From Nitrospirota bacterium (lineage in GTDB: Bacteria; Nitrospirota; Thermodesulfovibrionia; UBA6902), in contig JACQZE010000014.1 of assembly GCA_016207885.1 (NCBI GenBank), positions 25,724-89,723 of the forward strand: DNA of 64,000 bases, read 5' to 3'. The notes under the pieces are model-generated. The model was not told where the DNA came from. It saw nothing but the letters and a program-made list of their open reading frames with translations, and ran no database searches. A program made the position numbers and the translations under genes. Positions 1-64,000 of this stretch are shown in pieces (within the stretch, counting starts at the first letter, position 1; every line of letters starts with the position of its first letter).

Positions 1-522
1 TTTCAGATCCATAACCGCAATAGGGTCTATACCGGCAAACGGCTCATCCAGAAGTATGAACAAAGGGTCTATGGCAAGGGCCCTTGCAATCTCCACCCTC
101 CGGCGCTCGCCTCCGGAAAGCTGGTATCCAAGCCTGTTTGCAAAAGGGGCAAGGTTGAATTCTTCCATTATGCCGCTCAGTTTTTGCTCTTTATTTTCAG
201 TATCTGTCATCTCAATGACAGCCCTGATATTGTTCTCAACGCTCAACTTTCTGAATATTGAGACCTCCTGGGGGAGGTAGCCGATCCCCTTTCTTGATCT
301 TTTATACATGGGGTATTTGCTCAGGTCTTCGCCGTCGAGATAGATGGAGCCGCTGTCCGGCTCAATAAGGCCGAGTATCATGTAGAATGAGGTTGTCTTG
401 CCGGCTCCGTTAGGCCCGAGAAGCCCCACCACTTCTCCTGAATTGATACTCATGGTTATTCCGGAAACAACGGGTTTGCCGCTATAGCTCTTTTTCAGCT
501 CTGTAATATCAAGAGTATGCAT
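1..522 (-). CDS. lptB: LPS export ABC transporter ATPase LptB (3' end cut by the window edge)
   Basis: Minus-strand translation from ATG at 522-520 reads MHTLDITELKKSYSGKPVV...GLLGPNGAGKTT (Walker A)...LSGGERRRVEIARALA (ABC signature)...LLDEPFAGIDP (Walker B). It lies directly downstream of lptC-lptA in the canonical order. Confidence 0.85.
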   Translation of the reverse strand, partial: MHTLDITELKKSYSGKPVVSGITMSINSGEVVGLLGPNGAGKTTSFYMILGLIEPDSGSIYLDGEDLSKYPMYKRSRKGIGYLPQEVSIFRKLSVENNIRAVIEMTDTENKEQKLSGIMEEFNLAPFANRLGYQLSGGERRRVEIARALAIDPLFILLDEPFAGIDPIAVMDLK

Positions 523-527
523 AATTA

Positions 528-1001
528 TTATTTCTTGTTTTTTATAAGCACCTTGCTGCCTTCTATGACAGCCCGGTCATCCTTGAGGAAATAGATTATT
601 CTGGTTCCTGTTATAGAGTTATCATTCTCAATGACCTTAGGGTTTCCGGTAAAGATGATCTTCTCTTCATCATCATATATATATTCCGCTTCTTCTGAAA
701 AGATCGACATACCCTCTTTCTGTACCCTGATATTTCCGGCTGCGTGTATTTTTGCTATCTTACTGTTCCCGTCACTGTAAAAAACGGTCATCTTATCAGC
801 AAAGATCTTGATATCCTGAGAGGTTGCAGCTACGGAGCCTTCAAATACGGCTGTATCATTTTTGTTGTCAGCGGTCAGTGTATCAGAGGTAATGACTATG
901 GGAGTGTCTTTTTTCAGGGAAGACGCGTGGGAGGCAAATACAGGAATAAAAAATATTGTAATCGCCAGAAATATTTTAACGGTAAAAGGTGCCTTTGACA
1001 T
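528..1001 (-). CDS. lptA: Periplasmic LPS transport protein LptA (OstA-like)
   Basis: 157-aa ORF with an N-terminal signal peptide (MSKAPFTVKIFLAITIFFIPVFASHA) and an OstA-type repetitive beta sequence. It sits between lptC and lptB. Confidence 0.7.
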   Translation of the reverse strand: MSKAPFTVKIFLAITIFFIPVFASHASSLKKDTPIVITSDTLTADNKNDTAVFEGSVAATSQDIKIFADKMTVFYSDGNSKIAKIHAAGNIRVQKEGMSIFSEEAEYIYDDEEKIIFTGNPKVIENDNSITGTRIIYFLKDDRAVIEGSKVLIKNKK

Positions 1002-1491
1002 TCTTAAGTATCCTTACCTTCTCTTGACTTACGTCAGCTACAAGCCCGGTTCCTTCAATTGTGAAATTATCACTTATAAATTCAACATCATCCGGAGCCG
1101 TTATCAGCCCCTCTTCGCTCTCCCATTTAAGCGAATCGGTTTTAAAGACCCCGTCTTTCAGTTTTATCTCTATCTTATCTTCTACAGCAAGGTCTTTCTT
1201 GTTTATATTATATATACCTTTCCCGCCGGTAATATATATGTCATGCCCGTCATGGATCTTCAGCTCAAGTGAATCAATAATGATATCTTTTTTGTCTTCC
1301 GGAAATGTCGCGTTCCTGGCAAACAGCTCCCATTTGAGCGCATTTCCATTTTTGTGGTTCAGGTGAATTCCACGCATTACAGAAGTATGGTATGAGGGGT
1401 TTATAATAATACTTTCTTCATTACTGCCCAGGAGGATTAAGATCCCAAGGGCTGATATTATTGATAATACAATAAAAAACTTACCCTTCAT
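976..1491 (-). CDS. lptC: LPS export protein LptC-like (membrane anchored)
   Basis: 171-aa ORF with a single N-terminal TM segment (FFIVLSIISALGILILLG) and an OstA-like body. It is first in the lptC-lptA-lptB order and overlaps the lptA start. Confidence 0.6.
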   Translation of the reverse strand: MKGKFFIVLSIISALGILILLGSNEESIIINPSYHTSVMRGIHLNHKNGNALKWELFARNATFPEDKKDIIIDSLELKIHDGHDIYITGGKGIYNINKKDLAVEDKIEIKLKDGVFKTDSLKWESEEGLITAPDDVEFISDNFTIEGTGLVADVSQEKVRILKNVKGTFYR

Positions 1492-1730
1492 TCTGCAGCT
1501 ATTCTATCATAGGGACTATGCCAAGTAAAGAGATTGGCAAGGAAAATGCTTACAAAAATCGAATTATTTCATAAAATTACGGCATATTAAATGAATACTC
1601 TTTATATATCAAAAACTATTAATGTTTTTTATTAATTTATAAAATATTTATGAGCACTTTTATTGCTTCTTTCTGTATAATAACCAGGATTTATTCCTCG
1701 AAGACATGAATTTTAAGGATCGATTATTAA

Positions 1731-3047
1731 ATGGTTAGAGCCGATACATTTGAAAGAGGGGTTCATCCCCATGACTCAAAAGGACTTACCGCAGGCAATC
1801 CAACTCAGAATGCCCGTTTGCCTAAAAGAGTGGTAATTCCTTTAAGCCAGCATATAGGCGCGCCTGCAAAGGCTGAGGTGAGCATCGGGGACGAGGTCAA
1901 AAAGTTCCAGATGATCGGCTCTGCGCCGGGTTTTGTATCCGCTCCTGTTCACGCTTCAATATCGGGCAAGGTCGTTGCAATAAGCGACTTTCTTCACCCT
2001 TCGGGCAGAATGGTCCAGTCTGTTGTGATAGAGAGCGATGAGAAAGACGAGGCTATCGCATTAGTTGATACCCCGGATTTCATGGCCCTTGGCGCAGATG
2101 AGATAAAGACACGCATAAAGGATGCGGGCATAGTCGGCCTCGGCGGGGCTGCTTTTCCAACCAATGTAAAGCTCTCTCCTCCAAAAGAGAAACCCATTGA
2201 TGTTGTAATCCTTAACGGTGCCGAATGCGAACCCTACCTTACCGCTGACCACAGGATCATGGTCGAGCAGCCCAAGTCTATTGTTAACGGGCTTAAGCTG
2301 ATAATGAAGGCGGTCGGCGTTACAAAGGGTTATATAGGAATAGAGAAGAACAAGCCTGATGCGATCGAGGCGATGAAAAAGGCATCAGAGGGTGAGCCGG
2401 GCATAGAGGTCAGGCCGCTTACAGTGAAGTATCCGCAGGGCGCTGAAAAGATGCTGATCAAGGCTATCACCGGCAGGGAGGTTCCCGGAAAAGGCGGCCT
2501 TCCGATGGATGTCGGCGCTGTTGTGCAGAATGTCGGCACAGCGCTTGCCGTATATGATGCGGTTCGCTTTGGCAAGCCCCTTATTGAGAGAATAGTCACG
2601 GTAACGGGCAAAGGCGTTAAGGAGCAGAAGAACCTCATGGTCCGCATAGGAACGCTTGTATCAGAGATAATTAAAGACTGCGGCGGCCTTTCCGAGGGCG
2701 CTGTCAAAGTTATAAGCGGCGGCCCTATGATGGGTTTTGCCCAGTGGGACCTTGATGTGCCTGTGGTCAAAGGCACTTCAGGCATACTTGTGCAGAGCGA
2801 AGATGAGTTCATATCAACTGATGAGTATTCGGCCTGTATAAGATGCGGCCGCTGCATAGATGTCTGCCCCATGGGACTCAACCCTTCGATGATAAGCATT
2901 CTTTCCGAGAAGGGGCGTTATGAAGAGACAAAGGATTACAACCTCTTTGACTGCTTTGAATGCGGGTCATGCGCTTTTGTATGTCCGTCAAAGAGGCCGA
3001 TGGTTCAGTTCGTCAGGCTTGCTAAATCACAGACCAAACCCGGCTAA
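1731..3047 (+). CDS. rnfC: Rnf electron-transport complex subunit C
   Basis: 438 aa. Has a GLGGAAFPT nucleotide-binding-type motif and two C-terminal CxxCxxCxxxCP ferredoxin motifs (CIRCGRCIDVCP, CFECGSCAFVCP). It is the first gene of an rnfCDGEAB array. Confidence 0.9.
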   Translation: MVRADTFERGVHPHDSKGLTAGNPTQNARLPKRVVIPLSQHIGAPAKAEVSIGDEVKKFQMIGSAPGFVSAPVHASISGKVVAISDFLHPSGRMVQSVVIESDEKDEAIALVDTPDFMALGADEIKTRIKDAGIVGLGGAAFPTNVKLSPPKEKPIDVVILNGAECEPYLTADHRIMVEQPKSIVNGLKLIMKAVGVTKGYIGIEKNKPDAIEAMKKASEGEPGIEVRPLTVKYPQGAEKMLIKAITGREVPGKGGLPMDVGAVVQNVGTALAVYDAVRFGKPLIERIVTVTGKGVKEQKNLMVRIGTLVSEIIKDCGGLSEGAVKVISGGPMMGFAQWDLDVPVVKGTSGILVQSEDEFISTDEYSACIRCGRCIDVCPMGLNPSMISILSEKGRYEETKDYNLFDCFECGSCAFVCPSKRPMVQFVRLAKSQTKPG

Positions 3048-3079
3048 ACAAGTTTAAGATTGACAATTAAAAGGTAAAG

Positions 3080-4105
3080 ATGTCGGAAGAGAACAAAGAT
3101 AAAAAATTGATCGTATCGGTCAGCCCTCATGTCAGGGATGAGGAGTCTGTATCAAAGATAATGTGGAGCGTCAACTTTGCGCTCTTCCCGGCGCTTATAG
3201 CCTCGTTCTACTACTTCGGCCCGAGGGCGATGTTTGTAACCGCTCTATGTATCGGTTCTTCAGTAGGTTTTGAATATATCTACCAGAGGTCTCTAAATAA
3301 GAAGATATCAGTGCAGGACGGCAGCGCATTCCTGACCGGTCTTCTCCTTGCGATGAACCTTCCGCCTGACCTTCCTTTTTACATTCCCATAGTCGGTTCG
3401 TTTGTAGCTGTAGTAATTGTAAAACAGCTCTTCGGCGGACTCGGATATAATGTCTTTAACCCCGCACTTATAGGAAGGGCCTTCTTGTTGATCGCCTGGA
3501 CAAAATACATGACCGTATGGAAAGAGCCTACTGCCGCGTTTGCTGCTCTTGATGCCAAGACCACTGCAACCCCTCTGGGGATATTAAAGGAAGAAGGCAT
3601 ATCAAAGCTCATTGAGGCGTTCGGAACAAAAAGCGACCTGTACATGAGCCTTTTTACGGGCCACAGGGCAGGGTCTCTCGGCGAGACCTCAGTAATATTT
3701 CTCCTTATCGGCGCTCTTTATCTCCTATACAAGAAGTATATAACCTGGCACATACCGGTCTCTTTTATGGCGACAGTCGGCCTGCTTGCCTGGGCGTTTG
3801 GCGGCAAAAGCGGATTGTTTTCCGGCGACCCCGTTATTCATATGATGAGCGGCGGCCTGGTGCTCGGCGCCTTCTTTATGGCTACTGACTATGTAACATG
3901 CCCAACCATAAGAAAAGGGCAGATAATCTTCGGTATAGGCTGCGGTGCGTTGACCATTCTCATACGTTTGAAAGGCGGCTATCCTGAAGGCGTCATGTTC
4001 GCGATACTGCTTATGAACTGTTTTGCCCCTCTTATAGACAGGGGTGTAAAACCTGACCTCTTCGGGGCGGTCAAGAAGAAAAAAGGCACGGAAGAGAAGA
4101 AATGA
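3080..4105 (+). CDS. rnfD: Rnf complex subunit D (polytopic, flavinylated type)
   Basis: 341-aa polytopic membrane ORF of NqrB/RnfD type, including a TTATPLG motif. Position follows rnfC. Confidence 0.9.
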   Translation: MSEENKDKKLIVSVSPHVRDEESVSKIMWSVNFALFPALIASFYYFGPRAMFVTALCIGSSVGFEYIYQRSLNKKISVQDGSAFLTGLLLAMNLPPDLPFYIPIVGSFVAVVIVKQLFGGLGYNVFNPALIGRAFLLIAWTKYMTVWKEPTAAFAALDAKTTATPLGILKEEGISKLIEAFGTKSDLYMSLFTGHRAGSLGETSVIFLLIGALYLLYKKYITWHIPVSFMATVGLLAWAFGGKSGLFSGDPVIHMMSGGLVLGAFFMATDYVTCPTIRKGQIIFGIGCGALTILIRLKGGYPEGVMFAILLMNCFAPLIDRGVKPDLFGAVKKKKGTEEKK

Positions 4106-4761
4106 AACCTGTAGAGATCATAAAGATAGCCTTTAACCTTGCTGTTGTCTATGTAATAGGCGGGTTATTGATCGCGGTTATATATGCTTATACATCTCCT
4201 GTAAAATTCCAGAAAGAGAAAGAGGAGAAAGAGGCGGCGCTTCAGACGATGATGCCTGAGGCAGATCAGGTTGAGGAATTGGGAATGTGGGAACCGCATC
4301 ATAAACATTCTGAATACTATGCCGCGAGAAAATGCGGAGAAGTAAAGATTGAAAAGGCAACTGATGAAAAGACCGGCAAGCCCAGGGAAATAAAAAGATG
4401 CATAAACGGCACGGATATCGGATATATTGCCGAGAGCTACGGCAAAGGCTATTCCAGCTATATACATGTTTTTGTTTCACTGGGCAATGATCTTCTTGTC
4501 AAGAAAGTAAAGATCCTCGGGCACAAAGAGACCCCCGGGCTTGGTGATGAGGTAGAAAAAGATTATTTTCTTGACCAGTTTGTCGGAAAGGATTCCGACG
4601 GCCTTATTGTTGTAAAGACAGAGACTGACAAGAATATTCAGGCGATAACAGGAGCCACCATATCAAGCCGCGCAGTGGCTGAAGACGCTGTGAGAAATGC
4701 GGTTAATATGCTCAAGGAGAAATTGGGTTCCGGACACAATTCAGGCGAGGTGGAGAAATGA
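4102..4761 (+). CDS. rnfG: Rnf complex subunit G (FMN-binding)
   Basis: 219 aa with an N-terminal TM and the FMN attachment-type motif ITGATISSRAV. It overlaps rnfD by 4 bp. Confidence 0.88.
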   Translation: MKPVEIIKIAFNLAVVYVIGGLLIAVIYAYTSPVKFQKEKEEKEAALQTMMPEADQVEELGMWEPHHKHSEYYAARKCGEVKIEKATDEKTGKPREIKRCINGTDIGYIAESYGKGYSSYIHVFVSLGNDLLVKKVKILGHKETPGLGDEVEKDYFLDQFVGKDSDGLIVVKTETDKNIQAITGATISSRAVAEDAVRNAVNMLKEKLGSGHNSGEVEK

Positions 4762-5387
4762 GCCATGTTCGTGTAAAGAGCAACTGGGAACTTCTGAAGA
4801 ACGGCGTATTCGGCGAGAACACCATCTTCCGGATGGCTATCAGCCTGTGCCCTGCGATCGCTGTTACAAGCAGCCTTAAGACCGGTTTTGCATTAGGGGT
4901 TTCTGTCGTATTTGTCCAGACGATGGTCAATGTCACTGTGTCAGCCATCAGAAACTTCATACATCCGAAGATACGTATCCCGATATTCATGTTCATAATT
5001 GCAGGTTACGTCACTATTATAGATATGACCATGTCCACTTACTTCAGGGATATATATAAGGTGATAGGGCTTTATATTCAGATAATTGTCGCTTTCGCCT
5101 CGATCTTTGCGAGGGCCGAGGTCTTTGCCAGCAAGAATAAGATGTCAAAGGCGTTCTTCGACGGGCTCGGAAGCGGATTGGGCTTTCTTGTGGCCATGCT
5201 GGTCATCAGTTTCTTCAGGGAGCTGATCGGAAAGGGATCACTCTTCGGCTTTCCGATCGTTGACGGCAAACCGCTGCTCATTATGGTATTGCCCGCAGGC
5301 GGCTTTCTCGCGGTTGGTGTTCTAATGGCGTTTTTCAACTGGGTTGATATAAGATTTTTCGGCGGCAAAGGCGCCTCCGGAGTATAA
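4758..5387 (+). CDS. rnfE: Rnf complex subunit E
   Basis: 209-aa six-TM-type ORF, paralogous to the following rnfA. It overlaps rnfG by 4 bp. Confidence 0.88.
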   Translation: MSHVRVKSNWELLKNGVFGENTIFRMAISLCPAIAVTSSLKTGFALGVSVVFVQTMVNVTVSAIRNFIHPKIRIPIFMFIIAGYVTIIDMTMSTYFRDIYKVIGLYIQIIVAFASIFARAEVFASKNKMSKAFFDGLGSGLGFLVAMLVISFFRELIGKGSLFGFPIVDGKPLLIMVLPAGGFLAVGVLMAFFNWVDIRFFGGKGASGV

Positions 5388-5407
5388 GGATTCAGGAGAT
5401 ATAAATT

Positions 5408-5995
5408 ATGGACTTTGGAAAACTCTTTCAGCTGATCATCGCATCATCATTGATCAATAATTTTGTCTTTACCATGTTTCTCGGCCTCTGCATCTTCTTC
5501 GGCGTGTCAAAGAAGATGGAGACTGCGATAGGCATGAGCATTACGTTCACATGTGTCATGGTGGTCAGCGCCGCATTAAGCTGGCTCATCTTCTTCTATA
5601 TAATGATCCCCCTTGATATAGCCTTTCTAAAGATCATGATATTCATAGGTGTTGTTGCATCGTTTGTTCAGTCCGCGGATATAATCATGAAGAAGGTCAG
5701 CCCGGCCTTATATTACAAGCTTGGTGTTTACCTTGCATTGATAACTACGAACTGTATCATACTTGCGGTTCCTCTGATGAGCGCTGACCATGGTTACACT
5801 TTTCTTGAGACGATCGCGTTCGGGCTCGGTTCAGGGCTCGGGTTTGCGCTTGCCTTGATCATAATGGCGAGCATACGTGAAAAACTGGAGCTTGCGGATG
5901 TGCCGGCTCCATTCAGAGGTCTGCCCATAGCGTTTGTTCTTGCGGGGCTTATATCGCTTGCGTTCATGGGGTTCTCGGGATTAATTACACTGTAG
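5408..5995 (+). CDS. rnfA: Rnf complex subunit A
   Basis: 195-aa polytopic ORF of NqrE/RnfA type, positioned between rnfE and rnfB. Confidence 0.88.
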   Translation: MDFGKLFQLIIASSLINNFVFTMFLGLCIFFGVSKKMETAIGMSITFTCVMVVSAALSWLIFFYIMIPLDIAFLKIMIFIGVVASFVQSADIIMKKVSPALYYKLGVYLALITTNCIILAVPLMSADHGYTFLETIAFGLGSGLGFALALIIMASIREKLELADVPAPFRGLPIAFVLAGLISLAFMGFSGLITL

Positions 5996-6007
5996 CTGTC
6001 AGATACT

Positions 6008-7240
6008 ATGAATTTAAAGTTTGACATAAAAAAATATATGTATAATTTCAACGTTACAGAAAAAAGAACCGTATTCATATTAACTTCTGCTCTTCTGCTC
6101 TTCTGCTCTTCCACGCTTTACGCTGGTGTCGGCGGAGGCGTAGAGGCCAAGGAATTTGTTGATATCGGTTCAGTGCTCAAGTTCTCCGCTGTCTTTCTGC
6201 TCGGGATAGGCACTCTCTTCGGGCTTGGGCTTGCCTTTGCCGCAAAAAAGTTTGATGTAAAGACCGACCCGAGGGTCGAGGAGATTCTCGAAGTCCTTGC
6301 GCACGCGCACTGCGGAGCATGCGGTTATCCCGGCTGCCGCCAGTATGCTGAGGCCGTCATTTCAAACCCGGATGTCCCGCCAAATCTCTGTACCCCCGGC
6401 GGTGCGCCTTGCGCTGCTGCTGCTGCTGCAATATCAGGGAAGGCTGCTGAGATAACTGAGCCGAAGATCGCCAGGGTTCTTTGCAACGGCGATGCGTCAA
6501 AGTCATCACGAAGGTTCCAATATGAAGGGATAAGAGACTGCAAGGCGGCTGTGCTTGCAAGCGGTGGAGATAAATCATGTGTCTACGGCTGTCTCGGTTA
6601 TGGAACATGTTTCAGGGCATGTCCTTTCGGCGCGATAACCATGAGTGAAGAGAATCTGCCCATTATAAACCCTGTAAAGTGTACGGCATGCGGAAAATGC
6701 GCAAAGGCCTGCCCGAAACAGATCATTTCCATACTGCCTGTTTCAAAAGAGGTGCTTGTTACATGCCGTTCAAAGGACAAGGGCGCTGACACAAAGAGGA
6801 ACTGCAGGGTCGGCTGTATCGGATGCGGAATGTGCGTAAAGGTATGCCCGTATGACGCGCCTTCAATTACGAATAACCTTTCTGTTATTGATATCGACAA
6901 GTGCAAGGTCTGCGGCTTATGCGTAATAAAGTGCCCGACAGATGCTATAGTTGATAACCTCCCTTTCAGGCCGAAAGCGCTGATTACTGAAAAATGCATC
7001 GGCTGCGGCATCTGCGCAAAGGTCTGTCCGGTTAATGCCGCTTCAGGCGAGCCGAAGAAGCTGCATGTCATTGATCAGGACAAGTGCATCGGCTGCGGCA
7101 TATGCACATCGAAGTGTCCTACGCTTGCCATAGAAGGAACGATCAACTACTCTGAGATCGCGCTTGAGTTTGAGGCGAAAAAGGCTGCCCGTGAAAAGGC
7201 AAAGGCTGAAAAAGCTCAGCAAGAAACTGCCGGAGCTTAA
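6008..7240 (+). CDS. rnfB: Rnf complex subunit B, extended polyferredoxin form
   Basis: 410 aa with an N-terminal hydrophobic segment and a CGACGYPGC motif. Five canonical CxxCxxCxxxCP motifs plus one variant (CVYGCLGYGTCFRACP) follow. The true start may lie downstream of 6008. Confidence 0.85.
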   Translation: MNLKFDIKKYMYNFNVTEKRTVFILTSALLLFCSSTLYAGVGGGVEAKEFVDIGSVLKFSAVFLLGIGTLFGLGLAFAAKKFDVKTDPRVEEILEVLAHAHCGACGYPGCRQYAEAVISNPDVPPNLCTPGGAPCAAAAAAISGKAAEITEPKIARVLCNGDASKSSRRFQYEGIRDCKAAVLASGGDKSCVYGCLGYGTCFRACPFGAITMSEENLPIINPVKCTACGKCAKACPKQIISILPVSKEVLVTCRSKDKGADTKRNCRVGCIGCGMCVKVCPYDAPSITNNLSVIDIDKCKVCGLCVIKCPTDAIVDNLPFRPKALITEKCIGCGICAKVCPVNAASGEPKKLHVIDQDKCIGCGICTSKCPTLAIEGTINYSEIALEFEAKKAAREKAKAEKAQQETAGA

Positions 7241-7373
7241 TATCCCCTACGTTAATACCTCGCAATTTCAGTAAAAACCCATCAGCTTGACCTCAGTTTT
7301 ATATGTGATAGACTTTAAATGTTGCTTTGAGTTTATCCCTATAATTTAAATTGATTCTGCCGATGTTATTGAA

Positions 7374-8954
7374 ATGAACAGCAATTTCTTCAGACAAAAC
7401 AAGGTATTGATATCGGTAGTTTTCACACTGTTTCTTATTGTGGGTTCGGTTGTCTTTATTACTGCTAAGCAGATATATGAGCTTGAGATAACACTTGAGG
7501 AAAAGAACGATAAGGCACGCCTCGAGACTGCGAAAGAGGTGTTGGAGATATTCTTTGCAGGTTTAGCCCGCCAGCTTTTATTTCTTAAGGATATTCCTGT
7601 TACAAGAGCATATGTTGACAGCGGCTTCACATCTTTTCTGAAGAGAGATGAGGTGCTGGGCGCGTTTCATGTCCTGACATTAAACTATCCTTACCTCTAC
7701 CGGATAAGCATTATTGATCCGGCAAATAATGAAATGGTAAAGGTAGAAAATGATCATGACGGGCACCACGCGGTTGCTGCTGACGGCGGCGCTTATAATA
7801 TAATCCCTCTCAATTATATTAACTATCCCTCGGATATGAAAGCAGGCGATGTATATGTCTCTTCCGTAAACCTGAATGCTGAACAAAATGCAGGAGTGGT
7901 GACTTATATCCCGTCCATTGACCTGGCGACTCCTCTTTTTGATTCAAAAGGCGCAAGAAAGGGGTTTCTCGTCATTAATATCTTTCTTTCAAAGGTATTC
8001 AGCCAAATGCCGGAAGATATTTTTCTGAATACAGAAGAGGGCGATATCATCTCATTCAGGCCTGACGGCACACTTGAATTCGATAAGTCCAAATTTACAT
8101 TCGTCGGCAGGCAGGGCAAACTCGATATCTCTGGAAAAGAGAGCATACATTACCTTACCGCTGATATCCTTTCGATAAGAAAAATACTGCTTGGCAATAA
8201 ACATGACCTTTCATTGTTCAGGGCATCCATGATAGGGCTTGCCATGCCGCCCGCCTCGCTTGTTCTTCTCTTTATCTCTCTTATCGGCCTTGTCGCGTAT
8301 TTGAATGTTTCGAGGTATAAAGAGCTTGTTTTATCCCAGAAGACACTGATACATTCTCTTGCCGACCTTACAGAATACAGGGATAACGATACCGGTTATC
8401 ATTTAAAAAGGACAAAACATTACGCTATTGCCTTGACGAGGCAGCTGCGGAAGAATAATAAGTACCGTAATGTAATTACTGAAGAATTCATTCAGGATAT
8501 TGCCGATGCCTCGCCGCTGCATGATATCGGGAAGGTCGGAATAAAGGACGCCATATTGTTGAAACCCGGGAAGCTGACCGATGAAGAATACGAGAAGATG
8601 AAAAAACATGTTTATATAGGGAAAGATGTGCTTGACAGGGATCTTGATGAGTTTAAAACAAAACAGTCATTCCTGATCATGGGCAGGAATATTTGCGCGT
8701 ACCATCATGAAAAATACGACGGCACCGGTTATATCGGTTTAAAAGGAGAAAAGATACCTTTGGAAGCCAGGATATTCGCTCTGTGTGACGCCTATGACGC
8801 GATAAGGGCTTCAAGGCCTTATGAGGGCGAGGTGCCGCATGAGAAAGCTGTTGAAAGAATAATGGCAGACAGAGGCAAACACTTTGATCCGGATATTGTG
8901 GATGCCTTTATGAAATGCAGTACCGGGTTTTTTGAAATAAGCAACAGCTGCTGA
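7374..8954 (+). CDS. Membrane-anchored sensor with C-terminal HD-GYP-type phosphodiesterase domain (GYP replaced by GYI)
   Basis: 526 aa with two TM segments flanking an extracytoplasmic region of about 270 aa. The C-terminal domain carries HDIGKVGI and HHEKYDGTGYIGL. Confidence 0.75.
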   Translation: MNSNFFRQNKVLISVVFTLFLIVGSVVFITAKQIYELEITLEEKNDKARLETAKEVLEIFFAGLARQLLFLKDIPVTRAYVDSGFTSFLKRDEVLGAFHVLTLNYPYLYRISIIDPANNEMVKVENDHDGHHAVAADGGAYNIIPLNYINYPSDMKAGDVYVSSVNLNAEQNAGVVTYIPSIDLATPLFDSKGARKGFLVINIFLSKVFSQMPEDIFLNTEEGDIISFRPDGTLEFDKSKFTFVGRQGKLDISGKESIHYLTADILSIRKILLGNKHDLSLFRASMIGLAMPPASLVLLFISLIGLVAYLNVSRYKELVLSQKTLIHSLADLTEYRDNDTGYHLKRTKHYAIALTRQLRKNNKYRNVITEEFIQDIADASPLHDIGKVGIKDAILLKPGKLTDEEYEKMKKHVYIGKDVLDRDLDEFKTKQSFLIMGRNICAYHHEKYDGTGYIGLKGEKIPLEARIFALCDAYDAIRASRPYEGEVPHEKAVERIMADRGKHFDPDIVDAFMKCSTGFFEISNSC

Positions 8955-9043
8955 AGACGGCCTTCAATCCGCAGGCATATCATTTCTCTTTCCTGTTGTT
9001 TATGCTAAAATTTTCAATCGCATTTCATTGATGGAGGACTTTC

Positions 9044-10300
9044 ATGGATATTAAGGCATATGTATTAAATAAAGCGCATGAGGCAAAGGAAGGGTCGAGG
9101 GCTATTGCAAAGGCATCTTCTGAAGTAAAGAACAAGGCTCTGATAAAGATGGCAGAGGCCATCCTGAAAAGTTCAAAAGGGCTTCAGGCCGCGAATAAGA
9201 AAGATGTCGCAGCCGCAAAAAAGAAGGGGCTTTCAAAGGCCATGATTGACAGGCTCACACTGACGCAAAAGGGGATAGAGCAGATGGCGCAGGGGCTTGT
9301 TGAGATAGCGGCACTGCCTGACCCTTCAGGTGAGATACTCAAGATGCAGACAAGGCCGAACGGGATGATGGTCGGCAAGATGAGGGTTCCTATCGGCGTG
9401 ATAGCTATCATCTATGAATCAAGGCCCAATGTGACAGCGGATGCTACCGCGCTCTGCCTAAAGGCGGGCAATGCGGTCGTGCTCAGGGGCGGCTCCGAGG
9501 CGATCCACTCCAACACCGCTATCGTGAAGGTGCTCAGAGGCGCCATAAAATCTCAGGGCATACATCAGGGCGTCATAACATTCATAAATACTCCTGACAG
9601 GCAGGCTGTAATGGAGATGCTCAAGCTTGAGGGGATAATAGACCTTGTCATTCCGCGCGGAGGAGAGAGCCTCATAAGGGCTGTTACCGAAAACTCGCGT
9701 ATCCCGGTGCTCAAACATTACAAGGGAGTCTGCCATGTATTTGTTGACCGTGACGCAGACCTTAAGATGGCTGAGGAGATATGCTTTAACGCCAAGGTGC
9801 AGCGTCCCGCTACATGCAACGCAATGGAGACGATGCTTGTGGATGAGATGATCGCGGAAAAGTTTCTCCCTTCCATGATAAGGAGGTTCAAGAAGGGAGG
9901 GGTCAAGCTTAAGGGCGATGAGGCTTCAAGAAAATATGACAAAACTATTTCACTTGCTGCAGAGAATGATTACCACACTGAATACATCGACAAGATAATG
10001 AACATAAAGATAGTGAAAGACATCGATGCCGCGATGGACCATATCGCAAAGTACAGCTCTGCGCATACTGATTCAATAGTCACTGAGGACTATAACAAGG
10101 CGATGAGGTTTCTAAAAGAGGTGGACTCTTCCTCTGTAATGGTGAATGTATCAACAAGGTTCAGCGACGGCTTTCAGTACGGACTCGGCGCTGAGATGGG
10201 CATATCAACCGACAAGATACACGCGCGCGGCCCCATGGGGCTTGAGGAGCTGACCTGCACGAAGTTCATTGTAATGGGTAATGGGCAGGTAAGAACCTGA
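9044..10300 (+). CDS. proA: Gamma-glutamyl phosphate reductase
   Basis: 418 aa, aldehyde-dehydrogenase-like sequence with YESRPNVT and LRGGSEA motifs typical of ProA. A GGAGGA RBS lies upstream. Confidence 0.9.
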   Translation: MDIKAYVLNKAHEAKEGSRAIAKASSEVKNKALIKMAEAILKSSKGLQAANKKDVAAAKKKGLSKAMIDRLTLTQKGIEQMAQGLVEIAALPDPSGEILKMQTRPNGMMVGKMRVPIGVIAIIYESRPNVTADATALCLKAGNAVVLRGGSEAIHSNTAIVKVLRGAIKSQGIHQGVITFINTPDRQAVMEMLKLEGIIDLVIPRGGESLIRAVTENSRIPVLKHYKGVCHVFVDRDADLKMAEEICFNAKVQRPATCNAMETMLVDEMIAEKFLPSMIRRFKKGGVKLKGDEASRKYDKTISLAAENDYHTEYIDKIMNIKIVKDIDAAMDHIAKYSSAHTDSIVTEDYNKAMRFLKEVDSSSVMVNVSTRFSDGFQYGLGAEMGISTDKIHARGPMGLEELTCTKFIVMGNGQVRT

Positions 10301-10307
10301 GAAAGCT

Positions 10308-10374
10308 AAAAGGTGCAATTCACAAGTCATGAAGATCGGTATATTCGGCGGCGCGTTCAATCCTGTTCACTATG
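10308..10374. repeat. Left copy of the 67-bp direct repeat (nadD RBS plus first 46 nt of nadD)
   Basis: Aligns without gaps to 12324-12390 at a constant offset of 2016 bp. The last 47 nt (10328-10374) are identical and the first 20 nt carry 5 mismatches. Confidence 0.95.
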
Positions 10375-10478
10375 TAATAACTGGCTATGCATTAAAAAGA
10401 GATCGGCAGATAACAATAATTTTCAGCTCTTATTATTTCTTGCCTATAGAAAGTGGATTTTATACAATAATGCCATGA
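10329..10478 (+). pseudogene. nadD 5' remnant: first 15 codons of nadD fused to 34 unrelated codons
   Basis: ATG at 10329 opens MKIGIFGGAFNPVHY, identical to the NadD N-terminus at 12345, and then diverges. The stop TGA at 10476-10478 overlaps the methyltransferase ATG at 10475 (ATGA). Confidence 0.8.
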
Positions 10479-11419
10479 AAGCATTCGAGACAACAAAGTA
10501 TCTTTTCAGGAAAGAAGAAATAAGTATTGGCAAAACATATCAGATTCAAGCTGAAAGTTCCGGCGTTAGACTGCATTATGAACATCCGAACGGGAAACTT
10601 TATCAAGGAGACAGTATCGCCTGGCTAAATTCTTTAGAGGACGAAAGCGTAGACTTAATATTTGCTGATCCTCCATATAATATTAATAAAGCGGAGTGGG
10701 ACAATTTTGAAAGCCAGGAGCATTATATAGAGTGGTCATTAAAATGGATTGAACCGTCAGCCAGGATTTTAAAGCCGCACGGCTCGTTATACGTCTGTGG
10801 ATTTTCAGAGATATTGGCTGACCTCAAACATCCAACCGCAAAATATTTTAAGTCATGTCGCTGGTTGATATGGCATTATAAAAATAAGGCGAATCTTGGA
10901 AACGACTGGGGGCGCTCCCATGAAAGCATTATCCATTTTCGCAAAGCCTCAAAAGGCAAACTGAATATAGATGAAATTCGTATTCCATACGGAGCGCATA
11001 CCTTAAAATATCCATCACATCCACAGGCTGTAACCAGTCAGTATGGGAATGGCGAGAATAGAGAACATTGGAAGCCGCACCCAAGAGGCGCGAAACCCAA
11101 GGACGTTATAGACATTCCAACTACGTGCAACGGAATGGGAGAAAAAACGCCTCACCCCACGCAAAAACCTGAAGAGCTTGTGCGTAAGTTTGTTCTGGCA
11201 TCTTCCAATAAAGGCGATATTGTCCTTGATCCCTTCTCAGGTTCAGGCACAACACTTGTTGTGGCAGAACAATTAAACCGCCGATGGTTAGGTTGTGACA
11301 TAAACGCGGAGTATAATGAATTGGCAATTGAGCGGCTTGAACACGTTAAGAATATGTCGATAGAAGATTGGATTGAACATGACAGAAAAGTTCAAGAGAG
11401 GCGGGAGTCTATCCGATGA
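10475..11419 (+). CDS. Beta-class DNA methyltransferase (N6-adenine/N4-cytosine family, DPPY type)
   Basis: Motif IV (DLIFADPPYNI) precedes motif I (DPFSGSGTTLVVA), and TQKPEEL is present. This permuted order is typical of the N6_N4_Mtase family. I moved the start from ORF-track 10313 to ATG 10475, because the upstream part reads through the nadD duplicate out of frame. Confidence 0.85.
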   Translation: MKAFETTKYLFRKEEISIGKTYQIQAESSGVRLHYEHPNGKLYQGDSIAWLNSLEDESVDLIFADPPYNINKAEWDNFESQEHYIEWSLKWIEPSARILKPHGSLYVCGFSEILADLKHPTAKYFKSCRWLIWHYKNKANLGNDWGRSHESIIHFRKASKGKLNIDEIRIPYGAHTLKYPSHPQAVTSQYGNGENREHWKPHPRGAKPKDVIDIPTTCNGMGEKTPHPTQKPEELVRKFVLASSNKGDIVLDPFSGSGTTLVVAEQLNRRWLGCDINAEYNELAIERLEHVKNMSIEDWIEHDRKVQERRESIR

Positions 11420-12318
11420 CATTATCAAAAATAGTCAGGATTGTATCAAATAAGGAAAAGTTCTTAACTCTCAAGGATTATATCGAGTTTTGCAAGTTGT
11501 ATTTGGAATTTGCCACTGCCGGACTTCAAGCTGTCATTGTATCTCAGAATGAAAACCACTATCGTTTTTATCAGTATAAAAAAGACGGTCATTTCAACAT
11601 TACACGGCCAATTAATTCAAATCTAATGTATGAATTTCCTGATATCCCAAAGATAGAAAAAGATTTTTTTAAAATCCTCAACTCAGTTAGAGACATTCCC
11701 GCAGATGATAAGCGTAACCGCGAATTAATAAAGCGAGGCATTTACACTATTCAACAATCAATCGGTGCAGCACTTGACGCTTTACCTGCTGGTGCATCGA
11801 ATAAGGCCAGAAAGGTTAATGGAGATCTTTTTGAGAGGTTTATCCAACTGTTGATTAAAGAAATCGGTGTCAAATGCAAAACTGGAACAGTCCAAGTTCC
11901 TGTATATATAAAGAATGAATTTCAGTTTAACATGAGCTATCAGCACGACCTTCTTCTATACAAGGATGAGACTTTGAAAGTCATTGGGTCAGTGAAGACA
12001 TCGAGCAAGGACAGGATTGATAAAATATTTCTTGATAAATTTCTCTACTGCAAACTGACAAATACCATGCTGCCGCATATAGCCATCTTTCTCAATGACG
12101 TGCAGAGAAAAAACAGCAAACGGCAAGATGAATATGGAATTAATGCTACCTTCCTCCCCGGACATTTCAAAGCTTTTACAGTCAAATTAAACCCGCTTGA
12201 TGGAGTTTATTATTGTGACATTAGACCGAATATGGAAATAGACGACCTCTTGAAAAAACATATACGAACAATAGACCACTTCTTTTGTTCCGATATTTGG
12301 TCTTTCATAGAGAGTTAA
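11416..12318 (+). CDS. Putative type II restriction endonuclease partner of the methyltransferase
   Basis: 300-aa ORF overlapping the MTase stop by 4 bp (ATGA). A candidate PD-(D/E)xK-like arrangement is present (LFERF ... QHDLLLY ... GSVKTSSKDR). I recognise no specific family. Confidence 0.45.
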   Translation: MTLSKIVRIVSNKEKFLTLKDYIEFCKLYLEFATAGLQAVIVSQNENHYRFYQYKKDGHFNITRPINSNLMYEFPDIPKIEKDFFKILNSVRDIPADDKRNRELIKRGIYTIQQSIGAALDALPAGASNKARKVNGDLFERFIQLLIKEIGVKCKTGTVQVPVYIKNEFQFNMSYQHDLLLYKDETLKVIGSVKTSSKDRIDKIFLDKFLYCKLTNTMLPHIAIFLNDVQRKNSKRQDEYGINATFLPGHFKAFTVKLNPLDGVYYCDIRPNMEIDDLLKKHIRTIDHFFCSDIWSFIES

Positions 12319-12323
12319 TAGAC

Positions 12324-12390
12324 AAAAGGTAAAATTCATAATCCATGAAGATCGGTATATTCGGCGGCGCGTTCAATCCTGTTCACTATG
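12324..12390. repeat. Right copy of the 67-bp direct repeat (functional nadD start)
   Basis: See the left copy. 62 of 67 positions are identical and the 3' 47 nt are perfect. Confidence 0.95.
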
Positions 12391-13007
12391 GCCATCTGAA
12401 GACTGCTGATGAAGTCCTCAGGGTACTCTCGCTTGATAAGATAATTTTTGTTCCGGCAGGCAGCCCGCCGTTTAATAAACCCGGACTTGCGGAAGCAGGG
12501 CAAAGGTTTGAGATGGTAAAGGCGGCGATCGCGGGCCATCCTGAATTTGAGGTTTCAGATATTGAACTGAGAAGAGAAGGAAAGTCTTATACGATCGAGA
12601 CCGTAGAGAAATTGGCTGAGAAAGGTGCGGCTCTTTTTTTAATTATCGGGATAGACGCTTTCAGGGACATGCCGCTGTGGAAAGAGACGGATAGGCTCTT
12701 CTCCATGGTCAATGTTGTTGTGATCTCAAGGCCGGGTTATTCATTTGCAGGGTTGTCATCATCACCCTATCTGAAAAGAGTATCAATAGAGGTGCTGGAT
12801 GAGCTTGACAGCGGAAAGAGAAGATTGTTTGCGCTTCCCACCTCAGGAGAAAAGGAGATCATCCTCTGCAAGGTGGTCGATGTGAATGTCTCTTCATCGC
12901 ATATAAGAGAGGCGATAAGCAGGGGGATGGATACAGCGAGCCTCTTGCCTGAATCTGTTAAATCCTATATAATTTTGCATAACCTGTATAAAAATAATAA
13001 TAACTGA
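12345..13007 (+). CDS. nadD: Nicotinate-nucleotide adenylyltransferase
   Basis: 220 aa with the N-terminal GIFGGAFNPVHYGH (HxGH nucleotidyltransferase motif) and a C-terminal SSSHIR-type motif. Confidence 0.9.
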   Translation: MKIGIFGGAFNPVHYGHLKTADEVLRVLSLDKIIFVPAGSPPFNKPGLAEAGQRFEMVKAAIAGHPEFEVSDIELRREGKSYTIETVEKLAEKGAALFLIIGIDAFRDMPLWKETDRLFSMVNVVVISRPGYSFAGLSSSPYLKRVSIEVLDELDSGKRRLFALPTSGEKEIILCKVVDVNVSSSHIREAISRGMDTASLLPESVKSYIILHNLYKNNNN

Positions 13008-13065
13008 AGAGTGGGAACCTGCAAATAATGAGCGGCCTGAGGCGTACTCTTTCAAAGGACATCGA

Positions 13066-13440
13066 TTGAAAAAAAGTAAAACTTCCATAGATAAAATAAT
13101 TAAAGAAAGAGCTGTTGAAGCGGCAAAGATCGCTTCCGGAAAGAAAGCAAAAGATATCATCATCCTTCAGCTTGCAGGCCTCACGGCATTCGCTGACTAT
13201 TTTGTGATCTGTTCAGGTGAAAATCCGGTCCAGATAAGAACCATAGCCGAGGCTATTGAGAAGGACTTTAAAACGAATGCCGGCATCATGCCTATGGGCA
13301 TAGAGGGGCTGGCGAACGGGCAGTGGGTATTGATGGATTACGGTGATATAATAATTCATATATTTAATGAGGAGTCCAGGTCTTTCTATAACCTTGAAAA
13401 GCTCTGGATGGATGCGCCGAGGATATCTTTCAAGGGTTAA
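13066..13440 (+). CDS. rsfS: Ribosomal silencing factor RsfS
   Basis: 124 aa, with DYFVICSG and WVLMDYGDIIIHIF typical of the RsfS/IojAP family. It occupies the conserved position after nadD. TTG start. Confidence 0.85.
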   Translation: MKKSKTSIDKIIKERAVEAAKIASGKKAKDIIILQLAGLTAFADYFVICSGENPVQIRTIAEAIEKDFKTNAGIMPMGIEGLANGQWVLMDYGDIIIHIFNEESRSFYNLEKLWMDAPRISFKG

Positions 13441-13461
13441 TGTTCATTTTAAGGAAATAGA

Positions 13462-14778
13462 ATGGGAAAGTTAATAGTTCTCTTTATTTTGATCTTCATC
13501 TCAGCGCTCGGCATGCTTGCGTTCTTAAACAGCAGCACCGTCTCTGTGACAGTCTGGCAGGGGACCACTTTTAAAGATATCCCCATTATCGCAGTTATTC
13601 TCATGTCAACGGCGATAGGTTTCTTCTCAATGTTCATTGTGGCGGTCTTCAGGGATGCAAAGCGCTTTATCGATAACTGGCAGGCGCAGCGCAGCCAGAA
13701 GGAAGAGCAGAAGATAGAGCAGCAATATGCAAAGGGGTTGAACGCGTTCCATGCCTCAAGGTTTGATGAGGCTGCCGAACTTCTTAAGCGCATAAATGAC
13801 GAAGAGCCAAAGCATGCGAACGCCTTTTTGCGGCTTGGAGATGTATATTTCACAAAGGGTGACCTTGTAAGCGCAAGGGACTATTATGCCAAAGCCGCTG
13901 CCCTCAAGCCGAGGGACATAGAGATACTGATGTCTCTGGAAAGGGTATTTGAGAAAGAACAGAAGTGGCAGGATGCCCTGAAATATCTCAACAGGGTGCT
14001 TGATATTGATGAAGGCAACCTTATGGCGCTCCGTAAGAAGAGAGATATCTTTGATAAGACCCGAAGATGGGAGGATGTGATAGATGTCCAGAGCAAGATA
14101 CTCAAGGGTGATCTCTCCGCTGATGAGATAATTAATGAGGAGGATATGCTTCTCGGATATAGATATGAACTATGCCGGCAGCAGATCACATCCGGTAATT
14201 CTGATAAGGCGGTAAAGGCACTGAGGTCGATCATCAAGGCTGACAAGGATTTTGTAGCTGCCCACATCGCCCTCGCAGAGACATGCCTTGAAGAGAATCA
14301 GGATGATGATGCGATAGAGGTACTTATTAACGGGTATCAAACCACGTCATCACTTGTATTCCTTGCCAGGCTTGAGGATCTTTTCCTCTCCATAGGCGAG
14401 CCCGGCAAGATCATAGATTTTTATATTGAGTCTGCTGAAAAGAACTCTGCGGATCCCAGGATACAGTTCCTTCTTGCAAAGCTGTATTATCGTCTTGAGA
14501 TGATCGATGACGCGCTTAATACTCTGACCAATGTTGATTTCTCTGTTTTTGATTCTTCTGACATACATGTGCTGTTAGGCAATATCTACCAAAGGCGCTC
14601 GCAGTACGAACAGGCCGCGGATGAGTTTAAAAAGGCGCTTAAGGTCGATAAACCGATCGTCATACCTTTCTGCTGTTCGAAATGCAGCTATACCTCCAGG
14701 AAATGGGCGGGCAGGTGCCCTGAATGCAAGAGCTGGAACACGCTTGCCTTTGATCTGAATGGCGCCTGTAAAAAATAA
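13462..14778 (+). CDS. LapB/YciM-like LPS assembly regulator with a LapA-like two-TM N-terminus
   Basis: 438 aa: two N-terminal TM helices, a long TPR region, and a C-terminal rubredoxin-type CxxC...CxxC (CCSKCSYTSRKWAGRCPECKSW). Confidence 0.7.
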   Translation: MGKLIVLFILIFISALGMLAFLNSSTVSVTVWQGTTFKDIPIIAVILMSTAIGFFSMFIVAVFRDAKRFIDNWQAQRSQKEEQKIEQQYAKGLNAFHASRFDEAAELLKRINDEEPKHANAFLRLGDVYFTKGDLVSARDYYAKAAALKPRDIEILMSLERVFEKEQKWQDALKYLNRVLDIDEGNLMALRKKRDIFDKTRRWEDVIDVQSKILKGDLSADEIINEEDMLLGYRYELCRQQITSGNSDKAVKALRSIIKADKDFVAAHIALAETCLEENQDDDAIEVLINGYQTTSSLVFLARLEDLFLSIGEPGKIIDFYIESAEKNSADPRIQFLLAKLYYRLEMIDDALNTLTNVDFSVFDSSDIHVLLGNIYQRRSQYEQAADEFKKALKVDKPIVIPFCCSKCSYTSRKWAGRCPECKSWNTLAFDLNGACKK

Positions 14779-15361
14779 AAAAGACAGGCTCGTCCTTGAT
14801 ACAAGCCTCTTTGTAAATCCTGATGTGCGCAATCACTTTGGAAATTCGCCCACCGAGGCCATGGAAAATTTTCTGCGCATGGCAGAGCAGATCCCGTCGC
14901 TTGAGTTTTATATGCCGTCATCTATCTTTAACGAACTCCTGAACTTTGTGGACAAGAAGAAGATACCGGGAGCGCTCCTTGCCGTTATTCATCAGAAATC
15001 GCCGAGTAAACACGAGCTGACCACCCCGGCCTTCTTTCTCTATGAGCTTATTGAAGATATGAGGCAGAGGATAAACAAGGGGCTGAGGGTTGCCGAGACT
15101 GCCGTGAAGAGCGCGGGCAAGCTTGATGAGCGGGAGATCATACAGAATATGAGGAAGGGCTACAGGGAGGCGCTCAGAGAGGGCATCCTCGACAGCAAAG
15201 AAGACGTTGACCTCATACTCCTTGCGAAAGAGCTTGATGCGGTGCTTGTGACGGTTGACCAGGGCGCCATAAAATGGGCTGAGAAGCTCGGCATCAGATG
15301 GCTGATCCCTGAGAAGTTCAAAGAGTATCTTGAAAGTTTTATAGACAATTCAAAAGAATAA
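14759..15361 (+). CDS. PIN-domain-like protein
   Basis: 200 aa with N-terminal LVLDTSLF and C-terminal LVTVDQG acidic motifs in PIN-like spacing. It overlaps the preceding gene's end. Confidence 0.45.
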   Translation: MAPVKNKKDRLVLDTSLFVNPDVRNHFGNSPTEAMENFLRMAEQIPSLEFYMPSSIFNELLNFVDKKKIPGALLAVIHQKSPSKHELTTPAFFLYELIEDMRQRINKGLRVAETAVKSAGKLDEREIIQNMRKGYREALREGILDSKEDVDLILLAKELDAVLVTVDQGAIKWAEKLGIRWLIPEKFKEYLESFIDNSKE

Positions 15362-15531
15362 TCCCCCCTTGAATTCCCCGGTTGTTATTGTATAGTTATT
15401 ATATAACGGGCTATAACATCGCAAAATATATCATCATCGATCCAAACTTGACTCAGGGGAAACCCTGCTATAAATCAGAGGGAACCTGATACATTTTTTT
15501 AAAGGTTTCTGTTAATGTGAGGGCAGCGGGA

Positions 15532-18345
15532 ATGCTGAAAATCAGGTCGCTTACCACGAAATATGTCATCATCGGTTCAATCTTTCTGTTCATTGTGACT
15601 GCCTTCACTTTTACGTCATTCTGGTTCACCGAACATTTAAAGAGCGAGGCAAGGAGGATCAATGTCGCAGGCTCGCTGAAGATGGAGATGATTGAGATAG
15701 CCTGGCTCTTTAACAGGGCAGGGCATGAAGCAGGCGCGGAGCGCAGCCGGACGATTGAAATCGTCATCATAAAAGAGATCGCTGAAATAGACAAGGCGCT
15801 CAATGATATTAAATACGGGGACAAGAGTACCGGGCTTGGCCCCCTGGCTCACAAGCCGTTAATTGTTCCCTTAGATAGTCTTGTCTCAAAATGGCAGACA
15901 GAAGCCAAGCCAATGATAATAGAGACCGCTGACAAGGTTCTAAAAGGGGAGAAGGGCGCTCAGGTGGGATACGATATCAGGAGCAAGAGATGTATTGAAA
16001 CAATTGACTCGTTTCTCAACCGGCTTGTTGAAAATTACGAGTTTGAGTTCAAACTATACAATGATTTGCGTTTTGCCATTATCGGATTTTCTTTTGTTAT
16101 ATTCATGGCGATGGCTGTTTATGTCAGGAAGAAACTCGTCTCACCCATTATGCAATTAAAAGAAATGGCAGGGATGATAGAGAAAGGGTTTTATGATGTG
16201 TCAGCGGCTGTAGATAATAAAGATGAACTGGGAGAGCTTGCGCAAAGTTTTAATCATATGGCGAAAACTCTTGATGTAACATTCGACAGGAACATCGGGC
16301 TTATTCACAGCCTTAACGCGTTATATGACGTCTCCAAAGAGATATTGAGCATTCGTGACATCAACCTGCTTCTTGAAAAAATAGCTGATAACGCCCGCAA
16401 GCTGCTGGGCGCTAAATATGCCGTGATCAGCATTCTGAACAAAGAGGGGAGATATGAATACTTTGTGCCTTCCGGCATCCCGCCTGACCTTTTCAAGAAG
16501 ATGAAGAGAGAACATGGACTACCTGTGGGAAAAGGGCTTCTCGGTTATTTATTAAAAGAGGGCAAATCGGTCCGTGTTTCTGATATATCGAAGCATTCTG
16601 AATTTGTGGGGCTGCCGGCCGGACACCCCCCGATGAAGACATTTCTTGGTGTGCCGGTCAGCCTGCAAAATGAGATCATTGGAAGGCTTTATTTCGCGGA
16701 TAAACTTGACGGGGAACCATTTAATCAGGATGACGAGAATCTGGCGGTCTCCTTTACCGCTATCGTCTCTCTTGCGATAAATAATGTCCGGATGCTGGAA
16801 AAGGTCAATCTTCTTGCCTCATTTCCAGAGAAGAACCCCCATCCTGTGCTTGAATGTGATTCAAGTTGCAATATCACATATATTAATCCGGCAGCGTCTG
16901 ACATTATTAAAGCCCAAGGCATTAGAGGACATGCTTTAATACCTTCAGATATTCAGGAGATCGCGGAAGGGATGAGGCTCTCCGGTGTGCATGTGACGTA
17001 CCATGAAATAAAAGTCGGCGGTATGCTGTTCGGTGAATATATTCACCTCTTGCCGGATAATGAGACTATCAGGATATATGGTTTTGATATAACCGAGCGC
17101 AAGTCTGCCGAAGAGAAGCTCAGAGAGAGTGAATCCAGCCTTCAAAGGGCCCAGTCTGTCGCGCATATCGGAAGCTGGTATCTGGACATAATACATGATG
17201 AACTCTTCTGGTCTGAAGAGACTTACCGCATATTCGGTATCCCGATGGAAGCTACCTTGTCCTATAAGTGTTTTCTTGATGTCGTTCATCCCGATGACAG
17301 GGAATTACTTGATAAGGCATGGGCTGCCGCTCTCAAGGGGGAGCCTTACGATATCAAGCATCGCGTATTGGTTGACGGCAATCTGAAGTGGGTGAGGGAG
17401 ATTGCCGAGATAGAGTTCAACAAAGAAGGCGCTGCTGTAAAAGGGATAGGAACGGTTCAGGATATAACAGCGCTGAAAGAGGCTGAAGATGAGCTTAAAG
17501 AATACAGTGAGAAGCTTGAAGATAAGGTGAAGAAGAGGACGGAAGAGCTTGAAGTGGCAAAGTTTCAGGCAGAGGCGGCAAACACGGCAAAGTCGGAGTT
17601 CCTGGCAAACATGTCGCATGAGCTCAGGACGCCGCTTAATTCCATATTGGGGTTTTCAGATGTTTTAATAAACGGCATGGCCGGCCCTCTGACCGGGAAG
17701 CAGATAGAATTCACGACAGATATAAAAGACAGCGGCAGCCACCTCCTCAGCCTGATAAATGACATTCTCGACCTCTCAAAGGTCGAGGCGGGCAAGATGG
17801 AGCTTGATCCGGGCAGTTTCAACCTGAAGGATTTACTGAACAACAGCCTTGCGATGTTTAAAGAGAAGGCTATGAAACATAAGATAAAGATTAAATTTGA
17901 AGCAGGCCGAGGGGTGGGTGCAATAACTGCAGATGAGAGAAAGATAAAACAGGTAGTCTTTAACCTGCTCAGCAACGCCCTGAAATTCACGCCTGACGGG
18001 GGAAGCGTGAGCGTTGCAGCACGGCTAACGCCCCCGGCTTCGCCACCCCCTCTTAGCTTAAGACCAACAGTAGGTGCTCTTAAGCAGGGGGGCGAGGGGG
18101 AGTTAATCGAGATCAGTGTCGCCGACACAGGCATCGGCATCGCCGCTGAGGACATGGGGAAGCTCTTTCAGCCTTTTCAGCAGATTGAGCACCATCTTTC
18201 CAAGAAGTATGAAGGAACAGGGCTGGGGCTGAGCCTTTGCAAGCAGTTTGTTGAACTTCACGGCGGAAGGATATGGGTTGAGAGCGAGGTGGGCAAGGGC
18301 AGCAGGTTTGTATTTACTCTTCCCTTGACCGGAGGGAACGAATGA
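15532..18345 (+). CDS. Sensor histidine kinase (TM-HAMP-GAF-PAS-HisKA-HATPase)
   Basis: The H-box ([16 protein letters not shown]), N-box ([11 protein letters not shown]), G1 (VADTGIGI) and G2 (GTGLGLSL) are all present. The ORF opens at GTG 15517, but ATG 15532 behind a GAGGG RBS is the likelier start. Confidence 0.88.
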
Positions 18346-18716
18346 AAAAGATCCTTATAATTGATGATAACGAAAAGAACCGTAAACTCTTTAAAGTTAT
18401 CCTTGAGAGCCGCGGGTATGAAACTGTTGAGGCTGATAACGGGAAAGAGGGTATCCGCCTTGCAAGGGAGACTAAACCACTTCTCGTCCTGATGGACATA
18501 CAGATGCCGGGAATGGACGGGATCGAGGCGGCAAAAAGACTTAAGTCGGAAGATGAGACAGCGGGCATTCCGGTAATCGCAGTAACGTCATACGCGATGA
18601 AAGGCGACAGGGAAAAATTTCTTGAGACCGGCTTTACCGATTATGTCTCCAAACCCATAGACGTCAATGAATTTATCGCTGCAATTGATAAATATATGCA
18701 TGGAGAAGGGATATGA
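18342..18716 (+). CDS. Stand-alone CheY-like response regulator
   Basis: 124-aa receiver domain ([10 protein letters not shown] ... [12 protein letters not shown] ... SKP). Overlaps the kinase by 4 bp. Confidence 0.88.
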
Positions 18717-19813
18717 CTGAAAAAAAGAAACAGAAGATCCTGATCGTTGATGATGAAGAGAAGAATGTGAAACTGCTTGACGCACTCTGCGTACACCTCG
18801 GATATGAGATATTGGCCGCAGGCAACGGGGCTGAAGCTGTTGAAAAGGCATTAAAAGATATGCCCGACCTGATCCTTATGGACATAATGATGCCTGTGAT
18901 GAATGGTTTTGAAGCGACGGAGAAGCTCAAAGCTGACGGCCTTACCAAACATATCCCGATAATAATAGTAACAGCGCTTGATTCCAGAGAAGACAGGCTG
19001 ACAGGCATTTCAAAAGGCGCAAGTGATTTTCTGACAAAACCGATTGATTCCGAAGAAGTGGCATTGCGTATCAGGAACAACCTTGAGATAAAGCAGTACC
19101 ATGATTTTCTGAAAGAGCATAATATTATTCTTGAGGCGCAGGTTGCCGAGAGGACAAAAGAGCTGACAGAGGCCTTTGCGAGCCTTGGGAAGGCGCACAA
19201 AAAGATCGAGTCCAGCTATGTAGAATCCGTGCGGAGGCTTACTATCGCCGCTGAGTACAAGGATGATGAAACGGGAGCGCATATAAGAAGGGTGGGATAC
19301 TATACAAAGCTGGTCGCTGAAAAGATGGGCATGGACAGGGATTTCTCAGAGAACATCTTTTATGCCGCGCCGATGCATGATATCGGCAAGGTCGGGATAC
19401 CTGATGCCATTCTTTTGAAACCGGGCAAACACACCGGAGCGGAATGGAAGATCATGATGACTCACACGATAATCGGTTCAAATATCCTCAAAGGCGCGGA
19501 ATCTCCGTTTCTCAGGATGGGCGCTGAAATAGCCATTTCTCACCATGAAAAGTGGAGCGGCGGGGGATATCCCAACGGCCTGAAAGGAGATGCGATACAC
19601 TTGGCAGGCAGGATAATGAATATCGCTGACCAGTATGACGCACTGAGAAGCAGGCGCCCTTACAAACCTGCTTTTGACCATGATAAAGCGGTCGAGATAA
19701 TAACCATAGGCGACGGCAGGACGATGCCTGAGCACTTTGACCCTGATGTGCTTGAGGCGTTCAAAAAACTGACTGATGACTTTAATGAAATATTTGAGAC
19801 ACATCAGGATTAG
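18713..19813 (+). CDS. Response regulator with HD-GYP c-di-GMP phosphodiesterase output (RpfG-like)
   Basis: 366 aa: a REC domain ([10 protein letters not shown] ... [12 protein letters not shown]) followed by HDIGKVGI and [14 protein letters not shown]. Confidence 0.85.
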
Positions 19814-19860
19814 AAGGAATCAGTAAGATATCTTTCCCGACATCAGGCGTGTATAAATAT

Positions 19861-19895
19861 AAAAGGCCGGCAGGAAAATATCCTGCCGGCCTTTT
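19861..19895. terminator. Bidirectional intrinsic terminator between convergent genes
   Basis: Perfect 14-bp stem (aaaaggccggcagg / cctgccggcctttt) with a 7-nt loop, flanked by A/T runs on both sides. Confidence 0.8.
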
Positions 19896-19908
19896 GTCAA
19901 CTGATCAA

Positions 19909-20808
19909 TTACTCAGGATTATTACACCTTGCATCCCACCTTGGATCTACCTGCTCAAAGCAGTAAATATGATAATAGTTGTCACAATACTCCCAGTCGT
20001 AATCAGTCCAATCTTCATAATAAGCACTTGAATAACCTATATTGGCTTCATTATTATCGCTTGTCCAGTCATCACAGAATTCCGATGCATCACCAAAACT
20101 GCCGGCAGGATAGCCGTCGTATTCTGTCCCTGTCCAGACGTAGTCATCGCTTTGTCCATTAGCATATTGATTGAGCCAGATCGAAGTATTTAACTCTCCA
20201 TCGGCAAGGTCATACCAGTCGTAAGCAATTATTGTTTCGTCAGTTAATACATAGTTCTGGTCTGAATGGTCCCAGGAATCTGCAGGGCTGTAGCCTCTGC
20301 TTGTTGAGAGCCATGCCTTGTATGTTCCGCTAAGCCCTGCATCATCAGCAAGTTCCTGGCATGTCCGGTCAGCGCCGGTTATACCGTTGAGGTCACCGGA
20401 GTAGGAGTCGCTTGAAACAAAGACCGTGAGGTCTTTATCGCAGTCTACGCAGGTAATGGCATCAATGAGATCATCAGCCTGTTGAAGCAGGTCAGCGCCG
20501 TCCTCTCCGTTAATATCATTTGTTTTCACATACTTCTGAATGTACATCTTTAACTGTTCAACGTATCTTATGGCATAATTTTCCGATCTGATGTCTCCCT
20601 GAAGAGCGCCCGGAATCTTCTTTTCACAATTGTCCAACTGGCCATTAAGGCGGGATCTGACGGTGCGGCTGTTAACCCAACTGTTAATGTCCCCGGACAT
20701 CTCATCAATGAGCTGATAAGGGTCATCGCATCCTATCGCATAAGCAGAAGAGACAAACAGTGCTAAGGAGAAGCAGAAGATAAGAGCTAAGAATACTTTC
20801 TTGTACAT
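19909..20808 (-). CDS. Secreted protein with an endostatin-like/C-type-lectin-fold (DUF1554-like) domain
   Basis: 299 aa with a signal peptide (MYKKVFLALIFCFSLALFVSSAYA). The pattern VFVSSDSYSGDLNGITGADRTCQELADDAGLSGTYKAWLSTS ... VWTGT ... C..W ... YCFEQ is present. Confidence 0.45.
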   Translation of the reverse strand: MYKKVFLALIFCFSLALFVSSAYAIGCDDPYQLIDEMSGDINSWVNSRTVRSRLNGQLDNCEKKIPGALQGDIRSENYAIRYVEQLKMYIQKYVKTNDINGEDGADLLQQADDLIDAITCVDCDKDLTVFVSSDSYSGDLNGITGADRTCQELADDAGLSGTYKAWLSTSRGYSPADSWDHSDQNYVLTDETIIAYDWYDLADGELNTSIWLNQYANGQSDDYVWTGTEYDGYPAGSFGDASEFCDDWTSDNNEANIGYSSAYYEDWTDYDWEYCDNYYHIYCFEQVDPRWDARCNNPE

Positions 20809-20897
20809 ATTACACCTCCAATTTATTAGATTTACTTCCTTAAGGAAATATCATTTATACCGGGATATTGCAATTATGCTTCAATCTGCCGGTTGTG

Positions 20898-20932
20898 TCA
20901 AGAATTATTTCATCAATCAGCAGAATTCTTGA
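20898..20932. promoter_or_regulatory. Inverted repeat (candidate operator) in the divergent region upstream of the hydrogenase operon
   Basis: tcaagaatt (20898-20906) and aattcttga (20924-20932) are perfect 9-bp inverted arms separated by 17 nt. Confidence 0.3.
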
Positions 20933-21037
20933 TTTATCATGAATTTGATATACAATTATTAAAGTCGCAGGTATTATTTCAAGTTGTTCTGTGCGGAATA
21001 ATATATCAATCAATGGATGAAAGGCGATTGTTAATTT

Positions 21038-22051
21038 ATGCTCTTTTTCACTTTAAGAAAAGACAGGCTTCCTGAGTTCCTCGATGCTGTTAGTAAACAT
21101 TACAGCCTTATCGTCCCTGAGCAGAAGGGAAGTAAAACATATACGTTCAGGCAATATACAGAATTTTCAAAAGTAAGCCTTGAATTTATACGGACGATCA
21201 TCCCTCCTAAGAAATTCATCTTCCCGCCTGTGGAGAAGCTCTTCTCTGCGGATAAGGAATGCAGGATAGATGCATCTTATGAAGATGCGCCCTTCAGCAT
21301 TATCTTCGGGCTTCATCCATGCGACATCCACGGCATAGAGATTTTGGACAAGGCATTTTCATACGGCGGACGGGACTCATTTTACTGGAGACGGCGGGAG
21401 AAGTTTGGATTTATTGGGCTGAGCTGCCTGCCTGATAAATACTGCCTCTGCAAATCAATGCATACCGATTTCATAGAGAGCGTTTATGATATCTTTCTCT
21501 ACACCCTTGACGATGTGTATATGGTGAGTGTGCGCACTGCTCTCGGAGATGACATGCTGAGGCTCTGCCCTGACTTATTTAATAAACCAGCCAAAGAAGA
21601 GATACTTGAATACAAGGAAAGGATACAGATAAGAGACTCGATGTTCACGCGCATAATGGATACGACAAATCTTGCGGACCTTCTGACGCTTGAGTATAAA
21701 AATGATATATGGGAAGAGTACAGCAGGAGATGCCTCTTCTGCGGGAGCTGCGTAATGGTCTGCCCCACATGCCAGTGCTTTGATGTCTATGACTCTCCGG
21801 ATGTTATCGCAGGAAGCAGCCTCAGGATAAGGAGATGGGATGCCTGCATGCGCAAGGACTACGCGCTTGTTACAGGCGGGCACAATTTCCGCGGCGGCCG
21901 TCCTGAGAGGTTCAGGTTCAGGTATCTGCATAAGGAAACGGGATTCGGCGAGATGCACGGCAAGGCCTCATGCACAGGATGCGGACGATGCAGCGAGACC
22001 TGTCCGGCAGGCATAGACATGGTCGAGGTTGTAAGGAGGATACGCGAATGA
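21038..22051 (+). CDS. hydB: Group 3b NiFe hydrogenase (sulfhydrogenase) beta subunit, AsrA-like FeS protein
   Basis: 337 aa with CLFCGSCVMVCPTC and CTGCGRCSETCP cluster motifs. It is first in the beta-gamma-delta-alpha order. Confidence 0.7.
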   Translation: MLFFTLRKDRLPEFLDAVSKHYSLIVPEQKGSKTYTFRQYTEFSKVSLEFIRTIIPPKKFIFPPVEKLFSADKECRIDASYEDAPFSIIFGLHPCDIHGIEILDKAFSYGGRDSFYWRRREKFGFIGLSCLPDKYCLCKSMHTDFIESVYDIFLYTLDDVYMVSVRTALGDDMLRLCPDLFNKPAKEEILEYKERIQIRDSMFTRIMDTTNLADLLTLEYKNDIWEEYSRRCLFCGSCVMVCPTCQCFDVYDSPDVIAGSSLRIRRWDACMRKDYALVTGGHNFRGGRPERFRFRYLHKETGFGEMHGKASCTGCGRCSETCPAGIDMVEVVRRIRE

Positions 22052-22875
22052 GCCTTGTGCCTGTGATAGCGAGACTGGAGGAGAAGAGGGCGCTTGACCC
22101 TAATCACAGCCTCTTCAGATTTATATTTGAAGAAGAGCATGCAAGAGATAAATTTCATTTTCAGCCGGGACAGTTTGTAATGCTCAGCATATTCGGTGTT
22201 GGAGAAGCTCCCATATCCATCACATCAGGGCCTGATGAAAAAGGCTTCATAGACCTGTGCGTGAGAAAGGCAGGCAGGGTCACCACCGCTCTGTACAGCC
22301 TTGAGGCGAATAGCAAAGTCGGCATCCGCGGCCCTTTTGGCAACGGATATCCGGTAGATACAATGAAAGGCGGCAACCTGCTTATAGTTGCAGGAGGCCT
22401 CGGCATAGCTCCGCTCAGGTCTTTGATACGTTATGTGCTGTGGAGGAGAGGATCTTTTAAAGAGGTCGGCATCGTCTATGGAACGAAAAATCCCGCAAGC
22501 CTTCTCTTTGGCGAAGAGATGCGGGAACTCGTCACGAGGGCTGATATAAAATGCATGCTCACAGTGGACAGCGCGCAGGATGATGGATCATGGAAAGGGC
22601 ATGTGGGTTCTGTCACAGGCCTTATCGATATGACAGGTATGCCTCTCGTGGATACATCTGTCGCAGTCTGCGGGCCGCCCGGTTTTTATAAATATGTTCT
22701 TGAGAAACTTCTCATGCTCGGCTGCTCAAAGGGAAAGATCTACATGTCTCTTGAGAGAAGGATGGAGTGCGGAGAGGGAAAGTGCGGACACTGTGTCATA
22801 GGGCATAAGTACACCTGCATTGACGGGCCGATATTCACATATTGGGATGCTATAAATCTTCCGGAGATATTTTAG
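22048..22875 (+). CDS. hydG: Sulfhydrogenase gamma subunit (FAD/NAD(P)-binding, 2Fe-2S)
   Basis: Ferredoxin-reductase-type fold (GQFVMLSIFGVGEAPISI, LIVAGGLGIAP) with a C-terminal CGEGKCGHC. The start is set at ATG 22048, overlapping the hydB stop; the ORF-track start at 21970 lies inside hydB. Confidence 0.75.
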   Translation: MSLVPVIARLEEKRALDPNHSLFRFIFEEEHARDKFHFQPGQFVMLSIFGVGEAPISITSGPDEKGFIDLCVRKAGRVTTALYSLEANSKVGIRGPFGNGYPVDTMKGGNLLIVAGGLGIAPLRSLIRYVLWRRGSFKEVGIVYGTKNPASLLFGEEMRELVTRADIKCMLTVDSAQDDGSWKGHVGSVTGLIDMTGMPLVDTSVAVCGPPGFYKYVLEKLLMLGCSKGKIYMSLERRMECGEGKCGHCVIGHKYTCIDGPIFTYWDAINLPEIF

Positions 22876-23606
22876 TGGGAAAACCAAAGGCAGGCTTTTA
22901 CTCTCTGACATCATGCTCAGGCGATATCCTTGAGATAACAAATCTCGGCGAGGATATTCTCAAACTATTTGACCTCGTTGAGGTTGTCCACCTCAATGTT
23001 GCCATGCCGTCAACAGGCAAAGACCCTGACATCGCCTTTGTTGAAGGGGCTGTGACATCTTTGGATGATGAAAAATTTCTCAAAACCCTCCGCAAGAAAG
23101 TTAAACAGATTGTAGCCATCGGAACATGCGCGTGCACAGGCGGTGTGATAGCGCGCGGGCCGGAAGATAGAAGGAACTGGTTAATCGATGTCTATCCTGA
23201 ATCAGGCGCAGGTTTTGATATACACTTTCCAAGGCCCGTAAAGGATATCGTCTCTGTGGACTTCTCCATACCCGGGTGCCCGATAGAGAAGAAGTATCTT
23301 CTTCACTGCCTCGGTTATCTGCTCAAAGGCGTTCTGCCTGAGGTTCCTGCATATTCGGTCTGCATGGAGTGCAAGATGAAGGGCAATGAATGCCTTTTGA
23401 GATACAGGGGATCGGCATGTCTGGGGCCTGTTACCAAAGCGGGATGCGGAGCGAGGCAGCCTTCTCTCGGAAGGCCGTGCGACGGATGTTTCGGTTTTTA
23501 TGATGACGCAAATAAGGAATCGCTCATTGAGATATTCAGGGAGATGGGGCTGAGTGAAGATGAGATAAAGAAGAGGTTTGACCTCTTTCTGGAGCGAGGG
23601 CGATGA
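22875..23606 (+). CDS. hydD: Sulfhydrogenase delta subunit (NiFe hydrogenase small subunit)
   Basis: GFYSLTSCSGD proximal-cluster motif and further Cys clusters (GTCACTGG, CMECK, CDGCFG). The GTG start at 22875 abuts the hydG stop. Confidence 0.7.
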   Translation: MGKPKAGFYSLTSCSGDILEITNLGEDILKLFDLVEVVHLNVAMPSTGKDPDIAFVEGAVTSLDDEKFLKTLRKKVKQIVAIGTCACTGGVIARGPEDRRNWLIDVYPESGAGFDIHFPRPVKDIVSVDFSIPGCPIEKKYLLHCLGYLLKGVLPEVPAYSVCMECKMKGNECLLRYRGSACLGPVTKAGCGARQPSLGRPCDGCFGFYDDANKESLIEIFREMGLSEDEIKKRFDLFLERGR

Positions 23607-24853
23607 AAGAAGAATTGATAACCAGGATAGAAGGCCACGCAAATGTAAAGATCAATGTAAAAGGCCAAAAGCTCGAGTCTATAAAACTTGATGTGCTCAC
23701 TCCGCCCAGATTATTTGAGAAGCTGATCGTCGGAAGGCGCTTCAATGATGTGCCGACGATAGTCTCAAGGATATGCTCAATATGCGCTGCCTCCCACAGG
23801 ATAGTCTCGGTCATGGCGATAGAGTCTGCCTTTGGAGTAAAGATCCGTGAAGAGGCAAAACTGCTGAGAGAGCTTCTCCTGCACGGCGAGTCGCTTCAGA
23901 GCCACGGGCTTCATCTCTTTATGCTCGCATTGCCTGATTACTATGGCAAAAATTCTTTTGTCGAATTAGCAACAGATATGCCTGAGGTCGTCTCTCTCGG
24001 GTTTAAGATCAAGGGTCTTGGGAATGAGATTCAGCAGACTATCGGCGGCAGGGCTATCCATCAGATAATTCCTGTAGCCGGCGGCATGAGCGCGGCGCCG
24101 TCGCGTGAAGATCTCAAGGCGATCAGGGATAAGGCTGAACCTCTGATAGATGCCGTTGCTGAATTTCTCAAACAGATTCCTCCGATGAAGTCTTCATCAC
24201 TTGTTCAGGTTAAGAATTGGGTTTCACTTGCAGGCAATTCCGCAGGCGATGTGTTAATTAACGGCAAAGAGCAGGCCGGGGTCGAGAAGTTCTGGCAGCG
24301 GATGAATGAATCATCTCTGCCTCCTTCATATACAAAACATACGCTCCTTGAGAATGAGCCCTTCATGGTCGGCCCGCTTGCGAGGATGCTGAATGCAGCT
24401 CCTCTTCCCATAGGGCGTGCGGCTGATCTCATCGAAAGGATTGGAGTGACCAAAGACAGGTCTGTTTATATGAATAATCTTGCGCGCGGTGTTGAGATAG
24501 TGATATTTCTGGAGGAAGTGACAGAGATTATAAATAAATTGCTGGAGATGAATATTCCTGAAGACAGCGGTATAATAGTTGATGTCATCCCCAAGGCAGG
24601 TAAGGGATTCGCTGCTGTCGAGGCGCCGAGAGGGCTGCTGCTTCATACTTATACCTTTGACAGTAACGGCTATATTACAGAGGGCGACATAGTCACGCCT
24701 ACAGCGCTTAACCTTGCCGAGATGGAGCGTGGCCTGAGCATAATGGCAGAGGCGCTGCTGAAAGAGAAGGCGGATATAATACCTGAGCTTGAGACGCTGA
24801 TACGCGCCTTTGATCCATGCATATCCTGTTCCGTGCATGTTGTGAACCTCTAA
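23603..24853 (+). CDS. hydA: NiFe hydrogenase large (alpha) subunit, group 3b type
   Basis: 416 aa with N-terminal RIEGH, then RICSICAASH, and C-terminal DPCISCSVH followed by a 4-residue tail. Confidence 0.88.
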   Translation: MKEELITRIEGHANVKINVKGQKLESIKLDVLTPPRLFEKLIVGRRFNDVPTIVSRICSICAASHRIVSVMAIESAFGVKIREEAKLLRELLLHGESLQSHGLHLFMLALPDYYGKNSFVELATDMPEVVSLGFKIKGLGNEIQQTIGGRAIHQIIPVAGGMSAAPSREDLKAIRDKAEPLIDAVAEFLKQIPPMKSSSLVQVKNWVSLAGNSAGDVLINGKEQAGVEKFWQRMNESSLPPSYTKHTLLENEPFMVGPLARMLNAAPLPIGRAADLIERIGVTKDRSVYMNNLARGVEIVIFLEEVTEIINKLLEMNIPEDSGIIVDVIPKAGKGFAAVEAPRGLLLHTYTFDSNGYITEGDIVTPTALNLAEMERGLSIMAEALLKEKADIIPELETLIRAFDPCISCSVHVVNL

Positions 24854-24920
24854 ATTCCCGATCTTCGTTTCCTCAGGAAGTCCCGCAGGATCTGGCCGGA
24901 TTTATTTTTTTATATGTTAA

Positions 24921-25970
24921 ATGATAATAGGGGGTTCTATGAGAAAACAAGGAACGATGACGTATATTATGTTTGCCATGCTTGTTTGCAATTTTGTTTC
25001 TCTCTTTTTTGTAGGTGAAGCGGCTTGGCCGCATGATGCTTTGAAGGACGCGCGCGGACAGACTTTTACAGATCCGTCAAAGACATTTCCAATGCCCGAT
25101 AAATGGATAAAGCAGCCGATTAAATATGATAAAGAGAATAAGGGCGCTGATATCGTAATAATGATGGACCAGGATATTTACCATACTCTTTTGCCGGCCG
25201 TACAGAAATATGCAAAAGAGAAAAATCTGAAGATCAATATGATAGAAGGGACCTGCGGCATTGCTGCAGGTATGCTTTCAAAAAAGACAACGGACATGGG
25301 AGGTTTCTGCTGCCCCGCAGGAGCGGAGGACCGTCTGCCAGGGCTCAGGTTCCATACTATCGGAATTGTAGCCAAGGCTTTTTTTGTCAATCCTGAAAAT
25401 CCGGTTGATAATATTTCAGAGACCCAGCTTAGAGACTTATATCGCGGCAAGTTAGTTAGCTGGTCGGGGGTGATGACACAGGAAGGACAAAAGGGGCCGG
25501 ATAGGCCGATAAAAACTTTCGCAAGGCTTCATTGCCCGTTAAGACCCGGACATTGGAGACAGTTGCTGGACGATAAGACAAAATTTGGTCCGGGAGTTTC
25601 AGAGGTAGGTTCAATACCTGACATGATCTCGCAGGTTGCCTCAATAAAAGACGCGATTGGATGGGAAGTGCTTTCTATGGCTGAGAGAAATAAGAATTTG
25701 GGTATGGTTAAGCCGCTGAAGATCAATGGGTACCGGCCTAATGATTCCGGCGCGCTTGCTTTACTTAAGTATCCATTCTACAGGACTTACCAGGTCACAA
25801 CATGGGAGGGTAAGGGTGTTGAGAACCCTTATGCCACACAATTGGTGGAATATTTGATTAAAGAGTTTGAGAAACTTGATCCTGATAAATTCGGCTTTGT
25901 GTCGCAGAGCCGGCTCAGGAAGGCAGGGTGGCAATTCAGCGGAGATGAATTGACCGGAGAACCTAAATAA
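24921..25970 (+). CDS. Periplasmic substrate-binding protein, PstS/PBP_like_2 family
   Basis: 349 aa with a signal/anchor and ISETQLRDLYRGKLVSWSGV, typical of PstS-like binding proteins. It ends 4 nt before the GGDEF sensor gene. Confidence 0.6.
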   Translation: MIIGGSMRKQGTMTYIMFAMLVCNFVSLFFVGEAAWPHDALKDARGQTFTDPSKTFPMPDKWIKQPIKYDKENKGADIVIMMDQDIYHTLLPAVQKYAKEKNLKINMIEGTCGIAAGMLSKKTTDMGGFCCPAGAEDRLPGLRFHTIGIVAKAFFVNPENPVDNISETQLRDLYRGKLVSWSGVMTQEGQKGPDRPIKTFARLHCPLRPGHWRQLLDDKTKFGPGVSEVGSIPDMISQVASIKDAIGWEVLSMAERNKNLGMVKPLKINGYRPNDSGALALLKYPFYRTYQVTTWEGKGVENPYATQLVEYLIKEFEKLDPDKFGFVSQSRLRKAGWQFSGDELTGEPK

Positions 25971-25974
25971 GATT

Positions 25975-27942
25975 ATGAAAAAGGACTCTCGTATCGACAG
26001 GATCCTTTCCCATATCCCGCTTACACCAAAGTTTCTGATTATTACTTTATTGGCAGGTGTGGTGGTATGGGGAATCCTTGAATATTCCCAGGCGAACCGC
26101 CTGAAAAAAATAACTGATACTCAACTTACTTACCTGCTTCAGCAGCAGGCAAGAGAAGACAGGATACGTTTCGACAACTATGTAATGGCATACCATGATA
26201 TGGCGAGGTTGATCGTATCTCAAAAGGCCTTTATTGATCACATGCGAGAGTATTCAGGATTTTCAGATGAGAGCAAAGATGTTAAATACTATACCGAAAT
26301 TCCTTCCTGGCTTCCTGATGCCTCGGTGATGCGGCATTTTGTCAGAATCCATAATGCTGTCTTGATAGATGGAAGGGGCAGGGTCCGAGAGGTTTATAAT
26401 GGAATATCCAGGACTATACCGCAGTCGCTTCTTCCGCCATCGGCTCATCTATTGCAGATAAGCCGGGGACAGAGCATATTGACGATTGTTGACGGAGTCC
26501 ATTATCTGATCGTCTCGGAGGTTGTTAAAGACCATAATGGGGTTGTTACGTCTGTGCTTGTGCTTATCTCACCTCTTGACGATGAATTCCTCTCTAACAT
26601 GCAAGGTGTAAAATCAGATAAGGGCATAATAGCGCTGGTGGAGCCAATGCGTGAGCGGGTCGTTGCCAGTAATGTCCCTGACCTGATACCGGAGGGCACA
26701 CCGCTTGATACATTGACAGACCGTTATTTAATTACCTACAAGGAGTTCTTTGACTGGGGTGGGTCTGAAATATATATACAGTTTACTACTTTTGTATCTA
26801 AAGATGCCCTGAAAGAGATGAGCAGGTCTATGCTTTTTGAGGGAAGACGCCAGCGTTTCTTCATATCGCTTGCTCTTCTACTTTTATTTACAATGATAAT
26901 GCTTTCGATCACCAGGAAAATCCATCTGCTGGTCGAAAACATCGAGGATTCCTCGCGTAATATTTTGAACATGCGCCTCCCGATCGTCAGCAAGGGAAGA
27001 GATCAACTCCGGATTCTTGAAGAGCGCTTTGCCATGTTTACAGGCGAAATTATTGAATCGCATGAAAGGCTAAAGAAACTCAGCCGTAAGAATGAATCAA
27101 TTCTGGCTGCTGCCGGTGAAGGTATTATAGGTTTAGATACCGGCGGGCATCATACATTTGTTAATCCCGCTGCTGCAAGAATGCTCGGGTATTCTGTTGA
27201 AGAACTTATCGGGAAACGGTCTCATGAATTGTGGCATCATACAAAACCGGATGGAAGCCATCATCCATCCAAGGAATGTCCTATATATGCGGCGTTTACA
27301 GACGGAGTGGTTCACCATGAAACTGGGGATGTCTTCTGGAGGAAAGACGGAAGCAGTTTTCCCGTTGAATATAAAAGCACACCAATTGTTGAACAGGGGA
27401 ATGTAATTGGAGCAGTTGTAGCTTTTAGTGATATCACCGAGATGATTAAATTAAGAGAAGAACTGAAAAAACTTTCAATTACCGATGCCCTTACAGGTTT
27501 TTATAATCGCAGGGGATTTATTGCTTTCGCCACGCCAAAGTTGAAGCTTTCCCTGAGAAAAATGGAGAAGATATTATTGATTTATGCAGATATGGACAAC
27601 CTGAAGCCGATCAACGATAACTACGGTCATCAGGAAGGTGATAAGGCGTTGGCTGAAATAGCAAATATATTAAAGAGCACATTCAGGGAATCTGATATTC
27701 TTGCCCGGCTCGGTGGAGATGAATTTGCCATTTTGGCAATAGATGCCTGTGATGAAAAGGTTATTCATGAGCGTATTCAGAAAAATATAGACGCCTATAA
27801 TAAAACAGTAAATCCAGTTTATAAATTGTCTCTGAGCATCGGAATTGTCTGCTATGACCCGGGAAAACCATGTACGTTAGATGAGTTATTAAGCAAGGCA
27901 GATACATTGATGTATAACAACAAGTTGAGCAAAAAAGGATAA
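25975..27942 (+). CDS. Membrane sensor diguanylate cyclase (periplasmic domain-TM-PAS-GGDEF)
   Basis: 655 aa with a PAS region (ILAAAGEGIIGLD...). The GGDEF active site (RLGGDEFAIL) is preceded by an RESD I-site 5 residues upstream. Confidence 0.88.
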   Translation: MKKDSRIDRILSHIPLTPKFLIITLLAGVVVWGILEYSQANRLKKITDTQLTYLLQQQAREDRIRFDNYVMAYHDMARLIVSQKAFIDHMREYSGFSDESKDVKYYTEIPSWLPDASVMRHFVRIHNAVLIDGRGRVREVYNGISRTIPQSLLPPSAHLLQISRGQSILTIVDGVHYLIVSEVVKDHNGVVTSVLVLISPLDDEFLSNMQGVKSDKGIIALVEPMRERVVASNVPDLIPEGTPLDTLTDRYLITYKEFFDWGGSEIYIQFTTFVSKDALKEMSRSMLFEGRRQRFFISLALLLLFTMIMLSITRKIHLLVENIEDSSRNILNMRLPIVSKGRDQLRILEERFAMFTGEIIESHERLKKLSRKNESILAAAGEGIIGLDTGGHHTFVNPAAARMLGYSVEELIGKRSHELWHHTKPDGSHHPSKECPIYAAFTDGVVHHETGDVFWRKDGSSFPVEYKSTPIVEQGNVIGAVVAFSDITEMIKLREELKKLSITDALTGFYNRRGFIAFATPKLKLSLRKMEKILLIYADMDNLKPINDNYGHQEGDKALAEIANILKSTFRESDILARLGGDEFAILAIDACDEKVIHERIQKNIDAYNKTVNPVYKLSLSIGIVCYDPGKPCTLDELLSKADTLMYNNKLSKKG

Positions 27943-28051
27943 AAGCCGGGAAGGCCTAAAAGTCCAGATGCGGACAATGTCATAATGCCTCTATAACGCA
28001 AGCCGGGCTCAATTTTTATTACTCATAAAATATTTTTCTCTGAGGTGATAT

Positions 28052-29941
28052 GTGGCATTGGTCAGTCTACAGGATGTAATACTTTCTTTCGGCGGCCCGG
28101 AACTGCTTGACGGCGTGACGCTTCAGATAAGCGGCAATGAGCGGGTCTGTCTTGTCGGAAGGAACGGGGCAGGAAAGTCCACGCTTATGAAGATAATCAC
28201 CGGCGAGATAACACCTGACGCAGGCGAGGTCATATATGAACAGGGTGTGAGGATAGCATCTCTTTCTCAGGAGGTGCCGCAGAATTTAACAGGAACGGTA
28301 TTTGATCTTGTATCAGGCGGGCTCGGCAATATGGTCGAGCTGCTTTCGGAATACCACTCAATAAGCGTGAGGCTCGCGCATGGCGAAGACGCAGCCCTGA
28401 TGGCGGAGCTTGAACGCGTTCAGCACCTGATAGAGTCCGCCGGAGGCTGGCAGATACAGCAGAGGGTAGAGACTGTGATATCACGTCTCAGGCTCGACCC
28501 TGATGCTCAGGTTGCTGAGCTTTCAGGCGGAAATAAACGGCGAGTGCTGCTTGCGCGCGCGATCGTAAATGAGCCGGACCTGCTTCTCCTTGATGAGCCT
28601 ACTAACCATCTCGACATAACCTCGATCGCATGGCTTGAGGAATTTCTCCTCGGGTTCCGCGGCTCTATACTATTCATAACGCACGACCGCAGATTTCTCC
28701 AGACACTGGCAACACGGATCATAGAGCTTGACCGTGGACGGGTCACAGACTGGCCCGGCGATTATGCGACATATCTCAGAAGAAGGCAGGCGGAGCTTGA
28801 TGCAGAGGCGACACACAATGCTCTCTTTGATAAGAAGCTCTCGCAGGAAGAGGCGTGGATACGGCAGGGCGTCAAGGCGAGACGCACACGCAACGAAGGG
28901 CGCGTGAGGGCGTTGAAGGAGATGAGAAACGCTCGCAGCGCAAGGCGTGAAGAGGTTGGCAGCGCCGCGATGAGCCTTAACGAGGCAGAACGGTCAGGCA
29001 AGCGGGTCTTCCAGGCGATGCGCGTAGGGCACACATACGAGGGGATTCCTGTGATAAATGACTTCTCCACGACGATCATGCGCGGCGACAAGGTCGGCAT
29101 CATCGGCCCGAACGGCTCAGGCAAGACCACACTTCTTCGGATACTGCTTGGCGAGATGAAGCCTCACAGCGGTTCTGTGCGCAGGGGAACGAATCTCAAT
29201 GTCGCTTATTTTGACCAGCACCGCGCACAGCTTGATGATGAGAGTTCTGTCATGCAGAATGTGTCAGAGGGAAGCGACCACGTGACGGTCAACGGCAAGG
29301 CAAGGCACATAATCAGCTACCTTGGCGATTTCCTCTTCCCGCCGGAGAGGGCGCGCTCACAGGTGAAGTATCTCTCAGGAGGAGAACGCAACCGCGCGCT
29401 CCTTGCCAAGCTATTCACAAAACCATCCAACGTATTGGTTATGGACGAGCCCACCAACGATCTTGACACAGACACGCTGGAGCTTCTTGAAGAGATGCTG
29501 ATGGAGTATGAGGGCACGGTACTTATCGTGAGCCATGACAGAGAGTTCCTCAATAATATCGCAACGAGCACAATAGTCTTTGAAGGCGGCGGAAGGGTTG
29601 AAGAATATGTAGGAGGCTATGACGACTGGCTGCGGCAGCGCAGGCCCGTAGTTCCCGAAAAAACTGAAAAGCAGGTAAAGCCCCGTCAGAAGCAGGAGCG
29701 GCCGCGCGTAATGACATTCAAAGAGAAGAAGGAACTTGCGTCATTGCCCGCGCTGATAGAATCTTTGGAAACAGAACACAGCAAACTATATGAGTCTCTC
29801 GCAGATCCTGAATTATATAAGCAGGACGGAAGCAGGATACCTGAGATAAAGGTGCGGGTCAGTGAGATTGAAAAAGAGATTGCTGAAGCGTATAAGCGCT
29901 GGGAAGTCCTGGAAGCGATCTTGAGGTCTGTAACTGTTTAA
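28052..29941 (+). CDS. uup: ABC-F family ATPase, Uup-like (two ABC domains plus C-terminal coiled coil)
   Basis: 629 aa. Two Walker A motifs (GRNGAGKST, GPNGSGKTT), two signature motifs (LSGGNKRRV, LSGGERNRA), no TM domains, and a charged C-terminal helix. GTG start. Confidence 0.8.
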   Translation: MALVSLQDVILSFGGPELLDGVTLQISGNERVCLVGRNGAGKSTLMKIITGEITPDAGEVIYEQGVRIASLSQEVPQNLTGTVFDLVSGGLGNMVELLSEYHSISVRLAHGEDAALMAELERVQHLIESAGGWQIQQRVETVISRLRLDPDAQVAELSGGNKRRVLLARAIVNEPDLLLLDEPTNHLDITSIAWLEEFLLGFRGSILFITHDRRFLQTLATRIIELDRGRVTDWPGDYATYLRRRQAELDAEATHNALFDKKLSQEEAWIRQGVKARRTRNEGRVRALKEMRNARSARREEVGSAAMSLNEAERSGKRVFQAMRVGHTYEGIPVINDFSTTIMRGDKVGIIGPNGSGKTTLLRILLGEMKPHSGSVRRGTNLNVAYFDQHRAQLDDESSVMQNVSEGSDHVTVNGKARHIISYLGDFLFPPERARSQVKYLSGGERNRALLAKLFTKPSNVLVMDEPTNDLDTDTLELLEEMLMEYEGTVLIVSHDREFLNNIATSTIVFEGGGRVEEYVGGYDDWLRQRRPVVPEKTEKQVKPRQKQERPRVMTFKEKKELASLPALIESLETEHSKLYESLADPELYKQDGSRIPEIKVRVSEIEKEIAEAYKRWEVLEAILRSVTV

Positions 29942-29951
29942 GATGTAATTA

Positions 29952-30026
29952 TGGTGGGCGATGTAGGTTTCGAACCTACGGCCTCTGCCGTGTGAAGGCA
30001 GCGCTCTCCCCCTGAGCTAATCGCCC
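29952..30026 (-). tRNA. trnV: tRNA-Val (anticodon CAC), CCA encoded
   Basis: The minus strand folds by hand into a cloverleaf: GGGCGAT-TA-GCTC-AGGGGGA-GAGC-G-CTGCC-TTCACAC-GGCAG-AGGCC-GTAGG-TTCGAAA-CCTAC-ATCGCCC-A-CCA (75 nt). Confidence 0.9.
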
Positions 30027-30286
30027 TGCGGTTGTTTTTCGGATAAGTTGGATATCAGTTCATTTATGTATTTACGGCTTTTCATCTTCTTTATTTGTAT
30101 CTCTCTGATAACAGCTTCACTCCGAGTTTTGTAAGATTCATGATACGCTATTTGCCAGGGCCTTTTTGCTTTTGTTGATTTTGTATATCCATTATTATGC
30201 CGAAGTACTCTTTCCTGAATATTTTGGCACTGTCCGGTGTAGAACGAGCCATCTACTTCACTTTTGAGGATATAAATGTAAAACAT
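30017..30286 (-). CDS. Small GIY-YIG (URI-domain) nuclease family protein
   Basis: 89 aa: FYIYILKS...GSFYTGQCQNIQERVLRHNNG...E, i.e. GIY / YxG / R / H-N / E in the expected order. The last codons (CAG GGC GAT TAG) lie inside the 5' end of tRNA-Val. Confidence 0.8.
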   Translation of the reverse strand: MFYIYILKSEVDGSFYTGQCQNIQERVLRHNNGYTKSTKAKRPWQIAYHESYKTRSEAVIREIQIKKMKSRKYINELISNLSEKQPQGD

Positions 30287-30299
30287 ATATTTTTATGTC

Positions 30300-30367
30300 A
30301 CGGCCTTCCCGACGCGTCGGGACGCTCTCCCCGTGCCTGCCCCGAAGTATCGGGGAGCTAATCGCCC
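30300..30367 (-). pseudogene. Rearranged partial copy of the tRNA-Val 5' two-thirds
   Basis: The minus strand reads GGGCGATTAGCT[CCCCGATACTTCGGGG CAGGCAC]GGGGAGAGCG[TCCCGACGCGTCGGGA]AGGCCGT. Unbracketed blocks match tRNA-Val acceptor-5'/D-arm, D-arm 3' and variable loop/T-stem start. Bracketed blocks are an inserted hairpin and a perfect 16-nt palindrome in place of the anticodon arm. Confidence 0.7.
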
Positions 30368-30445
30368 TTATTTTCTTTACAGGATATTCTATCTTAAAAC
30401 CAACTCTTAATTAAATCAAATGCGTCTCTTGTTTATTTCCGGGAA

Positions 30446-30474
30446 TTGAAAATTACGCCTTTACATTGTAAAAT
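30446..30474 (+). promoter_or_regulatory. Candidate sigma-70 promoter for the two-component operon
   Basis: TTGAAA (30446-30451), a 17-nt spacer, then TAAAAT (30469-30474), about 40 nt upstream of the regulator ATG. Confidence 0.35.
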
Positions 30475-30514
30475 TATAAAACTTTATTTCAGTTAAGTTA
30501 CCTGAGGTCATTAT

Positions 30515-31117
30515 ATGGCTGTAAAAGTTCTGATCGTTGATGATGATGTTGCTCTTGCTACCCAGCTCAAATGGTTTTTGCCGAAAAAATATGTGTCTGT
30601 ACTTGCGCATACTGCTGAAGATGCCCTCGCCTTTTTCTGTAATAATGGCATTGACATAGTTCTGCTGGATCTCGGGCTTCCTCCATATGAGAACACGCCT
30701 GAGGTAGGCCTTAAGCTTCTTAATGATATGCTGGCTGCGAAGCCAGGTATAAAGATAGTTGTTGTGACAGGCCAGAAGGAGAGGAACGTGGCTGTAAAGG
30801 CGATATCCCAGGGGGCGTTTGATTATCTCATGAAACCGGTTGGAGAGAGCAAGCTTGTTGATTCTTTGAAAAGAGCTGAGTTTTTTGCTGATATAGAGAG
30901 TGATATACCTGCTGAAGAAAAGTCGATCAAGATAAATCCGCAGAGCCTTAATGAGGGCTTCGAGACGCTTAAGGAGGACATGAAGAAACATATAATCATT
31001 GAAGCTCTGCAGAAGACTGAAAACAACGTATCAAAGACCGCCAGGCTCCTTGGACTGAGAAGAACATCCGTCTATTACTACATCAATAAGTATAATCTGA
31101 GAACCAGGGATCAATGA
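30515..31117 (+). CDS. Response regulator, PrsR-like receiver plus Fis-type HTH, without a sigma-54 AAA+ module
   Basis: 200 aa. The REC domain has QLKWFL...LLDLGLPP...IVVVTGQKERNVAVKAISQGAFDYLMKP, resembling PEP-CTERM-box regulators as I recall them. The C-terminal HTH is NVSKTARLLGLRRTSVYYYINKY, and no Walker/GAFTGA region lies between. Confidence 0.75.
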   Translation: MAVKVLIVDDDVALATQLKWFLPKKYVSVLAHTAEDALAFFCNNGIDIVLLDLGLPPYENTPEVGLKLLNDMLAAKPGIKIVVVTGQKERNVAVKAISQGAFDYLMKPVGESKLVDSLKRAEFFADIESDIPAEEKSIKINPQSLNEGFETLKEDMKKHIIIEALQKTENNVSKTARLLGLRRTSVYYYINKYNLRTRDQ

Positions 31118-33033
31118 AACCCCTTATCCTGTTTACGATTGCCTGCGCAGTCGGGCTGCTTTCGCTGATCGTAACACGGACGTACACGAAGAACAGGGCC
31201 GCAATCATTTTTTTCACTGCTGATATCGCTCTGCTTATCGCCATTTATTACTTCATGATCAATTTGTTCTATATCTTTGCATATCTTGTGCTGCTCTTTC
31301 TCTTTCTCTTTATCCTCTCAATTATGAGGGTCACTTCAAAAAACAGTTCTTTTCTGATCAAGGATTCTTTGATCTCTCCGGATACGAGACGTTCCAGTTC
31401 CTCATCGGTTCGTGAAGGGATCAATGCTGCTATCAAATATGCGTCTTTCGGGCATTTGGCGCTGTCTTCTATTCTTGTGTCTGTCTTTATGCTCCCTGAG
31501 ATATATCACTCTATCGCCATTACCGCCGGAGTCGGCATGGCGTTTTTCTCTCTGATCAATCTCAGCCTGGTCCGTCAGAGAAGAAATCTGCTGGCGTATG
31601 ACAAGGCCTTTCTTCATGTGCTGTATATCAAGGTCATTGTCCTTGCATTGTCAATGAACCCTTTCTTTCTCTGGAACTATTCTTTTGTTGCTCCTTTGTC
31701 TTCGCTGCTTGTCATAGCAGCCGGTTACGGGGTGCTTTTTAAAGGGGAACTTTTCATCTTCAGGGTCAGGGCCTCCGCGGATATGTTATGGAAGGCGCTG
31801 CTCCTCATCAGCCTTATTATCTACGGCGTTATTCTTGTTTATCTTGACCGCTACTCTCCACAGGATGCGTTCGCGTTTTATATCAGGATATTCCTGGTAT
31901 CGGCATTCATTATTATTTCAGGGACGCTGTTTTACAGCCGTGAGGCAAGGCTTAAGGTCAAGTTCTTTATCTTACGCCATTTATATGTCAGCAGATATAA
32001 CCTCCTTGAGCTGCTGACCCGAATATTCTCACTGTACCAGAAGAGCAATGAAAGCATGAACTTCTTTATTAAAGAGGTGATGAATTATTTCTTTGAGAAT
32101 TATCCGTTTTCCTGCATAACGTTCATGTTTTCAGCTAAAGATAATAAGATTGAAGAAAAGATAGGCGAGCAGGGAGAGGGAAGCTTTCCTCTCAGGTTTA
32201 GAGATGAAACGAGTACCGCTAAGATCGAGATCGTTTTTTACAGCAAAGTGATCTTTGATGAAGACGACAGGATGAATCTCAGGCTTATTGCTGAACTTCT
32301 ATTCCGGATGACATATGACATGTACCTTACCCGCAGCAAAGTCTTCAGGGAGAAACTGGAGATAGCCGAGAGGCTTAAGCTCTTTCTCATCCATGACCTG
32401 AAGAACATATGCCATACGCTTAATATGCTTGAGAAGAACATATCAAGGGTGCAGCCCTCGGAGGCCGAAGAGTTTCTTAATGATTTTCGCCTTACAGTGC
32501 CCCATCTGGTCAAAAGGGCTGAGAAGATACTAAATACCATCGGTATATTGAGAGAGGGGAATAATCCCACTATATTTTCATTGAAGGATGTAATCGATGA
32601 GATACTCAAGCTCTTTCATAAGAAGCAGATCTTTATAACAAATTTTGACGGTGATGACAGGATATATGCCGACAGGGCGGCAGTAATGGTCGCTCTTGAG
32701 AATATCCTGCGGAACGCGCATGATAAATCTTTTGAAGACGCCCGGCTTGAGATAAGCATACATGGCAGCAGGGTTGATGAGAATTATGTCCTCACAATAT
32801 GTGATGACGGCATTCCCATGCCGGAAGAGGTTGCCGGAAGGATATTTGAACCCTTCTTTACGACCAAGAAAGGCGGCATAGGGGTGGGGCTTTATCAGAC
32901 AAAGGAATTTATTGTATCACAGCACGGAACTGTGGAAGTGCAAAACTCGCCGTCAGGCGTATGTTTTATTATCAAACTTCCTGTGGGACAGCATGATCTT
33001 TTTCATTCAGATGTAAATAATTTAGACAGTTGA
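31114..33033 (+). CDS. Polytopic sensor histidine kinase, PrsK-like
   Basis: 639 aa with about 300 aa of multiple TM helices, a central domain, an H-box (LFLIHDLKNICHTL), and an ATP-binding region (CDDGIPMP...FFTTKKGGIGVGLY). It overlaps the regulator by 4 bp. Confidence 0.75.
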   Translation: MKPLILFTIACAVGLLSLIVTRTYTKNRAAIIFFTADIALLIAIYYFMINLFYIFAYLVLLFLFLFILSIMRVTSKNSSFLIKDSLISPDTRRSSSSSVREGINAAIKYASFGHLALSSILVSVFMLPEIYHSIAITAGVGMAFFSLINLSLVRQRRNLLAYDKAFLHVLYIKVIVLALSMNPFFLWNYSFVAPLSSLLVIAAGYGVLFKGELFIFRVRASADMLWKALLLISLIIYGVILVYLDRYSPQDAFAFYIRIFLVSAFIIISGTLFYSREARLKVKFFILRHLYVSRYNLLELLTRIFSLYQKSNESMNFFIKEVMNYFFENYPFSCITFMFSAKDNKIEEKIGEQGEGSFPLRFRDETSTAKIEIVFYSKVIFDEDDRMNLRLIAELLFRMTYDMYLTRSKVFREKLEIAERLKLFLIHDLKNICHTLNMLEKNISRVQPSEAEEFLNDFRLTVPHLVKRAEKILNTIGILREGNNPTIFSLKDVIDEILKLFHKKQIFITNFDGDDRIYADRAAVMVALENILRNAHDKSFEDARLEISIHGSRVDENYVLTICDDGIPMPEEVAGRIFEPFFTTKKGGIGVGLYQTKEFIVSQHGTVEVQNSPSGVCFIIKLPVGQHDLFHSDVNNLDS

Positions 33034-33034
33034 C
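33022..33034 (+). promoter_or_regulatory. TTAG-N4-TTGAC promoter-proximal motif, copy 1 (ttagacagttgac)
   Basis: The motif overlaps the kinase stop codon. TTGAC at 33030-33034 is followed at 17-18 nt by TATCAT (33053-33058), upstream of the 33128 gene. Confidence 0.5.
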
Positions 33035-33127
33035 CTGAGCCGGTACATCGTATATCATCTTCTTAACCCTATATTTATATAATAATTCGAAGTAGTTTCA
33101 GCTATTCCACAGTTAAGGTTATTTCTA

Positions 33128-33760
33128 ATGATATGTGACAGCAGGAACAGGAAAAAATCAGGGGTTAGCATAATATTTATTGTTATTTCGATCACAGCGG
33201 TATGTCTTGCCATTTTTGCCTTCTTTGCCGGCGGCAAGTTAATGGCTGACATGCATGCAAAGAATGTTGTTCAATGGTGCAGGAAGTGGGAGTCAGCCGA
33301 GCTGACCTACTATTTTAAACGTGATAAACTTGCCGGTGATAAAAACGGCAACGGCATTATTGCTGATGAAGGCGGCCCGGGGTCGCCTGTAATGGAGCTT
33401 GTCGGATCCAAAGTTATCTCTGAATCCATGAAGAAGATCGAGGAAGGTGATTCCATATTTTATATAAATATAGGATTCAATACCGTTAAAAACAGGAAGA
33501 GAAATGTATTTGTCATATGCCCTTCTGCAAAATGTGACAGGACGCTTAACAAGGACGAGGCTGCAATGATGGTGAAGATAGACAAGCTGATGGATGGCGA
33601 GGCTATCGCTTCAGAGGGGAATTTAAAGGGAGCTACAGGTGTTACCCTGGTTTCAGAGGGGGATACAGTGACTGATGTCAGGGAGGCGGCGGCATCAGCA
33701 GACTGGAACGGATCATCATTAATAGGAGCTGTTTATTATTTTGAGGATTCCGGCAAGTGA
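33128..33760 (+). CDS. Pilin-like paralogue with a degenerate N-terminus (generic TM anchor, no G-F-x-x-x-E motif)
   Basis: 210 aa. The body aligns by eye with 34748, 35540 and 36279 (GDKNGNGIIADEGG; KRNVFVICPSAKCD; KIDKLMDGEA; AVYYFE). The N-terminus is KKSGVSIIFIVISITAV, without Glu at +5. Confidence 0.6.
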   Translation: MICDSRNRKKSGVSIIFIVISITAVCLAIFAFFAGGKLMADMHAKNVVQWCRKWESAELTYYFKRDKLAGDKNGNGIIADEGGPGSPVMELVGSKVISESMKKIEEGDSIFYINIGFNTVKNRKRNVFVICPSAKCDRTLNKDEAAMMVKIDKLMDGEAIASEGNLKGATGVTLVSEGDTVTDVREAAASADWNGSSLIGAVYYFEDSGK

Positions 33761-33814
33761 TATTTCCATAGCAATAACCCTATGTTTTATTTGTATAAAT
33801 TTTTTGTTTAATTC

Positions 33815-33827
33815 TTAGACAGTTGAC
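33815..33827 (+). promoter_or_regulatory. TTAG-N4-TTGAC motif, copy 2 (attcttagacagttgac)
   Basis: The 13-mer is identical to copy 1. TATATA lies 16 nt downstream of TTGACG, about 65 nt upstream of the 33893 pilin ATG. Confidence 0.55.
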
Positions 33828-33892
33828 GGATTGAACAATCCATTATATATACTAATGTACTGCGGCATTATCTTAAGCATAAGGAAAATAAA

Positions 33893-34531
33893 ATGTTATC
33901 TATTTTTAAACTGAATAAGAAACAGGGCTTTTCTTTAGTTGAGCTTTCAATTGTCCTGGTCATAATAGGCCTGCTTATCGCCGCGCTTGTCAAGGGCAAG
34001 GCTGTGCTCGAGAATGCGAGGATCAAAAGGGTCATAGGAGATGTCGAGACCATCGTTTCCGCCTATAATACATACTATGACCTCTACAGCGCTTATCCCG
34101 GAGATGACCGGTTCGCAAGCGGAAGATGGCCTACTCTTGTTGTGAGTGGTGATGCAGACGCTTTGATCGAGGGCGCAAATTGTAACATTGGCCCGGCAGA
34201 CGGGCAGGAGTGCAATGAGGCGTGGCAGGAATTAAGGGCGGCGCTTATGGTGCAGGGAGACCCGCTTGCTACAGGTGCGTCTGTTCTGCCTACGCATACT
34301 CTTGGCGGTATAATATGGATATGGAATAGTTCGAGTGACGGAGCCGGTATGGCTGAATTCGGCATAAGCGGGAACAGGAATTACATAGGTGTTACAAATT
34401 TAAGGAGCGAGGTCGCTGAAGTAATAGATAACAAATTTGATGATGGTGTCTTTGATTCAGGTAGCGTGCGCGGCAGCGCTGATTACAGTATAGATCCCGA
34501 AGCTGTTGTGGAGATATATTACGCGTTATAG
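33893..34531 (+). CDS. Type IV prepilin-like protein (candidate major subunit)
   Basis: 212 aa with the class III signal MLSIFKLNKKQG|FSLVELSIVLVIIGLLIAALV (Gly-1, Phe+1, Glu+5) and a C-terminal Cys pair. Confidence 0.78.
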   Translation: MLSIFKLNKKQGFSLVELSIVLVIIGLLIAALVKGKAVLENARIKRVIGDVETIVSAYNTYYDLYSAYPGDDRFASGRWPTLVVSGDADALIEGANCNIGPADGQECNEAWQELRAALMVQGDPLATGASVLPTHTLGGIIWIWNSSSDGAGMAEFGISGNRNYIGVTNLRSEVAEVIDNKFDDGVFDSGSVRGSADYSIDPEAVVEIYYAL

Positions 34532-34561
34532 GCTTATGGGACAGCTTATTCTGTTTTAGAG

Positions 34562-34591
34562 TTAGACATGTTGAAATCTTAGTCAGTTGAC
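34562..34591 (+). promoter_or_regulatory. TTAG-N4-TTGAC motif, tandem copies 3a/3b (ttagacatgttgaa; ttagtcagttgac)
   Basis: Two adjacent variants are present. The second ends in TTGACA (34587-34592), followed by a TATAAA/TAAAGT -10 candidate, upstream of the 34748 pilin. Confidence 0.5.
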
Positions 34592-34747
34592 AGGACAGCG
34601 GTTTTTTTATAAAGTTTAGTCAGGTCAGGAGTTAAAATTTTTTTAAAAGGAGGGATCAAGGGGCTTACCGGTTTTATTTGACTTACAAACTTTAACAACC
34701 ATGAAACCATAAAGGGCATGGAAAATCAAAAAGGAGGAGTAAAGAGC

Positions 34748-35389
34748 ATGAAAACATTTCAGAAGATGAGAGAGCAAAAGGGCTTCACACTGATCGAACT
34801 TGCGATCGTCCTTGTCATCATCGGCATCATCATCGGCGCCGTTTTGAAGGGGCAGGATCTTATCGAATCAGCCCGTATCAAGAAGTTTGACAACAGCCTC
34901 AGGGAGTGGGAGACCGCTGTATGGACCTATGTTGACAGAAAAGGGACCTTCCCCGGCGACACTAACTCAAACGGCATCATAGGCGACACTGCGGCGTCAG
35001 ATTATTCTGCAGGAGAGGATATTGTTAATGCCAACTTCATCAATAGTCCTGATACTAATCCTTTGACCGTAGGCAGTTTACAGTTCTATGTATTTTTTGG
35101 TAATGACGATGACACAGTGGACAAGAATGTTATGGTCATATGCGCAAATGTTGATTGCGATCAGACTTTTGATGATTCTTACGTCAAATATGCCGAGTCT
35201 TTTGACACGGTAATTGACGGTTCTGTTGGTGTTGGAGGTACTGTAGCGTGTAGCGATGGCGCAATAGCTGTAACCGCAAGTAACAGCGGCGATGCCGATG
35301 AAGGGTTTATAGATGCGGCAATAACACCGGCAGCCTGTTCTACCTCTTCTGAGGCTATGGTGTATTATTTTGACAGAGGCAACAACTGA
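34748..35389 (+). CDS. Type IV prepilin-like protein, small paralogue family
   Basis: Start moved to ATG 34748 behind AAAGGAGGAG. Class III signal MKTFQKMREQKG|FTLIELAIVLVIIGIIIGAV. Family motifs are GDTNSNGIIGD, NVMVICANVDCDQ, SFDTVIDG and a C-terminal MVYYFD. Confidence 0.8.
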   Translation: MKTFQKMREQKGFTLIELAIVLVIIGIIIGAVLKGQDLIESARIKKFDNSLREWETAVWTYVDRKGTFPGDTNSNGIIGDTAASDYSAGEDIVNANFINSPDTNPLTVGSLQFYVFFGNDDDTVDKNVMVICANVDCDQTFDDSYVKYAESFDTVIDGSVGVGGTVACSDGAIAVTASNSGDADEGFIDAAITPAACSTSSEAMVYYFDRGNN

Positions 35390-35430
35390 TAGCAGGATTG
35401 ATAACAAAGTAACATTAGATGTTAGTTTAT

Positions 35431-35461
35431 TAATGGGGGCTAAGGCCCCCATTAATTTTTT
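35431..35461 (+). terminator. Intrinsic terminator after the 34748 pilin
   Basis: 10-bp perfect stem (taatgggggc / gcccccatta), loop taag, then a T-run. Confidence 0.8.
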
Positions 35462-35464
35462 ATT

Positions 35465-35477
35465 TTAACTGCTTGAC
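35465..35477 (+). promoter_or_regulatory. Weaker TTAG-N4-TTGAC-like motif (ttaactgcttgac) with a TATAAT -10
   Basis: TTGACT (35473-35478), a 16-nt spacer, then TATAAT (35495-35500), upstream of the 35540 pilin. Confidence 0.5.
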
Positions 35478-35539
35478 TTTATATCATTTAATGCTATAAT
35501 TATTTTATTCAATATTATTTGTTAATAGGGCGGTAAATA

Positions 35540-36190
35540 ATGAAACTCAGGGAAGAAAGAGGTTTTACACTTATTGAACTTGCTCTTATTCTTATCATAA
35601 TCGGCATAATTATCAGCCTTGTGCTAAAAGGGCAGGATGTAATTGAGTCTTCCCGCATGAAGAAGTTTGAGACAGATGTAAGGCACTGGAGGACATCAGC
35701 CTGGCTTTTTTTAGAGAGAAAGGGTGCTTTCCCAGGTGATGGGGATAGCAATGGCATCATAGGTGATGAGGCAACGGCAGTACTCGTACCAGGGTCAACT
35801 GTCATACTGAATGCTAATCTAATAAATCCGCCAAAGGCGAACCCGGTTAGTGCCGGCAGTTTGAATTTCTGGCTCTACTGGGGAACTAATGACGCTTCTG
35901 GAACCTTAGGGCGCAAGAGAAATGTCATGGTTATCTGCGCTAACAATGATTGCACCCAGCCTTTTGAAGGGGATGACTCTGGCGGTAATATGAAGTATGT
36001 TGAGTTCCTTGATACGGTTATTGACGGTGCGAGAGACGGCACAGTTGGCCTTATAAGGGCGGTATCTACTTCTCCGTTACTGGAAGGTTCAGGTGATGAC
36101 AGGACTGTCAGGGAAGTTTCTGAGGCTGGTACAGCATGGACCTCAGGTTCGACAGTGGCATTAGTCTATTATATAGACAAGAATTTGTAA
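35540..36190 (+). CDS. Type IV prepilin-like protein, small paralogue family
   Basis: 216 aa with MKLREERG|FTLIELALILIIIGIII. Family motifs are GDGDSNGIIGDE, KRNVMVICANNDCTQ, FLDTVIDG and a C-terminal ALVYYID. Confidence 0.8.
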   Translation: MKLREERGFTLIELALILIIIGIIISLVLKGQDVIESSRMKKFETDVRHWRTSAWLFLERKGAFPGDGDSNGIIGDEATAVLVPGSTVILNANLINPPKANPVSAGSLNFWLYWGTNDASGTLGRKRNVMVICANNDCTQPFEGDDSGGNMKYVEFLDTVIDGARDGTVGLIRAVSTSPLLEGSGDDRTVREVSEAGTAWTSGSTVALVYYIDKNL

Positions 36191-36228
36191 TAATTAATCA
36201 ATACGTCAGGTTTAAATATACTGTTTTA

Positions 36229-36257
36229 AGGGGCGATGGATCGCCCCTATTTTTTTG
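36229..36257 (+). terminator. Intrinsic terminator after the 35540 pilin
   Basis: aggggcga / tcgcccct stem, loop tgga, followed by T7. Confidence 0.8.
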
Positions 36258-36278
36258 ATATTTTAATATGGACAAGAA

Positions 36279-36899
36279 ATGAAAGACCAAAAGGGATTCG
36301 GCCTGGCCGAGATCGCGATTATCATTACGATCGTAGTTATACTCTCATTTTCATTACTTAAGGGATGTGAGATGATAGAAGACGCCAAGCTTAAGAAGTT
36401 TGAGAAGAGCGTTCTTAAATGGAAAGAGAGCGCAAAAGATTATTACAATATTAAAGGCCATCTTCCGGGTGATACAAATTCTAATCTTATAATAGGGGAT
36501 GAAGGATTTCCGTCACCGGGAACTACTCTGATACAGAAGGCGGATTTTATCAACAACCCGCCGTCAAACCCCATGGCGGTTGGCAGCCTGAGTTTTTGGG
36601 TCTATTACGGCAATGACGGCAATACAGTCAGGCCGAGAAATGTCCTTGTCATATGCTCTGATAATGCCTGTATGAAAACTTTTGCCAGCAATGAGCTGAA
36701 ATATGTTCAATCGTTTGATACAGTGATCGACGGCGAAGCAGACGGCAAAGCAGGTGAGGTAAAGGCCTTGTCTGCGGTCACAGTCTATGGTTCAGGAGAT
36801 AACAGGGTTGTCACTCATCTGGATACTGCTAATGCAGTTGAGTGGGGTTCAAACAACGGCGTAGCGCTCGTATACTATTTAAAGGGGCGTTTAAAATAG
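36279..36899 (+). CDS. Type IV prepilin-like protein, small paralogue family (G|FGLAE variant)
   Basis: 206 aa with MKDQKG|FGLAEIAIIITIVVIL. Family motifs are GDTNSNLIIGDE, RNVLVICSDNACMK, SFDTVIDGEA and a C-terminal ALVYYLKG. The first O-OTase-like gene follows after 18 nt. Confidence 0.75.
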   Translation: MKDQKGFGLAEIAIIITIVVILSFSLLKGCEMIEDAKLKKFEKSVLKWKESAKDYYNIKGHLPGDTNSNLIIGDEGFPSPGTTLIQKADFINNPPSNPMAVGSLSFWVYYGNDGNTVRPRNVLVICSDNACMKTFASNELKYVQSFDTVIDGEADGKAGEVKALSAVTVYGSGDNRVVTHLDTANAVEWGSNNGVALVYYLKGRLK

Positions 36900-36917
36900 T
36901 GAAAGTCTTTTTCCGGT

Positions 36918-38687
36918 ATGAATAAAGACACCTTTAAAAATCTCTGCCTCGTCGTATTATATCTTCTTTTCCTGGCCATTATACATATTAATATCAGGAA
37001 CCTCGGCGGTTCTGTTGTTAATCCGGTTGCTTACATGGTATGGATGGCGGTTTCAGCTGTTGTCCTTCTTGCTTTGATGCAGGCCTTTCTTCAGGATGTC
37101 GGCATTCTTGTCATTCCTAAAATAACGGCCTATATTCTGCTCTTCGCAGCTCTCTTTCTTTTGCCGGCCATATTCAATCCGATAACTGACGCGCACTCCT
37201 TTATCTTTAAGAACCTGGGACTGGCAGGCGGCATTATATTTTTTATCTCCCTGCATCAGTTTAATTTCTCTGATGAGCAGAAGGAAAAACTTTTATATGT
37301 GATATTTTTGTCGGCTGTTATTGAGGCAGGCATCGGACTTGCGCAGTATCTTGCTCCGTGGGCAAGGATACCGATGCTGGCATTCTCTACAACAGGTGAT
37401 GTTTTTGGTAATTTTCAGCACCAGAATGTGCTTGCCTCTTTTCTTGCCACCTCAATCGTTATCTCTCTCTATGCGCTGACAGCGCCTTTATTCCGCAGAG
37501 CTGACAGATGGGGTAAGGCGGGATTTTTTATTGCCGTTACAGTCATTTCCTTTATCCTGTTTATCACAGGGTCAAGGGCAGGGCTCATAGGATTGTTTCT
37601 GGGTTGCGTAACGCTATTAATAACGAGGTACAGGCTTTTCAAGACAGCGCCTCTCTATCTTTTAATATGGACGCTTGCAGTGACTGCAGGGCTGGGACTT
37701 AACCTTTCTTCCGAGAAATATCTTTATCAAAAAGAGCGCGGCGTCTTCTCTGCCGCAAAGAAACTTCAGACCGCGTCAGAGAGCTTTATGGCTGAAAAAG
37801 CAGGCGACCCGAGAATACTGATGTACAGGGTATCACTTGAGATGATCAAAGACAGTCCTGTTTTCGGGCATGGGCCTGGCGGGTTCAAGAGCAAGTATGT
37901 ATTTTTCAGGCGGCAGTTTACCGAAAATATGAGCAGCCGCCCGAGCCTGAATACATTTACATATTATCCGCACAGCGAAACACTCTTTATCCTCATAGAA
38001 TCAGGTTTGGCAGGAGGCTTGGGACTGATAATAATATCTGCGGCCTTTCTGATGTATATATTCAGGCTTGGCATGGAGAGAGGCGGCTTGTATGCCTCTC
38101 TTTTATTGCCGTTAACTTTTCACTCTCAGGTCGAATTTCCGTTCTATCAATCTGCTGTTCATTGGGCGCTCTTTTTGTTTTTATGCTATCTTGTGTCTTC
38201 TCACTTCGTGCGTGAAGTGAATTTTAAGATTGAACGCCGGCTGCGGATCGCGTTGTTAACTGCATCTGTATGCGTATTCATGCTTACAAATATTTTTATG
38301 GCAAGGACGCTGAGCGCGAATATCAAACTGACTGAGTATTACAGGCTTTTGACTTCAGAGGGTGTGAGCCGCATGAAGCTTGCTGAACCTGCGCTGAATA
38401 ATCTGTATCTTGGCCAGTCTGCCCAGAGGATGCTGATGGATTTCGGGCTTGGGATGGCGCTCGGTAAGGATGATAAAAAATTCCTGAATGAGTTTGTCCA
38501 ATGGGCTGAGGAGGAGAGAACCCGCTTCCCGCATTTTATGCTTTACGAAGGCGAGGCAAGGGCTTTGTCCGCGCTTGAAAAAAAAGATGAGGCATTTAAA
38601 CTCCTTGATGAGGGGCTGAGTCTTTATCCTGACAATGAAACATTACTAAATGCGAAGAAAGAATTGGAGTTAACGAGCGGGCTTTAA
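36918..38687 (+). CDS. Wzy_C / PglL / TfpO-like O-antigen-ligase-family membrane protein with a TPR-like C-terminal domain (copy 1)
   Basis: 589 aa, about 10-12 TM helices. GSRAGLIG and YYPHSETLFILIESGLAGGLGL match the O-antigen ligase signature region. A soluble C-terminal helical-repeat tail follows. Confidence 0.7.
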   Translation: MNKDTFKNLCLVVLYLLFLAIIHINIRNLGGSVVNPVAYMVWMAVSAVVLLALMQAFLQDVGILVIPKITAYILLFAALFLLPAIFNPITDAHSFIFKNLGLAGGIIFFISLHQFNFSDEQKEKLLYVIFLSAVIEAGIGLAQYLAPWARIPMLAFSTTGDVFGNFQHQNVLASFLATSIVISLYALTAPLFRRADRWGKAGFFIAVTVISFILFITGSRAGLIGLFLGCVTLLITRYRLFKTAPLYLLIWTLAVTAGLGLNLSSEKYLYQKERGVFSAAKKLQTASESFMAEKAGDPRILMYRVSLEMIKDSPVFGHGPGGFKSKYVFFRRQFTENMSSRPSLNTFTYYPHSETLFILIESGLAGGLGLIIISAAFLMYIFRLGMERGGLYASLLLPLTFHSQVEFPFYQSAVHWALFLFLCYLVSSHFVREVNFKIERRLRIALLTASVCVFMLTNIFMARTLSANIKLTEYYRLLTSEGVSRMKLAEPALNNLYLGQSAQRMLMDFGLGMALGKDDKKFLNEFVQWAEEERTRFPHFMLYEGEARALSALEKKDEAFKLLDEGLSLYPDNETLLNAKKELELTSGL

Positions 38688-38688
38688 T

Positions 38689-40464
38689 ATGATAAAGAGG
38701 ACATATTTTTTGATACTCGGGCTGCTCTTTCTGGTGGTTTTCCACATAACTATCAGGAACTTCGGTTCCCCGCTTGTCCTTCCTGTGGCTTATTTTATCT
38801 GGATAACGATATCAGGGCTTGTGCTTCTCTCAGTGATACAGATATTCAATGAATGGAAGATAACATTTCCGCGCGCTTCCATATATATTCTTATTTTTCT
38901 GCTATTAGTGCTTCAGTCTGCCTTGTTCAACCCTATCATAGACAGCCATGCATTCATATTTGAGACGGCCGGGTTCATTGGCGGGATAATATTCTTCATA
39001 TCCCTGCATCAGTTTGAACTTACGGATGATGATAAGGAGAGACTGTTTTATGTGATATTTATCTCCGGCATGATAGAGGCGCTGATAAGCCTGTTTCAAT
39101 ACTTTAACCCAAACACAGGCATCTTTTTGATAGTTATCCCTGCTGCAAAGAAGATCTATGGCAATTTCCAGCATCAGAACCTTTTAGCCTCGTATCTTGC
39201 GACATCCGTTGTGATATCGTTCTATCTCATAACCGGGGAGATTTTCAAGGGATTTAACAGATGGCTTAAGGCTATGTTTTATCTTGTTGTTCTGCTCATG
39301 TGCTTCATCATCTTCCTCACAGGCTCAAGGGCAGGAGTGATAGAGGCAGGGGCCGGAGTGATTATACTCCTGGCAGCGAGGTATGGGCGTTACAGGGAGA
39401 GGTTGCTCTACCCTGCCGTATGGATGCTGATGATAGTATTTGGAATATCCGGAAGTGTGGCTGCTGAGAAGTATTACTACAAAAGGGATTCCGCGCTCAG
39501 CTCTGTAGGGCATAAGATCGGCATGACGATGGAGAGCGTGGCAGGTGATGAGGTCACGGACGCAAGAGTGCCGATGTATCTTACCGCTGTAAACATGATT
39601 GAAGATAAGCCGCTAACAGGACACGGGCCTGGCAGCTTCGGCAGCAAGTTCATGCACTACCGAAGCAGGCTTGCCAAAGAGCATCCTGAATATCCTTATG
39701 AAGTTGCATTTATATCACATCCGCACAACGAGTTTTTATACAGGACTGCTGAGTCCGGCCTGCTGGGCGGTGCGGGGCTGCTGGGTGTCGGGGTTGCGTT
39801 TATGGTATGCCTTATCAAACTCGGCAGAGAACGGGGCGGAACTTATGCGGCTTTTTTATTTCCGATGGCATTTGATACTCAGGTGAGTTATTCCCTTTAC
39901 CAGTCCATGCCGCATTGGGCGCTCTTTCTGTTTCTGCTTTACCTGCCGTCATCGTACTTCATAAAAGAAGTTAAAATAAGACCTGCCGGACTCCTGAAGA
40001 CGGGCGCATTGACTGCCGCTGCTACGCTATTTGTGGTCATAACCTACCTCTCAATAACAACTCTCAATGCGCAGATAGCTATGAAAAAATATCAGGATCA
40101 TCTTTTAAAGGAAAATATCATAAGACCCGAGCTCTTAATACCGTCTCTCAATAATCTCTATCTCAGACAGATAGGCATAAGGCTTTTGATGGATGCAAAG
40201 CTGAGGGCAGGGCTCATGCGGGGCGACAAAAAGATGCTTGAGGAGTTTGTCGAGTTTTCCAGAGAAGAGCGGAAGGTATATCCGCGTAGCGTGCTGTATT
40301 TGAGGGAGGCGAGGGCGCTCTTTGACCTCGGCAGAAGAAAAGAGGCATACAGACTTCTTGAGGAAGGACTGAGTCTTTATCCGGGCAGAGCTGATCTGAC
40401 AGATACAAAAAAGGAGTTTCTTATTGAAGAGACAGAAGAGGTTATGCGCAGCAGGATGAACTAA
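38689..40464 (+). CDS. Wzy_C / PglL / TfpO-like protein (copy 2)
   Basis: 591 aa, colinear paralogue of copy 1 (GSRAGVIE, SHPHNEFLYRTAESGLLGGAGL). Starts 1 nt after the copy 1 stop. Confidence 0.7.
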   Translation: MIKRTYFLILGLLFLVVFHITIRNFGSPLVLPVAYFIWITISGLVLLSVIQIFNEWKITFPRASIYILIFLLLVLQSALFNPIIDSHAFIFETAGFIGGIIFFISLHQFELTDDDKERLFYVIFISGMIEALISLFQYFNPNTGIFLIVIPAAKKIYGNFQHQNLLASYLATSVVISFYLITGEIFKGFNRWLKAMFYLVVLLMCFIIFLTGSRAGVIEAGAGVIILLAARYGRYRERLLYPAVWMLMIVFGISGSVAAEKYYYKRDSALSSVGHKIGMTMESVAGDEVTDARVPMYLTAVNMIEDKPLTGHGPGSFGSKFMHYRSRLAKEHPEYPYEVAFISHPHNEFLYRTAESGLLGGAGLLGVGVAFMVCLIKLGRERGGTYAAFLFPMAFDTQVSYSLYQSMPHWALFLFLLYLPSSYFIKEVKIRPAGLLKTGALTAAATLFVVITYLSITTLNAQIAMKKYQDHLLKENIIRPELLIPSLNNLYLRQIGIRLLMDAKLRAGLMRGDKKMLEEFVEFSREERKVYPRSVLYLREARALFDLGRRKEAYRLLEEGLSLYPGRADLTDTKKEFLIEETEEVMRSRMN

Positions 40465-42266
40465 TGTTACAGCCACCCTCCTTATCCAGCCGTTACCTAT
40501 TTGTTTTTATATCCATAATATACTTATTTTTAATGCATATCCCGATTCCGGGGATAGGCGGTATAACTGCCACCCCGCAGGAGTATCTTATCTGGGTCGT
40601 GATACTGACAATTATTCTTTTTTCTCTCTTCAGGGCCATAAAAGATAATGCGTTTGTCACACCGTCATATCTCAGGTATTTTCTTGTTTATCTGGTACTT
40701 ATTTTATCAACAGCAATATTTAATCCGATAATGAATACCGGCATCTTTGTAATAAATGTACTGCGGCTATTAGCTGCTTTTATAATCTGGCTCAGCCTGC
40801 ATCAGTTCAGGCTCGGGGAGAAAGAGAAGGAAGATATTTTATTGCTAATACTTGTTTCCGCTGTTATCGAATCATTGATGGTGATTATCCAGCCTTATGC
40901 ATTTACAGAATACATACCGCCTGTCGGCGGGGCGTTTGCGCAGAAGAACCTCTTTGCCTCATGGACAGCAACAGGAATTGCCATCAGCTTGTATTTTATA
41001 ACAACTAAACGGTTCAGCGGATATGAAGATATAAAGAAGGCGCTGATTTTCTCTTCCGCGGCATTGATGTCTGCCGGCCTTATTCTCGCAAGCTCACGCG
41101 CCGGGCTTCTCGGAGCATCTCTTGCCATCATGATACTACTCACAACAAATTGGAGAAGATACTCAGCTATAAGAAAACATCTTGCAATATGGTTTCTGGT
41201 CTTTGCTCTTGGGATCGGGGGAGGGTTTTATCTTTCGGCCTCGTCGTCTCATAGCCTGAAGAAAGAGGCTGAGCAAGGGGTAAGGTGGCTTGCAGATACA
41301 GGGCAGAGGTCATATGCGGAGCGGCTTCTGATGTACAGGACTTCGTATGAGATGTTTAAGCAGAGGCCGATATCCGGTCAGGGTTTCTCAAATTTCGGAA
41401 GTCTCTACATGTACCACCAGGCAGAAGCTGCGAAGGAGAATGCCGGAGACAAGGCGCTCATTCATGATTATATATCCCATCCGCACAATGAGTTTATTTA
41501 TATATTGGCGGAGTGCGGGATTGTCGGGATATCGGCACTTATCATTGCGCTTTTCGGTATCTGGAGGATACTCAGAAGGACAGGTGCAGGGCAGGCAGGG
41601 ATATATGCCGCGCTGCTCATGCCGTTGATTGTGCATATGATGGTTGAGTATCCGCTTAAGTTATCGACTGTACATTATCTTCTGTTTATTATCCTTTTAT
41701 ATATGGTTACATCCAATGAGACAAAGGTTAGGGAGTTGAAGGCAGGCAAGGGCGCAGCAGCGGCTGTCATGGCAATTGCCGGAGCGCTATATCTCGGAAC
41801 AACAGCATATACATTCAGGACATTCGAGGATTATATGAACCTTGTTGCCTTCAATATCAAGTTCAATGAAGAAAAGGGAAGAATTTCTGAAGAGCACATA
41901 AAGCCTGCGATGGAGAATAGATATCTTCGGGAGACTGCTGTGCCAGATTACATGTATAAAAAGGCGATCGCCGCAGCTTCTGATCCTGAGATGAACAAAG
42001 GCTTTATAGATAAATTTCTGACATGGAATGAGGCTGAGAAGCTGAGAAGGCCTGTGATGAGATCGTTTTATACAGAAGGCCTGCTCTTCTATTATATTGG
42101 AAGCCGTGACACAGACAAGCCCCTTTTTTATTTGAATAAGGCTTTGAGTGCTATTAGACAAGGGCTGTATCTTTATCCTAATGACAGATACCTGACCACA
42201 TTAAAAGAGAGGTCATCACCCAAATATGTGACCGGGAGCATGGGCTTGGAGCCACATCCCCGGTAG
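40464..42266 (+). CDS. Wzy_C / PglL / TfpO-like protein (copy 3)
   Basis: 600 aa, colinear paralogue (SSRAGLLG, SHPHNEFIYILAECGIVGISAL). Its start overlaps the copy 2 stop by 1 nt. Confidence 0.7.
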   Translation: MLQPPSLSSRYLFVFISIIYLFLMHIPIPGIGGITATPQEYLIWVVILTIILFSLFRAIKDNAFVTPSYLRYFLVYLVLILSTAIFNPIMNTGIFVINVLRLLAAFIIWLSLHQFRLGEKEKEDILLLILVSAVIESLMVIIQPYAFTEYIPPVGGAFAQKNLFASWTATGIAISLYFITTKRFSGYEDIKKALIFSSAALMSAGLILASSRAGLLGASLAIMILLTTNWRRYSAIRKHLAIWFLVFALGIGGGFYLSASSSHSLKKEAEQGVRWLADTGQRSYAERLLMYRTSYEMFKQRPISGQGFSNFGSLYMYHQAEAAKENAGDKALIHDYISHPHNEFIYILAECGIVGISALIIALFGIWRILRRTGAGQAGIYAALLMPLIVHMMVEYPLKLSTVHYLLFIILLYMVTSNETKVRELKAGKGAAAAVMAIAGALYLGTTAYTFRTFEDYMNLVAFNIKFNEEKGRISEEHIKPAMENRYLRETAVPDYMYKKAIAAASDPEMNKGFIDKFLTWNEAEKLRRPVMRSFYTEGLLFYYIGSRDTDKPLFYLNKALSAIRQGLYLYPNDRYLTTLKERSSPKYVTGSMGLEPHPR

Positions 42267-42517
42267 CAGCACTCGGGGATGGAAGAAACAGGATGTTCTA
42301 AGGTTTTTAGTCTCTCTAAATCAGTAACCTGCCCTATTTGTTTTACTCTGTCATTTTTTCTATAATTAAATATAATAGCTTCTCATCTTGAAATGGTATT
42401 AACACACTGAAAAATAATAAAAATCAGGAATATCATTTTTGCCTTCCAATACATTTGCAACACATAATTTTATGTAGTATCCTCTAATTAAGATTAGAAT
42501 TAATAATATAATCAGTT

Positions 42518-43780
42518 ATGGCCAATATGAAGAATAAGGGTTTCAGCCTGGTTGAATTATCAATAGCCATCGTTATTGTCGGCATCCTGATTGCTATGGG
42601 CATGAAGATGCTGGTTCCGCTGGTTGAGAGGACAAAGCGGTCTGCGACAAGAGAGACGGTAGATGCGGCTGTAGAGGCTGTTATAGGTTTTGCCGAGACG
42701 AATGGCCGGCTTCCCTCTGATTTAGAGTTCCCCGGCTTAGTGAGAAATTCCAAGGATGTATGGGGCAACGACCTTATTTATCTTCATGATGTTAACCTCG
42801 AAGTTGCCGACAGTGTCTGCGCGAGAAACACGACAGATATTTCTTTGAGAACATGCGGGGATTCGGGGTGCAGTTCATATGAAACTACAAGTGATATCGC
42901 ATTTCTCGTGCTGAGCGCCGGGTCAAATCAGAATGTCCAGACAGATACGGCAACGGTTCCTGTCAAGGTCTATACTTTGGGACTGTCAGGTATTGATGAC
43001 TATGCTTCAGGGCTTAACAGGGCTGAGGCTTATGATGATATTGTAGAGAGGGTGGTTTTATCCGAGCTTAGGGTAAAGGCGGGCTGCTTAGGAAGCCTGC
43101 TTAATATCCTGACACTTGAGATACCTTCCGGTTTCGTGCTTTCAAATTACATGACAAATATTTTTGCCAGCGGCGGGGTGCCTTGGGCTGATGATAATGC
43201 ATCACCGGGTGATGATGATGGCTCAGTAAATCCCCCCCCTGATTACAGATGGTGCGTTACAGGAACACTTCCTATTGGCTTAAGTTATGTATGCAACGGC
43301 TCCCTCGCTGTATCTGTATCCTGCGCCTGGGATGCTGATACAGATACAGAGACAGGAACATGGCAGCAGTGCACCAGCCTTGAGATCTCATCAGGAACAG
43401 ATGGGCCCACAGAGGACGGGGCATTCAACCTTCCTGTATTTGTAAGGGATAATGCTGACAACACGGCGCAGAGGACATTCGGCTTGAGCATAAGCCAGGT
43501 AGTCGGGCTGCACATCTGTCAAGACTACAGGGTATGGAATAATGACTCGACATCAAGGTATTTTGTTAATGGAGGCGGCTGTTATCAGATTGCAACCGGC
43601 GGCGAGATAACAACCGTTAGTACCGGCGGACTGCTTCAAAATGGTGAAGTCATTGTGCGGCATACCGGCGGCGGATGCGGGGGTTCTGATACTGCGATAA
43701 ATTATAATCAGGCGATCTTTGCCGATAATAACTCTGATTGCTGTATCAACCATGACCAGTCTGACAAGACCTGTCCCTGA
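42518..43780 (+). CDS. Giant modular prepilin-like protein P1
   Basis: 420 aa with MANMKNKG|FSLVELSIAIVIVGILIA. Shared module motifs are DVWGNDLIY, CARNTTD, AFLVLSAGSNQNVQTD, GLSGIDDY and AYDDIVERVVLSELRVKAGC. An Ig-like LP.G...ISG...V.VRDN segment and a Cys-framed C-terminal module ending KTCP follow. Confidence 0.75.
   Translation: MANMKNKGFSLVELSIAIVIVGILIAMGMKMLVPLVERTKRSATRETVDAAVEAVIGFAETNGRLPSDLEFPGLVRNSKDVWGNDLIYLHDVNLEVADSVCARNTTDISLRTCGDSGCSSYETTSDIAFLVLSAGSNQNVQTDTATVPVKVYTLGLSGIDDYASGLNRAEAYDDIVERVVLSELRVKAGCLGSLLNILTLEIPSGFVLSNYMTNIFASGGVPWADDNASPGDDDGSVNPPPDYRWCVTGTLPIGLSYVCNGSLAVSVSCAWDADTDTETGTWQQCTSLEISSGTDGPTEDGAFNLPVFVRDNADNTAQRTFGLSISQVVGLHICQDYRVWNNDSTSRYFVNGGGCYQIATGGEITTVSTGGLLQNGEVIVRHTGGGCGGSDTAINYNQAIFADNNSDCCINHDQSDKTCP
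43232..43239 (+). repeat. C8 homopolymer inside P1 (codons NPPP)
   Basis: tcccccccct read directly at 43231-43240. Confidence 0.95.
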
Positions 43781-43848
43781 TCTGTCAGACGGCTGATATT
43801 GAGATTTAAAGACTTTAATATGCGATGTCATTTTTCAGGAGGTGTATT

Positions 43849-45375
43849 ATGTTAAAAGACAGGAGAGGCTTTAACATAGTGGAGATGGCGCTGGTTCTTG
43901 TTGTAGTGGGCGTGCTCATTGCTGTTGGTATTGCGATGCTGATACCTTTGACAAACAGGGTGAAGCATAAGTCGACAGAGAAGATAATAGCAGACGCCGC
44001 AGAGGCGGTCATAGGTTTTGCGGATATAAATCACCGGCTGCCGACCGCTGACGAGTTCAATGATGTCTCGGGCAATTTAACTGATACATGGGGGAATCCC
44101 CTTGTTTATATCCCGGATCTGAACCTTGTAATTGAAAATAGTATCTGTCTGAGAAACGTGTCAGATACAACAGTGAATGTATGCGGGGATTCTTCATGCG
44201 CATCTCCCATAGCTAATGCGGATAATTCAGCATTTCTTATCCTTAGTCCCGGCCCGAATCTTAATATTCAGACAGATATATATGGCAGCTCTAACAGTAA
44301 TGGGAACTCAAACTCTAACGGCAACTCTAATGAGAATGAGAATATGAACGGCAACTCAAATACTAATGATAATGATAACTCAAACTCCAATGGCAATGGC
44401 AATGAGAACGGCAACTCTAATGAGAATGAAAATGATAACCTGAACTCCAATGGCAATGGCAATGAGAACGGCAACTCTAATGAGAATGAAAACTCAAACT
44501 CTAATAGCAATGGCAATGAAAATAGCAGCACTGACGCCCTTATAAATGTATATACCGAGGGATTAGCCGGGATAGATGATTACGCCGATGAACTGGACAG
44601 GCCGGAAGCATATGATGATATCGTCAAGTGGGTAGTGCTTCCTGAGCTAAGGCTCAGGGCAGGATGTGAGGGGAGCCTGTTGAGGATACTTGAAAATCCG
44701 CTTCCTTCAGGGCTTATATCTCAGGCATATGATACTGATATCTTTGCCACAGGCGGAGTGCCCTGGGCTGACGGGGCGGATGCTGATACTGCAGATGATT
44801 ACAGATGGTGCGTGACCTCAAGCCTGCCTGACGGCTTAAGCTACAGCTGCAACGGCGCTCTTGTTTCCTCTGCATCATGCGGCTGGAATGCCGAAACCGC
44901 TACAGAGACCGGGACATGGCAGCAGTGCACCAGCCTTACGATATCAGGTTCACCCGCAACAAGCGGTTCTTTCAGCCTGCCGGTATATGTGAGGGATAAT
45001 GGCGACAATACTGACATGAGGTCATTTGCCTTTACAATAAGCCAGATCTCAGGGTTGCATATCTGTCCTCAATACAGGGTATGGAATACTGACCCCGGCA
45101 CTGATACGGATTATCTTATAAGGGCTGGCAGTGAGCCCGGCGATCCCATTCCTTCAGGAGGTGAATGTGATAATGTTCCACTTGATAATGAGATAACCGC
45201 TGATCTCAAAACCCTTATACGGGGAGAGGTGCTGGAGCAGCATTCTACTGCAAACGGTTCCTGTGGGGGCATGGAGGCTCGTTTGACCTATAACCAGGCG
45301 ATAGCATTGGATACAAACGGTGACTGCTGCCTTGATTTTGATAATAATGTTGTTATTGAAAAGATCTGCCCGTGA
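43849..45375 (+). CDS. Giant modular prepilin-like protein P2 with an Asn/Ser-rich insert
   Basis: Start set at ATG 43849 behind CAGGAGG, giving MLKDRRG|FNIVEMALVLVVVGVLIA. Same module as P1 (TWGNPLVY, AFLILSPGPNLNIQTD, GLAGIDDY, AYDDIVKWVVLPELRLRAGC). The C-terminus ends EKICP. Confidence 0.75.
   Translation: MLKDRRGFNIVEMALVLVVVGVLIAVGIAMLIPLTNRVKHKSTEKIIADAAEAVIGFADINHRLPTADEFNDVSGNLTDTWGNPLVYIPDLNLVIENSICLRNVSDTTVNVCGDSSCASPIANADNSAFLILSPGPNLNIQTDIYGSSNSNGNSNSNGNSNENENMNGNSNTNDNDNSNSNGNGNENGNSNENENDNLNSNGNGNENGNSNENENSNSNSNGNENSSTDALINVYTEGLAGIDDYADELDRPEAYDDIVKWVVLPELRLRAGCEGSLLRILENPLPSGLISQAYDTDIFATGGVPWADGADADTADDYRWCVTSSLPDGLSYSCNGALVSSASCGWNAETATETGTWQQCTSLTISGSPATSGSFSLPVYVRDNGDNTDMRSFAFTISQISGLHICPQYRVWNTDPGTDTDYLIRAGSEPGDPIPSGGECDNVPLDNEITADLKTLIRGEVLEQHSTANGSCGGMEARLTYNQAIALDTNGDCCLDFDNNVVIEKICP
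44287..44529 (+). repeat. In-frame Asn/Ser/Gly/Glu low-complexity tract with about three tandem 60-bp units
   Basis: Sequence lines 44341-44400, 44401-44460 and 44461-44520 align in register (for example aatgagaacggcaactctaatgagaatgaa appears twice). The tract encodes SNSNGNSNSNGNSNENEN... Confidence 0.9.
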
Positions 45376-45423
45376 TCTTTGTGTTAACGGCATATAAAGG
45401 ACAAGAGTTTTAAGAGGTATTTC

Positions 45424-47301
45424 ATGAGTTTTATAAAGGATACAAAAGGGATTGCTCTTATTCAACTGGTTCTATTAGTTATATTGATAGGCGTGCTCGT
45501 GGCTTATGGCATCAGGCAGTTAGGGCCGGAGGTCGCAAAGGAAAAGCGGCTCAATACGAAGAATAAAATAGACGCGGCTGTTCAGGCTGTCGTAGGTTTT
45601 GCAGCAGCAAATGACCACCTTCCAACCATTGCTCAGTTTCCCGGGGTGGTAAGGGATCCGCAGGATGTATGGGGGAATGACCTTGTCTACCGTCCTGATG
45701 ACAATCTTGACAATGATGACAGCACTATCTGCGGAAGAAGCACGACCGATACTGTTGTCAATGAATGCGGGGAAGACGGGACATGTGTTTCCTATAAAGG
45801 AAATGCAGATGTTGCATTTTTAATATTCAGCATCGGGGAGAACCTGAACAGACAGACACGCGTTAATGTGGTTGGAGCAAGCGCGACCGTCCAGACATAT
45901 GAGTATGGATTAGCGGGAATCGATGATGATACCGGAGGCATTAACAGGCCGGAGCCATATAAGGATATCGTTGTCTGGATGGGACTTAATGAATTAAAGA
46001 TAAAGGCGGGCTGCCTCGCCGATCAGTTCAAGATAGTCAATAGCTCTCTGCCTTCAGGAACTATTAACCTTCCATATATTATAAATTTATATGCCCAGGG
46101 AGGGGTTTCCCTGACAGACGGGGGCGATTCAGAAACCGAACCTGATTATGAGTGGTGTGTGACAAGAGACCTTCCAAACGGCCTGAATTATCTGTGTAAC
46201 GGCAGTCTCGCTGTTTCTGCCGACTGCCGCCTTTCAACCGCCACATGGAATCAGTGCACAAACCTTACAATCTCCGGGACACCGGATGTGGAGGGTGTTA
46301 CCAATCTTCCCATATATGCAAGGGATGGTGACAGTAACATTACACAAAAGGTTTTTGGCCTGCTCATAAGGCCGACCCCCGGATTGCATGTATGTGAAGA
46401 AATCGATGGCTGGTACAGGGTATGGAATAATACAGGTAACAAACATGATTTTCAACTTACAGGAGAATCATGTTATGAGATTGCAGAAGGGGATGAAATA
46501 ACTGTTGACGGCAGTTCCAGGACGCTTAGCCGGAACGAAGTAATAAATCAATACGCCACATCAAACGGGGCATGCAATAATCTGGCGAATATCGCAAGCT
46601 TTAATCAGGCGGTTCTCGCTGATATCAATGCTGATTGCTGTATAAAATTTACTGACTATGACTCGCCTGATTATGTGATATTTGTAGACAGAACATGTCC
46701 AGGTGCAGCCGATGATAATGACCATGACGGATATACAACCGAAACTGACTGCAATGACAGTGACCCGGACATTAATCCGGGAGTTTCTGACATCGACTGT
46801 GACAATGTAGACGAGGACTGTGACGGCACTCCGGATGATGGTTATGTTGAAACCCCAACGAGCTGTGGAGTGGGCGTATGTGCTTCAACTGGACAGATGC
46901 AGTGCCAGAGCGGAAGCGTGGTGGATACCTGTTCAGTAGGGTCTCCTTCAGAATCACCTGAATCTTCATGCTCTGACGGCTTTGATAACGACTGCGACGG
47001 TTTAACTGATGGTGCAGACCCGAATTGCATTACAGATATCTGCGCGGCCGGCGGTATGACTGTATTAAATAGTACAGGCTCAAATAAGAAATATAAGATA
47101 AATCTCGAAACCAGTTGTAACACATGGACGAAGAACACCACAAATATTGTGGGATCGACAGCTACCTGGAAAATTTATTCAGGGAGTGGCAGCTGCTCTA
47201 CTCTTCTCTGTACAAAAACATATTCAGATTTCAGGGCAGTCGATGTGAACAATAATTGCAATGCAAGGATCACCGGCTCATGTACGCTGGGTGATAATTA
47301 A
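45424..47301 (+). CDS. Giant modular prepilin-like protein P3 (variant signal G|IALIQ; Cys-rich metal-binding-type repeats; duplicated C-terminal module)
   Basis: 625 aa with MSFIKDTKG|IALIQLVLLVILIGVLVA. Shared module motifs are DVWGNDLVY, AFLIFSIGENLNRQT, GLAGIDDD and PYKDIVVWMGLNELKIKAGC. It then carries DHDGYTTETDCNDSDPDINPG...CDNVDEDCDGTPDD...CSDGFDNDCDGLTDGADPNC. Confidence 0.72.
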   Translation: MSFIKDTKGIALIQLVLLVILIGVLVAYGIRQLGPEVAKEKRLNTKNKIDAAVQAVVGFAAANDHLPTIAQFPGVVRDPQDVWGNDLVYRPDDNLDNDDSTICGRSTTDTVVNECGEDGTCVSYKGNADVAFLIFSIGENLNRQTRVNVVGASATVQTYEYGLAGIDDDTGGINRPEPYKDIVVWMGLNELKIKAGCLADQFKIVNSSLPSGTINLPYIINLYAQGGVSLTDGGDSETEPDYEWCVTRDLPNGLNYLCNGSLAVSADCRLSTATWNQCTNLTISGTPDVEGVTNLPIYARDGDSNITQKVFGLLIRPTPGLHVCEEIDGWYRVWNNTGNKHDFQLTGESCYEIAEGDEITVDGSSRTLSRNEVINQYATSNGACNNLANIASFNQAVLADINADCCIKFTDYDSPDYVIFVDRTCPGAADDNDHDGYTTETDCNDSDPDINPGVSDIDCDNVDEDCDGTPDDGYVETPTSCGVGVCASTGQMQCQSGSVVDTCSVGSPSESPESSCSDGFDNDCDGLTDGADPNCITDICAAGGMTVLNSTGSNKKYKINLETSCNTWTKNTTNIVGSTATWKIYSGSGSCSTLLCTKTYSDFRAVDVNNNCNARITGSCTLGDN

Positions 47302-47313
47302 ATACTCCCCTTA

Positions 47314-47346
47314 TCTCCTCTCCCATGACGGGAGGGGAGATATTTC
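47314..47346 (+). terminator. Candidate intrinsic terminator after P3
   Basis: tctcctctccc / gggaggggaga 11-bp stem (one G-T pair), loop atgac, followed by tatttc. Confidence 0.45.
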
Positions 47347-47445
47347 GCAGTCTCTTGGAAAGAGCAGGTTCCACCTTTGACATGAACGGTCAATTTTGCT
47401 ATTCTTGCATTATAATCAGCTTGAAAGATAAGGCGGGAGAAGACT

Positions 47446-47694
47446 GTGTTACTCTTTATTGCATTTTTCCTCATAGGTTACGGCTTTTATTTATTAACGC
47501 ATATCCCTCCTGACGCTTCAGAAGAGATCATTGCCTTGATGGCGATGGCAGGGAAATTCGCCATTTTGATAGGGTGCGCAAAGGTGGCATTCTTTGCGTT
47601 GAGATACAAAACCCGTTCAACACATCTGACCCTGGTAGAGAGGATCAAGGCAAGGTTTACCAAAAATTTCGTTTCCAAGCGTGTAAAGCGGTGA
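47446..47694 (+). CDS. Small two-TM membrane protein (hypothetical)
   Basis: 82-aa ORF with a GTG start about 8 nt after GGGAGAAG, two hydrophobic helices and a basic tail. No family recognised. Confidence 0.3.
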   Translation: MLLFIAFFLIGYGFYLLTHIPPDASEEIIALMAMAGKFAILIGCAKVAFFALRYKTRSTHLTLVERIKARFTKNFVSKRVKR

Positions 47695-47762
47695 GATTCT
47701 GCTAAAATATAGACATGCAACAGGCCACACAGGCCGGTTAATGTATTATTCCTTGAGGAACC

Positions 47763-49043
47763 ATGCAGATAAGAGATAGAGAAAAAGGGTTCAGTCTGGT
47801 CGAGCTTGCTATCGTAATGATAATAATCGGGCTGCTCTTCGCATTAGGGCTTAAGATGCTGGGGCCCTTGGTGAACAGGCTGAAGCATACCGATACCAAA
47901 GAGACCATTAATGCCGCTTATGAAGCGGTAATAGGCTATGCCGCAACACATGATAAATTGCCTACAGTTGATGAATTCAAATCTATAGCTACGACTTCCA
48001 AGGATGTATGGGGAAACGATATTATATACAGGCCTGCTGATGAGCTTACAGTAGATGGTACTGTTTGTGCGAGAAGCACAACCAATTTATATGTTTGTGA
48101 TAAAGATGCGGGATGCGACACAGGTACGGATATAGATAATGTTGCCTTTTTTATTCTAAGCCGAGGAGCTAACTTAAATATCCAGACAGATGTTTTTGAT
48201 GTTGTTGATACTTCGGCTACATCGGCTACAATTCAAACGTATTCACGTGAGTATAATAATACTGATAATTCAGGTATTGACGATTTTTCCGGTTCCGCTG
48301 AGTGGCCTGACCCTGTCGGTACAAGATCCGAGCAATATAAAGATATTGTCAAGTGGATCACACTTTCTGACCTGAGGACAAAGGCAGGCTGTTTGGGCGC
48401 CGAGCTTAAGATCAGCACTACTTCACTTAATGCGTGTGATAATAACTTGCCATACAGTTCAACTGTCTTTGCCGACGGCGGGATACAGTTTGCAGACAGT
48501 GCAGATGCCGGCACTGCCCCTGAATATAAATGGTGCAGGGAGCAGAGCGGTGATTCAGGCCTCATATTTACCCCTGATCCTTTGAGTGTTAATTGTGCAA
48601 GTGAAAGTGAGGCTTTCTATTCCCAGTCTGACAGCATTGTCATATCAGGACGGCCTAATAGCGCGCCTGACTCTTATAAACTCACATTCTATGTAAGGGA
48701 TAATAACGATCCTGTATTAAATGGCCGTGATAAGATTGTAAATAAATCATTTGTGCTCTCAATCGCTCCGGACTGTACCTCTCAGGATGTTGTAAATGCG
48801 ACTGGAAGTAACTCCAGATTTAAGATTGACAGCGGTTCCTGTATATCATGGCCGGATAGTGATATTATGAATATCAGCTACGGGCAAACTGCCCAAATAT
48901 ATGGCGAATCCGGTTGCAGTGGAACGCCATGTGATATAACATATAATGATATTTCCGCTATAGATACTAATGGTGACGGTATTACTGATATGGCTGCCTG
49001 GACTGCCGGCGCCCCCCCCACCTGTACCTTTGTAGAGCATTGA
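47763..49043 (+). CDS. Giant modular prepilin-like protein P4
   Basis: 426 aa with MQIRDREKG|FSLVELAIVMIIIGLLFA and a GAGGAA RBS. Shared module motifs are DVWGNDIIY, CARSTTN, AFFILSRGANLNIQTD, GIDDF and QYKDIVKWITLSDLRTKAGC. The C-terminal Cys-framed module resembles the last module of P3. Confidence 0.75.
   Translation: MQIRDREKGFSLVELAIVMIIIGLLFALGLKMLGPLVNRLKHTDTKETINAAYEAVIGYAATHDKLPTVDEFKSIATTSKDVWGNDIIYRPADELTVDGTVCARSTTNLYVCDKDAGCDTGTDIDNVAFFILSRGANLNIQTDVFDVVDTSATSATIQTYSREYNNTDNSGIDDFSGSAEWPDPVGTRSEQYKDIVKWITLSDLRTKAGCLGAELKISTTSLNACDNNLPYSSTVFADGGIQFADSADAGTAPEYKWCREQSGDSGLIFTPDPLSVNCASESEAFYSQSDSIVISGRPNSAPDSYKLTFYVRDNNDPVLNGRDKIVNKSFVLSIAPDCTSQDVVNATGSNSRFKIDSGSCISWPDSDIMNISYGQTAQIYGESGCSGTPCDITYNDISAIDTNGDGITDMAAWTAGAPPTCTFVEH
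49012..49019 (+). repeat. C8 homopolymer near the 3' end of P4 (codons APP)
   Basis: gcccccccca read directly at 49011-49020. Confidence 0.95.
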
Positions 49044-49109
49044 TGTTTTGTTGTTTTCGGTATTGCCTGCCCTGTAATAAAAAGTAAAATAATCCCGGAT
49101 GTCTAATTC

Positions 49110-49122
49110 TTAGACAATTGCA
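49110..49122 (+). promoter_or_regulatory. TTAG-N4-TTG motif, copy 4 (attcttagacaattgca)
   Basis: Shares ATTCTTAGACA.TTG with copy 2. TATTAT (49141-49146) lies 18 nt downstream, about 250 nt upstream of P5. Confidence 0.45.
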
Positions 49123-49311
49123 CCCTTCCTATTAATCAGTTATTATGAAGTTGTAAATAGGGTTATTTCACCCATGAATATAAGGGATAATACTGAGATA
49201 TTTGATCTGAGATAAACAAAAAGCCCATTGGTTTATAAAAGAAACATATATTTTAAAGCAGGTTAGATTATTTTGCTGAAACATATTTCAAAATAAGCAA
49301 ATTGCTTTATT

Positions 49312-49327
49312 TGGTATGGGATTTGCA
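49312..49327 (+). promoter_or_regulatory. Candidate sigma-54 (-24/-12) promoter upstream of P5
   Basis: TGGTATGGGATTTGCA matches TGGCACG-N4-TTGCA in spacing, with GG and GC both in place. It ends 69 nt before the P5 ATG. Confidence 0.35.
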
Positions 49328-49395
49328 TATCTGTTAATAACATAGTTGTTACATCAATAACAAATGACATTTGATAAGGTAAATAGGAGGTTATT

Positions 49396-50850
49396 ATGGA
49401 TACTTTAAAAAAAGAGAAAGGATTTTCACTTGTTGAACTGGCAATAGTCTTTGTCGTTATGGGTGTGCTTCTGGCTGTCGGTATAAAGATGCTGGCTCCG
49501 ATGCTCGGCAGGGCAAAACTGAATGAGACCGATAAGATAGTTCAGGCAGCAGTGGACTCGATAGTAGGCCACGTTGCGATAGAGCATGAGTTTCCTGATG
49601 ACTTCAAAACAGTTGTGACAACTTCTGAAGATATCTGGGGGAATGATCTTATCTTCCGTGCCGCTAATATGAATCCAATTGATATCTGCAACCAGAGTAC
49701 AACTGATATGTCAGCAACAAACTGTTTCAATCCTGACTGTTCTAATAACGTCATAATTCCAAATGTTGCCCTTGTTGTATTCAGTAAAGGTGAGGACTTA
49801 AATAAGCAGACTGATGAGGCGGATGTCAAGGTTTATCCTAAGGGCACGGTTATTGGGACTCCCCCTAATACTGAGATTTATGATGACGTTGTCAAATGGG
49901 TATCTCTCAATGAACTCAGGGTAAGGGCGGGCTGTTCCGGCGCTCCTCTTAAGATACTTAATAATGAGCTTCCGTTGTGCGGGCAGAACATCTCAGGCGA
50001 TTCCACTTATAAGGCAACCATATATGCAGACGGCGGGGTAGGAAGTTATAAATGGTGCAGGCAGGAAAGCTCCTCTACAGGTTTATTATTTACTCCTAAT
50101 TTTTCTTCATCAGATTGCACGTCTGAGCCTGTGGATAACTGGATGGAGGCTAATAGCCTTACGATCGATGCAACGCCTGTTATTGTGCAGGGCTCTTTTA
50201 ATATTACATTTTTTGTCCGTGACGATGAAGGCAATGTGGCATCCAAATCATTAGTCACAACACTTGATCCTAAATGTTCACCAACGGTTATTATTGCTGA
50301 GACAGCTGAAAATCTTGAGGAAGCTGAGGGTACGCCTGATGTATATGTCTGCCACCAGACATGCACGACTTCATGTGAAACTGTAGCTCACACATGCCCG
50401 TCTGATAACTCTAATAGCAACGGCAACGGCAATATGAATGGCAACTCTTCTGGCTGGGATAGCAATTCCAACTCTAACTCTAACGCCAATGGCAACGGTA
50501 ATGAAAATGGCAACTCTAACTTAAATGCCAATGACAACGGCGCCTGGGGTTATGACGGCTGTGTAGAGTGGACTGAAGAAGTGTGTGCTGCCCCTGTTTG
50601 TACTTCAGGTGATCTGCAGATTGATGTAGCTGATCTTGCGGAACATATGGGACATGGCGATACACTCGGCGCATGTGATTCAGGTATTGTAGATATTGAC
50701 GGCGATAGTGACAACGACAATTATAGCGATAAAGATGAATACGACTGTGGCAGCGATAAAGACAATTCAAACAGTGCACCGCCTGATAGCGACAAAGACG
50801 GATGGTGTGACGGCAAAGACGCATATGACAATGACAACAGCCGTCATTAA
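49396..50850 (+). CDS. Giant modular prepilin-like protein P5 (Asn/Ser-rich tract plus Asp-rich calcium-binding-type tail)
   Basis: 484 aa with MDTLKKEKG|FSLVELAIVFVVMGVLLA and a TAGGAGG RBS. Shared module motifs are DIWGNDLIF, CNQSTTD, VALVVFSKGEDLNKQTD and IYDDVVKWVSLNELRVRAGC. The C-terminal sequence is DIDGDSDNDNYSDKDEYDCGSDKD...DSDKDGWCDGKDAYDND. Confidence 0.75.
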   Translation: MDTLKKEKGFSLVELAIVFVVMGVLLAVGIKMLAPMLGRAKLNETDKIVQAAVDSIVGHVAIEHEFPDDFKTVVTTSEDIWGNDLIFRAANMNPIDICNQSTTDMSATNCFNPDCSNNVIIPNVALVVFSKGEDLNKQTDEADVKVYPKGTVIGTPPNTEIYDDVVKWVSLNELRVRAGCSGAPLKILNNELPLCGQNISGDSTYKATIYADGGVGSYKWCRQESSSTGLLFTPNFSSSDCTSEPVDNWMEANSLTIDATPVIVQGSFNITFFVRDDEGNVASKSLVTTLDPKCSPTVIIAETAENLEEAEGTPDVYVCHQTCTTSCETVAHTCPSDNSNSNGNGNMNGNSSGWDSNSNSNSNANGNGNENGNSNLNANDNGAWGYDGCVEWTEEVCAAPVCTSGDLQIDVADLAEHMGHGDTLGACDSGIVDIDGDSDNDNYSDKDEYDCGSDKDNSNSAPPDSDKDGWCDGKDAYDNDNSRH

Positions 50851-50892
50851 GATCGTCTGAGGCCTGCCGGTCTCATAGTATCTGATCAATTT

Positions 50893-50928
50893 AACAACCC
50901 CGCTCAGTTTTGAGCGGGGTTGTTTTTT
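50893..50928 (+). terminator. Intrinsic terminator after P5
   Basis: 14-bp perfect stem (aacaaccccgctca / tgagcggggttgtt), loop gttt, then a T-run. Confidence 0.85.
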
Positions 50929-50960
50929 AGCCAGTAAACTCTTATCATAAATTTCTATTT

Positions 50961-53786
50961 ATGTCTAAAACCTCAAACAGGCCTGATATCCTTGTCATTG
51001 GAATAACGCTATTCCTCTCCGGCTTCTGCGGCATCTCCTACGAGGTTATCTACTCCCGTATGCTCGGGAATCTGATAGGCGACCATTTCATCGTCAACGC
51101 GTCGCTTCTGCTCACATTTCTCCTCGGCATCGGCATCGGGACAAAGCTGGCTCACAGGATATCACGCTTCCTTTGGGCGGTTGAGATCTGTATCGGTTTT
51201 TATGCCATAGGCTTTACTTTATTAACGCCGTATCTCGAGGCATTTCTTTATAATATTCTGCCTGCCGGTTCCATCGCTATGAGCATTCTGGCATCAAGTG
51301 TCCTTCTTGCGATCCCTGCCTGCCTCGTCGGTGTGAGCCTGCCTTTGTTCTCTGCATACCTGAAGCGCCTTCGCAAAGGAAATGTCTTTGCGACAACTTA
51401 TATGATCTACAACTTTGGCGCGGCTATAACCGCCATAGTGATAGAGTTCTATCTCATCAGACATCTCGGCATAAGGAACACGGCATTCTTGATAGGAGAG
51501 TTCAATCTGCTCATAGGCCTTGCGCTCTTTCTGAGGCGCAGGCACATCGTCCCGGAGATTGTAAGCGTCAAAGAGGTGGTATATCCTCTGAGAGTGATCC
51601 TGCCACTGATAATCCTGAGCATAGCGAGCGCTGTGTTTCAGCTTCTGGGGCTTAAGATTGCGGAGTTTCTCTTCGGCCCGTTCAATGAGACCTTTGCAAT
51701 GGTGCTTGGGGTGGTCTTGTTCGGCATCGCTTTCGGCACATTGCTCGGCCGGATGCTCGATATAAGTTTTGCATCGCTTCTTTTCTTCAATCTGCTGTAT
51801 CTGACCTTGCTGATACCCGGCTTTTCTTATTTTGTGAAATTGTATGCCGATTATTTCAGCGTGTTCAACCCATTCTCTCCTCTTCTCTGGAAGGTAACGA
51901 TACTCTTTCTGATAATGGGGCCAAGCGCGATATGTTTCGGCGCTGCAATTCCTTCACTTATGAAACAGGAGGAGAATGTTGCAAAGGAGTCGGGGCATCT
52001 GCTCTTTGTTTCGAGCCTTGCCAATGCCGCAGGGTATCTTTTGATGGTGCTCTTCATACACCCTAATTTTGAGTACGGGCAGATAATCGTTCTGATAATC
52101 TTTATGCTGTCAACCGCCTTTTTCATTATAAAATGGCAGGCTAAAAAGGCTGTGGCAATTGTTTGCGTGGCGGCTGTTGCAGGGGTCTTTCTGCTTCATG
52201 CCTTCTGGAATGAGGACATCCTGTATCTCGATTACCTCTCCTTCACCTCTAAAGACAGGTATGCAAAAGAGCTCAAGTCCTATGAAAGCGGGAAGAGGTT
52301 TAAGAAATATGATGAAACCTTTGCGATTAATAAAATAAACGGGCAGGAACTTTTCTTTATAAATGGTTTCACCAGTATCGCGCTCAATACTGCGGCTGAA
52401 TATATAGTCGGGGTGCTCTCAAGCCTCCCGTCACCTTCAACCGAGAGCGCGATGGTGCTCGGCCTCGGAAGCGGGGCTACCGCAGGAACGGTCAGCCGGA
52501 TATTCGACCATCTTGATGTGGTGGAGATAAGCCCTATCATAATTGAGAAGCAGATGCTGTTGAGCAAACATAATTTTGATATTGCTTCAAGGAAGAATGT
52601 CAATATTATAAGCGATGACGGGATAAGGTATACAAAGATCACTGACAGGAAATATGACCTTATACTTAATACAGTTACCTCTCCGCTCTACTTCAGCTCA
52701 AGCAAGCTCTACACAGTTGATTTTTTCCGGGATGTCAAGTCAAAGCTGAAAGATGGAGGGATATACACAACATGGCTTGATTCGAGGGTGGGTAATGACG
52801 GGACGGATATAATTCTGAAGAGCCTGCGCTCTGAGTTCAAGTACTGCTGGGTGGCGATAATGAGGCCGTCATATTTTCTGCTTCTCTGTTCGGATGAACC
52901 GCTGCAACTGCGTCAGGAGGATAATATCTCCTCAAATAAAGGGCTTAAGGATTTCTTCCTGCGAGAGCACAGTATTGATATAAAGACATTGAGGTATGCT
53001 TTTGTTTCTGCGAATGCCTTTGATCATATCTCTGCCGGTTCAAAGGTTCCCCTTAACTCGCTTGACCATCCTGAGCTTGAATTTGAGATATCAAGGCTGA
53101 AGCGCCGCGGCATTCAAAAATTTGTGGACAGCCTGATTAATAATTATTCTGCGGAGAAGGCCGAAAGGGATATCTTTACCGGATTGCCTATTGACTGGTA
53201 TAGCCTGGTCACCTATTATTATCAGATCAACCGTGAATTTCCTTACAGCAAGAGTTTCTTTAAGATGGCAGAGAAACATGTTGAAGGGTTTAAGGATAAA
53301 TTCCCGGAGCACTTTCTTTCAAGCTATCGCGCTGCGGCTTCCGAGTTTCCGTCATCAGACAGAAAAAACAGCCTGGGGAAATGGCTCATTAGTTATGATA
53401 TGTACGCTGAGGCAGAGGCTGTGCTCAGAGAGATACTTAAAGATGACCCCGGCTACCATTATATAAGGTACAAAATTGCCAAAGCAGTTTACTGGCAGGA
53501 GAGGTACGATGAAGCCGAGCTGCTCTTCAATGAAGAACTTAAGACCCATCCGGATGCTGCTGACGCTATGTATTGGCTGGGCCTGACCTATTACAAGCAG
53601 AAAGCCTATGCTGACGCAGTCAAGTGGTTCAGAAAATGTCTTGAGAAAGACCCGCAGTTCGACAATGCCAATTACTATGCCGGGCTTGCGAGTATGGGAG
53701 TTGGAGAGATGGATGATGCGAAGGTTTTCTTTAAAAAAGAGCTGATAGTGGATCCTGAAGACAAGAAGCCTCTAAAATTTCTTTAG
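50961..53786 (+). CDS. Polytopic membrane protein fused to a spermidine-synthase-like (SAM/aminopropyl-transferase fold) domain and C-terminal TPRs
   Basis: 941 aa with about 430 aa of TM helices. The next region reads VLGLGSGATAGTV...LDVVEISPIIIE...ISDDGIRY...YDLILNTVTSP...DGGIYTTW, a spermidine-synthase-type motif order. The C-terminus has TPR repeats (WLGLTYYKQKAYADAVKWFRKCLEKDP). Confidence 0.65.
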   Translation: MSKTSNRPDILVIGITLFLSGFCGISYEVIYSRMLGNLIGDHFIVNASLLLTFLLGIGIGTKLAHRISRFLWAVEICIGFYAIGFTLLTPYLEAFLYNILPAGSIAMSILASSVLLAIPACLVGVSLPLFSAYLKRLRKGNVFATTYMIYNFGAAITAIVIEFYLIRHLGIRNTAFLIGEFNLLIGLALFLRRRHIVPEIVSVKEVVYPLRVILPLIILSIASAVFQLLGLKIAEFLFGPFNETFAMVLGVVLFGIAFGTLLGRMLDISFASLLFFNLLYLTLLIPGFSYFVKLYADYFSVFNPFSPLLWKVTILFLIMGPSAICFGAAIPSLMKQEENVAKESGHLLFVSSLANAAGYLLMVLFIHPNFEYGQIIVLIIFMLSTAFFIIKWQAKKAVAIVCVAAVAGVFLLHAFWNEDILYLDYLSFTSKDRYAKELKSYESGKRFKKYDETFAINKINGQELFFINGFTSIALNTAAEYIVGVLSSLPSPSTESAMVLGLGSGATAGTVSRIFDHLDVVEISPIIIEKQMLLSKHNFDIASRKNVNIISDDGIRYTKITDRKYDLILNTVTSPLYFSSSKLYTVDFFRDVKSKLKDGGIYTTWLDSRVGNDGTDIILKSLRSEFKYCWVAIMRPSYFLLLCSDEPLQLRQEDNISSNKGLKDFFLREHSIDIKTLRYAFVSANAFDHISAGSKVPLNSLDHPELEFEISRLKRRGIQKFVDSLINNYSAEKAERDIFTGLPIDWYSLVTYYYQINREFPYSKSFFKMAEKHVEGFKDKFPEHFLSSYRAAASEFPSSDRKNSLGKWLISYDMYAEAEAVLREILKDDPGYHYIRYKIAKAVYWQERYDEAELLFNEELKTHPDAADAMYWLGLTYYKQKAYADAVKWFRKCLEKDPQFDNANYYAGLASMGVGEMDDAKVFFKKELIVDPEDKKPLKFL

Positions 53787-53831
53787 CCTGCTTCAAATTC
53801 CGGGAAGTGCTGTTATAATAACATTCATATT

Positions 53832-55331
53832 ATGGAGACAAAAAACTGGTATACGAAGAGAGATTTTTTTAAAGAGGTGCCGTTTTTTATCAAGGCGTTA
53901 TTCTTTTTTATCATTACATTCTATATCTTTTTTTATATCCAGTTCTCAGTCCCGTGGCTTGTAGGTTATGACGGCTTCTTTCACATCAAATACAGCGCTA
54001 TCCTTGCAGAAAAAGGGTTTATAGATAAGCTTCCCTGGCTTCAATATACTATCCACAAAGACGCGTACAGGGATCATCATCTGCTGTTCCACTATCTTGT
54101 AGTCCCGTTCACATATGGGAACCCTATGATCGGAGGCAAGTATGCCACAGTGCTCTTTGCATCGTTCATGGGGCTTGCCCTGTATATCCTCTTAAATTCT
54201 GCCGGAGTACGGTTGCCCTCATTGTGGAGCTTTGCCGCTATCATGTCGTCACATCCCTTTCTCTTCAGGATGTCGCTATTGAGGGTACAGAGCCTGTCGC
54301 TTGCAGCCTTACTCCTGATATTCCTTTTCTGTATGAAGAGGCAATACCTGATGATATATATCAGCTCCGTAATCTTTGTCTGGCTTTATGACGCATTCCC
54401 TCTTCTCATCATCTTTTCGCTTGTTTTCATTCTTTCAGGGTGGCTTGTAGAGAAAAGGCCGGATATTAAGATATTCCATATGACGCTTCTGGGGATAGTG
54501 ACAGGCCTTGTCGTAAACCCTTACTTTCCCGGCAATGTAACTTCAATTATCTATAATATCTCACGCACATTCCTTGAAAATCCTTCAGGAATACAGCTTG
54601 GAAGCGAATGGAAGCCTTATCAGACGTGGGATTTCGTCAGAAACTCGCTCCCTGTCTTTCTGGTATTCCCGCTGACTATCCTTTTCCTGCCTCTGGTAAA
54701 GAAAATTAAACGTGAGGAGTATGCTTCTGTCTGTCTCAGCCTGCTCTTTCTTTTTATGACTCTCAAGTCAAGGCGGTTTGTCGAATACTGGCCTGTCTTT
54801 GCATTTCTTTCCGCGTCTCTTGTGGTCGGGCGCAGGGTCTCATGGCAGTTTATTCTTGCAGGGTTTATTCTATTACTGCCTTTAATGAACTTTAATTTCA
54901 AAGAGGCTGTCAGCGAAAGCAGTACATCCACAAGCCCTGAGAGCTATTTAGGCTCGGCAAAGTGGCTCGAGAAGAACACCTCAGCGGGTGACATAGTATT
55001 TAATGCCGACTGGGATGACTTCCCGTTCCTCTTTTACTACAATGCTAAAAATTATTACATAGTGGGGCTGGATCCCATGTATCTCTATTCATATGACAAG
55101 GATAAATCAGCTCTCTACAGGAAGATAACAAAGGGGCAGAAGGATGAGACGGGTAAACTTATCATGGAGGAGTTTAACTCAAGGTATGTCTTTCTCGATA
55201 GAGACCATGATTCCTTATATGAAAGACTTTCAGAGGATCCCCTCGCAAAAAAGGTATTTGAGGACTCCGGTGGATATGTATTTAAGCTGTCTCCGGAAAA
55301 AGATGAGCCTCAAACTAAGCAGAAAAATTAG
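53832..55331 (+). CDS. Polytopic membrane protein with a C-terminal soluble domain, possible GT-C-type glycosyltransferase
   Basis: 499 aa, about 10 TM helices, with YDGFFH in the first predicted loop. The architecture parallels the next gene. No firm family motif recognised. Confidence 0.4.
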   Translation: METKNWYTKRDFFKEVPFFIKALFFFIITFYIFFYIQFSVPWLVGYDGFFHIKYSAILAEKGFIDKLPWLQYTIHKDAYRDHHLLFHYLVVPFTYGNPMIGGKYATVLFASFMGLALYILLNSAGVRLPSLWSFAAIMSSHPFLFRMSLLRVQSLSLAALLLIFLFCMKRQYLMIYISSVIFVWLYDAFPLLIIFSLVFILSGWLVEKRPDIKIFHMTLLGIVTGLVVNPYFPGNVTSIIYNISRTFLENPSGIQLGSEWKPYQTWDFVRNSLPVFLVFPLTILFLPLVKKIKREEYASVCLSLLFLFMTLKSRRFVEYWPVFAFLSASLVVGRRVSWQFILAGFILLLPLMNFNFKEAVSESSTSTSPESYLGSAKWLEKNTSAGDIVFNADWDDFPFLFYYNAKNYYIVGLDPMYLYSYDKDKSALYRKITKGQKDETGKLIMEEFNSRYVFLDRDHDSLYERLSEDPLAKKVFEDSGGYVFKLSPEKDEPQTKQKN

Positions 55332-55378
55332 GTAGCAGGAAGAATTACTAATCTGAAAAATAGATCTGCCGTTTTTCT

Positions 55379-56914
55379 ATGAACAAAGATAAAAAAAACG
55401 ACTTTATTATTATTTCCTCTTTATTCCTGCTGGTGATCATTGTCAGGCTCCCGTCTTTCTTTTATTCAGTCTTTGACTGGGACGAAAGCACATTTATACT
55501 TATGGGGCAGAGCATCCTTGACGGCAATCTGCCGTATGTTGATGCATGGGTGATGAAACCACCCGGAGCATTCTATATTTACTCACTTTTCATCTATTTT
55601 TTTGGCAAGACTATTTTTGCGGTACGGCTGGGAGGAATACTCTTTATTTTTCTTGCTTCCGTACTCTTATATATGGCCGGGGAGGCGCTTTACAATAAGG
55701 CTTCAGGGGTTATTGCCGCGGTATTTCTTATAGTCTTTGTCAGCGCAAGAAAATGGGGATTGAGCACTATGATAGAGCACCTGATGCTTGTGCCTATCTC
55801 CCTTGTATTGTTTATCGTTTTAACCAGAAAACCTGATAATAAAATGGCCCTTGTGACCGGCCTGATACTTGGTACAGGGATACTGATGAGGCAGAATATG
55901 GCCTTTGACAGCGTGGCTGTTCTGGCAGTGTTTTTAACGGGCGTTACAATGCCGGGCACAGATATTTCAGGGCGTCTAAAAAGATGCGCCTTTCTTGTAT
56001 CAGGAATCGCTATCCCCCTGTCTGCAATGGTCTTTTATTACGCTTTAAACGGGGAACTTCAGCTTTTTTTAAATACCAATATATCATCGGTAGTTGCGCA
56101 TGTCAGCGAGAACGTATTGATATCCAGAAAGTTAAGATTGCTGTTTGTAAATATCAAGCATGAGTTTACAGGCGGCTATATGCTTTTCTGGATCTTTTTC
56201 GCGAACGCAATTTTGTTCCTGTTGTTTTCTCCGGGGAGCGGGGTTCTCAAGAGGCCTGCGGCTGCTATGCTGATAATCTTTTCTGCTCAGATATTTTCGA
56301 TCTTTTATACCGGGACTAATTTTGGTTATCACTATCTTATTATGGTCATACCTGTAACAGCTTTAGTCTGCGGGATCTCCATACCCTTGTGGCTCTCAAG
56401 CGAAGCGGGAAAAAGAAAGGCAGTAAAATTTGCTGCTGTTTTTCTTATTGCATCCGGACTTGTCTTGCCATTGCATAAAGAAATTTACCCTCTTTACAGT
56501 GATGTTTTTTCAAAAGTCATGCTTCGTGAACCGTTACAGGATGATACCTGCTATGAGATCGCTGAATATCTCAAAAAAGAGTATGTCAAAGGTAAATATA
56601 TTTATATGCTTAACAACTGTCATATAGTCTATTTTTTGACAGACAGTAAATACCCAACAAGGTATATTCATCCAACCGACATCATAAAATATGATTATAT
56701 GCTGAAGGCGGTAGACGGCACTGAAGCCACGGATGAGAAAGAACTGCAGAAGATACTCTTGAAAAATCCGGAATTTATCGTCTATAAGGATGGTAGCTGG
56801 CCGACTCCGGATGACAGCTTCAGGGAGATGCTTTTTATTGAGCTGGAGAAACAATACAGGTTGGTAAAGGTGATCAGTGATGATCATTCTATTTACAAGA
56901 GGAAGCGTTCTTAA
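55379..56914 (+). CDS. GT-C fold glycosyltransferase, ArnT/PMT_2 (GT39/GT83)-like
   Basis: 511 aa. The first loop reads FDWDESTFILMGQSILDGNLPYVDAWVMKPPG, typical of ArnT/PMT_2-type enzymes. It has multiple TM helices and a C-terminal soluble domain. Confidence 0.6.
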   Translation: MNKDKKNDFIIISSLFLLVIIVRLPSFFYSVFDWDESTFILMGQSILDGNLPYVDAWVMKPPGAFYIYSLFIYFFGKTIFAVRLGGILFIFLASVLLYMAGEALYNKASGVIAAVFLIVFVSARKWGLSTMIEHLMLVPISLVLFIVLTRKPDNKMALVTGLILGTGILMRQNMAFDSVAVLAVFLTGVTMPGTDISGRLKRCAFLVSGIAIPLSAMVFYYALNGELQLFLNTNISSVVAHVSENVLISRKLRLLFVNIKHEFTGGYMLFWIFFANAILFLLFSPGSGVLKRPAAAMLIIFSAQIFSIFYTGTNFGYHYLIMVIPVTALVCGISIPLWLSSEAGKRKAVKFAAVFLIASGLVLPLHKEIYPLYSDVFSKVMLREPLQDDTCYEIAEYLKKEYVKGKYIYMLNNCHIVYFLTDSKYPTRYIHPTDIIKYDYMLKAVDGTEATDEKELQKILLKNPEFIVYKDGSWPTPDDSFREMLFIELEKQYRLVKVISDDHSIYKRKRS

Positions 56915-57016
56915 TCGTTAAGGTTCTCACTTAGGGATTTTTTAAGTAATCATAAGAAGCAGTCATATGTCAGAAAACAGCCGCCTGATTTATTTATAAC
57001 ATATGGAATTTATTGA

Positions 57017-57029
57017 TTAGCCTCTTGAC
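57017..57029 (+). promoter_or_regulatory. Weaker TTAG-N4-TTGAC motif (ttagcctcttgac) upstream of the assembly operon
   Basis: TTGACA (57025-57030), a 17-nt spacer, then CATAAT (57048-57053), about 140 nt upstream of the 57192 gene. Confidence 0.4.
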
Positions 57030-57191
57030 ATACTTCATTATTTAAGACATAATTTTTGTAATTAACACAATAACCTATATATATATTTAGTATCATATAG
57101 AGAAGTTATTTGTTTTGTCATTAAATATGAATTATAATTTTAATTAATTGCTGCGGATATTATTTATTAGTTCTTCTTTCTGAGGGGATTT

Positions 57192-58541
57192 ATGGGAAAA
57201 AATGTGATAGTCAGCTTTGAGGGAGACATTGTCAAGGTTGCCTATATCTCAACAAAGGGTAAGCAGATTGTTGTTAATGACGCCCTCACATGCAAGAAAG
57301 AGGATTTTGACAGCTTTCTCGAAAAAGAGAAGGCTAAAGAGTTTATAGTTGTAAATAACTTCAAAGACGCATTTCAGGACATATTTCTTATCCCGCCTGT
57401 AAAAGCCAAGTACGCGAAGAGCCTTATCGAATCCGAGATCAAACAGAAATCCCCTTTTGAGGACTTCACCTATACCTACAGGGTTGTTGGTGAAAAGCTT
57501 GAAGGGAACAGAAAGATGCAGGAAATATCGGTCTATGTTGTCAAGACTGAAGATGTAAAGAATATTACAGAGAGATTTATCGAGAAGGGTAAGCTGGTCA
57601 AGGCTGTTTTCCCTCATATCTATGCGGTTGCATCTGAAATGCATTTTGATGATGAGAGCGTTTTATGTGTATCTGAATCCGGACAGAGCAGGGTGCTTTT
57701 TTTAATAAAGAACGGCAAAATAGAGTTTGTCAGGTCTGTGCAGGCAAGTGAAAATGGTATAAGTGATGCTGATATACAGAGTATTAATGTAACCGTAAAC
57801 TACTGCAAACAGGTTCTTAAGGCCAGTCCCTCTTATATAGTCCTGGTAGGTAATCTTTGCGGAAATTATAATGCGACTACGCAGATAGATATCCCCATTG
57901 TATGCCCTCTTAAACCCAAAAACCTGAAAGTTCAAAATGATATCTATCTTGATTTTATTTTTGCCATATCAGCACGCAGCGCTTTAAAAGAAGCAAACGT
58001 CTCCCCTAAAGACTATAAGTCGTTTTATTCAACATGGAAATTATTCCAGTATTCTACTGTCGCCTTCATCATTATTTCACTCGCAGGCGGGCTCTATGCA
58101 AGTTACGGGATTTTTAATGTTTTGAGTTCAAGAGGGAAAATGAGCTCTTTAAAAAAAGAGATCACAGGCATGGATAAAAATACTTTAACCATGTATAACA
58201 AGAGAAAAACTGAATTTGAAAGCTATAAGGGATTTATTGAATCAAGCAGCAAGACTGCCGCAATGCCTGTAATTAAAAATTTTTTAACCTCCTTTGCTGA
58301 TGCAAATACGAAGAACGTAAGTATCGGCACCATTACTATGAAGATAAACGGCGACACACTGAATGTAAGCATTTCAGGGCTTGTAAATGAAGCTGAAGAT
58401 GATGGAAAAGAGGGTTTTCAGAAATACACCTATTATCAGGAGTTCATAGACTCGGTAACAAAGTTAAACGGTATCTCAATAATAAAACATGAGCTGACCC
58501 CCAAGCAGAGGGATTTCATAATTGAGCTGGAGTCTAAATGA
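57192..58541 (+). CDS. Fused PilM-PilN-like (MshI-like) pilus assembly protein
   Basis: 449 aa: a cytoplasmic region of about 290 aa, one TM (YSTVAFIIISLAGGLYASYGIF), and a periplasmic tail. It is first in an I-J-K-L(secretin) order. Confidence 0.5.
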   Translation: MGKNVIVSFEGDIVKVAYISTKGKQIVVNDALTCKKEDFDSFLEKEKAKEFIVVNNFKDAFQDIFLIPPVKAKYAKSLIESEIKQKSPFEDFTYTYRVVGEKLEGNRKMQEISVYVVKTEDVKNITERFIEKGKLVKAVFPHIYAVASEMHFDDESVLCVSESGQSRVLFLIKNGKIEFVRSVQASENGISDADIQSINVTVNYCKQVLKASPSYIVLVGNLCGNYNATTQIDIPIVCPLKPKNLKVQNDIYLDFIFAISARSALKEANVSPKDYKSFYSTWKLFQYSTVAFIIISLAGGLYASYGIFNVLSSRGKMSSLKKEITGMDKNTLTMYNKRKTEFESYKGFIESSSKTAAMPVIKNFLTSFADANTKNVSIGTITMKINGDTLNVSISGLVNEAEDDGKEGFQKYTYYQEFIDSVTKLNGISIIKHELTPKQRDFIIELESK

Positions 58542-59092
58542 TGTTTTACAATGAATTAAAAAAGGCGGTATTGAAGCACCTCATCGGAGGAATAGCATTT
58601 GCTGTTGTTCTTTTCGTGATCATATTTTCCGGCAGATATAGCGAGAGCCTGGTGAGCACAGTTAAACAGTTTGAGAAACAAAAGGAAAACTATAAGAAGA
58701 TGAGCGAGTCTGTGGCTGAGCTTGAGAAGGTAATGGGCCAGATAGACGCAATGGTACCGGCAGACTATTATGATAAGGGTAACCGTGAATTTATTCTTCT
58801 TGCCATCGGCAGTATAAAATCCAAACTGCGATATGCAGAAGTGAAGATAGAAGACTTCAGGGAAGAAGGCGGTGAAGTTTCAATGCCTATGGAGATTCAT
58901 TTTCCTGTCGACGACTATACGGTCATGACAGAAAGTATAGCGTATATTCAGTCCTTCAAGTTTCCTTATTTTATTTTTGATGGTATAGATGTTGCGAGAT
59001 CAAAAGACAACTCTGAGATAACCTGTAATATTAAGGGTTCAATGAGGATGCCTGCCGGAAGGTTAAGTAAACGTTCGGGTGAGAGTGAATAA
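58538..59092 (+). CDS. PilO/MshJ-like assembly protein
   Basis: 184 aa with an N-terminal TM, a coiled-coil segment and a globular tail. It overlaps the upstream gene by 4 bp. Confidence 0.45.
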   Translation: MMFYNELKKAVLKHLIGGIAFAVVLFVIIFSGRYSESLVSTVKQFEKQKENYKKMSESVAELEKVMGQIDAMVPADYYDKGNREFILLAIGSIKSKLRYAEVKIEDFREEGGEVSMPMEIHFPVDDYTVMTESIAYIQSFKFPYFIFDGIDVARSKDNSEITCNIKGSMRMPAGRLSKRSGESE

Positions 59093-59576
59093 TATGGGAT
59101 TTACCTTGAAATTAAAACTGCTGGCTCTTTTGCCTTTTATTTTAATAATTGCTGCGGGCTATGCGGCGTATAAGATCGATGTTGAGTATAAAATGACTCC
59201 GGAAGATAAGGAGATACTCGGGTTTGAGGTCACAAAAGTGAGCCTTCCTGAAAGAAAGGTAGTTACAGACAAGACTTTGGCAATGCCTACCTTGATTGAG
59301 AAAGTCATGGGTTACAGGGAGGCCGTTCCATCTGAAGAGGACAAGAAGAAGGCTTCTGAGCAGGTTCAGCTTGTTGTTACGATGATCATTGTCAGTGATA
59401 AAGGGAACATGGCAATAATAAACGGCACGGTGGTAAGGGAAGGGGATATCGTCGCCAATCAAACGATACTTCAGATAGAGGCCGACAAGATCTTAGTCGA
59501 ATATGCTTTAGCACCCGGGGATAAGGGCAAAACCAAGACTAACACTAAGGGGACAAAATGGGTAAATCTACTATGA
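59079..59576 (+). CDS. MshK/PilP/GspB-like small periplasmic assembly protein
   Basis: 165 aa with an N-terminal anchor and a C-terminal AIINGTVVREGDIV...ILQIEADKILVEY pattern, typical of this class. It lies immediately upstream of the secretin. Confidence 0.45.
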   Translation: MRVNNMGFTLKLKLLALLPFILIIAAGYAAYKIDVEYKMTPEDKEILGFEVTKVSLPERKVVTDKTLAMPTLIEKVMGYREAVPSEEDKKKASEQVQLVVTMIIVSDKGNMAIINGTVVREGDIVANQTILQIEADKILVEYALAPGDKGKTKTNTKGTKWVNLL

Positions 59577-61204
59577 AAACAATAAAAAGGGTGAAAATTA
59601 TGTATCGGCTTTTTTCCATGTTTCTAACATTGTTTTTATTAGCCTTTGCTGTTACAGGCCTTATAAATGAGGCATCAGCGGCGCAGAATGATGCTGCATC
59701 TGATGAAGCATCAGGCGTTCTTGTTTCAGAAGTTCCTGATGTGCGTATTGAAAAGGCGGACACAGTAAAGTTTGAGAAGGAAACCTCAAGGTCAAGCCTT
59801 GCGTTTACCCCGGTCACTGAGGAACTTTTGCCGCTTAAGACGAGGATCATTTCCATTTCAGTGAGAAATGCGCCGCTTAAAGATGTTCTTTTCGCAGTCG
59901 GTGAAAACACCGGGTTGAATATAATTATGGAAACCGGTGTAAACCCTGAACTGCCCATGACCATAACACTGAAGGAAGTTGCCGCTGATGAGGCTCTTGA
60001 TATTATATTCTCATCCCTTGATTATTTTTATGATCTGGAAGGCAATGTTCTCATAGTGAGAGTTATGGCCACGAGGATGTTTGAATTCGGCCATCCCAGT
60101 ATCTCACAGGAATATTCATCTGATGTCGGCGGAGATCTCTTCGGCGCGACTGAGGACATAAGCAACATAAAAGGCGGTGTTAAACAAAATATCAAAGCGG
60201 ATGGTGTAGCGTTAAACCTGTGGGATTCTCTGGAGTCAACGCTTAAAGGTATTGTTGGAACCGGTATGATTCCCGGTACGATTGATATAAATAGAATGTC
60301 AGGGACGATACTTGTAACCGCCACAAAGAAGAATATGATAAAAGTTGATAATTATCTTACTAAACTTAAGGAAGTCCTGGGCAGGCGCGTTCTTGTTGAG
60401 GCAAGGATAGTGGAGGTTACACTGGCAGATAATCTTAAGTACGGAATTAATTGGGCATTTCTTGATAATCTCAAGGGAGTCGGGCAGGTTGTTTCAGGCG
60501 CCATGAACTTTAATAACAAATTGGTTTCTGCTACAATTGACCCTTTAACAGGCGAAGCAGATTTCTCTTTGGATCCGGCACAAGATTCCGGTTTCTTTGT
60601 GGCTACATTAGGAAATGATTTTGCTGCTATTATTAGCGCTCTTGATGAGCAGGGTGACACGACAGTGCTGTCAAATCCGAGGCTCGGCATAATGAATGGA
60701 CAGACAGCCCTTCTGAATGTCGGAAGGAAGACCGATTATGTAAGCGAAGTTGATGCAACTACAACTGAGACTACTACTACTCCCCCAACTACAAAAACCA
60801 CATTTGATGTTACTACAAAGAGTATATTATCAGGAGTTATGCTGGGTATAGTCCCTAATATCAATGAGAATGGTGAGGTGACATTGACTATAACTCCGAT
60901 AGTTTCTGATCTTGTAGAATTACTTGAACAGCCTTTTGGCAGTACAAATACGGGTAGTGAATTTACAATATCTTTACCAGTTATCGACCTTAAGGAACTA
61001 AGCACAGTTGTCAAGGTCAGGGATGGCGAGATGATAGTGCTTGGCGGGCATATAGACAGAACCGAAGGAGTGGAGGATAAGCAGGTGCCGTTTCTCGGGG
61101 ATATTCCTTACTTGGGCTACCTGTTTAAACAGCATGCAAAGACCCATGAGAGCAAGGAGCTTGTGATACTTCTTAAAGCAACTGTGGATAAGGTAGGTTT
61201 GTAA
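59558..61204 (+). CDS. Secretin (MshL/PilQ type)
   Basis: 548 aa with a signal peptide. The secretin core is LSNPRLGIMNGQTALLNVG ... VPFLGDIPYLGYLFK ... ELVILLKATV. The true start is probably ATG 59573 or 59600. Confidence 0.85.
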   Translation: MGKSTMKTIKRVKIMYRLFSMFLTLFLLAFAVTGLINEASAAQNDAASDEASGVLVSEVPDVRIEKADTVKFEKETSRSSLAFTPVTEELLPLKTRIISISVRNAPLKDVLFAVGENTGLNIIMETGVNPELPMTITLKEVAADEALDIIFSSLDYFYDLEGNVLIVRVMATRMFEFGHPSISQEYSSDVGGDLFGATEDISNIKGGVKQNIKADGVALNLWDSLESTLKGIVGTGMIPGTIDINRMSGTILVTATKKNMIKVDNYLTKLKEVLGRRVLVEARIVEVTLADNLKYGINWAFLDNLKGVGQVVSGAMNFNNKLVSATIDPLTGEADFSLDPAQDSGFFVATLGNDFAAIISALDEQGDTTVLSNPRLGIMNGQTALLNVGRKTDYVSEVDATTTETTTTPPTTKTTFDVTTKSILSGVMLGIVPNINENGEVTLTITPIVSDLVELLEQPFGSTNTGSEFTISLPVIDLKELSTVVKVRDGEMIVLGGHIDRTEGVEDKQVPFLGDIPYLGYLFKQHAKTHESKELVILLKATVDKVGL

Positions 61205-61216
61205 AACGACTATAAT

Positions 61217-62869
61217 ATGCCTCCATTAAAACTTGGTGAACTATTACAGCAGAAAGGCCTTCTCAAAGACTCCCAGTTTAAAATAGCTCTAGCCGAGCAG
61301 GCTATAACAGGTGAGCGTCTGGGAGAGGCTATAATAACTCTTGGATTTGTATCATCTGCCGATATAGCCCAGTGTCTTGCTGAACAGGCAGGCATCCCCT
61401 TTCTCGATATCACCGGATATAACATCTCCGAGAATGTGCTGCGAATTGTGCATCGCGAGATGGCTCAGAATATGAGCTTTATTCCACTCAGTATCGATGA
61501 CGGTGTTCTTACCATAGGCATTACCGATCCTGAAAACCTCCATGCAATTGATAAAGCTGCAAACATCAGCAATAAACCGCCAAAGGTCTATATGGTAGAT
61601 ACAGACCTTTTTCAGGAGACGCTCGAAAAAGCATATTACTTTCTTGAGAACCCGATTCTTCAAGGTATATCCAGGTTGATAAACATATTGAGGCATGAAG
61701 TTTCTCCAGAAGGCAGTAATATATCGTCGCTTCTTGACTATGTTATGCAGGATGCTATCAGAAGAAATGCCAGCGATATTCATATTACCCCGTCACAGAA
61801 GACAATTCATGTTTACTACCGTATTGATGGTGTCCTTCAGTACGGCCATTGCCTGCCTCTAAATGTGCGGCAGGGGATCATTTCCAGGGTCAAGATTCTG
61901 GCAAAACTTGATATTGCCGAGCAGAGAGTTCCGCAGTTCGGGCTTTTTTCATTTACTTTTCTCAAGAGGGAATATAACATGCGTGTCTCTACTATCCCCA
62001 CTATTTATGGAGAGGACATCTCACTGAGGGTTCTGATAAGATCAGGATTTTTATTCAGAATAACTAATCTCGGTTATTATGAAGATGATGTTCAGAGGGT
62101 GAAGTCCCTTTTCTTAAAACCCCATGGCCTTATTATAGTTTCCGGGCCGACAGGGGGGGGGAAAACCACTACGCTTTTTGCCGCATTAAGGGAAATGGAT
62201 CTCATAGAAAAGAATGTCCTTTCTGTGGAGGATCAGATAGAATACAGACTGAGTATGATCAAGCAGACAGAGGTCTCGGAAAAGGTGGGATACACCTATG
62301 ACCTGGCAGGAAAAAGTTTTTTGAGGCATGACCCGGATGTCATCCTTGTTGGTGAGATAGTTGATGATGAGACGGCAAAAATGGCGGTTAGCGCATCCAG
62401 CACAGGCCATCTTGTTTTAAGCACTCTTCATACTAATGACGCCGCAAGCTCAATTCCAAGGCTATGCGGCTTCAACGTGGATAAAAATAATATTGCAGCA
62501 ACTTTGATCGCTGTCATAGGGCAGAGGCTCGTGAGAAAGATATGTAATAATTGTAAAACAAGCTACTCTTTGAAACCCGGGGAACTCAGCGCCATGGGTT
62601 TCCCCGATATTGAAGGAAAGATAACGACTGCTTTTAAAGGCTCCGGATGTTCTTTATGCAATAATTCGGGTTATATGGGCAGGACCCTGATTGGCGAGAT
62701 ACTTATCGTTGATGATGAAATGAAGGTGCTGATAAGTTCCGGGGCTGCGGTAACAGAGCTGAGAATTAAGGCAAAAGAGAATGGTTTAAAGACTATCAGG
62801 GACAATGGCATCAGAAAGGCTGAGGAAGGGATAACTACTTTTTCAGAAGTATTAAGGGTCACAGGTTAG
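61217..62869 (+). CDS. GspE/PilB/MshE-family secretion ATPase with an N-terminal MshEN (c-di-GMP-binding type) domain, paralogue 1
   Basis: 550 aa. Two 24-residue RLGxxLLxxGLLxxxxLxxxLxxQ-type motifs are separated by 5 residues (KLGELLQQKGLLKDSQFKIALAEQ-AITGE-RLGEAIITLGFVSSADIAQCLAEQ). Also present: Walker A GPTGGGKTT, a His box STLHTND, and a tetra-Cys CNNC...CSLC. Variant motifs are EDQIEY and GEIVDDET. Confidence 0.85.
   Translation: MPPLKLGELLQQKGLLKDSQFKIALAEQAITGERLGEAIITLGFVSSADIAQCLAEQAGIPFLDITGYNISENVLRIVHREMAQNMSFIPLSIDDGVLTIGITDPENLHAIDKAANISNKPPKVYMVDTDLFQETLEKAYYFLENPILQGISRLINILRHEVSPEGSNISSLLDYVMQDAIRRNASDIHITPSQKTIHVYYRIDGVLQYGHCLPLNVRQGIISRVKILAKLDIAEQRVPQFGLFSFTFLKREYNMRVSTIPTIYGEDISLRVLIRSGFLFRITNLGYYEDDVQRVKSLFLKPHGLIIVSGPTGGGKTTTLFAALREMDLIEKNVLSVEDQIEYRLSMIKQTEVSEKVGYTYDLAGKSFLRHDPDVILVGEIVDDETAKMAVSASSTGHLVLSTLHTNDAASSIPRLCGFNVDKNNIAATLIAVIGQRLVRKICNNCKTSYSLKPGELSAMGFPDIEGKITTAFKGSGCSLCNNSGYMGRTLIGEILIVDDEMKVLISSGAAVTELRIKAKENGLKTIRDNGIRKAEEGITTFSEVLRVTG
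62153..62161 (+). repeat. G9 homopolymer encoding the Gly triplet of the Walker A loop of ATPase 1
   Basis: ca-ggggggggg-aaaacc read directly. Codons are ACA GGG GGG GGG AAA ACC (TGGGKT). Confidence 0.95.
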
Positions 62870-62969
62870 TTAACATAAGATGCGATTATTTTTTTCTCTT
62901 TTTGAAGCCAGACAAGCTGTTTTCAATATCATCAGAATTTATTATTTCTTCTAAAGGCCTAAAGATAAT

Positions 62970-64000
62970 ATGCCGCCATTAAGACTTGGAGAACTTTTAC
63001 AGCAGAAAGGTCTCGTTAAGGAATCACATGTTAAGATAGCGCTGGCAGAGCAGGCTATTACCGGCCATCTTATCGGGCTTATACTCGTAAAGCTGAGCTT
63101 TGTCTCTTCGAAAGATATTACTCAGACCCTTGCTGAACAGGCCGGGATGACCTTTCTGGATCTTACCCAGTACAATATACCTGAGGATGTTTTGCGCCTT
63201 GTGCCTCGGGACGTTGCCTCCAAGCTTGGCTTTGTGCCTGTCAAAATTGAAGATGGCGTGATAACTATAGGTATCTCAGCTTCTGAAAATTTGCGCGCTG
63301 TTGACGCGGCTACAAGGATCGGGGGACACCCTCCCAAGATATTGATGGTTGACGGCTCTATAGTTGAGGCGACACTTGAGAAGGCATTTTATTTTCTTGA
63401 GAACCCCATACTTGAGGGCATTGAAAAGATCGTCGAGAGCGTTAAGACCGGTGAACTTACCGGCACAAAAGTGTCTCAACTTACAGACTTTCTGGTAAAA
63501 GATGCCATCAGAAGAAAATGTACTGATATTCATGTAACGCCTACTCCTGAAACCGTGCATGTTTTTTTTCGTATAGACGGTGTGTTGCAACAGGCGCACT
63601 GCCTGCCTAAAATTGTGCATAACGGCATTATTTCCCGGATAAAGATATTGTCTAAGCTTGATATAGCTGAAACAAGGGTGCCCCAGGACGGCTCCTTCTC
63701 ATTCACATTTCTTAACTCAAGATATGATATGCGTGTTTCCACAATGCCTACCATTTACGGCGAGAACCTTGTCATAAGGATACTGGGTAGCGGCGGCGCG
63801 ATACTCAGGCTGGCTTCACTTGGTTTTGATAAAGAGGATACGGAAAAGCTGAGGCGCTTATTTTTAAAGCCATATGGAATGATACTTATATGCGGGGCAA
63901 CCGGAAGCGGTAAGACCACTACGCTATATGCCGCTTTAAGGGAGATAGACCTGATAGAGAAGAATGTGCTTACTGTTGAAGACCCTGTAGAATACAGGCT
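62970..64000 (+). CDS. GspE/PilB/MshE-family secretion ATPase, paralogue 2 (3' end beyond the window)
   Basis: My translation from ATG 62970 reads MPPLRLGELLQQKGLVKESHVKIALAEQAITGHLIGLILVKLSFVSS... It is colinear with paralogue 1, with Walker A GATGSGKTT and a canonical EDPVEY. It is open to the window end, so it is absent from the ORF track. Confidence 0.85.
   Translation, partial: MPPLRLGELLQQKGLVKESHVKIALAEQAITGHLIGLILVKLSFVSSKDITQTLAEQAGMTFLDLTQYNIPEDVLRLVPRDVASKLGFVPVKIEDGVITIGISASENLRAVDAATRIGGHPPKILMVDGSIVEATLEKAFYFLENPILEGIEKIVESVKTGELTGTKVSQLTDFLVKDAIRRKCTDIHVTPTPETVHVFFRIDGVLQQAHCLPKIVHNGIISRIKILSKLDIAETRVPQDGSFSFTFLNSRYDMRVSTMPTIYGENLVIRILGSGGAILRLASLGFDKEDTEKLRRLFLKPYGMILICGATGSGKTTTLYAALREIDLIEKNVLTVEDPVEYR

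Follow-up and report, generated by a model that had tools for sequence, protein, structure and literature searches.

A tandem pair of MshE-like pilus ATPases, one conserved and one altered around its nucleotide site, in groundwater Thermodesulfovibrionia

The window, a stretch of 64,000 nucleotides from a Nitrospirota bacterium, ends within a pilus assembly cluster encoded on the + strand, in which a tandem pair of GspE/PilB-type ATPase genes, here called E1 and E2, lies directly 3' of an MshL-type secretin gene. The first gene of the cluster, gene I (57192..58541, 449 aa), stands in an MshI/PilM-like position; it has no family match in Pfam or NCBIfam, is 71% identical and syntenic in the related contig L002 and is also found in L003 and L004, two relatives with a single E gene. 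Gene J (58538..59092, 184 aa) overlaps its neighbours and keeps its position in L002, L082 and L085, and the syntenic gene K (59079..59576, 165 aa) contains a weak T2SSB-like stretch (PF16537 in Pfam, E=1.8e-4, under the curated cutoff). The secretin (59558..61204, 548 aa) is recognised by Pfam Secretin (E=7e-37) and by TIGR02519, pilus_MshL, with 264.1 bits for a cutoff of 250.2. E1 (61217..62869) encodes the upstream, diverged MshE-like paralogue of 550 aa, and E2 (62970..64000) the downstream, conservative one, with the first 343 of its 548 codons inside the window. As originally predicted, both are full-length GspE/PilB-type proteins, colinear from residue 1 (59% identity), with open reading frames and motifs located as described and Pfam matches to MshEN and T2SSE; the T2SSE match spans residues 168-547 of E1 (E=1.1e-110) and reaches E=2.2e-51 in the visible part of E2.

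The two genes are separated by a T-rich spacer of 100 nt (62870..62969, +), the one gap of note in the cluster, which measures 87-113 nt and is partially conserved across five contigs. A c-di-GMP riboswitch was suspected in the spacer; an Rfam search over 61000-64000 gave no match at E<=1, and the spacer's matches in a promoter and terminator scan were no better than chance. No platform gene lies within the window; relatives have one platform gene, downstream of E2, and in L002, L084 and L085 a GspF-like platform and an AAA+TPR protein are found 3' of E2. With a secretin above the TIGR02519 cutoff, and a platform and an MshM/N-like gene in relatives, the genetic setting is of the MSHA type. 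Also encoded in the window are three pilins of ~215 aa, at 33893-36190, and, at 42518-50850, three pilin-like proteins of 420-484 aa; three PglL-like ligases are present at the locus. No PilT-like gene is found in the window or the cluster. In a metagenome search the window sequence was matched in DNA metagenomes only.

Exact DNA matching against metagenome contigs did not extend the window, and the full-length E2 of this genome was instead recovered as the cluster member P0303 (548 codons), whose N-terminal 343 residues are those of the window; P0303 lies on a contig of 144,250 bp, and the E1-bearing contig is likewise 144,250 bp long. A Logan contig of another, independent run covers positions 60800-63493 with zero differences and the E1-E2 order recurs in other contigs (L002, L082, L083, L084, L085 and L086), so the junction is no assembly artefact. 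The gene is duplicated, and the pair is kept, in at least seven independent contigs of groundwater Thermodesulfovibrionia; the relatives L003, L004 and L087 have a single E gene in the same cluster. In the tree, E1, E2, and E1+E2 together with the single-copy relative P0008 each receive 100% bootstrap, and the distance to P0008 is 0.43 for E2 and 0.55 for E1. Since the tree leaves the order of P0008 relative to E1 and E2 unsettled, the duplication may be older, with a later loss of one copy in the P0008 lineage. A scan for gene conversion between E1 and E2 detected a slight rise in identity over the first 90 nt in two genomes, which is unconvincing as a sign of conversion.

Both proteins score below the cutoffs of the PilB equivalog TIGR02538 (E1 464.7, E2 485.1, cutoff 675.65), of the GspE equivalog TIGR02533 (434.6 and 467.1, cutoff 630.25) and of the PilT/PilU model TIGR01420 (149.7 and 174.8, cutoff 319.1), and both have an MshEN N-domain. 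With the c-di-GMP motif model NF053729 (NCBIfam, cutoff 38), E1 obtains 52.4 bits and E2 46.9 bits, so that both pass, and the score of E2 exceeds that of P0008. The E1 motif pair of 53 residues (61229..61387; KLG...Q, spacer AITGE, RLG...Q) agrees with the extended consensus (R/K/L)LG... (PMC11731258); its second motif, proposed earlier to fit the published pattern, does so with the exception of an Ile for Leu at position 17. Position 7 of motif 1 is non-hydrophobic in E1, in E2 and in the whole family. The corresponding pair of E2 (62982..63140; RLG...Q, spacer AITGH, LIG...Q, with LIG...KLSFV in motif 2) had been regarded as degraded, partly by loss of the first Arg of motif 2. This part of the claim is not supported: Leu is the family norm at this position (DLLG/DLIG), and the best PDB match of the E2 N-domain is the GSPII-B domain of PilF, whose L196 is aligned with L34 of E2 and which binds c-di-GMP at 6 nM without arginines, the L196R variant binding worse (PMC11731258). 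The other part, a change at the turn glycine, is real: Ser43 (63096-63098) replaces it in all E2 and in no E1, and it alone is E2-specific; a residue other than Gly is nevertheless found at the turn in 15/88 diverse relatives, and E2 passes NF053729, which makes degradation a weak description of the motif. Repair of the GSPII-A domain of PilF to the consensus does not restore c-di-GMP binding (PMC12002112), and motif reading therefore cannot decide whether a domain binds; either copy may be a c-di-GMP binder.

E1 matches PilF in the PDB (E=4e-128). Its catalytic core is changed at several positions that are nearly invariant elsewhere. In RVPQFGL (61925..61945) the Asp of the family motif PQDG is a Phe; PQDG is found in 122/126 motif matches among diverse representatives, and E1 of type A (one of the two core types described below) has F, L or V at the Asp site. 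The Walker A motif GPTGGGKT (62144..62167) keeps its Lys and has Gly for a Ser that is 99% conserved in the background family, with G or A in ~4% of diverse representatives. In the Asp box EDQIEY (62228..62245) both Glu, including the Mg-coordinating one, are kept and the Pro gives way to Gln. Other family members have the Pro in 298/298 motif matches; Gln occurs in just 2/10 E1 clusters and does not characterise E1 at large. A further change is in GEIVD (62351..62365), at the start of pore loop 1, where the Gly and the catalytic Glu of the Walker B pattern GE[IMV]RD are kept and Val stands in place of the invariant Arg. Among 150 diverse representatives, 146/146 Walker B motif matches carry this Arg, as do all of 112 + 41 closer relatives, ~300 other family members in total, and it is gone from 10/10 E1 clusters, where V, I or T is found instead; loss of the Arg is thus unique to E1, and the possibility that GEIVD is common in active relatives, raised with the original prediction, is answered in the negative. 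We found no role for this Arg in the papers covered, in which work on PilB, CpaF, BfpD and DotB deals with other arginines. The trans finger R347 of CpaF was considered as its counterpart and rejected, R347 being the Arg of LR[QH]DPD, which E1 keeps.

The remaining motifs of E1 are conserved, with a canonical His box TGHLVLSTLH (62402..62431) and an intact tetracysteine zinc motif CNNC...CSLC (62543..62659). E1 keeps K316, E342, E380, H398 and H405, and its changes affect only peripheral invariant residues; the arginine fingers are kept in the window's type (A). Further changes at invariant sites appear lineage by lineage, namely EDQIEY, a replacement of the Asp-box Y by S and of a finger Arg by Lys. 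Geobacter metallireducens PilB (5TSG/5TSH) is ~37% identical to E1 over the full length (E=6e-111), and K316, E342, E380 and H405 of E1 correspond to its K331, E357, E395 and H420. In that protein E395 is the catalytic Glu, D398 and E400 belong to pore loop 1, R271 and R286 are arginine fingers and E357 is the Mg-coordinating Glu (PMC5424180). GEIVD is aligned with E395-R397-D398, and E1 differs from PilB in having Val at R397 and Phe at D255. A pseudo-ATPase is recognised by loss of the Walker A Lys and/or of the catalytic Glu, and E1 retains both. The catalytic motifs of E1, previously described as degenerate, are therefore more safely called altered, because the Arg and the Asp-box Pro are changed but the known essential catalytic residues are kept and the core is under purifying selection within each type. 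E1 has lost none of the residues at which a mutation is known to abolish activity, and may therefore be fully active.

In E2, the Walker A motif GATGSGKT (63894..63917) keeps its Lys and has Ala, in all E2, where the background family shows a 100% conserved Pro. Both proteins thus have the Walker A pattern GxxGxGK[ST] with one deviation each at a family-invariant residue other than Lys, and the Asp-box Glu, the His box and the tetracysteine are found in E1 and in E2/P0303. The Asp box EDPVEY (63978..63995) is canonical. P0303 supplies the rest of the motif set (GATGSGKT, EDPVEY, DPDVILLGEIRD, TGHLVLSTLH, CSKC...CADC), in which the Asp box, GEIRD, the His box and the zinc cysteines are all canonical. 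A second paralogue with equally degenerate Walker B and His box motifs would have spoken against a division of roles; the downstream half of P0303 is fully canonical and does not refute that reading.

The divergence of the two copies is asymmetric. In the ATPase part, 20/125 family-conserved columns are changed in E1 and 4/125 in E2, and in MshEN 1/20 are changed in E1 and 5/20 in E2; the complementary pattern expected from the original prediction is borne out, the changes being reciprocal at family-conserved positions across the two parts (Fisher p=0.0046). The CTD core holds 14 of the 20 changed ATPase columns of E1 (p=0.008 vs E2), and the identity of this catalytic core across genomes is 97% for E2 and 70% for E1. 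In MshEN, dN is lower in E1 than in E2 in 4/4 pairs tested. E1 is under purifying selection, with a dN/dS of 0.06-0.16 (0.07-0.13 within one type) and an intact frame of 550 codons in all 10 clusters. Together with an N-domain more conserved than that of E2, these data already largely refute the reading of E1 as a decaying, non-functional duplicate, which we hold to be extremely improbable in spite of the several lineage-specific substitutions at otherwise invariant catalytic-site positions.

The reciprocal changes, with G43S in all E2 and the Arg gone in all E1, would also be expected if E1 were a crippled c-di-GMP sensor and E2 a non-sensing catalytic subunit in obligate mixed hexamers, and duplication of a ring-forming protomer yields mixed rings by default (PMC6711533). 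We consider this arrangement very unlikely. Against a non-sensing E2, this protein passes the c-di-GMP motif model above the score of its single-copy relative, shares its motif 2 Leu with the 6 nM binder GSPII-B and has a non-Gly turn as some other relatives do; against a crippled E1, its His box is kept, as are its catalytic Glu, the Lys of Walker A and the Glu of the Asp box. No E2 residue co-varies with the E1 type (0/149 variable columns), which is a weak argument against a tightly co-adapted mixed ring, and the best-studied pair, PilT/PilU, makes separate homohexamers (PMC6821130).

A new finding here is that the ATPase core of E1 comes in two ancient types, A and B, swapped among close relatives. 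Compared with the close relative L085, sliding DNA identity is 48-78% within a divergent block at 61300..62850 (+) and 85-97% on either flank, and comparison with L082 gives the same pattern. The dS relative to L085 is 2.17 for the E1 core, 0.33 for E2, 0.44 for the secretin and 0.33 for gene I, and types A and B each receive 100% bootstrap. Two alleles in a cytoplasmic ATPase are unusual and hint at an outside selective agent. A fuller scenario, quite unlikely as a whole, would have E1 as a c-di-GMP-sensing, catalytically attenuated partner of the motor E2, either sharing its ring or forming another ring on the same platform. No regulatory paralogue of a pilus extension ATPase would have been known from nature before it. 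Its core would be kept as two ancient recombining alleles under balancing or diversifying selection, of which phage proteins that target PilB-type motors could be one source.

The explanation that we put forward, and to which we give an even chance, is that after a tandem duplication E2 would be the main motor and E1 an accessory or regulatory partner. A single MshE-type assembly ATPase gene in an MSHA-like type IV pilus cluster, with the order I-J-K-MshL secretin-E-platform-MshM/N, would have been duplicated in tandem in one small lineage of groundwater Thermodesulfovibrionia. E2 would have kept the ancestral motor, and its nearly frozen core and canonical catalytic motifs make it most likely the main extension ATPase. 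E1 is a functional gene under selection, equipped to bind and probably to hydrolyse ATP. Its changes are found near the nucleotide site, where subunits meet and in pore loop 1; they comprise the missing GEIRD Arg, Gly or Ala for the Walker A Ser and, for the type seen in the window, the replaced Asp of PQDG. The equivalent of that Asp in CpaF, D215, stabilises the trans arginine finger R347 (PMC12019362), and the helix that follows Walker B touches the Walker A of the adjacent subunit (PMC6153414). [quoted passage not shown] We infer that catalysis in E1 may be reduced or altered and that the two proteins may be physical partners, in mixed or separate rings; the pair looks like a motor with a modified partner.

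Two other arrangements have to be weighed against an accessory E1. The three ~215 aa pilins, the three pilin-like proteins of 420-484 aa and the three PglL-like ligases, along with a complete motif set in both ATPases, would suit two independent, fully active extension motors that serve different pilin sets through a shared platform and secretin. This is unlikely, since the two would have a single platform gene and a single secretin between them, single-copy relatives share the cluster, and simple substrate specialisation does not predict the loss of an invariant residue beside the catalytic Glu. To the idea that E1 has become an antagonistic motor, a retraction motor or brake derived from an extension ATPase and acting in the role of PilT, we attach little credence. 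The lack of a PilT-like gene in the window or cluster would leave room for it; retraction motors are thought to derive from a duplicated bifunctional ancestor (PMC6711533), and the E1 changes affect pore loop 1 and the inter-subunit nucleotide sensors, which set coupling direction in the PilB/PilT model (PMC5424180). However, E1 still has an N1/MshEN domain and a zinc motif, both missing from PilT, scores 149.7 against the PilT family cutoff of 319.1, and has no insertion like the pore-loop-3 extension of PilT, the alignment being gap-free there.

The accessory-partner reading can be set beside known systems. Pilus extension motors are normally single-copy homohexamers. Both proteins resemble Vibrio cholerae MshE (PDB 5HTL) in their MshEN domain (two 24-residue motifs with a 5-residue spacer), N2D, ATPase core and zinc motif, and their cluster resembles its own in having an MshL-type secretin, a GspF-like platform and an MshM/N-like AAA-TPR protein. 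In contrast to V. cholerae, two tandem copies are present, E lies directly 3' of the secretin, MshM/N is fused downstream, E1 is devoid of the GEIRD Arg, and E2 has Leu and Ser for Arg38 and Gly47. Thermus thermophilus PilF GSPII-B (PDB 8PDK and others) is the best structural match of both N-domains, sharing the initial Lys of motif 1 with E1 and the initial Leu of motif 2 with E2; PilF, however, is a single-copy motor with three GSPII domains per chain, whereas here one domain is found in each of two paralogues, and E2 has the turn Ser. Adjacent paralogous ATPases are also encoded by pilT and pilU. Those two divide the labour of one machine, PilU still working with catalytically dead PilT (PMC6821130), but they are retraction motors without N1 domains that form separate homohexamers, while both copies described here are, by sequence, of the extension type.

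The pair is a young and clean natural experiment, in which one copy has been frozen and the other changed only near its nucleotide site, at the subunit interface and in pore loop 1. It bears on the control of extension motors by c-di-GMP and on the origin of retraction and accessory motors by duplication. It also singles out residues for mutation in MshE, PilB and GspE, including an Arg present without exception in hundreds of relatives, and it allows a test for the existence of mixed or paired extension motors.

The upstream paralogue, E1 (61217-62869, + strand), is a full-length GspE/PilB-type ATPase of 550 aa, and the downstream one, E2, also of the full-length type, starts at 62970 on the + strand and runs for 343 codons up to the window end. 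In both, an N-terminal MshEN domain precedes the T2SSE ATPase domain, and the two proteins are 59% identical, colinear starting at residue 1; all motifs quoted in the original prediction were confirmed in place. The sequence originates from a groundwater metagenome, its nearest named relatives are Thermodesulfovibrionia/Nitrospirota MAGs, and the secretin-E1-E2 junction is covered by an independent Logan contig with zero differences. The pair is part of an MSHA-type pilus assembly cluster, in which the secretin 5' of E1 scores 264 bits with the curated MshL model, above its cutoff of 250, and three small genes (57192-59576) lie upstream of the secretin. Upstream in the same locus are three tandem pilins (~215 aa each) that carry class III signal peptides (33893-36190), three tandem PglL/O-antigen-ligase-like proteins, which are candidate pilin glycosylases (36918-42266), and three pilin-like proteins of 420-484 aa (42518-50850); components of the pilus system are present here in threes as well as twos. 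Directly 5' of the assembly genes, 50961-56914 encodes a protein of 941 aa that combines a spermine-synthase-like domain with TPR repeats, and two ~500-aa membrane proteins, one of them PMT_2 glycosyltransferase-like according to the annotation of L085, a relative's contig with the pair, in which all three are conserved.

In relatives, E1 and E2 are followed by only one platform gene, which is GspF-like, and by a gene for an MshM/N-like AAA+TPR protein, and neither a second platform gene nor a PilT-like gene was found within the window. The view that E1 and E2 are two independent motors, each for different pilin sets, appears unlikely; that E1 is an antagonistic or retraction-like motor we consider quite unlikely. 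The gene 3' of the platform gene in L085 (12864-14342), L002 (12867-14366) and L084 (5070-6554) encodes a protein of ~495 aa in which an MshM-like AAA ATPase is fused to an MshN/YbgF-like TPR domain, with an XrtA/PEP-CTERM-associated ATPase as its best NCBIfam match, under the model cutoff. A partly conserved, T-rich spacer of ~100 nt lies between E1 and E2 in each of the contigs (window 62870-62969; L002 9914-10000; L082 5181-5280; L083 3283-3395; L084 2106-2206), while all remaining cluster genes overlap or directly adjoin one another. The spacer matches no Rfam family, and no clear promoter or terminator was seen in it.

The full-length E2 protein of this genome (P0303, 548 aa) belongs to the same 90% cluster as the best E2 match. 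Its residues 1-343 are those of the window E2, and it is encoded on a contig of 144,250 bp, a length shared with the contig of E1. Its motifs (GATGSGKT, EDPVEY, DPDVILLGEIRD, TGHLVLSTLH and CxxC...CxxC) are intact; therefore the objection that the 3' half of E2 might carry an equally degenerate Walker B or His box does not refute the proposed division between the copies. The E2 orthologue P0002 (L002 10001-11647, Nitrospirae MAG JACQZG01) reads GATGSCKT: the conserved Gly that precedes the Walker A Lys is a Cys. Either this otherwise frozen copy has truly changed here, or the Cys stems from an error in sequencing or assembly.

The arginine of GE[I]RD is absent from 10/10 E1 clusters, which have V, I or T there, while it is found in 146/146 Walker B motif matches from a set of 150 sequences that each represent one 50%-identity cluster, and in all 112 and all 41 closer relatives; therefore GEIVD is not a common variant of the family. 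Counted from the Walker A Lys (+66), this arginine is presumably Arg-336 of EpsE. Patrick et al. (2011) reportedly mutated EpsE Arg-336, with loss of activity. The Asp-box Pro is likewise present in 298/298 motif matches from other family members; the EDQIEY of the window E1 is found in just one further E1 cluster. Mapping of E1 residues onto G. metallireducens PilB (PilB residue in brackets) indicates that K316 (K331), E342 (E357, Mg), the catalytic Glu E380 (E395) and H405 (H420) are kept, as are the arginine fingers R256 (R271) and R271 (R286) and the trans Arg of LR[QH]DPD, equivalent to CpaF R347. V382 stands at R397, which in PilB has the catalytic Glu on one side and pore loop 1 (D398/E400) on the other, and F241 stands at the Asp of PQDG, whose CpaF equivalent, D215, stabilises the trans finger (PMC12019362). 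Further E1-wide changes affect the P-loop (S314G/A) and the helix after Walker B, which in DotB touches the P-loop of the adjacent subunit (PMC6153414). E1 evolves under purifying selection (dN/dS 0.06-0.16). Judged from its sequence, E1 is probably a remodelled ATPase, slower or differently coupled, and not dead; a decaying copy is scarcely plausible.

Apart from this pair, ~1000-aa proteins with two complete GspE-like ATPase cores in one chain (P0122-P0131, P0134, P0137, P0138, P0142) fall into 14 or more 50%-identity clusters, one named Candidatus Paceibacterota. In these naturally fused double motors most halves keep GEIRD; the N-half of P0128 has neither the Walker A Lys nor the Asp-box Glu.

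In the MshEN domain, motifs 1 and 2 begin with KLG and RLG in E1 and with RLG and LIG in E2, where Ser43 replaces the turn glycine. Starting motif 2 with Leu is usual in this ATPase family (DLLG/DLIG) and is also seen in Thermus PilF GSPII-B (L196), which binds c-di-GMP at 6 nM, binding being 4-fold weaker in L196R and the consensus having been widened to (R/K/L)LG (PMC11731258). In MshE, charged-residue changes shift affinity less than 5-fold while G11 and G40 are critical (PMC5013675), and E2 has the equivalents of both. NCBIfam NF053729 is passed by E1 and E2, with E2 scoring above P0008, the ATPase of a single-copy relative, and the turn position is non-Gly in 15/88 diverse relatives. The E2-specific MshEN deviations amount to G43S and three C-terminal-subdomain changes. 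Restoring the consensus in PilF GSPII-A did not restore binding (PMC12002112), and therefore motif reading decides binding neither way. On motif grounds, the E2 domain can be called somewhat less constrained; the term degraded, applied to it originally, is not justified.

Of the 145 alignment columns that reach 93% conservation or more across 112 other members of the family, 21 are changed in most E1 and 9 in most E2 sequences, with a reciprocal distribution (Fisher's exact test, p=0.0046): 1 (E1) and 5 (E2) of 20 columns in MshEN, compared to 20 and 4 of 125 in N2D+CTD, the ATPase part. Across four genomes, CTD core identity is 97% for E2 and 70% for E1, while the C-terminal half of MshEN gives 64% and 71%, respectively. 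Pairs compared within a single E1 type give a lower N-domain dN for E1 than for E2 in 4/4 cases, and core dN in E1 equals or exceeds that of E2. The distance to the background family is 0.715 for E1 versus 0.592 for E2.

A new observation of the present analysis is that the E1 core exists in two types, each with 100% bootstrap, which do not track the genome tree. Type A, which includes the window, has GGGKT, PQ[F/L/V]G and GEI[V/I]D; type B has GAGKT, PQDG, GEITD, an Asp box ending in Ser and a Lys for the finger Arg. Between the window and L085, E2 is 97% identical and E2 and the flanking genes have a dS of about 0.33-0.50, while the E1 core is 64.5% identical with a dS of 2.17. DNA identity falls only within ~61300-62850 (L085 8330-9880), and this low stretch breaks off abruptly at the stop codon of E1. 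The same E1-core pattern was observed against L082. The split is not visible in the E1 N-domain, and no E2 residues co-vary with E1 type. Either recombination exchanges the ATPase module of E1, or a pair of old alleles is being maintained.

The duplication is young and narrow. The pair is present on 7 or more contigs, and single E genes occupy the same cluster in L003 (Dissulfurispiraceae), L004 (Nitrospiraceae) and L087 (encoding P0008). Only 10 E1 clusters at 90% identity were found among 5.8 billion proteins, the next match being P0008 (60%). In a neighbour-joining tree (200 bootstraps), E1, E2 and the group E1+E2+P0008 have 100% support each, with no settled branching order among the three.

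Adjacent PilT-like paralogues, PilT/PilU, are the nearest precedent for a division of labour; they form separate rings (PMC6821130), and the idea that duplicated protomers start as mixed rings has been discussed (PMC6711533). The strict form of the original prediction, a heterohexamer of sensor and engine, fits the reciprocal pattern of change and has no co-varying E2 residues beside it; we regard it as improbable. At about an even chance, E2 would be an extension motor of ancestral type, and E1 an accessory partner under selection, with its c-di-GMP domain intact and its active-site periphery and pore loop re-tuned, working on the same platform. The main value of the pair is as a pointer to the invariant arginine of GEIRD, together with the unusual two-allele pattern.
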